A stretch of 64,000 bases of DNA from positions 334,924,001 to 334,988,000 of the forward strand of contig OZ024743.1 of NCBI GenBank assembly GCA_964016885.1. Direction: 5' to 3'. Made by a program: the position numbers and the translations under genes. Source of the stretch: Eledone cirrhosa. Lineage: Eukaryota. Shown here one piece after another: positions 1-64,000 of the stretch (position 1 is the stretch's first letter; each line of letters opens with the position of its first letter). The notes under the pieces are model-generated. The model searched no databases, was not told the origin of the DNA, and saw nothing but the letters and a program-made list of their open reading frames with translations.

Positions 1-686
1 GATCCATTACAAGGGACATATTTCAAAGATTAAATATTAGGATTACCAAACCAAGAAACAGTCGGACGTAGTAGCTATTAAAATATATACAACAGAAATA
101 TACAAAGTGTTACACGAATCTAATATGACTACTAGAGGATTCTCTAATAATCGTCTCCCTGCGCTATTTATTTTTCGGATCCATCTCCCACCCCTTTCTC
201 TATTTCCCCTTCTTATTAAATTGTTCTAATCTGTCTCCGGCGAAATTTTATTTTAGGTAATAGCATTCCTGCGACAATTAACTTTCTTTATACATGAAAA
301 TAAAGTGCATTACTTGAAATGCCATATGTTATAAAATAGAAGAGGTTGGGATTTCAATATGTAAACTAATCGACTAATTGTGGTTTGTAAAAAAAAAATC
401 ATTGAAGACAACCAGAAAAAGTTTCCGATTTTCTATCCCCTGCCTCCGCTTATTTCATCCGCTTATTTCACCCTCCCATCCTATTATTTGGGGCCCGAGA
501 GTATGGGGAATGAGGATTTAGAGTTGGTCATTTGCGCGTCAACAAATATTTGGACACATAAATTAGCATTAAACTTGATTCATCAGGGCAATCCACGCTT
601 TATGAAACGCCTCTGGCGGAAAATGCCAATTAGTAAAACGTGCAAATATTTTCTCATTCAAACTGCAATGAGATCCGTACACACAC

Positions 687-766
<80 letters not shown>

Positions 767-814
767 GCACACGCACACAGACACACAGAGGTTTTGAATT
801 ATATTTATATATAG

Positions 815-863
<49 letters not shown>

Positions 864-1008
864 TAATAACAGATGGTTGAACTGCATTACGTTGAGTACT
901 CTCCATATTATTACATTAAGATTGACCATACGGAATTGACCAGCTCTATCCAGTGGTGAACCTTCAAACTCGAATATATATTGAAGTAGTTACACAACAG
1001 TTAGTTCA

Positions 1009-1059
1009 CCATACCGAGAACAATTGTTTCACCTTAGCGGATCCTCAGCTCGTAATGGG
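1009..1059 (-). ncRNA. Type I minimal hammerhead ribozyme motif in PLE 3' UTR
   Basis: Minus strand reads cgag CTGAGGA tccgctaaggt GAAAC AATT GTT ctcg: stem I cgag/ctcg, palindromic stem III ACAATTGT. Confidence 0.8.
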
Positions 1060-1263
1060 TTGTGTAACCACTTCTACCTAACTCGTCCCATGGACTGAGT
1101 GCTCTACCACTAACGATAGTACCTTCCAGTGTTCTACCACTATATATATATATATATCTATATATATACATATCTATATATGTATATATATGTAGATACA
1201 TATGTATATATATATGTGGGTAGAGATGTGTGCTGATGTAGGTATGTATGTTGTGGGTTCGTC

Positions 1264-3540
1264 TTAGGGAGAAGTGTTTAGACGGGGTCCGTATTTGTTA
1301 ATGAAGTAAGATTCCTTGCTGATGCGCTGGGTGTGGGTGGCATTATCTTTAAATTTGTAGAGGGGAAAGATTCTGAAGTTGGGATGATTTTGGGCGGCAC
1401 AGGTATCAATGTGTTCACTCAGTGGTATTTTCCTGTATTCCCGTATTTTAATTTGGGATCTATGGACAGTCATGCGTTGGCGGAGGCTGTTTTTGGTCTG
1501 GCCTATGTATTGTTCTCGACAACCTGAACAAGTTAATACATATATTAGATTTTCCGATGCACATGTGAAATTGTGTTTTACTATAAAACGTTGTCCATCT
1601 TTGAAATAGAATTCCGAACCCTCTATTAGGTTGATGCAATGCCACAGTTGGGTCCATCGCATTTTTTTACTGTGGGTTTCGTTGTTGTGGTTGGCAGTAC
1701 TTTGGCATGTGTTAAGATGTTTTTCATTGACTTGGATTGTCTTTTGCTCTTTATGATATCGTGTTTTCGTAGAATTTGGTTCATTCTATGGTCCTTTTTC
1801 AATACAGGGATGTTCTGGAGGATGGTGTCAAAAGCCTCATTGTTGAGGGGGTTGTGTGTGGAGATGTATGGAAGAGCTTTTAGTTTTGGTTGATTTACTT
1901 TAGGGTGTCTAAGGTCCTGGGTACTGAGTTTTAGGGCACGTTGGATTCCATTGTCAATTAGTGATGCAGGGTAGTCCCTGCCTATGAGTGTGTCCTTTAG
2001 TTCTTGTAGCCGTAAGTAGCAGATGTTTTTATTGGAGACTATAGTACAGATTCTCTTGGCTAAGTTGTAGGGAATATTAATTTTAACGTGTCTAGGGTGG
2101 CAAGAGTTGAAGGGGAGATATTGCTTGGAGTGTGTGGGCTTGTAGTATATGTCTGTTTCTATATTTTTGTTATGGATCTTAACGAGGATGTCGAGGAAGG
2201 GGAGTTGTTGATGGCTGTATTCCATCGTGAAGTTAATATTTGTGTTGAGCCCATTTATAAGGGTGTGAAATTCTTTAAGTTTTTCGATGTTTTCGTGCCA
2301 AAGGATGAAGCAGTCATCTAGATATCGCTTCCAGTTCCTTTCAATGTGTAAGTGGAGGGTGTTTCCAGATTTGTTTAGGACTTTAGTGTAGAGGGTGATT
2401 TCCAGGTATCCCATGACTAGGTTGGCATAAGTGGGGGCTGTTTTCGTTCCCATAGCGGTCCCAGATTTCTGCCTGTAGGGTTTGTTATTGAAAACGAAGT
2501 AATTGTTCTCCAAGATAAATTTGAGTCCCTCTATCACGAATTCTTTTTTGATGCGTTGTGGGAGTTCATTGTGGAAATTATCCAGCCAGAATTGGATAGC
2601 GTCTATTCCTAGGTTGTGGGGGATGTTGGAGTATAGTTAGACTACATCCAACGTCACTAGTAGGGTTTGTTCAGGAAGTGGCATATTAGGGAGGTGATTG
2701 AGCATATCTAGGTCGTCCCTTATATAGCTTTTGATGTGCTTGAGGAAGGGTTTGAGAAGGGTATCAATGAAGTTGCTAAGACGGTGCGTTTCGCAAGCGG
2801 GGCCTGCTATTATAGGTCTTAATTTGAGATCATTGGGTGAGGGGACATTGATGACTATGTCTGTGGCTTCCTTGCATGCCTTACTTATTGATTCGCTTTT
2901 ATGTACTTTAGGGATACCGTAGAAAAGGCTGGATTTACTTGTGAAGTCTGTGATGAAGCTGAATTCCTTGTTAGTGAGTCCTTCTTTGTATTGGTTGATT
3001 AGAATTTTTAGGTTTCTCATAATTTTCTGTTGATTGTAGTGTTCGGCCTTTTCGTAGTATGTTTCGTTTTCCAAAGTGGAGAGCGCTAAGTTGATATAGA
3101 ATTCTGTCTCCATTAGGACTACTGTACTCCCTTTATCAGCCTCTTTAATTGTAATGGTTCTGTCGGTTTTTAATCTATTTAATTCTTCCCATTCTTTCTT
3201 GTTGAGGTTTGGCTTGTGTTGTTGTTTGTGCAAGTGTTGGTAAGGGAAGTTTGTGATATGTTCACAGAATTCGTCCAGGATTTTATTTCTACCTTTTGAA
3301 GGGGTGTAATTGCTTCTATTTCTGGCTAATGATTCATCCTCATTGTACTGGTCGAATAGTTGTTCACTAAGTCGTAACTTTCTACAGAAGTCTGTGATGT
3401 CTTCCTTCATTTCATAGTAGTTAGGACGTAGTGGGGTCGGTGTGAATTTAAGACCTTTGGAGAGTAAGTTGATAAGGTTGGGTATTGGTTCTGCACTAGT
3501 AATATTGATAATTTTTATTACTATCGGTTTCTCCTCCCTG
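1264..3540 (-). pseudogene. PLE RT-GIY-YIG polyprotein, one in-frame stop (2637-2639) and one frameshift (~1640)
   Basis: ORFs 2637..3410 and 1626..2537 are in the same frame across a single TAA; the EN domain is in 1264..1662. Confidence 0.92.
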
Positions 3541-4537
3541 TCTTGTGTTATTTTGTTTGCCTGTATCTGTGTGCTGTGTCTAAAAAATGGTTGGGGTAGA
3601 GGGGTTGTCTGCTGATGTTAAGTGGTCTCCTGTGTTTGTTATATTCCTTGTTGTTGTAAAATGTGGTTCGGGTTGGTGGTTGTAGATTGAATGGGGTGTT
3701 CCTGTACTGCGAGTATGGGTGTGTGTTTCTATGTGCCATGTTGTATTGTGGTGTTATAGGTGGCCTACGTTGTTGGTTGTATCGTGTGGTGTGGGTTTGT
3801 TGTGTATTGTGGAAGAGAGAGTTGAGAAAATGGTAATTACCTTGCTGTCCCCCTTGAAGCGGGGAAGTTGTTACATCTATCATGGCGGTGGTATCTTTTC
3901 CCTATGTTTGACGATGAGGCATCCGCGTAGTAGTTGAGTGATTTGGTATGGTGTCTCCTTGAAGGGGGAAAGTTGTAAATGTCATTCTGGGGGAGATGAT
4001 TTCTTGGGTTTTTGTTCCTTCTTATGGTAGCGAGGTTGGGAAGTTCATCTTCGGTGCGGTGCTTCCTTCTTCGTTTGTTAGAGGCTTGGGGGTTTGAGAA
4101 GTTGTGCGGTTTAGTTATGGGTTTTCCTATTTTTATGAACGGGTTATTGGAGGTGTAATCCGTTTGAAAAGTCGATTCATAGTGTAGGAACCAAGCGGCA
4201 CTTTTTTCCCAGCGTTGAAGGGATTTCAGTTCTTCTCTGTTGCAGTCCCCTTTCCATAATTTGGAGATCTTCTCTACCTTGGGGCCTTCAGTTTTGTTGT
4301 TGATTTCCAGGAGGATCTCTTCATCGATGGTTTCGATTTTTTCCTCATTTGTTTGGGCCCTCAGTTTAAGAAGTTCAATATCTGTCTTCATTTTTTCCAA
4401 TGCCATTCTTTCCCTAAGGTGTCTTTGAGGTTCGGGTTCATTTGGAATGGACTTTATTTGTAGTTTATGGGGGAGAGTTAGAGGGGTTGAGTTAAGCCAT
4501 TTTTCATATATCTCTGCTTTGTTGTGATTTTGTATCA

Positions 4538-4591
<54 letters not shown>

Positions 4592-4609
4592 CATATAGGT
4601 ATATATATG

Positions 4610-4685
<76 letters not shown>

Positions 4686-4688
4686 TAA

Positions 4689-7600
4689 TGGAAACATTTG
4701 AACAGGAACAAAACAGAGAGGCAGTACAACGAATGTTTATTAATTTCACGCTCTAGAGAGTGGGGTGGTGGTGGGGAACGACGTTTCGGGCATAAGCCCT
4801 TCCTCAGGTGAGAAGTGTGTGGGAACAGAGTTCAAAGGGTGTGTAGGGGAGTGGTGGAGAGACATATAGCGAAAGGAAACGGTGCGAATGAAAATAAAAA
4901 TAAAAATAAAAATAAAAATAAAAATAAAGCATGATCAAAATACAAAGAATGAATTAAAATTAAATAATAAAGCATGATCAAAATAAACTGAAATTAATAG
5001 GGGGGTAAAACAGGTGGTGGAAGGGTGTGGGGTGTGTAGGGGTGGTGGCGGGTGGAGTGGGAGAGGGATACGGGGTGTCCGAGCGGGGAGGGCTGAAGGT
5101 GGTGTGTGTGTGTAGGTGTACGTGTGTGTGTGTGTGTGTGTGTATATGTGAAAGTAAGGGTTGGGGGAAGAACGGGGTTGCATGTTCAGGAAGAGGTGTG
5201 TGTGTGTGTGTGTGGGGGGTTGTAGGTCGGAGTGTCTGTGCGTGTGTGGATAGAGGGATGGGGGAGAGGAATCAGGAGGCTGAGGGTGTAAATATGTGGT
5301 GGAAAACACGTGTGTGTGGGGTTTAAGCGTGTTGTGGGTGTAGGTGGCGTGTGGAGAAACAATCTTTTTGGGGGTGTGTGTGGGTGAGTTATATAGGTGA
5401 TTCCGTAAGAGGATGGTTGAAAAGTTGGTAAAATCCTATGATGTTTAGTGGATTCTGTGGTGGTCAAGTTCCACATACGAGTATTCCATGAAGAGATGGT
5501 CGGAAGAGGAGAGTTGTGGGGTGCGCGCGCAACAGGAAGTGGTCAAGCAGTGGGAGTGCTCTGTGTCTGTTTGTGCTGGGAGGTGGTCAGAGGGCATAGC
5601 AGCAGTCGGTGGAATAGTAAAGGGGCGAGGATGGGTAGGTGTGAGAGTTGGAGTGAGGAGGGTGTGTGTGTATTAGTAGAGGTGTTACTGGGATGAGTGA
5701 ATGTGGAGCGAGGGTGTGGGTGGAGAGGGGAGAGAAGGGTGTGTGTAGTTCAATGGAGGGAGTGTGGTGTACTGGTGTGTGTGTAGTTTGATGAAGGGGT
5801 GTTAGTGGGTGTTAGTATACGGGAGGTGGGGAAGGGTTGGATGCAGGTGTGAGTGGGGGTTAGTGGTGGTAGGGTGTGTAGAGTTGGTGGTGTACGAGGG
5901 TGTGTGGGTACGTGTGCGTGGGGTTGGGGGGTGTTAGTGATGTTAGTTGAGTGTGGGGTGGGTGGTGTAAGTGGGTGCGTGTGTTCGTGTGCTTGGGGTC
6001 AGGAGGTGTTAGTGAGGTTAGTTGCGGGGTGGTGGGATGGAGGTGTGGGGGTGAGAGGTGTGGGGGTGAAGGTTAGTGGTGGTAGTAGGGTGTGTGTTTA
6101 GTGTGAGCGCGTGTATATATGTGCCGGTGGGTGTGTGCGTGTGATAAGGAGAGGGGAGGAGGAGAAGAAGGGAGGGATGTTAGTATGTTAGTTGGGGAAG
6201 GGTGGTCGGATGAGGGGTGGAGTGGAGGTGTTAGTATTCGTAGTTGTGGGGTGGACGTTGAAAAGGAGGGGTGTGTTAGTGGTGTTAGTGGGGGATAAGT
6301 GTGGGGGGGGGGGGTCGAAGGCTAAAGGAATAAGGGTGGGGAGTTCAGGCCGGGGGGAATGTGTGGGTCTGTAAGATGAAGATTGTTCTTTGTTCGACTC
6401 TAAGGCGATTGGCGGGTGTTCCGTGGCATTGGAGTAGGCCACAGACTGTGAGATGGCGTGCGGAATGTCCAGGGCCAGCAAAGTGGCGGGCGATGGGGGA
6501 ACTACCACCGAGACGAATATCCCGGAGGTGCTCAGTGAATCGGTCCGCCAGGCGACGTCCCGTCTGTCCGACATAAGTCGCGCTGCACTCCGTGCAGCGA
6601 AGTAGTCCGTAGACTAGGTTGGAGGAGGTGCAGCGGAAGGCATGCCGGACAGAGAGAGAGTGGCCGTTGGGACCCTGGAAGGTGGTGGTGTTGGTGATGT
6701 GGGGACAGGTGTTGAAGCGGGGCCTAGTACAGGGAAAGGAACCGGGGGGGAGCCTGGTTTGGGGGGGAGCTGTGGACGAGGAGGGTGCGGAGATTGCGTC
6801 GGCGTTTGAAGGAGGGGAGTGGTGGGGTTGGGAAGATGTGGGAGGTGGAGGGGTCGGACTGGAGGCGTCGGAAGAGGCGGCGGATGGTGCGGTGGAGGGG
6901 TGCGGTGGAGGGGTGGTAGGTGATGGGGAAGGGGAGACGGTGGGTGTGCGGTGGCGTGGGGTGAGGGTGGTGGAGCGGGGGACAGCACGGGCGCGGGTGA
7001 GAGCGGTGTGGACGAGAGAGAGGGGGGGGTAACCTCTGCGGATGAAATAGCTGACTAGGGAAAGAGCCTGAGACTCGAAGTCAGCATCTCGGCTACAGAG
7101 GCGGCGGATCCTGAGAAGTTGTGAGTAGGGAATGGAGTGTTTAGTGTGGGTGGGGTGGGAAGAGGTGAAGTCGAGGTAAGAGTGGGAGTCGGTGGGTTTG
7201 AAGAAGGCGGAGGTGACGAGGGAGTGGTGGGAGGGTCGAAGGCGACGGAGATGTCGAAGAAGTGGACGTGGGTGGTAGAGATAGAGGTGGTGAAGTGGAG
7301 GGAGGGGTGGAAGGAGCAGAAGAAAGAGAGAAAGGAGTCGAGCTGTTCTCGGGTGAGGGTCGTGGATCCGATACAGTCGTCAATGTAACGACCGTACAGT
7401 TCGGGCGTGGGGCCGGTGTACTAGGCAAAGATTTGGGCCTCAACATGGCCAACAAAAAGGTTGGCATAGTTCGGGCCCATTCTTGTACCCATGGCTACCC
7501 CCGTGACCTGTTGGTAAAACTCACCCGAGAAGGAGAAACAATTGAGGGTGAGGACCAGCTCGGCGAGGCGAAGGAGGGTGGGTGGAGGGAATAGGGGAGG

Positions 7601-7878
7601 GGCGAAGGTCGAGGTAGTGTTTGAGGGCGCGTAGGCCGTCGGCGTGGGGGATGAGGGTATAGAGGGACTTGATGTCTAGGGTGAAGAGGAAGGGCTGTGG
7701 GCCGGGTGGGTAGGTGAAGGAGTCGAAAAGGCGCAGGGCGTGGTTGGTGTCGGAGATGTGGGAGGGGAGGGTGGTGACAAGGGGGCGAGGATGGAGTCGA
7801 GAAAGGCGGAGATGAGTTCGGTGGGGCAGTTGCAAGCGGAGACGATGGGGCGGCCGGGGTTGTCGGGTTTGTGGAGTT

Positions 7879-7880
<2 letters not shown>
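4689..7880 (-). mobile_element. Second Neptune-like PLE, 5'-truncated, C-rich coding strand, ~1.6 kb low-complexity 3' UTR
   Basis: [61 protein letters not shown] and CTECSATYVGQTGRRLADRFTEH across several frameshifts (~6346-7880). (TA)n on both flanks. Confidence 0.9.
4772..4815 (-). ncRNA. Minimal hammerhead ribozyme motif
   Basis: Minus strand: ac CTGAGGA a gggc ttat gccc GAAAC GTC gt. Stem II 4 bp, palindromic ACGT stem III, weak stem I. Confidence 0.75.
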
Positions 7881-7936
<56 letters not shown>

Positions 7937-8273
7937 TATATATATATATATACATACATATGTATATATATACATATCTATATATACATATGTATATATA
8001 TATATATAGAGAGAGAGAGAGGGAGAGAGGGAGATACATATGAATATAAATATATCAAGTATATTTGCTTGGAGACTGGTGTTTAAATCATCCAATTCTC
8101 TTAATGTAACAATCATTTTCTTCACTGCTGACCATTCATCCAGTAAAACAGTTGTCGATTAATCAATTCATTGATCTGTATAACAAACAGTTTCAATTAT
8201 GTCTTAGGAGATTATGAAACACCGCCCTTTTTCGTCCGGCTTTTACACATTCTCATCAATGTATTGAGTTTTA

Positions 8274-8349
<76 letters not shown>

Positions 8350-8381
8350 TCACAAACACACACATACTCACACACGAGCAC

Positions 8382-8454
<73 letters not shown>

Positions 8455-8460
<6 letters not shown>

Positions 8461-8620
8461 AGATCAAAAGATGTTTAAAAGAGTTCCAAGTATTTTATTA
8501 TGCGCATTTCAAAAACAAATATCATCATGGGATGATATTTGGTTTTCATCAGATAAAATAGGGAGACATGATATGAAGCTTAAAAACACTTGCGAGCAGT
8601 GAAGTGTAAAATCAACATAT
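8455..8620 (-). mobile_element. Solo 3' end of the PLE family at 40818-46142, with intact hammerhead (8491-8560)
   Basis: Aligns by eye to 40818-40987. Minus strand: tattttat CTGATGA aaaccaaatatcatc ccat gatgatatttgttttt GAAAT GCGC ATA ataaaata. Confidence 0.88.
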
Positions 8621-8634
8621 ATATATATATCAAC

Positions 8635-8694
<60 letters not shown>

Positions 8695-8697
<3 letters not shown>

Positions 8698-9391
8698 AAG
8701 AATGAAGAGTAACATGGTTGGCTGTACAATAAGGGGCTTTATATCAGGTTTGACAATTGTTTCATTGATCAGGTGAGTCTAGAGGTCGCTAATCGCTTGA
8801 AGTTGCGTCACTCGATCTCCATTACATCATTTACCTCCGATCAACTCATCAGAATACGAAGATATAAAAATAATTCACTCGAGGCAACATATATATAGAA
8901 GAATACCGTATAATCAAAACAATAACATCAATAATAAAATATATATGATAAATAGTTAGAGAAGTTACAGATGTAAAACGTAAAAAGTAAAAGATTATAA
9001 AAATACATTAAAAAAGTAAAAAAATGTAAAATATAAAGAAATAAATAAGGATAAGTGAGAGCATGTAAGTACAGAGTATGCTTGTGGTGGTGGTGGTGAG
9101 TAAGTGTTCTTATAAGAATTCTGTGGTGGGTTTAGTGTTAATATGAATTGTCATATTCGAAACATACATAGATACGTGAAGAGAGTCTGATGTAGTGACA
9201 GATAAAAGAAAAAAGGAAAAAGCAATAAATTAGAGATTAATTGGGGGATACAAGTATGAGATTTAAGGGCTAAGGGTTCGGTCTGTATGGATCTAGCCCG
9301 AATCTGTAATCCTCGGCTCGTCAGACCCCTTACAATGGTAATGAAAAAATGATTACACATGGCGTATGAGAAAGTCTGATGTTCCTATAGT

Positions 9392-9393
<2 letters not shown>
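8695..9393 (-). mobile_element. 5'-truncated PLE 3' end (degenerate EN tail, UTR, hammerhead 8748-8857 with long stem II insert)
   Basis: Minus strand: CTGATGA gttgatc ...~68 nt... gatcaat GAAAC AATT GTC. Degenerate EN-like C-terminus at 9240-9390; (TA)n on both flanks. Confidence 0.65.
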
Positions 9394-9455
<62 letters not shown>

Positions 9456-9509
9456 TTATTATTATTATTATTATTATTATACATATCCATATATATTATA
9501 TATAGGAAA

Positions 9510-10472
9510 AGTTTCAGGATGCTAACCACTGATGGGTTAAATTTTTGTCAACATTAGGATTGTTAGCTCTTTCAAGGTATTTTCCATACAGAGGCTTTTC
9601 TTGCCATTTCTTAACCAGTTCCTCTAGCAGTTCTTTCTTTGCAGTTACTTTTACCTGCCTTGCTTTTCTATGTTTTTGATTTCAGCAGTAAAGGGAACTT
9701 CTGAAATTTGTAGTTCATTACTTTATCTTTGTGCATCTTTTGTAATGGAGTATGATCTTTTTATATTTTCATGTTTCAAAACGAGTTTGATCATCCAGCC
9801 TCCCTTAGATATGTAGATAATCCAATTGTTGCAGTTTTCAAAGCAATATCTAACTGGATTAATCCACGCCCTCATATCAGAGGGAGATATATTATATCTG
9901 TATCTGCCTGAGGGTGATGCATTCTGTGCATGGTTAAGAATTTTCTAATATTTGTATAGATCCTACGGATCTCTGTGCTTGACCAGTTGATGGCATTGAA
10001 ACTGTAGGTTACTACTGGTATGGTAAGGGTGTTTATGGCATCGATCCTATTTCTTGCATTCAACTCCGTTCTTAAGATTGCTCTTACTCTGCAGTAACAT
10101 TCCTTCCTTGTCCTTTCCCTCATTGTCGAGTACTTGATACCATCTCCTTCACAAACACCTAGATATTTGTAAGTTTCCTCTTGATCAAGTTCTCTTATCA
10201 CATTCCCCCGATCAAGATTAATGTCTGAACTTCTCAGCAGCTTTCCTTTGGTGAACGTTGCTTTGGCGCATTTATCTAGTCCAAACTCCATTTTAATGTC
10301 ATCACTGAACTGCTCCACAGTGGATAATAGCCCTTGTAATTGCTCATCACTTTTTGCAAATAGTTTCAGGTCATCCACGTAGAACAAGTGATTAATGGTT
10401 TTGTCATAGACTTTATATCCAGGTTTTGTTTCAGTGAGCATTTTACTTATTGGTATAAGTGCGGTGCAGATA
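9510..10472 (-). mobile_element. R4/Dong-like LINE RT fragment
   Basis: INHLFYVDDLKLF, DIKMEFGLDKCA, YKYLGV, LNARNRIDAINT in ORF 9872..10441; degenerate continuation to ~9510. Confidence 0.85.
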
Positions 10473-13135
10473 AATTATTATTATTATTATTGTACTTTGA
10501 GTCTCAGTCATTGATGTTAGTTAACTGGAAAGTTTGTTGAAATGAATATCAAGCCACTACCTGCAGCCTCAGATATTCAGGTTGTATCGGAGGGTTGTTG
10601 CTGTTCCCAGCAAGCATGCTTTTTGAAGCGTTCCAAAAAGCGTGAAGGGGCCAATTTTCTTTAACCATCTCTGGAAACGTTTCGAGATAGTACCTAGTGG
10701 CAGTTCCAAATCCTTTTTACCTCCCACTTTAAGTCCTGGTATCGGTTAATCCCCCCCCTTCCTTCTCTTGCACTCTCGGAATTTACTGCACTTATGGCAT
10801 TCCTACTGTTCAGATGTGACTTTAATACGCTCCTTACTCTCCGAATATATTCAGTTCTTATCAATTCCTTCGTTCTTTTGTTCTTGATGTCATCAAACTC
10901 CAGAACACTCAAATACTCGTATCCTTCTTCAGAGTCAATTTCCTTTATCATCTCACCTGTTGGTACCTGGATTCCGTTACTTCTGCTCAACTTACCCCTC
11001 TTCATCACAATGACTCCACACTTACTAATACCAAATTGCATACATATATCATTGCTGAAAATACGGACAGTGTCAACAAGCACATCCAACTCCTTCTCAC
11101 TCTTCCCGAAGAGCTTAAGTTCGTCCATGAAGAGGAGGTGATTGATGGTAAGCCCTCCCTTTCCCAACCCGTATCCTGCTCTCACTTTTCGCAGTACACT
11201 GGTCAGGGGCAACAGGGCAAGGACAAACAACAGAGGGGACAGACTATCTCCCTGGAAGATACCTCTCTTGATCTTCACGCTTCCCAAGGATTCTCCAGTT
11301 GATGTTAACTCTGTTTCCCAGGACTTCATACTTTTGCCCAACAACTGTCTGATGTTATCTGCCACCTTGAAGATCTCCAGGCTTTTGGTGATCCAAGAAT
11401 GAGGCATCATGGCAAATGCCTTTTTGTAGTCTATCCATCCCATGGCAAGACCAGTGTGTCTCCTCTTGCAATTCCTCATTACCATCTTATCAATAAGTAA
11501 CTGGTCCTTTGTACCACGTGACTTCTTTCGGCATCCTTTCTGTTCGTCCGGTAACAAGTTGTTTGTGTGGAGGTGATGGTAGATTTCCTCAGACATAATG
11601 CTTGTCAACAGTTTCCATATTACGGACAGACATGTGATAGGTCTATAGTTGGTAGGATCATTACCCTTGATTCGGTCTTTCATTATCAGAACTGTGGTAC
11701 CTTTTGTCAACCACTCTGGTACCTCACCTGACATCAAGCAGTCATTGAACATGGTTGTCAGTTTCGGGTGGAGGGATGTTATATTTTTAATCCAATACCC
11801 CTGCACACCATCTGGGCCTGGTGATTTCCAGTTGGTTAGTTTTTTGGCCTGCCCCTTTAAAGTTTCAACTGTGATACTCAAATCAGTTTGTTGGTGTGCC
11901 TGTTCACTAATCTCCTTCTGTACTGTCTCAACCCACACTGCCTGGTCATTATGTTTAACATCCTGCTCCCATATTCCTCTCCAGAATGTTTTAGTTTGTT
12001 CCGCCTCAGGGATCAAGTCGTTGCCTCTTTCTTTCCCTTCAAGCTGTCCAAACAGCATCTTCTGGTTGTTCTCGAACATGCGGTTCTTTCTATACTGACT
12101 GACTCTGTTCTCGTATCGCCTGATTTTTGCACTCTTTGCTACAATGCGTTGCTTCAGTTCCTCTACGATAATATTTAGCTTTTTGCTCCTAGTTTTGTAC
12201 TTTATTTCCAGTCTATTTTTAGTGTCTATGTTTTTTTGTGTCCCATTCAGTAGGGACTCAAGCTTTCCAATGTCATTTCTTATTTCCCTGATTTGGCCAC
12301 TCAGTCGTTTCTTCCACCAAGGTTTTGATCTTTCTTGTCTGTTGTTTCCTCTCGCTTTTATACCAAGTAGTTTCCTCACCGTATTTGCTGTTGCTTTGAG
12401 GATATTATTGCACTGGTGAAGGCTCCTCGCCTCAAGGTATGTGATCACTTTGTTGACCTTAGCTGTTGTTTCTTTTAACTTTTTCCTGTCTACTAATCTT
12501 AGGTTCATAGGTCTCCCACTATCATTGTTCAATTCATCTACCACTAAGTTCAGGATATCAACCAAATCTTGTCCTAGCCCGTCAGCATTCATCTCCTCAG
12601 TGGCCGTATTATTTATCTCAGCATTCAGATCATTGTCTGCTTCGGATTGTTCCTCCGTTCTCTCAACCTCTTTACCTTCATTTCCCACTGGCTCGTTTGC
12701 CTGGCATAATCCACTCTCCATTTCCAACCTAATCTCTCTGCTCAGTTCCTCCAGTTCCAGCTCGCTTATCCACCCATTAGTTCTTATTACCCGAGCCTGC
12801 CCGGCCAATTTTTGTTCATCTAATTTAAATAGACCAATCTCGTTCCAGATGTTATGCATCCGTTTCCTATAGCCTTTCTCCTTGGGGTTACTCTTCAGGT
12901 AACATTGCATAACAGTTCTATTCAATTCTTTCGTCCAGTTGGTTCTGGTCCCTTTCCTTCTTCTTCTTCCGCCGACACCAGCAGTATTTGGTTGACAGCC
13001 AGGTCCCTGCTGCTGAGCCAGGGAGCACCTGTTGGGTGAGAGTCTGTCACATGACATTCTAGTCTCCATTTCACCGTTATTCGAACTGTTTAGGTTCGAC
13101 ATTTAAACACTCTTATCAAGGATTGGCGAATGTAT
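10473..13135 (-). mobile_element. R4/Dong-like non-LTR retrotransposon, internally deleted, (TAA)n 3' tail
   Basis: 802-aa ORF followed by a remnant C-terminus (LQKACLLGTA) and (TAA)n at 10473-10490 on the minus strand. Dong elements are known to target TAA repeats. Confidence 0.88.
10694..13102 (-). CDS. R4/Dong-like reverse transcriptase ORF, probably inactive
   Basis: WKSPGPDGVQGYWIK, NYRPITCL, EQKGCRKKSRGTKDQLLIDK, GIFQGDSLSPLLF, NHLLFMDELKLF (catalytic DD reads DE). The post-RT region appears deleted at AVNS/ESAREG. Confidence 0.88.
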   Translation of the reverse strand: MSNLNSSNNGEMETRMSCDRLSPNRCSLAQQQGPGCQPNTAGVGGRRRRKGTRTNWTKELNRTVMQCYLKSNPKEKGYRKRMHNIWNEIGLFKLDEQKLAGQARVIRTNGWISELELEELSREIRLEMESGLCQANEPVGNEGKEVERTEEQSEADNDLNAEINNTATEEMNADGLGQDLVDILNLVVDELNNDSGRPMNLRLVDRKKLKETTAKVNKVITYLEARSLHQCNNILKATANTVRKLLGIKARGNNRQERSKPWWKKRLSGQIREIRNDIGKLESLLNGTQKNIDTKNRLEIKYKTRSKKLNIIVEELKQRIVAKSAKIRRYENRVSQYRKNRMFENNQKMLFGQLEGKERGNDLIPEAEQTKTFWRGIWEQDVKHNDQAVWVETVQKEISEQAHQQTDLSITVETLKGQAKKLTNWKSPGPDGVQGYWIKNITSLHPKLTTMFNDCLMSGEVPEWLTKGTTVLIMKDRIKGNDPTNYRPITCLSVIWKLLTSIMSEEIYHHLHTNNLLPDEQKGCRKKSRGTKDQLLIDKMVMRNCKRRHTGLAMGWIDYKKAFAMMPHSWITKSLEIFKVADNIRQLLGKSMKSWETELTSTGESLGSVKIKRGIFQGDSLSPLLFVLALLPLTSVLRKVRAGYGLGKGGLTINHLLFMDELKLFGKSEKELDVLVDTVRIFSNDICMQFGISKCGVIVMKRGKLSRSNGIQVPTGEMIKEIDSEEGYEYLSVLEFDDIKNKRTKELIRTEYIRRVRSVLKSHLNSRNAISAVNSESAREGRGGINRYQDLKWEVKRIWNCH

Positions 13136-13489
13136 GGTTACATAACCACCGGTGATTTCATCACCTCCGGTGATTTCGTCACTTCACGTGATTTTTGTGT
13201 GGCATTATCACGCTGTAGACGAACAAAAATAAACAAACGAACAAACAGCCAAAAACCCCCCCAAAAATGAATAAGCATAAGTTTCATTGTAATGTTATGT
13301 TTGAATGTCTGACTTTTCCCTTCCCTTCTCTGTCCGTCTGTTTGTTTTTCTCTTCATTTTTCTTTTCTTTACGTTTTTCGTTGTTGCTGTGCTGCTTTGA
13401 TTTTGATTTTTGGTTTTTTGATGTTGACCGGGTCATCAATTCAGTCTATTTATATATTTTGATGCCTTCCTCTTTTAGTGGGGACACTA

Positions 13490-13990
13490 CGATGTAGCAG
13501 GGGGTAGCGGGAGAGAATAGCGGCGGTAGTGATAATGAGGCAGTGGTGGTGGTGGTGTTGGCGGTGCTGTGCTAGCAGCAACTAGCAGGAGGTAGTGGGA
13601 GAGAATAGCGGCGGTAGCGATAATGAGGCAGTGGTGGTGGTGATGTGATCGTAGTACTGTAGTGATGGTGTTGAAGTTGGAGTAGAAATAGCGGTTGAGT
13701 CGACTTGACCAGAGTTTTCATCGTGGTAGTGGTGGTAGTGTTGGTGGTGAAATTATCTTTAGTTATTTAGTGATTTTGTCATTTTCCTCCTGATCCAAAA
13801 TTAAATATTAATCTTGTTTATTAATATTGTCTAGTGATACCGCCACCTTCCCCTTTCGTAAGTTAACAGAAGGTAATGGGGGGATAGCGGTGGTAGCAAT
13901 GAAGGAGTTGTGGCGGCGGTGATTGGATAGTGGTAGTAATGATGGATGGGTGGCGGCGGCGGTGGCTGTAGTGATGGCGTTGTCGTTACT
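13490..13990. repeat. (GGT/GTA/GGC)n-rich low complexity with a ~50 bp direct repeat
   Basis: gggagagaatagcggcggtag..gataatgaggcagtggtggtggtg occurs at ~13509 and ~13597. Confidence 0.7.
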
Positions 13991-14527
13991 GAGTTTTGTT
14001 GAATAAACTGTATTTTTGTTTGATCGGTGAATCTATAGGGTTAGTCGCGTATATGTGTTGACATATTTTCTTAATATTGGAATTAAACATTTTGTTAAAA
14101 CTTGAGACAATAATAATAGTAATTATTATTATTATGCTGAGATTGCTGGTGGTGGTGGTGAAATTGCCGTTATCTGGCTGTTGTATTTAGTGTACACAGA
14201 GGGGTGATGGGGTAGGTGGTGTATGTAGGTTCTAGTGTTGGTGAAATTGCTGTTATTTGACTGTTCTATATAGTGTAGACAGAGGGTGTGTTCTTCCATT
14301 TATAACCCTTTTCTGTTTTGAATATAAAATGTATAATACAAAATTGAATATTTGAGCGATATAACAATATATTATGGATCCGAATTTTTCTGAGACTTAA
14401 GTCGGATGCTTTATGTATCATTTGTACTAAGAATTGTTATTTCACAATTGATTTAAATATGTTAAAAATCAAAACTTACGGGAGCGATTTCACGACCTTC
14501 TATCCACCATGTGCATCTTCTTCCCTA

Positions 14528-14616
<89 letters not shown>

Positions 14617-15162
14617 TCATTATTATTATTATTATATATATATATATACGATTTAAGTTAGTTTGCTTACCAATAGCTAGATCTGTTTTTTCTGATTGGT
14701 TAATCTGAATCTGATGTAAATCCGAACCCTCGGTGATATCTAAAATAAGAAAATAACCGCTTTTATTTAATAAGTTATAGTCGTCTTAATATTGCAACAT
14801 TAGTATATTAGTTTGTATTTTTTTTAACCCCTATTATTTGCTAGACGGTATTTTTATAGCTATGTACCAATTAAGTCCTGTCACGGCAGATTGACCTGTC
14901 TGAAAGGTGACCGATCGATTAGAATCTTTAGATTTCCACGAAAGCATTGCCATAAATATGATTAAGGAGTGGCATTCTCTGGGAAGAATATCTGTGTTGC
15001 CACTTGACGGCACATACCTGCTCCCACCAGCCCTAGAAGCTGACATCAAGTAGCATTCGAAAACTGCCTCCTCCCAATACAACAGTTTTTTACAGGCACC
15101 CTGCATCGAATTTGCAGTTTTCTATTCTCTTTTCTGCATTATATATTTGGGTTTAATATATA

Positions 15163-15347
15163 GGGCGGTGAATTGGCAGTATCAGTAGATAGTCGGACAT
15201 GCTTTCCAGCATAGATACATCCCTTTGCGATCTGAGTTCAACTCCCGCCGAAGCTAACTTTGCCTTTTATCCATACGGGATCGATAAAATATAGTACCAG
15301 CAATGAACTGGTTAATTGTTGGCCTTATGCCAAAAGTAGAAACAATT
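15163..15347 (+). mobile_element. tRNA-derived SINE (Meta-domain-like core) with target-site duplication
   Basis: A-box-like tggcagtatcag, B-box gagttcaactccc, core gccttttatccatacgggatcgataaaa. Flanking duplication attatatatttgggtttaa at 15138 and 15345. Confidence 0.85.
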
Positions 15348-15629
15348 ATATATTTGGGTTTAACGTACCCTGTTATGTAATTCTGGGGAAGTTGCCTTAT
15401 GAGATCGTTCTGTCTTGCAACATATTTGGATGGTGTAGCTGGACCATAGAATTATGTATAGTGATTTCACGGAATTAAATTTTTAGAGAAATTTTTATCC
15501 TGTTTTTCTCCAAAACATTTTCTGTTCTCTCCTCTTATAACGTTATATTTCATTTTCTATTTCTTCACGAAGAACTAATTCCCGAAACCTAAAGATTTTT
15601 ATGCTACTATATCAACATTTTTTGGAATC

Positions 15630-17641
15630 GTATTTACTATATAGAGAGAGAGGAAGGGGAGAAGAATTAGGAAGTAGAGGGACAAACGGGGATGGAGGGA
15701 GGGGTAAAGATGGAAGGATTCCTCGATCAGTTTTGATTCGTAGACTTGATGTCGTCAATTTACAGTGTAGGGAGTTAAAGATAATTAAATCGTTTATAGT
15801 AGGAGAGAGATAGAGAAGGGGGAGGAAATAGAGAGATAAATATATATATATATAAAAAAAGAGGGAAGAGAAAAAAAAAGAAGAAAAGAAAAGAGAACAA
15901 AAAAAGGGGATAGAAGAAAATAAGAAAACGAAAAAACAGAAAATGAATGAAGGAGGAGAGAGGGACATAAGTATTGGTTACTCTGGGTAATTAAAGGGGT
16001 TAGATTCAATAAGAGGGTAGAAAGTTTAAGTATATTCAGTTTGTCAGGTGGTAGTATTAGGAGGTTAAGGGTTCGATTTGCACTTGTAGTGCGAAAACTT
16101 TTCTTTAAGTCTATGGTTGCAATAAATTAATCTTTCAATTTTATTGTTGAGTAACTTATTCTTCGAACTCAAAATGTGAAACAGTTCAAGGTCACATAAC
16201 CGAGAGCTTCTCATACCACTCCGATATGCAGGCGCGTTCGATAGTTTTTTTTCCAATTCAGGGTGTATTGATGGTTACTTTCCCTCAGTTGCCAGGTCTT
16301 GTTCGCAAGGGTAGTTACATAACGATGCTGGGAATGTTTCATTGCGTAACGATGGGTATACCAACGAGCTTTAACTGTATTCCCAGTCGCCCCGATGTAA
16401 TACCACTTCTGATTGTCTGATTCGACCGTGCATTGGTAAACCAGGTTAGAATGCATACATTCATTACACAATGGATATGTTTCAGGTAGGTCGCAGTTAC
16501 AATTCTTGTCATGGTTCTTCTAGTGGGTGGTTGTGTATTAGATATTCTGTTGTGTTCGATGGTAATTGTATTGTTATTGTTATAAATTTGTGTTCCGGTG
16601 TTGTTACGTATCTTTTTAGCGTTGAGCATCTTAATGTGTGCATCTCTGTTTGGTGCAGTGGAGTAAGATAGTCTGATAGATGTAATGTTAGGGATTTTGC
16701 TGTATCTATGTGAATCTGGAAAGTGCTTATTTATTATTCTAAAGAAGGTAGCGGGTAGGTTGGTACCAATAGAGGTGTTAAATATGGGGTTATACCAAAT
16801 ATATTTTCTACTGCGTGACCTCTTTGATTTTGATGTATTTCTATTTTCAGTTTAATTGTTAGTTCTAAACTTAAATGGGTGTGTGCGTGTGTTTCTGGAG
16901 TTTGTGTTATGCCTATTCGTGTGTGCTTTGCGGAGGCTTTCATCTATATATTCTACTCTATCTAGGTGACCTGCCTTATCTAGTGTGGTATTGTAGTAAT
17001 CCGCGTGTTCCTCAAAGATTTGTCGGTTAAACGAGAGGCGGGAGATCCTAAGGGGTATGCTGCGTGGAACGGACTTAATTATGGAGATTGGGTGGGTCGA
17101 ATTACAGTTGATGTATGCTAAGTTTTCATTATTCTTGTGAAAAGGTCTTATAAGTCCCGTAGTTAGGTTAAGCATCGCGTCTAGAAAGTTAACTATTTTA
17201 GTGCTATATTCATACGTTATGCTAAGGCTTAGTTTCTCGAGAGTCTTTTTAATATTCTTGTGCAGCCTTTCTATGCTCTGGTTATTTGGGTTCTTAACTA
17301 GAAAAAGGGCGTCATCTCTGTAGATTCCACCATGAAGGTAGCTAAATTCTCTGGGCTATGTAAATACCTACTAAATCCGTGACCTGAACCGAGTCATTAG
17401 CCCCCATCGCGATGTCAAAGTCATCTAATCTATCCTTACGTTCCCAATATTCGTTTTCAAATTCAATTATTGTTTTCCTAGCAGTTAATATAATGTTTAT
17501 CTCGTCGTCTGTCAGGTCAAAATTGGCTTTGACGAATGCTAAGGCTTTATCCAAGGTATTGGGTTATATAGAGGAGTAATAGTCGTTAATGTCAAATTGT
17601 ATAAACTTAGATACTTTTTTGTTAGCTATACTGTTAAACCA
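15630..17641 (-). mobile_element. Degenerate 5'-truncated PLE (GIYRDD-type RT + GIY-YIG), related to the 41-46 kb family
   Basis: KFIQFDINDYYSSI, ILTARKTIIEF, FDIAMGANDSVQVTDLVGIY, GGIYRDDALF, VNFLDAMLNL and NLVYQCTV..YYIGATGNTVKARW, with stops and frameshifts. Confidence 0.88.
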
Positions 17642-17890
17642 ATTATTATCGAGTGGCTGCTATTTGCAGTATAGCGATATAAGGTTGCGCTTACCAATGA
17701 AACAGTCGTGAATACCTGGACAAAATCCTTTTTTAATGCTTACCTATGTTTTCTCTTTTATTCTTTATACTCCAAGATTGAACGTGTTTTACTAACCACA
17801 TTCTTGCAAACTTGTGGAGTTACCGCTAACTGTACGATGGAAACCGTCGAAGAAACTGGATTACAATAAGCAATTGTTTGGTTCCCTAAC

Positions 17891-17942
<52 letters not shown>

Positions 17943-18664
17943 CAATATTCTGCTTACCTAACTATATATATATAAAAAATATATGGAGAATAGGATTGGC
18001 TATGTGGTTGCTAGTTAAGGTAGGCTTGAAATTGGAATGAGAATAAGAAGAAAGCAAGAACGGGTGGGGGGGGGGGGCATCAGTTGTCTAGTGGGGATCT
18101 CGGATATTTCAAAGCTTTAAAGACATTATATCTACCGCCCAGAGCGTTCAATAACTGGGTAAGTTATTGGGAAAACGAAGGAGGGAGGGAAGGAAAATAG
18201 AAGGGAAAGGGAAGAAAAAACAACACCGAAAGAAACAACAAACCGAGCAATGTGCGAGCAAAGGTAAGAAAATCGAAGACCAAAACGATAACTGAACTTA
18301 AGTTCGGGAGCGTGTGGGCGAACGAAAAGACACGACAAGTTTAAGTGAGAAAAGGACTGCTAGAGGTTCGGGCGAGGGAAATAATGAAGTGGCTGGATGA
18401 GAGTGAGTGAGGGAAAATGAGAGGGAGAAAGGGAGAGGAAGAAAGAGGGGGAAGAGTAGATAGTAATGAATATATACATGCATACCGTAATTCCCGGCGT
18501 CGAAGAGGGTACTTTTTCCCTAAAATAAGTCTAAGAAAATCTACCACGCGTCCTGGGGGCCGAAGGTGGTTTATTATATTTTTTTTCAAATTTTTGGTTG
18601 TCAAAATTAGTGTGCATCCTCGATTCGGCGCTGTGAAATACGGTGTATATATATATAAATATAC

Positions 18665-18760
<96 letters not shown>

Positions 18761-18840
18761 GTATGTGGAAGAACTCATAAGAGTCAACGGCCATCCGAAA
18801 GTGTGTAAATATGTAAATACACATGTATAGCGCGATTAAA

Positions 18841-19050
18841 CCACTGGGAGTGAAGGACTCCTAGCCTTTGACAGAGCATACTTCTGGGAGAACGCAACTC
18901 AGGAAACTGGGATAACTCCGATATAAAACCTGTTTATCACTAGTTAACGATGATGTTGATCTTTTCTTCTTATCGGATTATAGCTACTATCGCTCAGAGA
19001 GTGGGATTGGCTCAGTGAACAGTCCTTCCTCACTTTAATAAATATCTTCA
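18841..19050 (+). mobile_element. Fragment of RTE-type 5' UTR
   Basis: gactcctagcctttg...aactccgatataaaacctg resembles the minus strand of 29455-29516. Confidence 0.45.
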
Positions 19051-19079
19051 GCCACAGGCATTGCACGATAGAATTAATT

Positions 19080-19256
19080 AATTGTTTCTACTATTAGCAC
19101 AAGGCCAGAAATTACCCAGTACATTACTGGTACTTTATTTTATCGACCCCGTAAGGATGAAAGGCAAAGTTAACCTCGGCGGGATTTGAACTCAGATCGT
19201 AAAGGGACGTAACTATGCTGGAAAGCATGACGTCCGACCCTCTACCGATACTGCCA
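19080..19256 (-). mobile_element. tRNA-derived SINE, same family as 15163
   Basis: Reverse complement matches 56107-56287; flanked by gaattaattaat on both sides. Confidence 0.85.
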
Positions 19257-19289
19257 GAATTAATTAATAATTATTAATAATAATGGTAT

Positions 19290-19345
19290 ATCGTGCAATG
19301 GCCATACTCGATAACGAGGGGGCAGCCATCATGTATGTATGTATA
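19290..19345 (+). mobile_element. Solo RTE 3' terminus with (ATGT)n tail
   Basis: cgtgcaatggccatactcgataacgagggggcagccatcatgtatgtatgt is the reverse complement of ~29742-29786. Confidence 0.75.
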
Positions 19346-20410
19346 TTTATATATTTATATATATAATGATAATTGCAAAGGCCAGACGTAGATATTACTA
19401 ATTTAATAAAATGAATTATGAATAAAACATTTTTAATAGAAGATAAATAAATAGAAAAAATACATAAATAAAAAAAAACAATAACTAAAAAAAAAAAAAA
19501 AAAAATCATTATATGAAACTAATAAAAAATCATAATCGAATTATTTTCTCGTATATTTTCCTATAATTATATTTATTGTATAAGTCATATATAATTAGAT
19601 ATTACATACTTAGATATGACATACTTAGATATTACATATTTAGATATAGCATAATTATATATTACATGATTATATATTACACAATCCACGTTTAACATTT
19701 CGAATTTCAAATTGTTAACCCTTCAACTTTAATCTATTAATATATTTAATATATTAATATATTTTCTTTATTAATATTTACATGTGCGGTCAGCAGAATG
19801 AATTGTGTTATCTTGATGGATGTCAGTAGTGGCTATGGGAGGTGGATACATGCTTCCATTCGAATCCTACTATGTTATTACTGGTGACCTCACGATTATT
19901 GGCGAAAGGTCATTTTATTGCATTAGCGAAAGGTCATTTTATTCGGTGAAATACAACTCGATGATCAACATATCAAAGGCGAAATATCTTACCAACTGTG
20001 AAGGATGAAGGACTATGACATAGGTCTGTGAGGCTTGTCATGAAAACCATTATCAGGTTGTAAACTAAATACAGAAAGTAGATTGAGTAGTGGCTAGTTA
20101 ATCAACCCAAAACTTCGACGTTACGAGCAGGTGTAAAGTGAACTTAGCATTCATAAGAGGGCATACTCTCATAGAACCAGCATCGAATTTGTTCATCCTA
20201 TTGTCGATGGTTTGCATTGCATTAGAAATGTTATATATCAACCTTATAATGCTGTCTGAAGAAGACGTGTTGGTTGTTGCATGATGGCAGCATTATCAAT
20301 GTCACAAACATATATTTATTTCGAAACTAATATACTTCTTCATTGTGCTGCCTAGTCTACTTTGCTTGTTTACCTTTCTCATACATATATTCTTTCACCT
20401 CCAACCTCGA

Positions 20411-20553
<143 letters not shown>

Positions 20554-20752
20554 ACATATATATATATATATATATATATACTCTATATATAGAATATTTT
20601 AGTATCGTAAGAGAGTAGAGATTTAAAGGGATAAGTGATACAGATAGTTGATTGCCAAAAGCTGGTGCATTTGTGCTCAATACTTGTGCCTACAGGGTTA
20701 AATATCAGAGGCGTTAATATTTAGTGGGCGAGAATATAAGCAGAGCGGTTAC

Positions 20753-21867
20753 AAATGAAAGGATTACAAAGGAGAATATATACTGTTAGAACATGTTTAT
20801 ACAAAAGCACCTACGTACGTTTCGTCCGAAAAGGGCTTCTCAAGGGCATACACATCTAGAGAGTGTTCAGTATAGAACTCAGAACGGGTTTTAAGAAGAT
20901 AATCACATCGAAATTCATTCTTGATTCAAACAGACATGGTTGTTATTGTCACAGAGCAAGGGCAGTAACTCTGCCCGGTGTTTGAATAAATTTCCCTAAA
21001 TGGCTTATTATCCGTTCACATGATGGTTGTTTTCCACTACTGTTTTATGGGTGCCACTTAACTGTTGCCTAGTTGAGCCGGATCTAAGAGGCATAGTTGG
21101 TGTACAGTTATGCAACCTGCTCGCCGGTGCGTTATGGTTTGGTGCAAGGGGACCCAGTTTATGGTGTTCATGTATCAACTGGGGTTCAACCATATAATTA
21201 CTGTTGTATTCTGTGTCAGCAGTTTATCACAGATTCTGCTCTGCTGTTGATGAGCTCTGGGGGTGCTCTTACGATATGGTAAAGTTCCATGAGGCAGGGC
21301 TGGCAATTCCTCTTGAAGTTGTACGGTTTTGCCCTGCTGACAATTTTCCAGTATGTAGAGAAGTTAATGTTGGAGTCTTTCAATGTTGTGATTTAGTTGG
21401 CGAGTGATGTAGAGTATCTTAGATTCTTGTTTCTAAAAGAGTGGAGATGCGTTCGATATCTAGTTTTGAACGAGCCAGAGGAGGCCCCTATATAATGCTT
21501 AACGCTATTATGGCTAGTTAAGGTGCACCTATTAATACCATTGTCTGTCAGGCAGCTTCCAGCTCGACTAGGCAACAGTAAAGTGGCACCCATAAAACAG
21601 TAGTGGAAAACGGATAATAAGCCATTAAGGGAGATTTATTCAAACACCGGGCAGAGTAACTCCCCTTGCTCTGTGACAATAACAACCATGTCTGTTTGAA
21701 TCAAGAATGAACTTCAATGTGATTATCTTCTTAAACCCCTTGTGGGTTCTATACTGAACACTCTCTAGATTTGTATGCTCCTGAGAAGCCCCTTTCGGGC
21801 GAAACGTACATAGGTGCTTTTGAATAAACATGTTCTAGGAGTATGTATTCTCCTTTGTAATCCTTTC

Positions 21868-21871
<4 letters not shown>
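20753..21871 (-). mobile_element. 5'-truncated PLE (GIY-YIG only) with inverted copy of its 3' UTR
   Basis: HYIGASSGSFKTRYRTHLHSF..YSTSLAN at 21190-21555; inverted arms 20753-21082 and 21558-21871. Confidence 0.87.
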
Positions 21872-21931
<60 letters not shown>

Positions 21932-22002
21932 GAAGTAATTCCGTCTGAGAGGTCCAGGAAAAAAGAGTGCGCAATGTAGCTTACAGGGCTTATTAGTTAT
22001 AT

Positions 22003-22190
22003 AATAAACAACATAAGATAATTATTTCATTTACCAGTGGTTTCTTGAAAGCAAACAAAATTTGCTTTCAGTCATCAAAATGAAAATGTCCTGGTGTATT
22101 TATTGACAGTGAATTTTAAAAACAAAAATATAATCTATATGAAAGTGAGGCTGGAAAAGGAAGAAGGAAAGGAAAAAGAATAAATATACA
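22003..22190 (-). mobile_element. PLE-type 3' end with hammerhead (22025-22085, core reads TTGATGA)
   Basis: Inverted near-identical copy of 26733-26916. Confidence 0.8.
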
Positions 22191-22197
22191 CACACAC

Positions 22198-22255
<58 letters not shown>

Positions 22256-22263
<8 letters not shown>

Positions 22264-24298
22264 TTCAAAATATTAACAAAATAGATATTCTTGTGATCAA
22301 ATATATTTTATTATACATATTTCAGCGGTACTGAGTTAACTTCAACAGTACGTGCTCATCAGATACAATAAGATGATGCATGACATACCCTGACATAGTA
22401 GATGGTTAAGATTTAGTCATGGTAGTGAGTAATATATGACAAAACTCAATATTTATATACCTTAATATTGAGAAGATAAGAAAAATATATAATACATACA
22501 ATAGAGAGGGTGCGTGTGAGACAGCTTAAAAAATACTTGGCATCAATATAACTGTTAAATAATTTAAATTACTGAAGAAAGAGGAAAGAAAAGAAAAGCA
22601 TACAGGAAGAAACAGATGAGGGGATAATATAGTTAGTAGGGGCCTAGGAAAACAAAGGAGAGTTGATTACAGAGAGAGATATAAAGAGGAATAACTTATG
22701 TTCAAGTCTTTAAACAATTATCCATATATACAATATATATCTAAACATATTTGGTTGACCGTTAATATTCAAAATATTTAATTTAAGTTAGTTCAGAGTA
22801 ATGAAAAATATTTTATGTTTTAAAAGTTAATAGGTATCTGTACTAATATTATAGTATACTATCAAATTTAATTTCTAAAATCAAATTTTATGAAATCTAA
22901 TTTAAAGGATTTACAAACACGAGAAAGAAAACATAATGTTTTTACAACCTCACGAAGGTAAACTTTACCAAACTTATTATATAATATTGACAACAGTTTA
23001 TATAATATAATTTAGAAAATAATTACAGTTATAATTTTTAAATAATTTATGATTAACAATTTGAGTGCCTAAAGGATCAACAGGCCTTATAATTAAACTT
23101 AAAAAGGTCTGAATTTTAAATTACATATATGTATTTATCAAAAAAAATACACAAAGATTATATTGTCTAAAGACTTAAGATGATACCTTTCAAATATACA
23201 TAACATAATACAATAAAGTAAATAAGTTACTAACAATATTGTTAAAAATTAATGTTTTAGATCAATTATTGTAAAAGGATCATTTAATAGATATATACTA
23301 TAACTATATAAGTCAAAACTTCATGAGTCCTAAGGATAAGGACTAGATACAAAATGAAAAGTAAAAAAATAATGAATTGTTTGCGAAACATAAAAATGCC
23401 CAATATTAAAAAATATAGTTTAAAATGCAAGAGGGTCTTATTATATAGTAGACAAAAGATACTTCTAAAATGTCCAACGAAGGTGATAGAGAGAGGAGCT
23501 AAGGATTTGAATTGCCCGAAGGTAATCTAAATTTAATTAAAATAAAATAAATTAAATTAAATTAAGTAATAATCATTATATAATTTCGAACATTAAGGAA
23601 ATATCTAACACTTATAACAATAGAGAGTCATTTGAGTATCTAAATTACTTATAAATGTAACTACGAGCATGTTATTATACTAGATAAACAAATTTCTTTA
23701 AATATATAGAGAGGGTATTATAGGTATTAGTGAAACGATATATATATAATAAATAAATAATTACAATCATTATTAGTAATGTTATAATTGTAGTTTTACC
23801 TCCAGTTCAGTGGAAAGAGAGACCAATATTTGTCGACTAGTATGGTTTGTGATATTTATACCTAAATATATATAAAACATATATATGTGCAAATCTAACT
23901 TTCTGAGTCCCAAAAACATACCCAAAATGAGTAAAATATATAAATGCATGAATGATCTACGGTTCAATTATAACCGGTAATCTTACAAGTTATATATCCA
24001 AATTATATATTTAAAACAAAGACATATATATATAAGGATCCGAATCTAAATTATAAATATCTAAAATAATCCAAAGGTGTGCATATTCATCAAGAGAACA
24101 AGTTAACAAATAATATGTTTATATACCTAAACAGGATCCATCATTCTAACATTAATTCTATCATAAGTGATTAGATAATAAAGTATTATTAAAGTTTTAT
24201 AAACTGTTATAACGTTTTAAGTACAACAATTGATAAGAGACGTCAAAAATTAAAACCTGTTTGTTCAGTGTTTTTTCCTAACTTTTTGCGAGGCTTAA
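22256..24298 (-). mobile_element. Very AT-rich degenerate PLE-like element with 3' hammerhead (22304-22370)
   Basis: Minus strand: tattgtat CTGATGA gcacgtactg ttgaagttaact cagtaccgct GAAAT ATGT ATA ataaaata. Body has no open frame and only faint RT-like remnants (~23480-23530). (TA)n on both flanks. Confidence 0.5.
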
Positions 24299-24303
24299 AT
24301 ATA

Positions 24304-24441
<138 letters not shown>

Positions 24442-24711
24442 TATATATATATAAATATATATATACATATAAGAAAATACATAAATATTATATATATACA
24501 AAAATAAAAGGTGGAAGAGGTAAACAAATAGTTGGGAATACGACAAATGATAAATAAATAAATAGATAATGGTATAAATCTTTATAGCTGATTTAGAGAA
24601 CTCAGCAAGTTCCTGGACCAAATAATCAATGAAAATAAACATTAAATCACTCTGTATGTAATTATGCATATACATACACCTATATATACACACACACACA
24701 CAACCGTACAA

Positions 24712-24749
<38 letters not shown>

Positions 24750-24751
<2 letters not shown>

Positions 24752-24800
24752 GAACAAGTATGACCCCGACGGCAGAGCTCAAGCCGTTTCGACGGCTATT
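24750..24800 (-). mobile_element. ~50 bp solo 3' terminus, same family as the 48727 palindrome
   Basis: gaccccgac.gc.gagctcaagccgtttcgacggcta is shared; (TA)n on both sides. Confidence 0.75.
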
Positions 24801-25333
24801 ATATATATATATATATATATAAATATATATAGTAATAATAATATATATACACACACTAGTATACAAAAACATATATACAAAAAGTTACGTAACCACCTTA
24901 ATAAAAATACACACACACATATAAACACACACACACATATATATACATATATATACATACAGATATATATAATTATATACACATATATATATACATATAT
25001 ATATATACATATATACACATATACACAACACATACCTACACACAGAAATAAATATCTATAAATAAAAAAGGTAGGTATGTAAAGTGTAAGGTAGAAAGTA
25101 GGGGGGAATAAGGAAAATAAATAACATACGAAAAAGTTTAAATATAAGGGGAGATAAGGGAGAAAAAGAATATAAGGGTACAGAAAGTCAGTTCAGAGAG
25201 TAATAAATATCGTAGTGGATGTAAGGCGTAAAGAGCAGAGAAGTTCAAGGTGGTTGAGTCATCGTAGGAATGTCAATCCAGTTACAGATCAGATGTAATT
25301 ACAAAATCACATCTGCTCTGTATATATAATATT

Positions 25334-25456
<123 letters not shown>

Positions 25457-25536
25457 TTGTGAATAGTGGTAGCTATGGTGCTTCCGTAGGCGGTATGCCA
25501 AAATTAGCACTCGATATTCATTAGAGTAGAGTGTAG

Positions 25537-25800
25537 ATATTATCAAGAAAACGAAAAATCAGTGATGCATCTGGACTTTGTTTATTTCGTGTTACAAATG
25601 CTTCGCCGGCATGTAGCTCGAGTCATGGTCCCTGTATGGATATGGCTGATTCTACTTCTGCGGGTTCTTTCTGAAAGAACCCGCAGAAGTAGAATCAGCC
25701 ATATCCATACAGGGACCATGACTCGAGCTACATGCCGGCGAAGCATTTGTAACACGAAATAAACAAAGTCCAGATGCATCACTAATTTTTCGTTTTCTTG

Positions 25801-25807
<7 letters not shown>
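25537..25807. repeat. 271 bp near-perfect palindrome
   Basis: 135 bp arms around a 1-nt centre (25672, tttc-t-gaaa); one mismatch seen. Confidence 0.95.
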
Positions 25808-25841
<34 letters not shown>

Positions 25842-25957
25842 ATATATATATATATACACACATATATATATATATACACATATATATATATATATGTATA
25901 TGTGTGTGTATGTGTGTGTGTGTATCTATATATTTATATGTATGTATGTGTATATGT

Positions 25958-26226
25958 ATCCCAAAAGTCAACTCAAAAGTGACACAGAGGAGACTGAGGT
26001 TAGCTGGACATGCTCACCGACATCCCGAGTTGACATTGCACTCAGTGCTCCTTTGGGAGCCCCTACATGGACACACTAGAAGAGGAAGACCAAGGTTAAC
26101 GTATGTTGATGCCCTAAGGACAGACACTGGTCTGTTGGAGACGCAGGACATGGCAGCGATAATGAAGGACAGAGACCGCTGGAGAGAACTCGTCCATGGA
26201 TCTCGGGAATTTTACCCGCCTTAGAT
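25958..26226 (+). mobile_element. RTE-group LINE 3' fragment
   Basis: [45 protein letters not shown]. Confidence 0.8.
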
Positions 26227-26536
26227 ATAGATGTATGTGTAAATGTGTGTATTGCTTACGACGTGTGTTTGTTTATTTATTTGTGCCCTTTCCTGTATCG
26301 CTGTCAACTTTATAAACAATTTTATTTTCTTAAGTCGTATATTTTTTATTTTTATGTGACAGCCTATTGCATTATATGGTTGTACATTGTTTTTTATTTT
26401 TTCTTATAATTAATTGTGTGTGCGTATGTATGTGTGTGTACATATATCTATACATGTGTGTGCGTATGTATGCGTGTATATATGTGTGTATGCATGTGTG
26501 TGTATGTACGTGTGTATATATGTATGATTATATGTG

Positions 26537-26571
<35 letters not shown>

Positions 26572-26630
26572 TTGTGTATTTATGTGTATGTGTGGATATA
26601 TATATATGTATGTGTATATATGTGTGTATG

Positions 26631-26669
<39 letters not shown>

Positions 26670-26732
26670 ATCTAATGTGTACGTTTGTATGTATATGTGT
26701 GTGTGCGTGTGTGTGTGTGCATATCTACTTTT

Positions 26733-26916
26733 ATATTTATTCTTTTTCCTTTCCTTCTTCCTTTTCCAGCCTCACTTTGATATAGATTATATTTTTGTTT
26801 TTAAAATCCACTGTCAATAAATACACCAGGATTTTTTCATTCTGATGACTGAAAGCAAATGTTGTTTGCTTTCAGGAAACCACTGGTAAATGAAATAATT
26901 ATCTTATGTTGTTTAT
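26733..26916 (+). mobile_element. PLE-type 3' end carrying a canonical hammerhead
   Basis: Ends in (TA)n; inverted partner of 22003-22190. Confidence 0.8.
26835..26895 (+). ncRNA. Type I hammerhead ribozyme, intact core
   Basis: tttcatt CTGATGA ctgaaagcaaat gtt gtttgctttcag GAAAC CACTG GTA aatgaaa: 7 bp stem I, 12 bp stem II, GUA cleavage triplet. Confidence 0.92.
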
Positions 26917-28767
26917 ATATATATATATATAGATAGATACTCTCACACATAAACACACCTGTAAATAAATAAATCTATATATATATATGTGTATGCCAAC
27001 GGATAAAAGAAACAAAATTGATCACTGCACAAATTGCGCATTGTAAATTCTGACCGAGACTAACCCAACGATTATTTTCACCGACCAAGCATGCTACAAT
27101 GTGTCTATTACTGATGGAAAGTGTATAATGATTACCACAAGAGACTATGATTATGATTTATGATAACGTTTAACACTTAAGTCTTTGATGTGTGCTTCTT
27201 TCAATCATATAATATAGTTATGTACAACAGTTGATTTTTATCTGGAAACTAATATTAAGAGAAGCAACTAATATTAGACAACTGCTAAGTATCTGGAAAC
27301 TTATAACAACAATAATAACAACAGCAACAGCAACAGCACTCCTAATAATACGAATAACAATAAACTATTTAACCTATATATATATAGTAACACCGCTATA
27401 GCAATTCATATTACAATAAAAACAAATTGTGTAGACTTTAACAAATATATTGCACATAGATTACAATCATCTTATCTCTATAGTTATATATTTAGAGACA
27501 TTGATCAGGAGTGCAATTGAATGTCAGCTATATTTATTATATATATATTATCTTCCTTTTTCTTACGAGGCAATATTTAGTCGAAGTTTAAGAAAGAACA
27601 TTAATGTTATATCACATGCAAAACGTCTGCCTATATTCCAGTATCCAACACCTTAATTATTAGAAGAAATATTAAATGATTTTATATTCTTGTTCGTTTT
27701 CTCAAATTTTCTGACAGGTTATCTTACTCTAATTCACATGTATTTGAAATAGATTTTTGTTTGGATACCTACGTCCATCCTCATCTGTTGCCATCATCTT
27801 ATAAAACACCGTTGTGCTGCATGACAGCTGTTAGATATAGTAAGTTCAGAGGGGTTGTATATGCAGTTTTCAAGGTCTCCAATTTCCTAACTACGAATGG
27901 TATTAAGGTTTCTGCGACATGTGACGAACTGATTTCGTTTGATTATCATTTTATAATCCACAGGGAGGAATTCTATGTGTTAGTTCTGGTTCTTCACAGA
28001 GAACAGTACTTTGACTTAACCTCCCGGCAGTGCTTCGACTTAGTCTCCCAGCAGTTATTCGGTTTAACTTCTCAGTAGTGGTATCTCCCAAAGCACATTT
28101 AAAAATCAGAGTTTATAGTGTTCTGTCTATGATTCTAATACAGTCAATCTATTCTGTCAACCAGTGCTAAAACAAATTCATCAAATAGAACATCTACTGT
28201 GAAATAGATCAGCAGCATATTGTGTACACCAGTAAGATATTTGGGCAGGTCTTTCGTTTTGTTTGCACAACACTACTGTGAACATATAATATTGTTGATG
28301 AACCAAGATTAATATCAACGGTATTCAAAGCAAATTCCAGCCACTTTAAGCCCACTCCGATGTTAGGGGTAGGAAGGATTGGAAGAACTGCCTAGTCTTA
28401 TGTATAAGGAGGGGCTTGAAACAATACGAGCAATGAGATGAAGACAGATGAAAAAAATGTGGAGGAGAAAGGAAACCAGACTGGTCGGAGAAGCAGACCA
28501 TAGTGGTCGAAATTACATAGAGGCTGAAGTATGTTTGTGGGTGACGTTATGTCGATTAGTGCCTTTACGTGAAATTTGGACTAGAATATATGAGCAGCAG
28601 TAGCACCATCGTAAATATAGAACCGGCACTTCACTGTGTTTTCCACTGAGTTTAGTTGAAAACCTCTAATTGATGGAGCTTAAAGTATTTTAACGCCTCG
28701 AAGAGAATGGTAAATATTTGAAATGTGCTTCTATCTGTGGTAAGGATGGGCAGTCAACATTAAATAA

Positions 28768-29118
28768 ATATATACATACATTACATAAATACATACATTA
28801 CATTCATACATGCATACATACATACATACATACATTACATACATACATACATACATTACATAAATACATACATTACATACATTACATAAATACATACATT
28901 ACATACATTACATAAATACATACATTACATACATTACATAAATCCAGAGATAGATACATGCATACATACATTACATACATACATAAATACATACATTACA
29001 TACATACATTACATACATACATACATTACATACATATATACATTACATAAATACATACATACATACATTACATAAATACATACATACATACATTACATAA
29101 ATTCATTACATACATACA
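28768..29118. repeat. Compound (TACA)n/(TACAT)n microsatellite
   Basis: Directly visible; abuts the 3' end of the RTE-derived element. Confidence 0.9.
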
Positions 29119-29712
29119 TGGTGGCTGCCAACTCGTTTTCGAGTACGGCCACTACTTTATATCCATCTAGAACCCCTACCGATGCGCTGAACGAGTGTGA
29201 CTTTTAGTCCAGCCAACGACTTGAAAACTCTGGTACAAACACTACACTTGTGACAATTATTGACACATAGTGCTGGGCCCATGGTAACATGTGACGACAA
29301 GTGCAGAGAGATCTCCAGATATAAAGCAATGCCTGTGCCGTGAAGCTTTTATAGTGAGCAAAGGCACTGCACAAAGCCAGTCCCACTCTCTTAACCAAGA
29401 TGATATTTACCAAAAAGAAGAACAAGTGAACATCATTGGATACCATCAGAGCTGCAGGTGTTATATCAGAGTTTTCCTTCTCCTGGAATTCTGCATTGAC
29501 AAAGGCTAAGGAGTCATCTCTCCCGGTGATTTTGGATGGCCATTGACTCTTAAGAGCTCCTTTGCCCTTTGACAGGTTTTGTTTTTAGTCCTGCAGGATG
29601 TCCAAAGTCACCCTCCTCACCAAGAAACCTTGGTTGGGTTGCCAGTTTAGTCGCCAACGACCCGACCATGAGACAGGGTGTACTGGGATACATGTTACCA
29701 GTAGCACCAACA
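29117..29712 (-). mobile_element. Non-autonomous RTE derivative (5' UTR fused to last zinc finger and 3' terminus)
   Basis: RTE-type 5' UTR motif ggagaaggaaaactctgatataacacct; CSVCTRVFKSLAGLKSHTRSAH; 3' end ggccgtactcgaaaacgagttggcagccacc(atgt)n. Confidence 0.7.
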
Positions 29713-29741
29713 TGTAAGCATACTTACATACATACATACAT

Positions 29742-29831
29742 ACATGATGATGGCTGCCCCCTCGTTATCGAGTATGGCCATTGCACGGGAAGAAAAAAAA
29801 AAATTATAAATAAAAAAAAAGAAGAAAAAAG

Positions 29832-29904
<73 letters not shown>

Positions 29905-30070
29905 CATACATATATACATACATACACATACACACACACATACACACACACACATACATTAATAACAATAATAATAATAATAATAATAATAGCAATAATA
30001 ATAATAACGACAACAACAATAATAATATACATATTCATATATATATACACACACACGCACGCACATAAGC

Positions 30071-30114
<44 letters not shown>

Positions 30115-31711
30115 TAACAACTAACAGTGCTGCGATCGAATGTGGCTTTTTAGCCCAGCCAATGATCTACAATGCCTTGCACAGAGTCGGCAACCAAAAC
30201 ATTCACTGGGAATAGTCGGCTGTGGTTGGAATTCGTGTACTTTTGCATGTCGCTTGAGCCCTCCTGCTGATTTTCATTCTCTACCACATGTTTGGCAAGC
30301 ATGATGAGTAGCATCTCCAACAACAGCCTGGTAGTCAACCACTGGTCTTACTTTATGACTGCGAAGATGACTTTCGAGTCCAGCTTTGCTTAGGCAGAGT
30401 CTCGCACAGACGCTGCATGTCAGCACCATAGGAGGACCCTCGCCGTCTGGAAGTGCAACAGCAATGCCCTTCCTCACATCCCGCTATACTATCTCGTGTG
30501 CGATTCGAGATGCCTCAAAGGCAACTTTTCCCTCATATACAGTCTTTCTCCATTTATTACGATCAGCAGCAATATTTTCCCATGTATCAGCAGCGATGTT
30601 AGCGTCTTTCAGAGAGGCTTTCAAGGAATCCTTATACCTCTTTTTTGGTTTATGTGGCGGTCGTTTTCCTTTAACCAACTCTCCATAGAAGAGTTGTTTT
30701 GGTATTCTAGAATCCTTCATCCTGGCAAGGTGACCACTCCAACGGAGTCGTTGCTTAAGCACAAGAGCTTCTATACTGTCACACATAGAGCTTTCCAAAA
30801 TCTCGACATCACTGATGTGGTCCCTCCAGTGAACGCCATGGATCCATCTGAGACACATCTGATGGAAACGCTCCAATTGCTTAAGGTGGTGTTGATATGT
30901 GACCCAGGTCTCGCAAGCATAAAGAAGACAAGCGAGTACACATGCCCTGTACACCTTTACCTTTGACCTCCTGCATATGCCTCGCCGACCCCAGAGTCGC
31001 CTTTCTAGCTTTCCGAAAGCATCACTTGCTTTCCTAATCCTAATCCTAAGTGAGATTTCACTGTCAAGGTTGCCGTATCGATTGACAGTGCTTCCCAGGT
31101 AGACAAACTGATCAACCACTTCAAGTCGTTTGCCATACACATAGATGTTTGGTTCAGTGTACTGCTTACTAGGGGCAGGTTGGTACATGACGACGGTTTT
31201 CTTGAGACTGACAGTCAAACCCAGGGCAGTGCAAGCGTCAGAAAATGCATTCAAAATGTGCTGCATATCACTCTCTGTGTGCGCTACAATATCGCAATCA
31301 TCTGCATACAAGAGGTCTCTTATGATTGATGTAAATACTTTTGTCTTTGCAGCAAAGCGCCTGATGTTAAATATGCTGCCTGAGGTTCGATATCGGATGT
31401 AAACACCATGCTCGCAATTCCTGAATGTAATACAGAAAACCATTGCAAAGTATATTGCAAACAGGGTCGGTGCTGGAATATCCCCCTGTTTCACTCCATT
31501 TTTTACTGAGATAGGCTCCGACATGTTACCTCCGACATTAACCCAAGCCTTCATGTCGTCATGGAAAGACCTAACTAAAGCAAGGAACTTATCAGGGCAA
31601 CCAAGTTTCTGGAGAACCTTCCATAATGCATCTCTGTTGACAGTATCGAAAGCCTTTGTCAGATCGACAAAAACCTGATACAAATCCAAGCCTTGTTCAA
31701 TGCACTTCTCC
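29742..31711 (-). mobile_element. 5'-truncated RTE LINE (RT + three C2H2 fingers); 3' UTR interrupted by microsatellites
   Basis: FVDLTKAFDTVNR, GVKQGDIPAPTLF, LLYADD, FVYLGS, LLYACETW, LRWSGHLARM, PKQLFYGEL; 3' terminus at 29742-29790. Confidence 0.92.
30121..31689 (-). pseudogene. RTE RT ORF continuing in frame through two stops into three C2H2 zinc fingers
   Basis: Stops at 30484 and 30274; fingers CSVC..HLRSH, CQTC..RHAKVH and CRLC..HIRSQH; final TAG at 30121. Confidence 0.88.
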
Positions 31712-31812
31712 TACATACATACATACACACATACATACATACATACATACATACATACATACATACATACATACATACATACATACATACATACATACAT
31801 ACATACACACAT
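31712..31812. repeat. (TACA)n microsatellite
   Basis: Directly visible; abuts the truncated 5' end of the RTE. Confidence 0.92.
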
Positions 31813-31974
31813 ACATATCTGCATCCATGTATACATACACACTGGCTTGCATGTATCAAAATTTGTGAATTTCTTGTTTTAAAGGTGAGAAACAGAATGT
31901 CAGACAAAAACTAACGAAATTAATTGGTGGTACTGAGTGTGAAAGAGATGGAGGCAATGACAGTGGAAGTTAGG

Positions 31975-32300
31975 AAGTTAGGTGGTGGCGGTGATGGTGG
32001 TGGATGTGATTGTAGCGTTGATGGAGGCGATGGTAGTGGTGGCGGCGATAGCGGTGGTGGCGGCGATGGCGGTCGATGTGTCGTTGATGGAGGCGGTGGT
32101 CGTGGTGGCGGAAGTGGTGGTGGGGGCGGCGGTCATGGCGGCAGTGGTAGTTGTGGCGGTGATAGTTGTGCCGGTGGTGGTAGATGTGGCGGTGGTGGTC
32201 GATATGGTTTTGGTGGTGGTGGTGATCGTGGTTTTGGTGGTGGTGGTTTCGGCGGTGGCTGTGGTGTTGGTGGGGGTTGCAGTAGTGGTGGTGATGAGTA
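31975..32300. repeat. (GGT/GGC)n degenerate trinucleotide repeat
   Basis: Low complexity, open in three frames. Confidence 0.85.
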
Positions 32301-32658
32301 GGGTTGGGATGTATTATTGGGAATACAGTGATTATTTTCAAATCATTATCCGTTAATTGATAGCCGCAGTTTGATATCTGCTCACATTCTGTTCAAACAC
32401 TCTGCAATCATCATCATATTTCTACACACACAAGGTCACCGATTGATAAAAAATATTACATTGAATCATCTGCGTATCTATATATCTACGTATCTACGTA
32501 TCTATATATCTAGCTGTCTATCTAACTATATATATATAAATAATATAATTTATATGTTCTGGCTTGTTAATTTATTAACCCGCCATAAAACCACATTGGC
32601 ATACGGTTGAATAAAACTTGTCTCCCTATATTTATTTTTTACACGTAGGAATTCATAC

Positions 32659-32727
<69 letters not shown>

Positions 32728-32875
32728 GGGTGGTGGATTGGCAGTATCGGTAGAGAGTCGGACACCATGCTTTGAAGCATAGAGTTACGTCCCTTTATGA
32801 TCTTCGTTCAAATCCCGCCGGGGTTAACTTTTCCTTTCATCCTTACGGGGTCGATAAACTGGTACTTAAAAAAAA
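32728..32875 (+). mobile_element. tRNA-derived SINE, 3'-truncated, ending in an A-run
   Basis: gggtggtggattggcagtatcggtag...gttcaaatcccgccg...cctttcatccttacggggtcgataaa. Confidence 0.85.
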
Positions 32876-33497
32876 GGTTTGTCTGTGTGTTTACATACAG
32901 AATAGCTGGATACTCACAGTAAAGTAACCAGTGAAAGACTTGGTACATCTACATATGTATACGTGTTTGTATTCATATGCATACTAGTATTTCAGTATGC
33001 ATATGTAGATGTACATTTTTTAACTTAATTGTTTAAGCGTCAGTCATACAAAAGTGAGTTACAAACGAAACGAAATTTAATTTCGTTTCGTTATTTGTTT
33101 TTATCGTCTCCGTTGAACCGGTACGTACTCACACTCTATGCAAATTAGTCTGCTCACTACTAATTTTCATAGAAAAAGCATATAACGATATGTGCTTTTA
33201 CGATTCTCCAGAAAGGCCGGTAGATAGGTAAATATTGCTGATGAGTTGTAACAACAACGAAACTAGTTCAATATTCCTTGTCTGGCTTTCTGGAGAATAG
33301 AGGAAAGGTGTTTCCTCAAAAACCAGTATGACTCTAAAAACCGGTTTGTCTGTGTGTTTACATACAGAATAGCTGGATACTCACAGTAAAGTAACCAGTG
33401 AAAGACTTGGTACATCTACATATGTATACGTGTGTGTATTCATATGCATACTAGTATTTCAGTATGCATATGTAGATGTACATTTTTTAACTTAATT
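32876..33497 (+). mobile_element. Retrozyme-like non-coding tandem unit, family A1 (467 bp period, ~1.3 copies)
   Basis: 32876-33030 recurs at 33343-33497; one hammerhead; ends in (TA)n. Confidence 0.8.
33231..33275 (+). ncRNA. Type I hammerhead ribozyme (family A1)
   Basis: aatattg CTGATGA gttg taacaa caac GAAAC TA GTT caatatt; outer stem attctccagaaaggccgg (33203) / ctggctttctggagaat (to 33298). Confidence 0.93.
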
Positions 33498-33661
33498 ATA
33501 TATATATATATATATATATACTTAGGTTAATAGGAGTTAGGTATTGTATACCCGTGTCCCATTAAGGTATTGGCAGCATAATAATTAGCTCTATGCTTTG
33601 GAGCAGAGCCGTATATATGAAAAAGAACACAAGAGCGTCTACAACATCAACAGATTTTTAT

Positions 33662-33710
33662 TGGCTTACAATGTTTCTTCCTTACGTAACCGTAGGATTC
33701 GTCAGAGCTA
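33662..33710 (-). ncRNA. Hammerhead motif in a PLE-type 3' end (33521-33860)
   Basis: Minus strand: tagct CTGACGA atcctacg gtta cgtaaggaa GAAAC ATT GTA agcca. Confidence 0.82.
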
Positions 33711-33935
33711 TAAAAGGGGTTTGATTGGTGTTATGTACTCTACCAACCAAATATTAAAGAACAAAGAGTAAAGAGAGTAAAGAGCAAAAGTGGGTGACGA
33801 TAAGTCTAATTTGGGTGAGGGAGGGTGGGGTGTGGGTCCTTGTTTTTGGAGGCTGTCTGGACAGACAGCCTCCAAAAATAATGGTCGCTTCTAATAGGGT
33901 ACGTCAAAATTATTTATAAAACTGTTTATATATTG

Positions 33936-34000
33936 TATTTTATCTGACGAAGGCATGCCATATTTTAATTTGGTATCCCTGAAATATGTATAATAAAATA
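33936..34000 (+). ncRNA. Hammerhead motif in a PLE-type 3' end (33879-34130)
   Basis: tattttat CTGACGA aggcatgcca..tggtatccct GAAAT ATGT ATA ataaaata. Confidence 0.85.
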
Positions 34001-34127
34001 AATATGGTTTTATAAATATAGTTTCCATTTATTTAATATCGTATATCTACTCCAAAAACTTGTCGAGTGCTTTATATCAGTTATAAAATATTTACTTCTT
34101 GTATCCCAAGAATTTTAAATAAAACTT

Positions 34128-34183
<56 letters not shown>

Positions 34184-34623
34184 GGAGGGATAAAGGGAAG
34201 TCGAGAGAGATACAGAGCGAGAGAGGGAAGAAGGAAGAGAGAAAGATAAGTAAGAAAGGGAGGGAGACAGAGACAGAGAAAGTGAGAGACAGAGAAAATC
34301 AGAGAGAGAGGGAGAGAGTGAGAGATAAGGAGAGAGAGAGAGAGATTGATGCTATTTTGGTGTTGAAGATTGTCTTTCGAGGTGTTAACTCGAAATAATG
34401 ATTTTGGCAAATTGAAATCTGCATTGTACGCTTAATAAACATTTCGTAATTATACAACTCTCGCAGTCGTTCTCGCTTCTTCTCGCTCTTTCTCTGTCAA
34501 CCATGTCTCTGTGTTTTGACATAAATGACTTGACGTATGCTATCTTAATCATCCACATTAACTTACATCTTAGAATTTCAAGTGACAGTATTTCAACCAA
34601 CAATACACAAAATTGACAAGAGA

Positions 34624-34693
<70 letters not shown>

Positions 34694-34876
34694 ATGTATA
34701 TATAAACTTACGTACGTATATACGTATATGTATATATGTATATATAAATGTATATAAACATACGTAGGTATATATATATATATATATATAAATATATATG
34801 TATAAATATATATATGTATATATAAATATATATAAGTATATATAAATATATACATGTATATATAAATATATATATA

Positions 34877-34943
<67 letters not shown>

Positions 34944-35331
34944 GTATGTATATGTATGTATATGTACCTATGTATATATACATTGATTTTATTGCAACAG
35001 TATTCGTGATAATTTGCATTCGTCGACAGAATGTCTCATGTAATTGTTTTGCGGGAGCTGATCATTTTACTGAGACTAGCACTTTCTTTACTGAGACTAA
35101 CACTTTAAACCATTAATTCTAGTGTCACCACCTCATTTCCATCTAATCAACGTGGTGTGATTATTCCCCTTTAATTTCCAATTTCATTCTCAAACGTTTC
35201 AAATGTATTTCCACAGTAGTTTCGCAAACTTATGTGTACAACTTTAAATATTTATGGAGAAAGCGTTATGGATTTGTAATAGAATAAACGAATTAGTTAA
35301 ACTCAAGAATTTGAAAAGATATGTAAATTTG

Positions 35332-35720
<389 letters not shown>

Positions 35721-36737
35721 AACTTTGAATAACTTTGAAATGTTTTGGCCAGTATTGGCCCAGGCCATGTCTAACTTAATACCACCACCTGGCGAAGTCT
35801 TTCAATTCAGGATTTGGGCACCATGGCCCATTCGAGAAAAGTATTACTGTTTGCGGAGACATATCCGGGTGTGGGTGGTTTGTCCGGATTACTTGGAGGA
35901 ATTTGTCCAAAGACTTCTTAAATTTTGTGTGGTCAGTTTCTGTTTTGACGTCTCCTGGTGTGATGTTCAAGAGAGCAGGGCCAATTGAGGTGAAATAATT
36001 GTGCCGTATTGTTGTTATGAGTTGCGATTTAGATTTTTGTTTGGGACAGATAGCACGGGGCCCAAGCCTTGGGTGTATTTTGAAGGTGATACCAACATCA
36101 TTTGGGCAGTGCTGATGAAACATTTTCCACATCATGCAGATAATATAACGCTCACGGTGACATTGGAGTGAGTAAAGTTTCAGCTTTTCTAGTCGACCCC
36201 AGTAGTCAAGGTCTGGCATGCCATTTATCTTTTTCGTGATTGCCTTTTGGGGAGGTTCAAGTTTCATGATACTTTGTTTCGTGTGGGGAGACCACAGTGG
36301 ACAACAGTATTCAAGGTGTGGTCGGGCAAAAGTGGAGAAGAGAAGGGTAATGGTGTGGGAATCTCTCGACGGGAAGGTTCTGAGGATCCAGAAACACAAT
36401 CTGAGGGCCATGTCAACTTTGCTGCTTATATGCGTAGCCCAGCTTATGTTGTTGTCCACGGTTACTCCCAAGTCTCTGATGTTGTTAGATGCCACGAGAG
36501 TTTCACCGGAGGGAAGGGAGTACGTGAGTTTCAGAGCATCCTCTTTTCCAAAGTGGATCAGTTCGAATTTGTCTTCGTTCAGTAACATGTTGTTCTTTTC
36601 CGCCAATTGGGTAACAGCCAGTAGGTCTGACTGAAGGCTTATCCGCTCATCCACGCCATTGATGACCTTTTAGAGCTGGGAATCATCAGCGAAAATTCTA
36701 ATGTTGCTGGATTTGATGATGTCAGTGATGTCATTAA
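35721..36737 (-). mobile_element. 5'-truncated CR1-group LINE RT fragment
   Basis: [65 protein letters not shown]; one frameshift near 36680. Confidence 0.88.
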
Positions 36738-36772
36738 TATATACATATATATACATATATACATATATATAC

Positions 36773-36987
<215 letters not shown>

Positions 36988-36988
36988 C

Positions 36989-37035
<47 letters not shown>

Positions 37036-37057
37036 CATATATATATATACACATATA

Positions 37058-37092
<35 letters not shown>

Positions 37093-37159
37093 TTATACAT
37101 ATATACATATATATATATACATATATATATACATATATATATATACATATATGAACATT

Positions 37160-37502
37160 TTTGAATTTGCCACTCGACCAAGTAGGCAGTGAATTTTTCA
37201 ATGTCTTGGAATCTAGCCCCGCTCACTATTTTCCATCCACTTGAAGCTTAGCTGAGAATAGACTCCCTGATGACGTAAGGCTTCTCTCTATATATATTAC
37301 GTAACTATATTTATCCCCTAACAGAAACTAATTAGTTGGAGTGAAATTTTAGTAAGTCAATTTTCATAACATTCTTATTTACGTCTTTCATATAATTGTT
37401 CTGCATCCCCTTGCATAGAACCACAAAGTTACTAAGACAAAACATATATATTTGCTGGCATAGGTATGCATCTGTATACATATGTCGGTAGATATATTAA
37501 TT
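37160..37502 (+). mobile_element. Diverged partial copy of retrozyme-like family B (hammerhead 37262-37342)
   Basis: gctgagaatagactccCTGATGAcg...caGAAACTAATTAGTTggagtgaaa is shared with 49709-49806. Confidence 0.8.
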
Positions 37503-37567
37503 CTTTATAATGTATAGATATATGTATATATATATATATATATATATACATACATACATATATATAC

Positions 37568-37686
<119 letters not shown>

Positions 37687-37800
37687 CATATATATATACA
37701 TAAATATATATATAATGTATAAATATATATATAATGTATCTTTATAATGTATAGATATATGTATATATATATATATATATACATACATACATATATATAC

Positions 37801-37919
<119 letters not shown>

Positions 37920-38051
37920 CATATATATATACATAAATATATATATATATATATATATTAAAATAACAGATTAAAGAGCTTAAGCAAAGAAACGCTGCTT
38001 TCATCCTTAACGGGATCTTCTGAAACTGTCTTCACATTTATATATTATTAC

Positions 38052-38155
<104 letters not shown>

Positions 38156-38184
38156 CATATATATACATATACATATACATATAC

Positions 38185-38287
<103 letters not shown>

Positions 38288-38524
38288 CATGCTACTGTAC
38301 GTCTGTATACATATATGTATGTACGTATACATGCATACTTACATTTAAGTAAGTGCCATACTAAGAGTGAGAAATGAAATTTCGTTTTCATTTTGTTTCA
38401 ATTTATCGTTTTCGGTATGCCTGACCGATTTAACTCACTCAATATGCAAATTAGGCTGCTCAGCCGTTAATTTTCATAAGGAAAGTATATACTTTCGAAC
38501 GTTCAACTATCTGGCAGATGGGTA

Positions 38525-38569
38525 AACGGTGCTGATGATAGCTAACAAGCTTGAAACTAGTACATCGTT
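38525..38569 (+). ncRNA. Type I hammerhead ribozyme (family A2, copy 1)
   Basis: aacggtg CTGATGA tagc taacaa gctt GAAAC TA GTA catcgtt. Confidence 0.92.
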
Positions 38570-38727
38570 CCTGTGTCAGTGTTGAACAAAAAGGTGACGT
38601 GGTTGCCTTAACACCGTATGGCATAAATTCAGGCTGTTCAGTTTGTTTACAAATGAACAAAGCGACGTTATAATAAGCGCCGCTAAACTGATACGTGCAT
38701 ATATGTATGTGTACCTGTATGCATATG

Positions 38728-38758
<31 letters not shown>

Positions 38759-38998
38759 GTGCATGCTACTGTACGTCTGTATACATATATGTATGTACGT
38801 ATACATGCATACTTACATTTAAGTAAGTGCCATACTAAGAGTGAGAAATGAAATTTCGTTTTCATTTTGTTTCAATTTATCGTTTTCGGTATGCCTGACC
38901 GATTTAACTCACTCAATATGCAAATTAGGCTGCTCAGCCGTTAATTTTCATAAGGAAAGTATATACTTTCGAACGTTCAACTATCTGGCAGATGGGTA

Positions 38999-39043
38999 AA
39001 CGGTGCTGATGATAGCTAACAAGCTTGAAACTAGTACATCGTT
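38999..39043 (+). ncRNA. Type I hammerhead ribozyme (family A2, copy 2)
   Basis: Identical to 38525-38569, 474 bp downstream. Confidence 0.92.
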
Positions 39044-39477
39044 CCTGTGTCAGTGTTGAACAAAAAGGTGACGTGGTTGCCTTAACACCGTATGGCATAC
39101 ATTCAGGCTGTTCAGTTTGTTTACAAACGAACAAAGCGACGTTATAATAAGCGCCGCTAAACTGATACGTTCATATATGTATGTGTACCTGTATGCATAT
39201 CTATATATATATGTATATATATATATATATGTGCATGCTACTGTACGTCTGTATACATATATCTATGTACGTATACATGCATACTTACATTTAAGTAAGT
39301 GCCATACTAAGAGTGAGAAATGAAATTTCGTTTTCATTTTGTTTCAATTTATATATATATATATATATATTAAAATAACAGATTAAAGAGCTTAAGCAAA
39401 GAAACGCTGCTTTCACCCCTAACGGGATCTTCTGAAACTGTCTTCACATTTATATATTAATACTATACACACACACA

Positions 39478-39576
<99 letters not shown>

Positions 39577-40195
39577 GGATACTGTTTATGGTTATGTATA
39601 TACTAAAACCTTTTATAGTTATATATATTTTAAACCATAAACAGTGAAAGACAGTAATTTATTACTACCTTATTACCAGTAAGATAAATAGCTCAATGTA
39701 ATAACATCAGTTGTTCTACAGAGCAGTTATATAGCAATTACATGAATCAAAGTTCTGTTCAAATCATTTATTAGCTTACAATTGTTTCTTCCAAACCGAG
39801 GTTTGGAGTTTCGGAGTAATTTTTTAATGATTGTTTACATACATGACCTCCTTTCCAACACAAGAGACATACAGAAACATATGTATATATCGATGTACAT
39901 TGGGTTGACATCCATTATAATATTTTAGCATGGCAATTTACATTCAAATATTAAAGTCATATTAAAAGAAAATTAAAACAAGATTAAAGTTAAAATACAA
40001 CATTGGCAGTTTACGAAGATAATGCAAGAGGATAGTCTGAAGTAGTTAGTGTATGCAATAGTTACACGTGGGGCATGCACGTGTGTCTTATTTATATAAG
40101 ATTATAAGATTATATATATATATTTATATATATATATATATATTTAAATGACGGGAGGCCGGACTGGTGAAGTTCCCTCAAAGATTTATTTTAGC

Positions 40196-40256
40196 AAACA
40201 CTATGTACATTTCAGAGGTCAGGTTAGTAAGACCCTGGTGACATCCTCAGATGTTT
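40196..40256 (-). ncRNA. Hammerhead motif in a PLE-type 3' end (40145-40460)
   Basis: Minus strand: aaacat CTGAGGA ... GAAAT GTAC ATA gtgttt; irregular stem II. Confidence 0.72.
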
Positions 40257-40624
40257 ATTGCATAATAGTTATATAATAAAGAAATAATGGTAAACACATT
40301 CCAAATGTCTATTAAGGAGAGAAAGCAGATAAAAAGAATAGAAAACAATTTTTTTGACTCAAAGGCGCCAAGGGGGCCAGTTCTTGTCAGTTGTCCGCTG
40401 AAATAAATCTGTGGTTAACACTGAAATAAAACTTCACCAGTCCGTCCTCCTGTCATTTTACTTAATAATAATTAACTCCGTTCTCGCACCACCAACAAGA
40501 TTCAGCATCAAAGAAGGATGATTTACTTAACATTGAGTGCTTTTCCTAATATTACATCATGGTTGGCTATCCGGAATGACTAGTTCTATCCTGCGGTGAA
40601 GCACCAAACTTAAATATACACACA

Positions 40625-40737
<113 letters not shown>

Positions 40738-40855
40738 GTAGGAGGTGAGTTTTATTGTATAAAGCAATGCAGATATCGGATAAGAAGCACTCTACAGTTT
40801 GTAGGATTGGAGTATGCATAATATAAGATCAAAAGATGGTTAAAGGAGTTCCATG

Positions 40856-40925
40856 TATTTTATTATGCGCATTTCAAAAACAAACATCATCATGCAATAA
40901 TATTTGTGTTTTCATCAGATAAAAC
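40856..40925 (-). ncRNA. Hammerhead ribozyme near the 3' end of the left arm
   Basis: Reverse complement of 46035-46104. Confidence 0.88.
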
Positions 40926-41940
40926 AGGAGAACATGATATGAAGGCTAAAAAACACTTGTGGATAGTGCAGTTTTAAATCAACATATGAAAAGTGGTTTT
41001 AGATTGATGTGTGATATTGGGAAAGATATTTTATTTAGAGAGGGGGGGGTGGAAAGGATGAAAAGGGAAGGAGATGAGAGGGAGAGATGGGTGATAGAGA
41101 GAAAGAGATAGTTTTTATAACTGAGAGGAGATATATTGTTTTACATAGAGAGGTTGAAACCGTTGGAAGATAATGTATAAATTAAAAATTTTGAAAATTA
41201 ACGAAGGGAGGATATGTGCGAGGAAAAAATATTTTATTTAGGGAGGGGGGTGGAAAGGATGAAAAAAAGGGGGAGGAGATGAGAGTGAAGGTGGAGAGGG
41301 AGAGATGGGTGATAGAGAGAAAGAGATAGTTTTTATAACTGAGAAAAAGTTATATTGTTTTAACATAGAGAGGTTGTGAACCGTTGGAAGATAATGTATA
41401 AATTAAAGGAATTTGAAAATTAACGAAGGGAAATTATGTATGAAGATAGAGAGAAAAAAATAATAATTGTGGATGAATATTCTAACGTCAAAAAAAGAAA
41501 TGTATGTATTGTGGCAATTTCAAAATTAACGAAGAGAAAAATTATTAAGGTTTGTGTGTAGAAGGATTTGAGAAAAATAATGTGAAGTTAAAGTTTGTAT
41601 ATTGAAGGAATTGATAATATATGCGAATAAAGAGTTGATATGTATTAATAATGAGTTCGTTGATGGGGAGAAAAAAATAATAATAAATTAAGGATGAAAT
41701 TGAGATTAAAAAGATTTATGATAGAGAGAAAAAATAATAATGATTGCGGATGAATATTCTTAATGTCAAAACAACAAATGTATATGTTATGATTTTACAA
41801 GGTGAAGATAGAATGAGGGTAATGAGTAAACTAGTATTATAGAGTGTATAAATTTAAAGTAAGGTAGATGGGTATATTTTAAAGAGGTGTATGTATATGT
41901 GCCTTTGAGAAAAGATTCTAAATTGATAAAGAATTGAATA

Positions 41941-43754
41941 TTAACTGTATACTTTGTGAAAAGTTCTATGGAATTTATGCAGGCAGATAGAAAACAAATC
42001 TGTGCGTCTATTTATTATAGAATCTAGGTTAGAGATAATGGTAAATTTTTCATTTAGGCAGAGATTACAGATTTTAGATAGAGAGCTGTTCAAGTATGAG
42101 GATGCAGAAGAAATCTTCTTCCAAAAGATGGTATATTTAATGTTTTTGTCTTTTAAGGACCATATGAGTTCTGAGAGAGCAGTGTTAGTTCTTTTAAGTT
42201 TGTGTTTGAAAGATGAATGATGATTATAGAGACGAGCTTTAAAAGAGGTGGAAGTGGAGCCAAAATAGGTGAAGGAATTGGTGCTAGTTATAATTTTACA
42301 TTCATAAATTAAGTTTTTATCGAGACAATGGTTGTTGAGAGGACATTTATTTTTAATGCGGCAGTTGCAATTAGAGAGATTATTAATGAGTGATCTAGTG
42401 TTATCTATAGAAGGAATTGGATTGGAGAAGTTGTTTGCGATAGGAATAATAGGAATAATAGTTTCTTGATTTAGAGTTGGATTATGAACATTTAGCGAAG
42501 TTGTGTTTGACGTTGTATTTGGGTTTACAGAAGTTAGCCTAGGGTTTACAATGACGTCGGGAGTACTATTACTGTTATTATGAAATTCAATATTGGAAGG
42601 AAGAGATTTAGTATTTAGTATTTTATTGTTGTGTTTAGAGATGATGTTGGAAATATTGGAGGATGTAGAATACGAACATTTGATGGTGTGTTTGTTAAAT
42701 ATTTTACTATAGATATGTGAGGGAGGGAAGCATTTATTTAAGGCACTAGAAAATAATTTAGGAATATTGTTATTAATAGAGATGGAGAAAGGAGCATTAT
42801 ACCAGATTATGTTTTTGTATCTAGGTCTTTTATTAAAATTATTGGAATGGTCATGATTAATTATTCTACTGTAAGTTTTTCTAGAATTTGTTTCTTTACT
42901 ATATTTGATTTTATCTGGATAGCCGGCTTTAGAAAGTGCGTTATTATAGTAATTGGCGTTAGCATCAAAGATGTTTTTATTAGAAGATATGTTAGATATT
43001 CTATTTCCAATATTATTAACTATAGCATTCTTGATATTGGTAGGATGGTTAGATTTAAAGTTAACATAATTAAGGTTCTCATTGTTTTTATGGTAAGGGT
43101 AATATAGGCCAGTGTCAAGATTAAGAGATACATCCAAGAAATTAGCTAGTTTGATACTATTATCAAATTCAATTTTTAGGTTATGTTGGTTAAAGAGATT
43201 ACGTATATTGTTCTTAATAATATTAAGGTTAACTATATTGCAATTTAGGATAGTAAAGAGTCCATCGTCACGATAAATTCCACCGCGAAGTTGAGGAATT
43301 TTCTGACTCAAAGAGTTCAAAATGAAGATACCAATTAAATCAGTCAATTGGGATGAATCGGATGCTCCCATTGTGATGTCGAAGTTGTTAGAGGTATCGG
43401 CTCTGGTCCAATATTCGTTGTTGAACTCTAGGATGGTTTTACGTGCGGTGAGGATGATGTGAAGTTCATCTGTGGTGATGTCAGAATATTTAAGTGCGAA
43501 AGATAGAGCATTATTGAGAAGTGAAGGCGAAATGGAGGAATGGTAGCTGGCAATATCAAATTGAATAAATTTTAGTTTGTTTTTATTATCCAATTTGTTG
43601 AACCAGCCAATCACTTCAGAAGTACCAAACCATAAATTTAGGTTCAAAGAAGAGAAATTAGAACTAACCTGTGGGATAATTCTATCCAAGATGGCTTTAC
43701 TAACAACCCCCAGATCAGATTTAGAGGGGGCGATTAATCTAACAGGTAGTTCAG
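41941..43754 (-). CDS. PLE RT-GIY-YIG, uninterrupted but N-terminally truncated
   Basis: PVRLIAPSKSDLG, FIQFDIASYHSSIS, FDITMGASDSSQLTDLIG, GGIYRDDGL, ANFLDV, IIWYNAPFS, CNCRIKNKCPL..C and NLIYEC..TYFGST. The track ORF's first ~30 aa are junction-derived. Confidence 0.93.
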
Positions 43755-43768
43755 TACCTGTTAGATTA

Positions 43769-45019
43769 AACCAACATAACCTAAAAATTGAATTTGATAA
43801 TAGTATCAAACTAGCTAATTTCTTGGATGTATCTCTTAATCTTGACACTGGCCTATATTACCCTTACCATAAAAACAATGAGAACCTTAATTATGTTAAC
43901 TTTAAATCTAACCATCCTACCAATATCAAGAATGCTATAGTTAATAATATTGGAAATAGAATATCTAACATATCTTCTAATAAAAACATCTTTGATGCTA
44001 ACGCCAATTACTATAATAACGCACTTTCTAAAGCCGGCTATCCAGATAAAATCAAATATAGTAAAGAAACAAATTCTAGAAAAACTTACAGTAGAATAAT
44101 TAATCATGACCATTCCAATAATTTTAATAAAAGACCTAGATACAAAAACATAATCTGGTATAATGCTCCTTTCTCCATCTCTATTAATAACAATATTCCT
44201 AAATTATTTTCTAGTGCCTTAAATAAATGCTTCCCTCCCTCACATATCTATAGTAAAATATTTAACAAACACACCATCAAATGTTCGTATTCTACATCCT
44301 CCAATATTTCCAACATCATCTCTAAACACAACAATAAAATACTAAATACTAAATCTCTTCCTTCCAATATTGAATTTCATAATAACAGTAATAGTACTCC
44401 CGACGTCATTGTAAACCCTAGGCTAACTTCTGTAAACCCAAATACAACGTCAAACACAACTTCGCTAAATGTTCATAATCCAACTCTAAATCAAGAAACT
44501 ATTATTCCTATTATTCCTATCGCAAACAACTTCTCCAATCCAATTCCTTCTATAGATAACACTAGATCACTCATTAATAATCTCTCTAATTGCAACTGCC
44601 GCATTAAAAATAAATGTCCTCTCAACAACCATTGTCTCGATAAAAACTTAATTTATGAATGTAAAATTATAACTAGCACCAATTCCTTCACCTATTTTGG
44701 CTCCACTTCCACCTCTTTTAAAGCTCGTCTCTATAATCATCATTCATCTTTCAAACACAAACTTAAAAGAACTAACACTGCTCTCTCAGAACTCATATGG
44801 TCCTTAAAAGACAAAAACATTAAATATACCATCTTTTGGAAGAAGATTTCTTCTGCATCCTCATACTTGAACAGCTCTCTATCTAAAATCTGTAATCTCT
44901 GCCTAAATGAAAAATTTACCATTATCTCTAACCTAGATTCTATAATAAATAGACGCACAGATTTGTTTTCTATCTGCCTGCATAAATTCCATAGAACTTT
45001 TCACAAAGTATACAGTTAA
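43769..45019 (+). CDS. Inverted duplicate: RT C-terminus + GIY-YIG endonuclease
   Basis: Peptide from NQHNLKIEF to the stop is identical to the minus-strand copy. Confidence 0.9.
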   Translation, partial: NQHNLKIEFDNSIKLANFLDVSLNLDTGLYYPYHKNNENLNYVNFKSNHPTNIKNAIVNNIGNRISNISSNKNIFDANANYYNNALSKAGYPDKIKYSKETNSRKTYSRIINHDHSNNFNKRPRYKNIIWYNAPFSISINNNIPKLFSSALNKCFPPSHIYSKIFNKHTIKCSYSTSSNISNIISKHNNKILNTKSLPSNIEFHNNSNSTPDVIVNPRLTSVNPNTTSNTTSLNVHNPTLNQETIIPIIPIANNFSNPIPSIDNTRSLINNLSNCNCRIKNKCPLNNHCLDKNLIYECKIITSTNSFTYFGSTSTSFKARLYNHHSSFKHKLKRTNTALSELIWSLKDKNIKYTIFWKKISSASSYLNSSLSKICNLCLNEKFTIISNLDSIINRRTDLFSICLHKFHRTFHKVYS

Positions 45020-46034
45020 TATTCAATTCTTTATCAATTTAGAATCTTTTCTCAAAGGCACATATACATACACCTCTTTAAAATATACCCATCTACCTTA
45101 CTTTAAATTTATACACTCTATAATACTTGTTTACTCATTACCCTCATTCTATCTTCACCTTGTAAAATCATAACATATACATTTGTTGTTTTGACATTAA
45201 GAATATTCATCCGCAATCATTATTATTTTTTCTCTCTATCATAAATCTTTTTAATCTCAATTTCATCCTTAATTTATTATTATTTTTTCTCCCCATCAAC
45301 GAACTCATTATTAATACATATCAACTCTTTATTCGCATATATTATCAATTCCTTCAATATACAAACTTTAACTTCACATTTTATTTCTCAAATCCTTCTA
45401 CACACAAACCTTAATAATTTTTCTCTTCGTTAATTTTGAAATTGCCACAATACATACATTTCTTTTTTTGACGTTAGAATATTCATCCACAATTATTATT
45501 TTTTTCTCTCTATCTTCATACATAATTTCCCTTCGTTAATTTTCAAATTCCTTTAATTTATACATTATCTTCCAACGGTTCCCAACCTCTCTATGTTAAA
45601 ACAATATATCTTTTTCTCAGTTATAAAAACTATCTCTTTCTCTCTATCACCCATCTCTCCCTCTCCACCTTCACTCTCATCTCCTCCCCCTTTTTTTCAT
45701 CCTTTCCACCCCCCTCCCTAAATAAAATATTTTTTCCTCGCACATATCCTCCCTTCGTTAATTTTCAAAATTTTTAATTTATACATTATCTTCCAACGGT
45801 TTTCAACCTCTCTATGTAAAACAATATATCTCCTCTCAGTTATAAAAACTATCTCTTTCTCTCTATCACCCATCTCTCCCTCTCATCTCCTTCCCTTTTC
45901 ATCCTTTCCACCCCCCCCTCTCTAAATAAAATATCTTTCCCAATATCACACATCAATCTAAAACCACTTTTCATATGTTGATTTAAAACTGCACTATCCA
46001 CAAGTGTTTTTTAGCCTTCATATCATGTTCTCCT

Positions 46035-46104
46035 GTTTTATCTGATGAAAACACAAATATTATTGCATGATGATGTTTGTTTTTGAAATGCGCATAATAA
46101 AATA
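46035..46104 (+). ncRNA. Hammerhead ribozyme near the 3' end of the right arm
   Basis: ttttat CTGATGA aaacacaaatattattgcatgatgatgtttgttttt GAAAT GCGC ATA ataaaa, ~40 nt before (TA)n. Confidence 0.9.
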
Positions 46105-46134
46105 CATGGAACTCCTTTAACCATCTTTTGATCT

Positions 46135-46172
<38 letters not shown>

Positions 46173-46176
<4 letters not shown>

Positions 46177-46390
46177 AAGAGATTTAAAACAGGTTAAAAT
46201 TAGCTTCGTTTATTTATAGCCGCTGTTATATATATTTCGGTAATAACCATAACACAACCTCTATGACCTCTTCAGAGAGCTAGAATATGAACAGAAAAAA
46301 CAGAAAAGCATAACGATGGAATAAAGCTTACTTCTGTATGGATTTTTGATATTCTCAGTGCTGAAGTTTGGTGTTGTTTTCTCAAAGCAC
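46173..46390 (-). mobile_element. PLE-type 3' end with degenerate hammerhead (46222-46280), related to 56977-57900
   Basis: Minus strand: gctct CTGAAGA ggtca...tacc GAAAT ATAT ATA acagc..aataaacgaagctaa. Confidence 0.7.
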
Positions 46391-46399
46391 TGATATATA

Positions 46400-46520
46400 G
46401 ATATCCGTAGAGCATACTGATTAATGTTCAGAGCCATCCTCAGCATCCTCTTATAGCACCCATCCACCATCTGAGTGAGTTTCCTGGTCAGTGTCCAAGT
46501 CTCAGACCCGTACAGCACAT
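46400..46520 (-). mobile_element. RTE-group RT fragment
   Basis: VLYGSETWTLT..VDGCYKRMLRMALNI. Confidence 0.75.
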
Positions 46521-46847
46521 CTAGAAAGTTCCCTCTGGAGCACAAATGTTTTTGTGAAAGACCAGCAATTGCCCATGCATTCTAATCACTCTTCTCCATC
46601 GATGCTGTCCAATACAGCTTGGCACCTGAGACGTCGCAACTAATTTCTACAGCTGAGTAACCAGGAGCAGAGTGATATAAAGGACTCAACGCGTCACTCG
46701 GCCCGGCAATCAAACTCACAACCTCACGGCTGAAAGTCCAATTTTCTAACCACTAAGAATGCACCTTCATACATATATATATGTGTGCGTCTGTGTAGTG
46801 TATGTGTGTGTGTGTGTATGTGTGTGTGTGTGTGTGTGTGTATGTGG

Positions 46848-46878
<31 letters not shown>

Positions 46879-47189
46879 AGTGTGTCTGTGTGTGTATTTT
46901 CTTTCATAGTAAAGAAGTAAAATCCCAACGGCAAGCCTTTATCAAGGAAATAATTGTGGTTGTTATATTGTTTTGTTATTCAATATGCAAATAAGGTGGC
47001 CTCTCCTGGAGCGATGTGTGCAATTAGATCGCTCATTCTTACGAAATATTGGATTGAAATCCACTCATGTATGAAGTGTGTAATGGGCTGCATGATGAAA
47101 TTGGAGGGGTAGATAATGTTGCAGAAGGTCATGTTGGTGGCAGTGTTTGCTGAATATTTTACGGCAGAATGGTTAGACATTGTATTGAG

Positions 47190-47227
<38 letters not shown>

Positions 47228-47810
47228 TTAGAGAGAAAGAAAGAGAGAGAGAGAAAGAGAGAGAAAGAGAGATGGGGGAGAGAGAGAGAGAGAGTCATAG
47301 TAGACCTATTCTTAGATTGTGGGGTTATAGGGAAGCCGAAGAAGAACACCAGGAAGACGATGAAGGAGACGAAACAAGAGGGAGGATAATGTATGTGTAT
47401 ATCCAAAATCCAGAGCCTTCGTATTCCTGTTGAAAGAACCCCTCCCTGATTGACCTCCACAACTTCATATCTCTGGCCATATTGTGCCAGGTGAGGCCGA
47501 GGTAACGGGTTAGATCATCGCACCATCTTGCCTCTGAGCACTCTCTGGTCCTTTTCTACTGCCTTGGTGTCCAATATATATTTCTAACACATCACTTCAT
47601 TTACACATATCAATCTATATAACATGAAAAGAATGCAGCAAAACAAGAATGAACTGAAAATGTTATATAGTTTGCTTCAAGCATTCTATATGATATATAA
47701 TGTGGAAAGTGATATATGTAAGAAGGCTGAACAATGCGAAATGGACGGTAAGATGAAGGCAACATAAAAGTTACTTACCTGGTAATTGTTGTTGGTTTTT
47801 TTTTTTTTTC

Positions 47811-47851
47811 GTCCTAATATTTCGAGACTTAAGATTACCTTCGTCAGAGTA
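47811..47851 (-). ncRNA. Degenerate hammerhead motif
   Basis: Minus strand: CTGACGA aggtaatcttaagtctc GAAAT ATT agga; imperfect stems. Confidence 0.5.
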
Positions 47852-47933
47852 TAAAGAATTCTCCGAGAGAAAAAAACGGTCCGATTTTTTCGTTTTGAAA
47901 TTAGGATATATGTATGTATATATATATATATAT

Positions 47934-48122
<189 letters not shown>

Positions 48123-48436
48123 TATATATAAGTATATATATATGTGTTTGTGTGTACATATATATATATATACATGTATGTATATTTGAATACATATATA
48201 TATACTCATCTGCATATATATATATATATATTTAAAAAAATAGAGGCGTAACATTAGAGCAACCATCACGGGCGCCCTATCTCAAAATTATTTTTGAAAA
48301 GCATTAGAAATGGGCAACTGGTGAAAACATAAAACTAAAACTGAATACTAACCAATACTTATTACTAATTTTTACTTATTCCTAATGAAACTATTTTTCA
48401 CTGGGAACAATTTGTCAGCATTTTCTTTTCCATTTA

Positions 48437-48506
<70 letters not shown>

Positions 48507-48596
48507 CCCATAGTCACAGATAAATGAATGTATAATGTTAACCTAATCTACTGTGTAAAAAAATGCCTCCTGTGTTCTGTTAATTTCATTTATTAA

Positions 48597-48842
<246 letters not shown>

Positions 48843-48919
48843 TACCCACTCTACTACCTCAAGTATTGAGTACTTTGGTGCGTTATGGTCCACCTGGTTC
48901 CTTACCACATTTCCTTCGT

Positions 48920-48957
<38 letters not shown>

Positions 48958-48959
48958 TC

Positions 48960-49031
<72 letters not shown>

Positions 49032-49038
49032 ATAAATA

Positions 49039-49091
<53 letters not shown>

Positions 49092-49102
49092 ATATATATG
49101 CA

Positions 49103-49206
<104 letters not shown>

Positions 49207-49719
49207 ACTGTCTTTATCCCATTGCAGAAACTAATTAGTTGGAGTGAAAATTTAAGTAAATAAGTAAAAGATTTTTTAAAAATTTTTTAAAAAATATTTT
49301 CATATTTTACGTCTTTTATATTAGTGTTCTGCACCCTCCTGCATTGAACCACCTAGGTACTATGACATAACCTGTGTATTTGCTGGCATGGACGTGCATC
49401 TGTGCGCCTATGTTAGTTGATATATTAAATTATCTATATTTATCTCCAAATCACTGATTTGTCGAGCAAACCTGCCAAAACCACTTCAAAATTTTTTTTT
49501 TTGGGGTGTTAGTAGGCGTCAGTCATCTTACCATCCCATTCCTTCTAACTGGCCTCTATGTCACGTGATTGATTCTTTAGAATCGGACATTTGACTGGAA
49601 GCAGTGAGAATTTCAGTACATAGAATCCAGTCCTCGCCTAGCTGTTCTTTCTACCGAATTATTATTTTTATATGAGCCGCTAGTGTCCGCGCATTGCCTG
49701 GAGGCTCAGCTGAGAATAG

Positions 49720-49801
49720 ACTCCCTGATGACGCAATGAATTCTCGACAGTTGGATTATGTAACTGTCTTTAACCCATTGCAGAAACTAATTAGTTGGAG
49801 T
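49720..49801 (+). ncRNA. Type I hammerhead with expanded stem II (family B, copy 1)
   Basis: actcc CTGATGA c gcaatg ..gacagtt ggattatgt aactgtc.. cattgc a GAAAC TAATTA GTT ggagt. Confidence 0.87.
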
Positions 49802-50272
49802 GAAAATTTAAGTAAGTAAGTAAAAAATTTTTTAAAAATTTTAAAAAAAATATTTTCTTATTTTACGTCTTTTATATTAGTGTTCTGCACCCTCCTGCAT
49901 TGAACCACCTAGGTACTATGACATAACCTGTGTATTTGCTGGCATGGACGTGCATCTGTGCGCCTATGTTAGTTGATATATTAAATTATCTATATTTATC
50001 TCCAAATCACTGATTTGTCGAGCAAACCTGCCAAAACCACTTCAAAATTTTTTTTGGGGTGTTAGTAGGCGTCAGTCATCTTACCATCCTATTCCTTCTA
50101 ACTGGCCTCTATGTCACGTGATTGATTCTTTAGAATCGGACATTTGACTGGAAGCAGTGAGAATTTCAGTACATAGAATCCAGTCCTCGCCTAGCTGTTC
50201 TTTCTACCGAATTATTATTTTTATATGAGCCGCTAGTGTCCGCGCATTGCCTGGAGGCTCAGCTGAGAATAG

Positions 50273-50354
50273 ACTCCCTGATGACGCAATGAATTCTCGA
50301 CAGTTGGATTATGTAACTGTCTTTATCCCATTGCAGAAACTAATTAGTTGGAGT
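50273..50354 (+). ncRNA. Type I hammerhead (family B, copy 2)
   Basis: Same motif 553 bp downstream. Confidence 0.87.
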
Positions 50355-50425
50355 GGAAATTTAATTAAGTAAGTAAAAAATTTTTTAAAAATTAAAAAAA
50401 AAAATATATATTTTCTTATTTTACG

Positions 50426-50479
<54 letters not shown>

Positions 50480-51208
50480 CTCCGTCACTCCTATGTGGAA
50501 AAAGTACGTTGAGTGCTCGAATCGAATTGCATCAATATTTACCCTAATAATTGTTTCTACTTTTGGCACAAGGCCAGCAATTATCCCACACTAATAATAT
50601 ATTATATCTTATATATATATATATACACAGGCAGCAACGGGCCTCTAATCTACACATTCACTGCATTATCTGATACTTACAATATATATCTTTTACACCT
50701 TCACTCCGTAAACAACATCTTGATGTACAGTAATTCTACAATATTACTTCCGGATATTAAAACACACGAATGAAGGCAAACATGTTTCCCACCTATATTT
50801 TCATATCAATTTAGGTATATAACATAATCAAATTCACTAAGACCAGTAAAAATCCAGCAGTTATTTAAGATGATGGAGAAAATTCATCACTCATTATATA
50901 CTGATATCACCACTTCTTGTCACTTTCAAAGTCATGCAAAGCTTTTAGAGAAATTTTATCCGAGATTAAACAAAGAAATGTATTCCTTATTATATATAAT
51001 AAAATGTGCATTAAACTAACTCTTGCTGGCAAACCACTATGTATGTTAGTTAGGTTTGTAACTACACTTACAGGCGGCGTGTCGTTGGAAGCACTCAATG
51101 CTGTTACGAGGTCCGTCTCGTGTGGGTTGTATTGCAGAGTTAAGGCGGCAGTAGTGTGCAGAGGGTAAATAGAATAAGCAGAATCAAAGTCGGTGTGTGT
51201 GTGTGTGT

Positions 51209-51280
<72 letters not shown>

Positions 51281-51431
51281 GAATAATGAATATATATATA
51301 TATGTATTAAAACATAAAATGGATATTTCCAATCTGGCCGTTGTTTTAATTAAATAAATGAATGTATATATATATATACACACACACAAACACACACACA
51401 TATATATATATATACACACACACAAAAACAG

Positions 51432-51497
<66 letters not shown>

Positions 51498-51772
51498 CTG
51501 TGTGTATTTAAGTAATTGATGGTTTTCACGGCTAAACATAGAAAGTAATTTGTTTGAACACAGAGAAATCTCCCTTTAAGACACTTAAGCTTCAATAAAT
51601 CAATATATTTAATTGTGCAAAATGTCGGTCGTCGTTCTTACAGATAATTTATAACATTACACCTATGCCATTCCCTCCAACATTGCGATTCATTTTGTCC
51701 TCTGAACACGAACATCGTGTTCTCTGTCACAAGAAGAATGTGTAACAATGTATGAGTGTGAAAGTGCGTATG

Positions 51773-51832
<60 letters not shown>

Positions 51833-52033
51833 ATTAAGACTAAATAATGTATCCTGTTACTCTGGAATTTCGCATTATTTAGCCTTAATACATTGAATAC
51901 TAAAACTATTTTTGTATTGAGTACGCCTTTCTTGCACCCATCAACCATATATATATATATTGTTATGCTTTGGGAGGGTCATGTTGCCAATAAGAAACAC
52001 ACGCACCAGCTGCTTTCACTACAATTTATTATA

Positions 52034-52395
52034 AATTAAATTCATAAATTTAAGAATTTATAAATTTCCAGTTGGTTGGTTGGTTCTTGAAACAGACGAT
52101 TGTCAAAGTTCTTCCGTCACACGTTCTGTGACCTCTTCAGTGACTGGGGATACTTTTCTTTGTTTTTGTGCCTCTCCTTTGTTCTGTCCTACGCCATCTT
52201 GTTTGGCGTAGGACAGATGGCGTAGGGCAGAACGAAGGAGAGGCACAACATCAAAGAAAAGAATCCCCAGTTACTTAAGAGGTCACATAATGTGTGACGA
52301 AAGAACTTTGACAATATATGAACAATCGTCTGGTTGTGGAACCAACCAACCAACCAACTGGAAATTTATAAATTCTTAAATTTATGAATTTAATT
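52034..52395. repeat. Imperfect ~165 bp inverted repeat of a hammerhead-bearing 3' end, with central hairpin
   Basis: Arms 52034-52198 and 52215-52395; consensus gtca CTGAAGA ggtcac..gtgac GAAAG AA CTT tgac. Confidence 0.85.
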
Positions 52396-52462
52396 GATAA
52401 AACAATATCGGTTTCAACACACGTTTTCAGAAAAAGTATCTTGCTAAACAAATTTAGAAACG

Positions 52463-52512
<50 letters not shown>

Positions 52513-52541
52513 CCCATTATTTTAATTTATATTCCTTTGAA

Positions 52542-52661
52542 GTTCCGATGAGCCACTCTGTTTTTTAAATATGTTAATTATTTTCAACTGAACCAGATCA
52601 ATTATGATATATAGTCATCTGATCCAGAAATATTATATGGAGTAGCGAAACAATTGTAAAC
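52542..52661 (+). ncRNA. Hammerhead-like motif, CCGATGA core, ~95 nt stem II region
   Basis: gtt CCGATGA gccactc ... gagtagc GAAAC AATT GTA aac. Confidence 0.6.
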
Positions 52662-52962
52662 GGACATTATTATTATTAATATTATTATTCTCTACATTCC
52701 TTACATCAAACTAAAATATGTTGACAATCTTTTAATAATGTCTTCCTTGCGAAGTTTGTGGTTGTGTTTTGCTTAACTAATGAATATTTCCAGCTCTGCG
52801 CACCTAACTTCTGCATGAACCCAGCCACCTAGCTGCTTTCTACTGCATATTGCACATTGAGCACATGCCTTTACGCTTTGGCTTCTAACTAACTCACCAA
52901 TCTCTCCTCTCATATCTCCTCTACTATCTACATCTCTCTCTTTAAGATTGGTTACTCTTGAA

Positions 52963-53155
<193 letters not shown>

Positions 53156-53184
53156 ATAGTATATATGTATGTATATATATATAT

Positions 53185-53230
<46 letters not shown>

Positions 53231-53246
53231 GTATATGTATATGTAT

Positions 53247-53337
<91 letters not shown>

Positions 53338-53341
53338 TTTC

Positions 53342-53399
<58 letters not shown>

Positions 53400-53424
53400 T
53401 TTCTCTCTCTATATATATATATAT

Positions 53425-53489
<65 letters not shown>

Positions 53490-53493
<4 letters not shown>

Positions 53494-54266
53494 CTTCGGA
53501 CGATATTTGTTCGCAAGTTAGTCTTCATCACTTGTTCGATCGCACTCGATAAACCCGCCATTGGCTTTGATGACGCCCTCAAGGCGGCCACGGAACCAGC
53601 TACAGGCCTTCGTCACGGTCCCCGACTTAGGCCCCTAAAGGCACTTGTGGTCCAGGCCTTCAGATCGTCTTTCGTATTACAGCTAGATCTGTTGGTGTCT
53701 CGTTTCACTGCGCCCCACACAAAGAAGTCGAGGGGGTTGCAGTCAGGCGAGCTGGGAGGCCAGATGCCAGGTGAAGTGTGGTCGACGAAGTTCTCTGACA
53801 GCCAGGCTTGGGTCTTTCGGCTGGTATGGCAGGGCGCTGAGACTTGTTGCCACACGTACGGCCTACCTGCAGCTACCTGGTCGATCCAGGGCTTTACTAC
53901 CTCGCCCAGAACGCGGATGTAGCCATCGGTGTTCAGCTTGAGGTCCTCAGGGAAGAAGTGAGGTGGCATGTGTCACCTTGACTGCTGAAGACTATTAAGA
54001 CCAATGTTGTCGCTGGAAATTTTGTCTGCATGACTCTGGGCACGCCTTTGGATGAGACAGCGAGCCACCTGTTGTTCTGGGAGTTGATCTTCTAGTCTTA
54101 TTTGTCCTCCCGGCGTGGATTCCAAGAAATCCGTGTCTCTTCTACAAAGTTGGAGGTTCAAAATTATTCATAATCAATTATTCAAAAATAAATAATAGAA
54201 ATATAGTCACTGTTTTTATTTGCATAAAATTAGCAGTTGACAATTGCGAATAAATATCCTCCGCAG

Positions 54267-54270
<4 letters not shown>
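53490..54270 (-). mobile_element. Internally deleted Tc1/mariner element (DD37D/maT-like)
   Basis: Imperfect ~27 bp TIRs at 53490-53516 and 54244-54270. WQQVSAPCH...[16 protein letters not shown] has 37 residues between the second (mutated to V) and third acidic positions. Confidence 0.88.
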
Positions 54271-54334
<64 letters not shown>

Positions 54335-54632
54335 ATAAACTCATCAATCAATTTCAGGGGATAATTTGTAAAGAATGTAAACACACCTAGTTACGGAGGT
54401 AACATTAAAAATTAACAAGAATCTTGAAGATAGTTATACCTTACAAAAATTATTAATCTCGTTTTTATATATTCCATTGAAGAAATATATTTCACCATTA
54501 ATCGGTAAATCATAGATGTTAATGTTGATAAATGCTCGGATTTACTACTTGGAATTTTTAATCTTATTCCACAGGTGGTATGGCGCGTGCTTATGATATT
54601 CTCAGACCTGGCATATTTAATTTAATTTTGGT

Positions 54633-54725
<93 letters not shown>

Positions 54726-54737
54726 GTATATATATAT

Positions 54738-54885
54738 AATTATAAGAATAAATTAAAAGATGGTTAGAAAAGTTCCATGTATTTTATTATGGGCGTTTCA
54801 AAAACAAATATCATCCAGGGACGATATTTGCGTTCTCATCAGATAAAATAGGGAGACATGATATGAAGCTTAAAAAAAGACATTT
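54738..54885 (-). mobile_element. Solo 3' end of the 41-46 kb PLE family (hammerhead 54780-54850)
   Basis: Aligns by eye to 8455-8590; stem III mutated. Confidence 0.82.
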
Positions 54886-54905
54886 GTATATATATATATA
54901 TATAT

Positions 54906-55395
54906 ATATTTATTAAAATAACAGATTAAAGTTTAAGCAAAGAATCGCTGCTTTCACTCTTAACGGGATCTTTTGAAATTATAAAAGTCAAACTGTGAAC
55001 GCAGAAGTAAATATTTCAAAAAACGTTGCAACCGAACCGCTCCACATAATGACGCATTATCTTCGTTTTTTCTGTCCATTGCCAGAGAACCTCTCCATGA
55101 ACCACCTAATAGAAGATTAGTCTACGACTTCATTTATACCATAAACGTGGTTTTGTCTTTGCGTGTAATTGTTTTCACCGCTCCAAAAAATGACGTATTA
55201 TCTTAGTTTTTTTTTTTCGTTCTTTGCCAGGGAACGTTTCCACGAACCAAATTATCGTCTTCCTGTCTTCCTCCAGTTGCAACGTTTTTTGAAATATTTA
55301 ATTCTGCGTTCACATATTGACTTTTTTAGTTTCACCGTTACGGGTGAAAGCACAGATTCTTTGCTTAAACTTTAATCTGTTATTTTAATAAATAT
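54906..55395. repeat. Inverted repeat with ~125 bp arms around an internally duplicated spacer
   Basis: 54906-55032 vs 55276-55395; the arm start also occurs at 37958 and 39369. Confidence 0.85.
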
Positions 55396-55530
55396 TTGCT
55401 CTACGGTTCTTATATATTTGATATATATTTATCCTTATGGATTTTAGTCTTCAAATTTATTATTATTATTATATATATATATAGAAGGAATTAGTAACCC
55501 ACTCAGAACACAGGATTAACCCCGTTACTT

Positions 55531-55567
55531 TCCTCAGACGAAGAGATATTATCTCGAAATATCAGGA
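55531..55567 (+). ncRNA. Minimal hammerhead-like motif with CAGACGA core
   Basis: tcct CAGACGA a gagat att atctc GAAAT ATC agga. Confidence 0.6.
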
Positions 55568-55673
55568 TATATAAATGAAGTAAGGTAAAAGACTAATTAT
55601 CAGCGTTATCTTTTGCATTTATATTTATATTCTATATTGAAATCTGCATTGTTCTCGCCTTCTAACTTCAAGC

Positions 55674-55773
<100 letters not shown>

Positions 55774-55820
55774 AAAATGTGTGAAATCCTTTTTACAGTT
55801 ATTTGCAAAAAGAAAAAGAA

Positions 55821-56096
55821 TGACTTCACTTGTAGTTCTAAACAATTTGATTAAATTTTATAATATTCTGATTTGGTAGATCTAGTAAGTTCTTTGTTAA
55901 CATTAATGGAAAGATTTTTAAAGATTTCTGGTTAACTGAAATCAGTTAACGAATGTGAAAAGGTTCTCCAGGAAAGTTAAGCAGGAATCTTTAAAAATCT
56001 TCCCACCGAAGTTAACAAAGAACTTACTAGATCTACCAAATCATAATATTATAATATAAAATTAAATCAAATTGTTTAGAACAACAAGTGAAGTCA
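55821..56096. repeat. Inverted repeat (~117 bp arms) with junction hairpin; right arm interrupted by a SINE
   Basis: 55821-55937 vs 55975-56096; gttaactga-aa-tcagttaac at 55931-55950. Confidence 0.87.
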
Positions 56097-56287
56097 GGGC
56101 GGTGGATTGGCAGTATCGGTAGAAGGTCGGACGCCATGCTTTCCAGCATAGTTACGTCCCTTTACGATCTGAGTTCAAATCCCGCCGAGGTTGACTTTGC
56201 CTTTCATCGTTACGCGGTCGATAAAAAAAAAAGTACCAGTAATGCACTGGGTAATTGCTGGCCTTGTGCCTAACGTAGAAACAATTG
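56097..56287 (+). mobile_element. tRNA-derived SINE, full length
   Basis: gggcggtggattggcagtatcggtag..gagttcaaatcccgccgagg..gcctttcatc..gtcgataaa..ggccttgtgcc..tagaaacaatt. Confidence 0.87.
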
Positions 56288-56648
56288 TTTTCCTTTTTTC
56301 AAATATATAAGTATATATGTATTTTCTTGTGCGTGTGTCTCTCTCGCTATATGTATCTTTTTCGTCTTGAGTTATCCGATGGCCATGAGTCCTCGGTTGA
56401 TCATTGCAGCGCGCAGATCCGTTCTTTTCAGGACTGTGTCCATCTGGAAGATTGATTTCGAGGTGATATATGGCCGACCAACTCGCCGTTTAGCATCCAG
56501 ATGTCATAGGTGGACCTGGTGGACTCTACCTAACATGACACATCTGACACTGGTGACCAGAATTAACCCATTCCCATCGAGCAAGAGCGATAGATGAGCT
56601 GAAATATCCTGTATGTCTGCACATATAAATGTATGCTACGTGTATATA

Positions 56649-56686
<38 letters not shown>

Positions 56687-56789
56687 AGTTATTCCAGGCT
56701 GAATCGGAGATAACCACAGTAAGTTTTAATATAGAAGAGCTTCTACAGGACTAGAACTGTTTCATTCGTGAGAAATCACCAGAAAGCGC

Positions 56790-57900
<1,111 letters not shown>

Positions 57901-57994
57901 TTTACACTACTCCGGAGTAACCAAACCAACCTGCGCACTTCGTCGAGTGCTCCAGCCTGCATACTGAGGTGTTGGTATACAACCAACATAAACT

Positions 57995-58044
<50 letters not shown>

Positions 58045-58052
<8 letters not shown>

Positions 58053-58275
58053 ATACTTTGGGGGGATCATGTTGCCAATAGGAAACACACGCACCAGTTG
58101 CTTTCACTTCAATTTATTATATATTTATAAATTTATAAATATATAATAAATTGAAGTGAAACAACTGGTGCGTGTGTTTCTTATTGGCAACATGACCCTC
58201 CCAAAGTATAACAATATCGGTTTCAACACACGATTTCAGATAAAGAATCTTGCTAAACAAATTCAGAAACGAAAT
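58045..58275. repeat. ~173 bp palindrome (58045-58217) with unique 3' extension ending in (TA)n
   Basis: Arms ~86 bp; pieces of the same family occur at 51958-52033 and 52400-52466. Confidence 0.88.
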
Positions 58276-58329
58276 ATATATATATATATATTGTATATAT
58301 ATATATATATATGTATCATTATAGTGACA

Positions 58330-60385
58330 CTGTCACAAATATATGAGCAACACATACCATATCTCGAACAAACATACCCTACATGGGAACAGAACTATGT
58401 GCAGAATCCTTAACGATAGAAAAACTATTATTGGAAAAATAAGAATAGAAGAAAATCACCTAACTGAAATACTGCCAGCACCCACACACCGATATTGTAT
58501 TGCTCCAATGAAAAATGCGTAATTTTCAAAATTGAATAATGACCATCATAATAACTAAAGAACAATGGAGGTGGACTGGGCCATTGAGAAAATAAAACTC
58601 AATCCCAAATAAAGATTTTCATATACCAAAAATCTTATTCAGTCCTTGTGCCCGTTGTTGGCCCTTTGATTGGTGAAAATAATATTCTCAATAATCGTAA
58701 AACAAATGGTGAGATATTGCAGAAACAATCCTGATATGGCTGATCTGGTCTATATCAAGGGTGTTGACCAGCAACACACTACATCTAACATAACGTTTCG
58801 CACCACTGATATCTTGGTTCTTGGTGACATTAAACAAAATTAAGTCCAACTCATCTGTAGGCCTTGATAGGTTCGCTGCTAATGTTCTGATTGACTGTCG
58901 ACACCCATTGCATCGCTAATCTCTGGAACAACTCACTGGCGCAGGCATTATTCCTGAATAGTTTCTATCTAAATCTGTTCTCCCAGTTTTTGAATAGAGA
59001 AATAAGTGAATTACTGTCTGAACTCACTCATCTTTAATATCATTAAATTATTTGAAAAGAATGCCAAATGAGGAATAGCTCACATCGTCGAAAGCAATAA
59101 TCTGCTGAACTCCAACCGGCATGAGTTCCACCATAGCCGGGATTGCTTAACGCAGCTTCACTTTGATGACATCCTAAATGCTTTGGGAGAGGGCTTCAAA
59201 ACTAATGTTATATACCTTGATTTCAGCAAGGATTTTCGCAGGGTTGAACACTGCAACCTTGTGAAGAAACTATCCGATATTCAAGTCTGTGGAAAGCTAC
59301 AAGTGTGGATTAAGTATTTACTGGTTAAAGGAACCCAGCATGCTGTGATAGAAGAAAAAGGATGAAGCTTAGCGAAAGTCAGTAGTGGCCGCCAAAAAGG
59401 GATTGTGTTTGTGCCAACTTCTCTTCATTACTTATATCAATGACATTATTTACGTCTCCAAACATAGCAAAATAGGAATCTCTGCTGATAATTCCGCGCT
59501 TCAGAAGACCATCAATAGAGTAGGAGACCGGTCTTGCCGTCAATCGGATCCATTGCTTTTATCCAATGGGCGAAGCTAAAGCAATTTGCTAGTAAACAAG
59601 AATACATTTGAGTTAATCTAATTTGGAATACAGAATTCAAATAAATTGCCATATTCTCTTCCCTCCCTCGCCTAAAATCACCGGGGCATCAAACAATATC
59701 AGAGTGGTTTGAGTAATTGTGGATAACTTAGGTAGAGTACCCACATAAAAAACAAAGTTGTCATAACTTTCAGGATTGTTCTTGGATTTTTAGAACTTTG
59801 CCGACACATCTTTACTGTTGCCCACTGTGGTCTCCCCACACAAAACAAAGAATGATGAAAATTAAAGCCTCCCTCCCCTCCCCTGTGGTCAATTACATAC
59901 AAAACCTTGACTATTGGGGTCGACAAAACCTTAAACTCTACTCTCTCCAACACAATCGTGAACGCCATATCATTTGCATGATGTAGAACGTATTCTATCA
60001 ACATTGTGCAGATGATATTGGCATCAATTTTAAAATCTACCTAAGGTTTGGTTCCCTTGCTATGCGCCCATTTCAAAAATCGACCTTGCATTTCATAACA
60101 ACACAACTATTTCACCTCAACTGTTCCTAGTCTTTTTAATATTCTGCCAAAATACACCGAGACACAAAGGTCCCATAAAATTCAAAAAGTCCCTGGACAC
60201 GTCTTCCAAGATATTTTGAATAAACATTCTATACATGGATATGCCTCCGGAAACACTTTATTAGAGTAAGCCATGGTGTCCAAAATATGACTGACACATG
60301 ACGCATGATCTGAAGATTCCACCAGTCAATACTATTAAGTTAGACGTGGCTGGCCCAATACTGGCCGAAAACTATCAAAGTTATA
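58330..60385 (+). mobile_element. Degenerate CR1-group LINE, same family as 35721-36737
   Basis: NVIYLDFSKDF, LLFITYINDI..ISADNS, HLYCCPLWSPHTKQ; shared 3' end taagttagac.tggc..ggcc.aaaac..tcaaagttatat. Confidence 0.85.
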
Positions 60386-61364
60386 TAATATATATATATA
60401 TATAATCATTTTAAACGTCCGTTTAGAGCTAGTAAGCCATGACAGACTAGGAAAATATCGAGTACAGTTGGAAATCAATAAGAGCTTTTGAGACAAGTAA
60501 TAAATTGGTGTCGAAGACGAAAACGAAAATGAAAAAAAGTTGTATACATAACCTAGCTTATTGCACCAGAACTCAAGCGGAATAAGTCGTAAAAGCAAAG
60601 ACATTCAATGAGTAAGTTAGTTAATATAATCCCATGATGTTAATCTCAACTATAGAGCAGAATACTTGGTAATATCTTTATACGAATTTCGTTCGGCCCC
60701 ATGCAATTATACTATCTCATGTGCGTGATCATTTATCATTGTTGACATCTTGTTTCCTCTAACTTTGTCAACATTGACACGAAAAGCATCTCTTAGCATG
60801 CTGTCATTACATACCATTATATACCTGGGAATATATAATTAATCTATGGGAATGTTTGAGAATATTCAACAAACGTCTATGATTCCAACAGTTATCCGCT
60901 TCTCAGTTTGCGTATGGAAACTACTGAAAGCTATCAATGTTGACGTGACAATAAATATATTCAGTTGAGCAAACAAATAAGTCTGTCGCTCTGTCGAGAA
61001 GAAATCATTTATATGTTCTAAGTAAATATTTCATTTATTTCAATCAATTTAGTTTAATTTCCACAAACCATAATACTTATTGTAATAAATATGACAAAAA
61101 CAAATATGTTTTTCTCTCTGTATATATATGTTTCAATGAGATTTGTCATACTTTCAGCCAGATAACAGTCTACGATATTCCACTTTTCGTGAAATAAATG
61201 GGTTCCATTTGTGAGGCGGGCCCGCTGTGCTGCGAGCATTTTCTTTTTTGCAGTATTGTGGTATGCCGCGACCGGAAATTCACAGAAATACACTGCATAT
61301 GTTGACCGAGATGGGTCTCCTGATATGTATGTTGAATTATGTTAATTGATTTCTCCGACAAGGA

Positions 61365-61605
61365 GTAAGGGGGAAATAAGAGAGATAGGCTAATAGGAGA
61401 GAGAGAGGGTGATAGGGAGAGAGAGAGAGGGGGTGATAGGGAGAGAGAGAGGGGTGATAGGGAGAGAGAGAGGGGTGATAGGGAGAGAGGGAGGAGAGAA
61501 GGAGAGCGAGAGGAAGAGAGGGGGGGAGAAAGAGGAGAGAAAGAGGCGAGAAAGAGGAGAGAAAGAGGAGAGAAAGAGGAGAGATAGAGAGAGAGAAAAG
61601 AGAAA
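61365..61605. repeat. (GA)-rich tract containing ~21 bp tandem units
   Basis: ggggtgatagggagagagaga occurs about four times. Confidence 0.85.
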
Positions 61606-63299
61606 GTGTGTTCGTGCACGGAGAGGATAAAATATAACTTAAATAGGATGAAGATCATTAAAGACAGGAAAATAATTTGTCATCGATCACTATGACCAAT
61701 CGAACCCCATATCTCCTAGATACTAGCTAGGCGTTTTAAAAGCCTGTGTTTGTTTGTGTTCGTGCCTGGGTGCGCGCATCTGCGTCTATATGTTGTTACC
61801 TTGCAGTTCGTTATAGGTCCTTTCATCGACAATTTAACAGAAGAAACTAGTTCGGAAATTAAGTTGCCATATGTTTGCAATTTGACATTTACTTGTTTTG
61901 TTTATTGAGGATTACTTTAAGGGTACACATGTGCGTGGAATGCTGCTCTACCTTTTAAACGTTAATTTCACAAAAAGGTTTTTCGTTTTTCGAAAAGCTG
62001 GAACACTCATCGTCAAAATCGACGTAGCTCCTTTTTACTAATAAGAAATGCACTATTTAATTATATTTTCATAAAAAATATCTGGCTCATAGAAACACGT
62101 TAATTTTTTTTCTGCACGATTATTGTTTTAGTTAGAGGTAAAACAGCGAACAGGATAAAACAAAGTTTAAAATAATTCGTCTCCTTGTGTTGGAGCTCTT
62201 TCAGTTCCAACGGTTGCAACGGAATAGCCTGCTCTGGAAATTAATATGCAAGTAACTGAGCATTTCATAGACACGTGTACCCTTTATAGGATTCTCAGGA
62301 AGATTCAGCTTGACACTGTCTGTTTTTGCTAAGGCTGACCAATCAAATTAGAAATACAATATATTTTTGTCAGCCTAGTGGACTGAAGCAACGTGTCTTG
62401 CTTAAGAAACAGAACATGATATGCAGCTGGGAAGCAAGATTGGATTTAGACCTTGGGGCATTTTAGGTTTGGGGGCAGCCCTCATACACAAAAGATTAGA
62501 CCACACAGCCCAATTTCACATATCAAAGTTAGCTTGGCACAAGTAATTGGAATTGAAAAGTTATACATACAGGTATTAAATTCAAAACTTCTAACCATCC
62601 TAAAACTAAAAAGTCCAGTTAAGGGCACAAATAAATTGCTACAGCTGTCGCTGGTGGAGACCCCCCACTGCAGGGGGTCTCGGGGAAACGTCCCCCTTTT
62701 CCCTCATTAAATCCGGTTCTACTGGGAAGGATTCAAAGCCTACTGTTGTGAGCCGAACACCCTAGCCACTAAGCCACAAACCTTCAGAAATCAATGACTT
62801 AAATCAACTATTTTGAACCAGACGGAATGACATAAAACATTGTTTTGCTTATAAAACTGAACGGCTTAATTACTTGTTTATTTTTTTTTATTTAATAATT
62901 AATTTATTTAGTAATTTATTTGTTTATTTATTTATTGGAATAAAACCAATGATTATCAGTTAAATTTTAAATTTACTGTCACATGTAATCATCCCATTTC
63001 ATTTCCCTACAATTGAAGTGTTAGTTAATTATAAAAAAACGCAATCATACAAACAACATTATTTCTTCCCGACAAGTCGTCTGCTATTTCCAAGACGATT
63101 TACAGTTTTACTGATTTTGCCGATTATACGGAGAGGAGTGAAGTAAACGTGTTTTGACTATCAAGTAAGTGAATCAATTCGACTGCCGAGATTTGAATCA
63201 ACCGTTCATATATTGCTATGGGCGCTGTGCAGCATCAATCACCTAAAGTCATAACAAATCGAATGGAATGGCATGGAATGGGCCTTCTTCGGTTTCGAC

Positions 63300-63865
63300 G
63301 ATGAGTGTTTCAATTAACGGAACGCATACTCACAAGACTAATGTGTACGCTTAGTGTAATTCTCAGGGCGATTCAGTGTGACGTCGTGCGACAAGCGCGG
63401 GCTTTTGAATTATAGGTAGAATTATTTCGAAGGTGGAGTATTCCATATACTTATGAAAATAACGAATAAGTGACTGAGTATGCCACAGAGACGTGTACCC
63501 TTAGCGCAATTCTCAGGGAGATGCAGTTTAACGGCGTGTAACAAGGTACAGTGGTTTCGATGGTGAGTGTTCCAATCAACGGTACACGTGCTTATGAAAT
63601 GAAAGTTTAATTGGTTGGGTATGCCATAAACACGTGTACACTTAACGTTATTCTCAGGGAGATTCACTGTGACAGCGTGAGACAATGCCGGTTCATTTAA
63701 TTAGAGATAGAGAGGTTTTATAATGAGTGTTCCAAGCAACGGAACACATGCTTATGAATGGAACGTTTAAGTGACTGGGCATGCCACAAACACGTGTATG
63801 GTTATTGTAATCCTCAGAGAGAAGTAGTGTGACAGCGTGTCACAAGCAAGGTTCCTTGAACTAAA
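63300..63865 (+). repeat. Degenerate tandem repeat, ~130-160 bp unit, about four copies; related solo copy at ~62220-62340
   Basis: Recurring gagtgttccaa.caacggaacac.tgcttatgaa ... cacgtgtac.ctta.cgtaattctcagggagat.cagtgtgac.gcgtg. Confidence 0.8.
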
Positions 63866-64000
63866 TGTAGAGTCCATCCCGACTTCACTCACTCGGCATT
63901 GTTTAAACCGAGGCTCTTGTACCTTAAATTTGTCAACGTTGCCACGCAGTGTGGCCAAATTCCGAGCCTAATGATTGCAAAGCGAACCGCGTAATTATTT

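Follow-up and report, generated by a model that had tools for sequence, protein, structure and literature searches.

We put at about 0.8 the probability that the A1 repeat of Eledone cirrhosa is a young repeat of high copy number that encodes no protein, has kept the fold of a type I hammerhead and likely travels as a non-autonomous passenger of Penelope-like elements (PLEs), i.e. as a non-LTR retrozyme. It was characterized starting from a single copy in a window of 64,000 nucleotides (contig OZ024743.1, positions 334,924,001 to 334,988,000), and all positions given below without a locus name are those of the window.

The A1 element and its hammerhead ribozyme

The A1 copy of 622 bp (32876-33497, + strand) consists of one 467-bp unit plus 155 bp that are repeated, i.e. 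1.33 copies. The two instances of the repeated part (32876-33030 and 33343-33497) lie at a period of 467 and differ at 1 of 155 bases, and this repeat comparison agrees exactly with the coordinates, the 467-bp unit and the 1.3 copies given in the preliminary description. Pattern search located a single hammerhead core in the copy, at 33238 (+); a ribozyme was also looked for on the minus strand and none was found. No ORF of 120 aa lies over the element. The host DNA of the window is AT- and microsatellite-rich, in an assembly of 3.0 Gb. Features of the element and its surroundings are presented in Table 1.

Table 1. Coordinates of A1, its structured parts and its neighbours in the window
Feature	Position	Strand	Remarks
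SINE-like high-copy neighbour, unrelated to A1	32727..32875	+	cut short at the A1 5' junction
A1 insertion	32876..33497	+	single arm, 5'-truncated, 1.33 units of 467 bp, one hammerhead
"Tail" between S and L, ~74 nt	33031..33104	+	contains a 13-bp hairpin, 33064-33092
Structured domain around end L	33054..33132	+	closing helix 33054-33059 / 33127-33132
Fixed end L	33104 (+303)	+	homologous end of the window's A2 copy
Octamer-like word	33138..33145	+	kept in A1, A2, most A3 and C units; opposite hairpin arm varies
Outer extension of stem I	33203..33298	+	13-bp perfect arms 33203-33215 / 33286-33298
Type I hammerhead	33227..33277	+	GG 33227-28 / CC 33276-77, UA bulge 33229-30
A1 stem I	33231-33237 / 33269-33275	+	
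A1 hammerhead core	33238-44	+	
A1 stem II with 6-nt loop II	33245-33258	+	
A1 stem III palindrome	33262-33267	+	U17 at 33268
Hairpin just 3' of the ribozyme	33300..33317	+	A1/A3 double changes, pairs 111:122 and 114:119 of alignment A2
5' strand of long-range helix	33326..33332	+	pairs with 33043-33049 of the next unit (columns 59-65 / 288-294)
Fixed 3' end S	33487..33497	+	in the loop of a small hairpin (full at 33024-33037, first unit)
(TA)n target at the A1 3' end	33498..33520		
A2, sister family	38284..39352	+	474-bp unit, 2.3 copies, two hammerheads; single arm ending at L
Coding Penelope-type insertion	40735..46140		head-to-head, minimal hammerheads 40918(-) and 46042(+); ORF motifs and layout

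The neighbour at the 5' junction of A1 is probably a SINE; there, 9 nt of its own sequence recur in inverted orientation (32859-32867) along with an A run, and the junction looks like end-joining repair. Beyond the TA tract of A1, the stretch 33521-34131 holds the end of an oppositely oriented element with a minimal hammerhead at 33705(-) and a second minimal hammerhead at 33944 (+), whose element ends in a TA run at 34132, so that the TA target is shared. The A2 copy can be aligned to A1 over the whole unit at ~62% identity (0.37-0.38 differences per aligned base between the A1 lineage and A2 units), which supports the earlier view of A1 as a diverged sister of A2. The same 130-bp element end plus (CA)n(TA)n is present on both sides of the A2 copy (37958-38090 and 39371-39500), and these repeats look like a large target duplication. 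Many hammerhead-like cores of other families, often with a palindromic stem III, occur in the window, at 8552(-), 22362(-), 26842(+), 33705(-), 33944(+), 37267(+), 40250(-), 40918(-), 46042(+), 46275(-), 49725(+), 50278(+), 54842(-) and 57804(+).

A1 has the core CUGANGA, GAAA, an NUH triplet and three helices with stem I open, as expected of a type I hammerhead, and the hammerhead consensus predicts a cut between 33268 and 33269. Stems I and II, loop II, the stem III palindrome and the downstream hairpin (loop 33356-33361) are as described earlier, and the A2 stems quoted along with them are present. Two elements that had been called conserved are so only in part. For loop II (taacaa), UAACAA is indeed found in A1 but the family-wide loop is only UAANRA, position 4 being hypervariable (6 parsimony steps) and position 5 being G in lineage C. 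For the bulge (agatRggta), the UA is conserved, whereas the GG is base-paired with CC and the letters on the 5' side are variable. Position 17 is U in A1 (GUU triplet) as compared to A in A2 (GUA), and a natural GUC variant exists in A1b/A1c. The hammerhead region folds with a z of -5.6 (0 of 200 shuffles).

At gathering level, Rfam gave no match in the whole window. At E-value level the sole ribozyme match is HH9 (RF02275) at 33220-33291 (E 9.7e-9; 38.6 bits, below the gathering score of 52), the miRNA matches being TA-rich hairpins far under the cut-off. In the HH9 alignment GGUAA / UCC forms the internal loop of stem I and UAACAA is loop II. Homology to HH9, together with the near-invariant UA bulge and four near-invariant loop II positions, makes a loop I-loop II contact in A1 plausible; both partners are (nearly) invariant and no covariation is visible between them. 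A1 resembles the extended type I hammerheads of HH9, newt satellite 2 and Schistosoma type, as far as they are described in the consulted part of PMC6155905, in its 6-bp stem I with a UA internal loop and its 4-bp stem II with a 6-nt A-rich loop II, as seen in the HH9 alignment. Unlike HH9, it scores 38.6 bits against a 52-bit cut-off and its stem III is a bare palindrome rather than a 3-bp hairpin. A1 works like RF02275 but falls outside its score cut-off.

Conservation of the RNA structure

Two alignments were compared. The first, of 24 rows, covers A1, A2 and A3-A6; double changes are present in 7 of its 14 pairs and 88% of the cells are paired, as against 27-47% when the pairing is slid. 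Older relatives were added by pattern search, namely lineage B (310-bp unit; L183/L219) and lineage C (L244/L258/L261). In the second alignment, of 17 hand-picked rows from four deep lineages with a few deep branches carrying most of the events, double changes occur in 11 of 16 pairs, 90.8% of the cells are paired (31-45% when slid) and the covariation score is 0.57 against 0.20 in shuffles; the search patterns themselves determined the core letters, the outer stem III pairs and, in lineage B, loop II.

A tree was constructed from flanking sequence alone; on it, 10 of the 11 structure pairs that vary on both sides change together on one branch while keeping 90% pairing or more, as compared to 3 of 588 other column pairs. 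One stem I pair is found in five states (UA, GU, UG, AU, CG). At its centre, stem III reads UA, GC or AU and is palindromic in every case, which makes sense only if two ribozymes pair with each other, as in the dimer model. Dimer pairing is described for such short stem III helices in the consulted parts of PMC4209133 and PMC7229834, and A1 may likewise be cleaved as a dimer through its covarying palindrome. Position 17 is U, C or A, all of them cleavable letters, throughout the 17 rows. The basal stem II pair is a mismatch in 12 of the 17 rows, the G-C of A1 being exceptional. A search for further stem II variants in the ACTAGT clade gave 1 and 15 matches, mostly decayed copies or unrelated sites, and therefore this clade has only two stem II lineages.

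Outside the ribozyme, RNAalifold predicted 77 pairs over the whole unit (15 rows), 21 of which carry a double change. These 21 include a helix with strands ~185 nt apart, which could be located in 14 of 21 units and was confirmed there. The long-range helix between 33326-33332 and 33043-33049 can be formed only in a multimer or a circle and shows two double changes across lineages. An A-U to G-C double change is seen within lineage A3 in the closing helix of the end-L domain, in a comparison restricted to the correctly located A1 and A3 rows (the 3' strand was misplaced in 9 of 21 units and missed in 1). The outer stem I extension of A2 differs from that of A1 in sequence and register. The preliminary description had proposed selection on RNA structure, to be checked by covariation and by folding the unit as a circle. 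Such selection is supported both inside the ribozyme (11/16 pairs) and outside it (21/77 pairs), with compensatory changes that hold over four deep lineages. The A1 unit folded as a circle gives a z of -11.4 (60 shuffles) and forms a chain of local hairpins, not a rod, and the sense circle is stabler than the antisense circle in 20 of 21 units and equal in 1.

The octamer-like word at 33138-33145 is absent from the 5 U2 snRNA upstream regions examined. An snRNA-type promoter was rejected, the best of 20 comparisons of U2 with A1 or A2 being equalled by 5 of 200 shuffles and lying in TA-rich sequence. A tandem array of U2 snRNA genes with a 2.2-kb period was located at G000:C3 307.35-307.45 Mb (L148-L157).

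Insertion ends, copy number and arrays

Insertion loci were sampled non-randomly, as best matches or first matches along contig C1. Counted from the predicted cut, the 3' ends of A1 lie at +229 to +234 (S) or at +302/303 (L), and those of A2 at the homologous +259 and +313 to +318. S or L accounts for 110 of 118 visible 3' ends, and 97 of these 110 abut a TA-type run. In run X1, which may be the assembly's own sample, a loose end at 33104 followed by TA was found in 12 contigs. The 5' ends are scattered and coincide with the cut site in only 1 of 63 (A1) and 1 of 56 (A2) cases. Among the 118 3' ends the sole one at the predicted cleavage site belongs to an A1 arm that runs into (TA)n (L003:1110-1139). 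Genomic DNA holds nearly no direct trace of cleavage. S and L would correspond to two starts of reverse transcription.

Two-armed, head-to-head insertions make up 53 of 84. Both ends lie at S or L in 36 of the 48 that were tallied, with 34 S+L, 2 L+L and no S+S pairs; in A1 alone, all 21 are S+L. The window carries a single S arm of A1 and a single L arm of A2, and the different phases of the two copies, which had been pointed out earlier, are real and explained by the two fixed ends. The arms of one insertion are closer to each other than the between-insertion median in 15 of 16 A2 and 20 of 24 A1 cases, and either arm may be the longer one (L025 and L011 as against L030). Both arms thus stem from one template or source, neither being copied from the other, although subsequent conversion between arms may also be compatible with their similarity. 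Of 112 complete arms, 99 run across the predicted cut site, 40 of them twice; the template was therefore a circle or an uncut multimer, which the insertions do not distinguish. As an uncut multimeric transcript accounts for the read-through equally well, read-through is no proof of a circle. An A2 arm and an A1b arm, both long-ended, are joined head-to-head with 5-nt microhomology at L102:1320-3160 (G000:C2 near 60.80 Mb), where either one insertion was made from two different RNAs or a second insertion deleted a short arm.

Exact cores number 23,129 in the genome (reversed control 0). A-clade cores with A, C or G at position 17 number 31,973 (control 2) and A1-lineage cores with U17 number 6,194 (control 0). 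In loci L001-L030, 74 of 78 A1-type cores are identical to the window copy over stems I-III; given this and the 6,194 U17 cores, GUU is a family trait and not damage. The best 40 of 744 candidate copies of A1 are ~100% identical, and A1 has thus spread recently. RNA editing was considered and rejected, as 34 young A1 insertions, a small sample, show no A>G excess (singletons 6 A>G vs 7 T>C; shared variants 7 vs 5).

Short arms of 4-7 units are almost uniform. In long arrays (three, with stretches of 30, 14 and 35 units compared), variants recur in multi-unit blocks, indicating DNA-level duplication, and rolling circle as the sole origin of the long arrays was rejected for this reason. The A1 family is a retroposed RNA and, at some loci, also a satellite.

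Origin of A1 and alternative explanations

On the features examined, A1 works like the metazoan non-LTR retrozymes and belongs to them. It is a tandem repeat without coding sequence, in the size class of 150-450 bp or more, carries a single type I hammerhead in each unit, is abundant and lacks an LTR. The retrozymes of PMC7229834, in the consulted part of that paper, are likewise GC-poor, non-coding repeats whose tandem units measure a few hundred bp and contain one type I hammerhead each, and they number tens of thousands of copies; HHR_Amex1 of the same source shares the 1-bp stem III with a palindromic tetraloop, and HHR_Amex2 the U-U at the base of stem II seen in A2 and B. Unlike the coral, mussel and axolotl retrozymes described there, A1 has a unit at the long end of the range (467 bp) and a GUU triplet, and it occurs in two-armed S/L insertions, none of which is described for retrozymes in that part. 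Such fixed-end insertions of retrozymes were not found described in the literature searched, with subscription journals and supplements outside its scope; the supplements of PMC7229834 and PMC4209133 list more invertebrate hammerheads, among which relatives are possible.

The architecture of the insertions points to PLEs. As described in the consulted parts of PMC8557442 and PMC3846280, PLEs leave an inverted 5'-truncated copy and a tail on one end only, with a bias towards (TA)n. The A1 family shows the same layout of 5' truncation, head-to-head inverted arm, one-end tail and AT-rich or (TA)n target, the window copy being single-armed and short-ended. According to the consulted part of PMC11167929, in vitro experiments with a purified PLE protein showed nicking of both strands at AT-rich DNA and cDNA synthesis from two internal sites, which define the tail; as in A1, the hammerhead lies upstream of the two internal 3' ends. 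Unlike PLEs as described in these sources, A1 lacks an ORF, its hammerhead is canonical with putative loop contacts instead of minimal, and its tail of ~60-74 nt is longer than the published 30-40 bp; in the 46 loci compared, no coding element has a pLTR that matches A1.

Vertebrate retrozymes have been proposed as non-autonomous PLE derivatives by Li, Clavereau and Pollet (10.64898/2026.07.22.740005). In the consulted part of that work multimers, dimers and monomers coexist, as here, and later growth by unequal crossover is proposed. The evidence given there is co-occurrence and pLTR similarity, whereas for A1 it is the insertion architecture. By their rule of at least two hammerheads the window copy with its single one is not "active", while many family members have more.

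The two head-to-head coding Penelope-type insertions compared (40735-46140 and L312) both combine a short end with a long one, each lying in a TA run. In the former, which has no Pfam match, the left arm is long-ended and the right arm short-ended, both in (TA)n; it serves as a comparison only. Tails are ~45 and 80 nt in the two coding insertions and about 60-74 nt in A1. The genome contains 10,595 GIY-YIG candidates, some in open frames of 844-1096 aa, and a search of the window and of 46 GIY-YIG loci out of these 10,595 for an autonomous element bearing an A-type terminal repeat gave none. Candidate intact Penelope-type elements were seen at L298, L299 and L300 (GIY-YIG open frames of 938, 844 and 1096 aa). 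A coding Penelope-type family at L297, L301, L302, L307 and L312 combines long open frames with a hammerhead that has a palindromic stem III and U17; U17 recurs in the genome, being found also in A1, A6 and C. At least four broken coding Penelope-type ORFs lie in the window (1264-3617, 6345-8158, 16339-17355 and 41941-45019).

Taken as a retrozyme carried by PLEs, A1 would spread in four steps. Tandem copies would be transcribed, and neighbouring hammerheads would then pair via the palindromic stem III and cut after GUU, aided by the UA-bulge / loop II contact, to give a unit-length RNA that is perhaps closed into a circle by a host ligase; RNA circles are documented for coral, mussel and axolotl retrozymes in the consulted part of PMC7229834. 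A Penelope-type RT/GIY-YIG protein would nick both strands of a (TA)n tract and start cDNA from the same RNA twice, one strand using S (+229 to +234) and the other L (+303), and reading through the ribozyme site would yield two 5'-truncated head-to-head arms, or one if the other is lost, as with the A1 copy of the window. Some insertions would later grow to satellite-like arrays by DNA-level duplication of multi-unit blocks. The opposition drawn earlier between a replicating RNA and satellite DNA thus appears as a false choice, since Penelope-type RNA-templated insertion would be followed by DNA array growth and the minus strand has no ribozyme. A1 does not emerge here as a self-replicating RNA or as a new kind of replicon.

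Alternatively, the hammerhead may be a structural relic or rarely used, uncut multimers from the tandem arrays being mobilised as linear RNA by a PLE protein and the fold being kept mainly for protein binding. We regard this as unlikely, though it is the strongest of the alternatives. Genomic ends do not pile up at the cut site, and GUU is found in the most active lineage; this is an allowed NUH triplet (consulted part of PMC3138052) but is missing from the table of natural hammerheads in the part of PMC1636495 consulted. Hammerhead mutants of an anole PLE insert normally (PMC11167929, consulted part), 8 of 9 Xenopus retrozyme dimers showed no cleavage in vitro (10.64898/2026.07.22.740005, consulted part), and the long arrays are possible sources of such multimers. 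Against a relic, the catalytic core is retained over 35-40% divergence together with the UA bulge, with loop II and with a stem III palindrome that covaries, while position 17 moves only among the cleavable U, C and A; related retrozymes also cleave and circularise in vivo (PMC7229834, consulted part).

Far less probable is a viroid-like RNA that replicates from RNA to RNA and leaves the genomic copies only as reverse-transcribed footprints. The whole-unit structure, conserved with many G-U changes over several diverged lineages, would suit it, as would certain sequencing runs labelled as other organisms. Runs X4, X5, X6, X8 and X12 contain A1 pieces of 97-99% identity, mostly at low depth. 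In X6 two contigs (343 + 183 nt) form a uniform unit-length cycle of an A1 variant at a depth of ~188, which matches window positions 33031-33460, and X4 has one contig of 496 nt. However, X4 and X5 also hold the SINE-like neighbour of the host, which indicates either that nucleic acid of the host was carried over or that a related animal is involved. The A1 pieces are most likely due to carry-over, and horizontal spread cannot be claimed from them. A Hi-C run of the organism named for X6 (X22) gave 0 reads in 1/100 parts, which is too little to be a test. Against a viroid-like RNA, a ribozyme in both polarities is not found, the minus strand lacking one; the circle is a chain of local hairpins and not a rod; and young copies are nearly identical instead of forming a mutant cloud.

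Mobilisation by a LINE (RTE/CR1-type, several in the window), as for a SINE, rather than by a PLE is similarly improbable. RT fragments are present at 10694-13102 and 30484-31710, and LINEs also give 5' truncation and inversion. The two arms of A1, however, each join the target by a separate 3' end that lies at one or the other of two internal sites, which is the layout of the coding PLE-type insertions of this genome, and no 3' tail common to A1 and a LINE was seen in a non-systematic look. Least probable of all is that A1 represents ordinary satellite DNA, spread through DNA recombination or via extrachromosomal circles, with hairpins as mere DNA palindromes. The higher-order variant blocks of the 30-, 14- and 35-unit stretches, typical of unequal exchange, fit this reading for later array growth only; for dispersal it is contradicted by the dispersed short insertions, the two fixed strand-oriented 3' ends, random 5' truncation, TA targets, ribozyme-specific conservation and G-U-tolerant pairing.

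Returning to A1 as a PLE-borne retrozyme, it may be, with a likelihood somewhat below even, an abundant RNA circle whose conserved fold offers a dimeric Penelope-type enzyme a landing pad with two sites. Copying of one circle would then proceed from the two nicked strands simultaneously, with the hairpin loop S as the start for one of them and site L for the other. That the circle also exists free of DNA in other organisms, as run X6 might suggest, has at best the faintest likelihood. If the landing pad is real, A1, A2 and A3 would provide a compact, naturally covarying set of substrates for the unsolved two-strand insertion mechanism of PLEs, and the same set would serve for studying the rolling-circle copying that has been proposed for retrozymes. 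Both retrozymes and the idea that they depend on PLEs have already been published, the published link being co-occurrence and terminal-repeat similarity; the strict pairing of a short and a long end on two arms from one template is a mechanistic footprint. The compensatory changes supply a ready secondary-structure model of the ribozyme and of the start-site domain. Two questions are thereby made testable, namely whether PLE enzymes copy animal retrozymes and how PLEs make inverted, tailed insertions.

Follow-up and report, generated by a model that had tools for sequence, protein, structure and literature searches.

The question raised by this locus is how a short perfect hairpin came to stand exactly where two inverted copies of a putative Penelope-like element (PLE) meet, and what it records of the way in which the 5' end of such an element is resolved. 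The locus lies in a 64-kb stretch of Eledone cirrhosa DNA, referred to below as the window, which is eukaryotic and contains many microsatellites and much retroelement debris. A young duplication of a 5'-truncated PLE, arranged head to head within a (TA)n tract, is centred on the hairpin; the arms of the duplication are 99.7% identical, and the whole fold-back unit measures 5.4 kb. Copy 1 (40818-43748, minus strand) contains a reverse transcriptase (RT) with YRDD, an N-rich linker, CxCX5C and GIY-YIG; its open reading frame (ORF) ends at 41941, and its 3' UTR contains a tandem duplication of ~220 nt. Copy 2 (43770-46142, plus strand) is the shorter, inverted copy, and the ORF remnants of both copies are open. 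The outer ends of the unit are asymmetric: copy 2 directly abuts the right (TA)n target flank (46140-46173), whereas copy 1 is separated from the left (TA)n target flank (40720-40737) by ~80 nt (40738-40817, minus strand), the putative 'tail' of the element. No second copy of this 80-nt segment was found in the window, and it showed no resemblance to the N-termini of the homologs.

The element was identified as a PLE by comparing its motifs with published descriptions, and the label is qualified accordingly. A single ORF holds the YRDD motif of the RT as well as a GIY-YIG-like motif at the C terminus; a Pfam search of the ORF gave no match, and the 308 protein homologs found at E <= 1e-30 are all unnamed. 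The CxCX5C linker is present, CxxC and CxH flank conserved E and N residues, and CCHH is absent as judged by eye against the CCHH-type PLE at 1264-1785. The RWK/DKT region is truncated in the element of the window; among 31 homologs of at least 650 aa, DK[T/S] was found in 28, DKG in one and RW[K/R] in 17. A pattern that we take to be the hammerhead core was matched in both 3' ends and in two related fragments. The matches in the 3' ends lie in the 3' repeat of copy 1 (40872-40918, minus strand) and in that of copy 2 (46042-46088, plus strand), where a three-stem-like fold is predicted; Rfam returned no hammerhead match at gathering or E-value thresholds. CxCX5C, CxxC/CxH and the lack of CCHH are given as features of the Hydra clade by Craig et al. 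(2021, PMC8557442), and the present element appears to share them, along with insertion into (TA)n and a candidate hammerhead core; by motifs alone, it would be assigned to that clade. The adjacent inverted, 5'-truncated copy and the presumed tail at one end are likewise in keeping with the PLE architecture in PMC8557442, although the tail is ~80 nt here and 30-40 bp there. A MITE or TIR DNA transposon was considered and rejected, as the arms consist of 2.4 kb of RT-endonuclease coding sequence and UTR. The linker between RT and endonuclease (44340-44590, with its mirror in copy 1) is of low complexity, rich in N, S, T and P, ~80 aa long and longer than that of most homologs, and recalls the N-rich inserts of Adineta vaga Penelopes (PMC3846280).

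Other retroelement sequences are scattered through the window. Solitary 3'-end fragments at 8453-8620 and 54748-54877 are 83-88% identical to the main element and carry hammerhead-like cores and (TA)n flanks. Further remnants, all on the minus strand, occur at 1264-4538, 6345-7935, 9872-13102, 30484-31710 and 35776-36669; these include two PLE-like elements, with the CCHH-type endonuclease at 1264-1785, and LINE-like RT ORFs.

The hairpin occupies 36 nt (43734-43769) and consists of a perfect 15-bp stem and a 6-nt loop, with no outward extension of the stem possible. The left arm (43734-43748) is the exact reverse complement of the right arm (43755-43769) around the loop (43749-43754). As the original prediction had stated, the left arm is genuine coding sequence: read on the minus strand, it encodes L-P-V-R-L-I in frame with the RT ORF, matches the RL motif of the homologs and forms the native 5'-most RT coding sequence of copy 1. 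The right arm is a copy of the left and leads directly into copy 2, with which it is collinear on the same (plus) strand. The loop is probably native element sequence; its two readings, T-E-L and S-S-V, score alike against the homologs and do not separate its orientation. No alternative template for the arm or the loop was found elsewhere within the 64-kb window. DNA folding of 43700-43800 gave a z-score of -4.74, and none of 200 shuffles was equally stable. In 200 Markov simulations of copy 1 the longest perfect stem was 12 bp, and no stem in copy 1 by itself reaches 9 bp. After microsatellites were masked, seven perfect stems of at least 14 bp (loop up to 10 nt) were counted in the window, and 20 simulated windows contained none. 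The predicted 15-bp hairpin is thus real and far beyond chance.

Whether the hairpin belongs to the intact element was addressed at the protein level, where 151 homologs were compared and 68 of these aligned without gaps across the hairpin region. Upstream of the RL motif, these homologs have D at position -12 (64/68), H at -11 (63/68) and K at -10 (66/68); position -7 is F in 58 and F, W or Y in 66 of the 68. The corresponding residues in the window are C, W, F and T, none of which occurs at its position in any of the 68 homologs. Judging from this alignment, an intact element cannot carry the hairpin, for the right arm occupies the place of the sequence coding for the DHKxxF motif of ~63/68 homologs; at the level of protein, the hairpin is therefore not part of a master element. 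Because the codon at -7 in the window is incompatible with F, W or Y, the native primer would be 4 nt or less, and at least 11 of the 15 bp would therefore have been newly templated. The best protein matches to the element are mostly 35-45% identical. A search for a near-identical family member produced a single match, of 39% identity, among 8000 candidates scored and nothing among 130 short candidates, and the family searches yielded no nucleotide-level master sequence. A decayed relative of the main element at 16247-17641 (minus strand), with 40-60% protein identity, is 5'-truncated just past the region of the native junction.

Comparison of the two copies located what is missing from the right side of the unit. 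Base 43770 of copy 2 corresponds to base 43190 of copy 1, and a 543-nt RT-coding stretch (43191-43733, minus strand; 181 codons, in frame) is present in copy 1 only, having been skipped or deleted on the right side; the 5' ends of the copies are 558 nt apart. The offset of ~575 bp originally proposed for the start of copy 2 needs correcting, as the skip is 543 nt and ~575 approximates the whole spacer with the hairpin (571 nt). Put most plainly, the junction is palindromic about a 6-nt loop, and 543 nt are absent from its right arm, beginning 15 nt from the loop. At the re-entry point the two sides share 1 nt of exact microhomology; TTAA occurs on both, but can be matched only if one additional A or one mismatch is allowed. 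That the fusion stays in frame on both strands is regarded as a coincidence with odds of 1 in 3, and no functional meaning is attached to it. Over 2376 aligned bases the copies differ by five mismatches and two one-base indels, all 3' of the stop codon, with no difference in 1250 nt of ORF; a sixth listed mismatch, at 43768, falls inside the hairpin arm. The confinement of differences to the UTR is significant when all ~6 events are counted (p = 0.011) and is not for the three clean substitutions alone (p = 0.11). The UTR also has twice the homopolymer content, and several of the arm differences are of homopolymer type. When polarised through the internal tandem repeat, two of three sites are derived in copy 1, an outcome that favours none of the models over the others.

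Comparison of the window with itself revealed nine adjacent head-to-head units, three symmetric and six asymmetric. Inverted pairs 3.7-5.7 kb apart (15174/19256, 22007/26913 and 50546/56289), cross-matches among the internal repeats of the main unit, and three rows that were the short hairpins themselves were dropped from this census, and the nested pair 56980-57897/57224-57789 was counted once. The symmetric palindromes lie at 25541-25803 (loop of 1 nt, arm identity 99%), 58049-58213 (no loop, 95%) and 48730-48839 (loop of 6 nt). The last is part of a perfect 52-55 bp fold-back at 48727-48919 that sits between (TA)n runs and has a one-sided tail of ~80 nt. At its centre is what resembles a hammerhead stem II, with GAAA and a GUC site after it, such that the fold-back may have been primed by the ribozyme stem. 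A truncated relative lies at 24748-24798. In all three symmetric palindromes one arm abuts (TA)n and the other side has a tail of 61-85 nt, which is the outer design of the main unit. One arm at (TA)n and a one-sided extension of 30-163 nt were seen in seven of the nine units, and units with 5-20% arm divergence repeat the one-sided tail and (TA)n flanks.

Junction stems were then compared among the six asymmetric units. A stem of at least 14 bp is present in two, the main unit and that at 52029-52400, which has a degenerate hammerhead-like core and a perfect 14-bp junction stem (52183-52217). This stem is followed by a 14-nt near-repeat, and the unit shares flanking sequence with that at 58.0 kb. 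The inverted units at 54910-55391, 55821-56096 and 56980-57897 have spacers of 37-243 nt; a 9-bp stem lies at the junction of the second (near 55938), and the junctions of the other two have none. The unit at 20754-21870, of a second family, is older (86%), has a similar endonuclease end and carries its tail on the longer arm; its junction has no hairpin. Stems are 6 bp or shorter in three of the six units. Within the window, stems are enriched at asymmetric junctions when the main locus is included (p = 0.009), but the enrichment is weak when it is left out, with stems of at least 14 bp in one of five units (p = 0.12) and of at least 9 bp in two of five (p = 0.02). In a further unit bounded by (TA)n, at 33521-34131, two hammerhead-core fragments unrelated to each other stand head to head, with a perfect 17-bp stem and a 2-nt loop (33843-33878) at their junction. 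A perfect 14-bp stem with a 1-nt loop at 33064-33092 is assigned to none of the inverted units. The main unit and those at 20.7, 52.0, 57 and 33.8 kb, and in part that at 48.7 kb, can be linked to PLEs through an ORF or a ribozyme-like core; for the remaining inverted units this identity is suggested by architecture.

What kind of event produced the hairpin can be answered with high confidence. The inserted bases are an inverted copy of the sequence beside the end, as expected of snap-back synthesis, and the strand geometry fits; the hairpin itself is very probably of fold-back origin. The original prediction of a self-primed fold-back therefore holds as to the event, but the length synthesized would be 11-15 nt and not necessarily 15. 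The two continuations it had offered, a jump or the joining of a second cDNA, are the leading models for what followed, and later deletion within a palindrome has to be added as a third route.

The account we favour, at somewhat below even probability for the path as a whole, has fold-back, synthesis of 11-15 nt, release and resumption all occurring on one cDNA. The plus strand would then be a single nascent chain that runs through antisense cDNA, loop, a 15-nt sense copy, a skip of 543 nt and a sense copy to the end of the element. Target-primed reverse transcription would have begun in the left (TA)n and made ~3.0 kb of antisense cDNA (plus strand), including the 80-nt tail, before stopping inside the RT gene near 43754-43758. 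The free 3' end of the cDNA would next have folded over the 6-nt loop, paired through 4 bp or less and been extended to the 15-bp stem, a step to which the sequence points strongly. After release of the short product, its TTAA 3' end may have paired again, imperfectly, with a TTAA that lies 543 nt onward in the same cDNA, from where synthesis would have continued for 2.37 kb as second strand. The second strand would have ended at the usual end of the family, 80 nt before the start of the cDNA, and been joined to the right (TA)n. The polymerase for fold-back and resumption could be the PLE RT or a host Pol theta-like enzyme.

Several observations are consistent with this single-cDNA path. Because the symmetric palindromes share the outer design of the main unit, fold-back alone can give a tail-less end at (TA)n, and those palindromes are not easily attributed to two separate truncations falling on one and the same base. 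The tail is on the arm with the longer 5' extent in both of the asymmetric units that can be oriented (the main unit and 20754-21870), as expected if the longer arm is the first strand. Short junction stems recur in the window (14 bp at 52183, 17 bp at 33843 and 9 bp near 55938), which fits short synthesis followed by release. Palindromes in PLEs have also been read as self-priming on an antisense template (PMC3846280), and since cDNA is such a template, this supports fold-back of the cDNA. However, it should be noted that the path is weakened by the 1-nt exact microhomology at re-entry, by the three of six asymmetric units without a junction stem above 6 bp, and by the weak enrichment of stems once the main locus is left out.

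The arm differences and the unit at 33.5-34.1 kb also weaken the single-cDNA path, and both bear on a rather unlikely but serious alternative, in which a pair of cDNAs arose from priming on the two strands of a single (TA)n target. The longer of them would have snapped back by 11-15 nt, and its TTAA end would have been joined to the 3' end of the second by synthesis-dependent microhomology-mediated end joining (SD-MMEJ; Pol theta type). Differences confined to the UTR, with none in 1250 nt of ORF, are what two RNA templates would be expected to give, although the bias is not significant for clean substitutions. Unrelated hammerhead-core fragments linked across a 17-bp hairpin in one (TA)n-bounded unit suggest joining of separate products, and copy 2 ends at the same point as the solitary family fragment near 8456. 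The Anolis Poseidon protein, a predicted dimer, nicks and extends both strands in vitro (PMC11167929), and the snap-back model of SD-MMEJ yields the same form of junction (PMC5728401). Against two cDNAs, symmetric fold-backs also end tail-less at (TA)n, so that separate priming is not required, and the microhomology is imperfect. The same final sequence would result if fold-back had made a full 2.9-kb perfect palindrome and 543 nt of its right arm were later deleted, leaving 15 bp that would be a remnant and would not tell how much had been synthesized. Instability is described for long palindromes (PMC7999016) and PLE copies often have microhomology-mediated deletions (PMC3846280), but the part of PMC7999016 available contains no direct statement on one-sided central deletion. 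This later-deletion route is improbable in our estimation: similar 14-17 bp stems are found at other junctions, and an arm divergence of 0.3% marks the locus as young. A deletion would moreover have had to leave the loop and 15 bp of stem in place, which counts against it because palindrome revision usually removes the centre.

Two further sets of explanations are very improbable. Near-identical inverted arms are typical of fold-back and amplification chimeras, and several of the arm differences at this locus are of homopolymer type, which would fit a chimeric long read or an amplification chimera. However, on either side the duplication ends where the element does, and the two flanks differ; the same architecture recurs in units whose arms have diverged by 5-20%, and the tail on one side and the flanking (TA)n agree with PLE architecture as published (PMC8557442); an assembly or library artefact is thus given very little weight. 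Equally little is given, taken together, to host break repair in an inserted copy (fold-back inversion), a hairpin native to the master element, and chance. Fold-back priming at double-strand breaks is known (PMC10622511), but the inverted arm here does not reach into the tail or the host flank; the loss of DHKxxF at the hairpin speaks against a native hairpin, and the folding z-score and simulations exclude chance.

The footprint itself has precedents. In the Penelope elements of A. vaga (Arkhipova et al. 2013, PMC3846280), palindromes of 18-38 bp at inverted junctions were read as self-priming on an antisense template, and the present locus shares with them a head-to-head inverted copy, a one-sided tail and a short junction palindrome (36 nt here). 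Those palindromes are described at pLTR 5' ends, whereas here the hairpin lies inside the RT ORF and is followed by a 543-nt skip, in an element with Hydra-clade motifs; its position within the ORF is why protein homologs reveal its non-native origin. Snap-back is also a named class of 5' junction in R2/PRINT insertions (PMC11371274, PMC11331408), where the cDNA similarly uses its own 3' end to start DNA synthesis with itself as template, ahead of 5'-junction formation; R2, however, is a non-LTR element whose snap-back product is joined to rDNA, while here synthesis would run into a 2.4-kb second arm. SD-MMEJ includes a snap-back branch with primers of 2-4 nt, such as TA/AT and GGTA/TACC (PMC5728401), and resembles the present case in its short primer repeat, limited synthesis, release and re-annealing, and the inverted repeat left at the junction; it is defined at chromosomal double-strand breaks, in contrast to retrotransposition intermediates and the 1-nt exact microhomology here. 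The available main text of PMC8557442 does not mention palindromes or self-priming, nor does the available part of bioRxiv 10.64898/2026.07.22.740005 mention junction hairpins. In the literature covered, which comprised main texts and few subscription papers, fold-back followed by a skip was not found described at base level for any Hydra-clade element. The claim of a mechanistic footprint of PLE 5'-end resolution is supported in its fold-back step, but as a footprint it had been described for PLEs in 2013 (PMC3846280).

Taken together, the locus adds a clean new instance to a kind of scar known from earlier work on PLEs and discloses no new mechanism; a single locus supplies an example but not a mechanism. 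The junction is an unusually clean record because conserved coding sequence separates native from newly templated bases, and the window offers symmetric and asymmetric sister structures beside it. The completion of PLE insertion and the formation of inverted repeats are described as an open task in PMC8557442, and the later steps await validation according to PMC11167929. Single-cDNA fold-back could be told apart from two-cDNA joining by counting stem lengths, primers and arm haplotypes across the genome. A broader and doubtful reading is that cDNA snap-back is the regular way in which head-to-head PLE structures arise in this genome, with the window holding a graded series: complete fold-back in three units, a skip after 14-15 nt in two, and a 17-bp fold-back with an unrelated element, which at 33521-34131 would have been primed from the other side of the same (TA)n. 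This graded series is the part of the window most worth following genome-wide. In the boldest reading, a PLE dimer would prime both strands, and the short snap-back would act as a sticky end that joins two cDNAs, with no host-templated second strand; if true, this would answer the old question of where inverted pLTRs and one-sided tails come from, and it would be countable across the genome.
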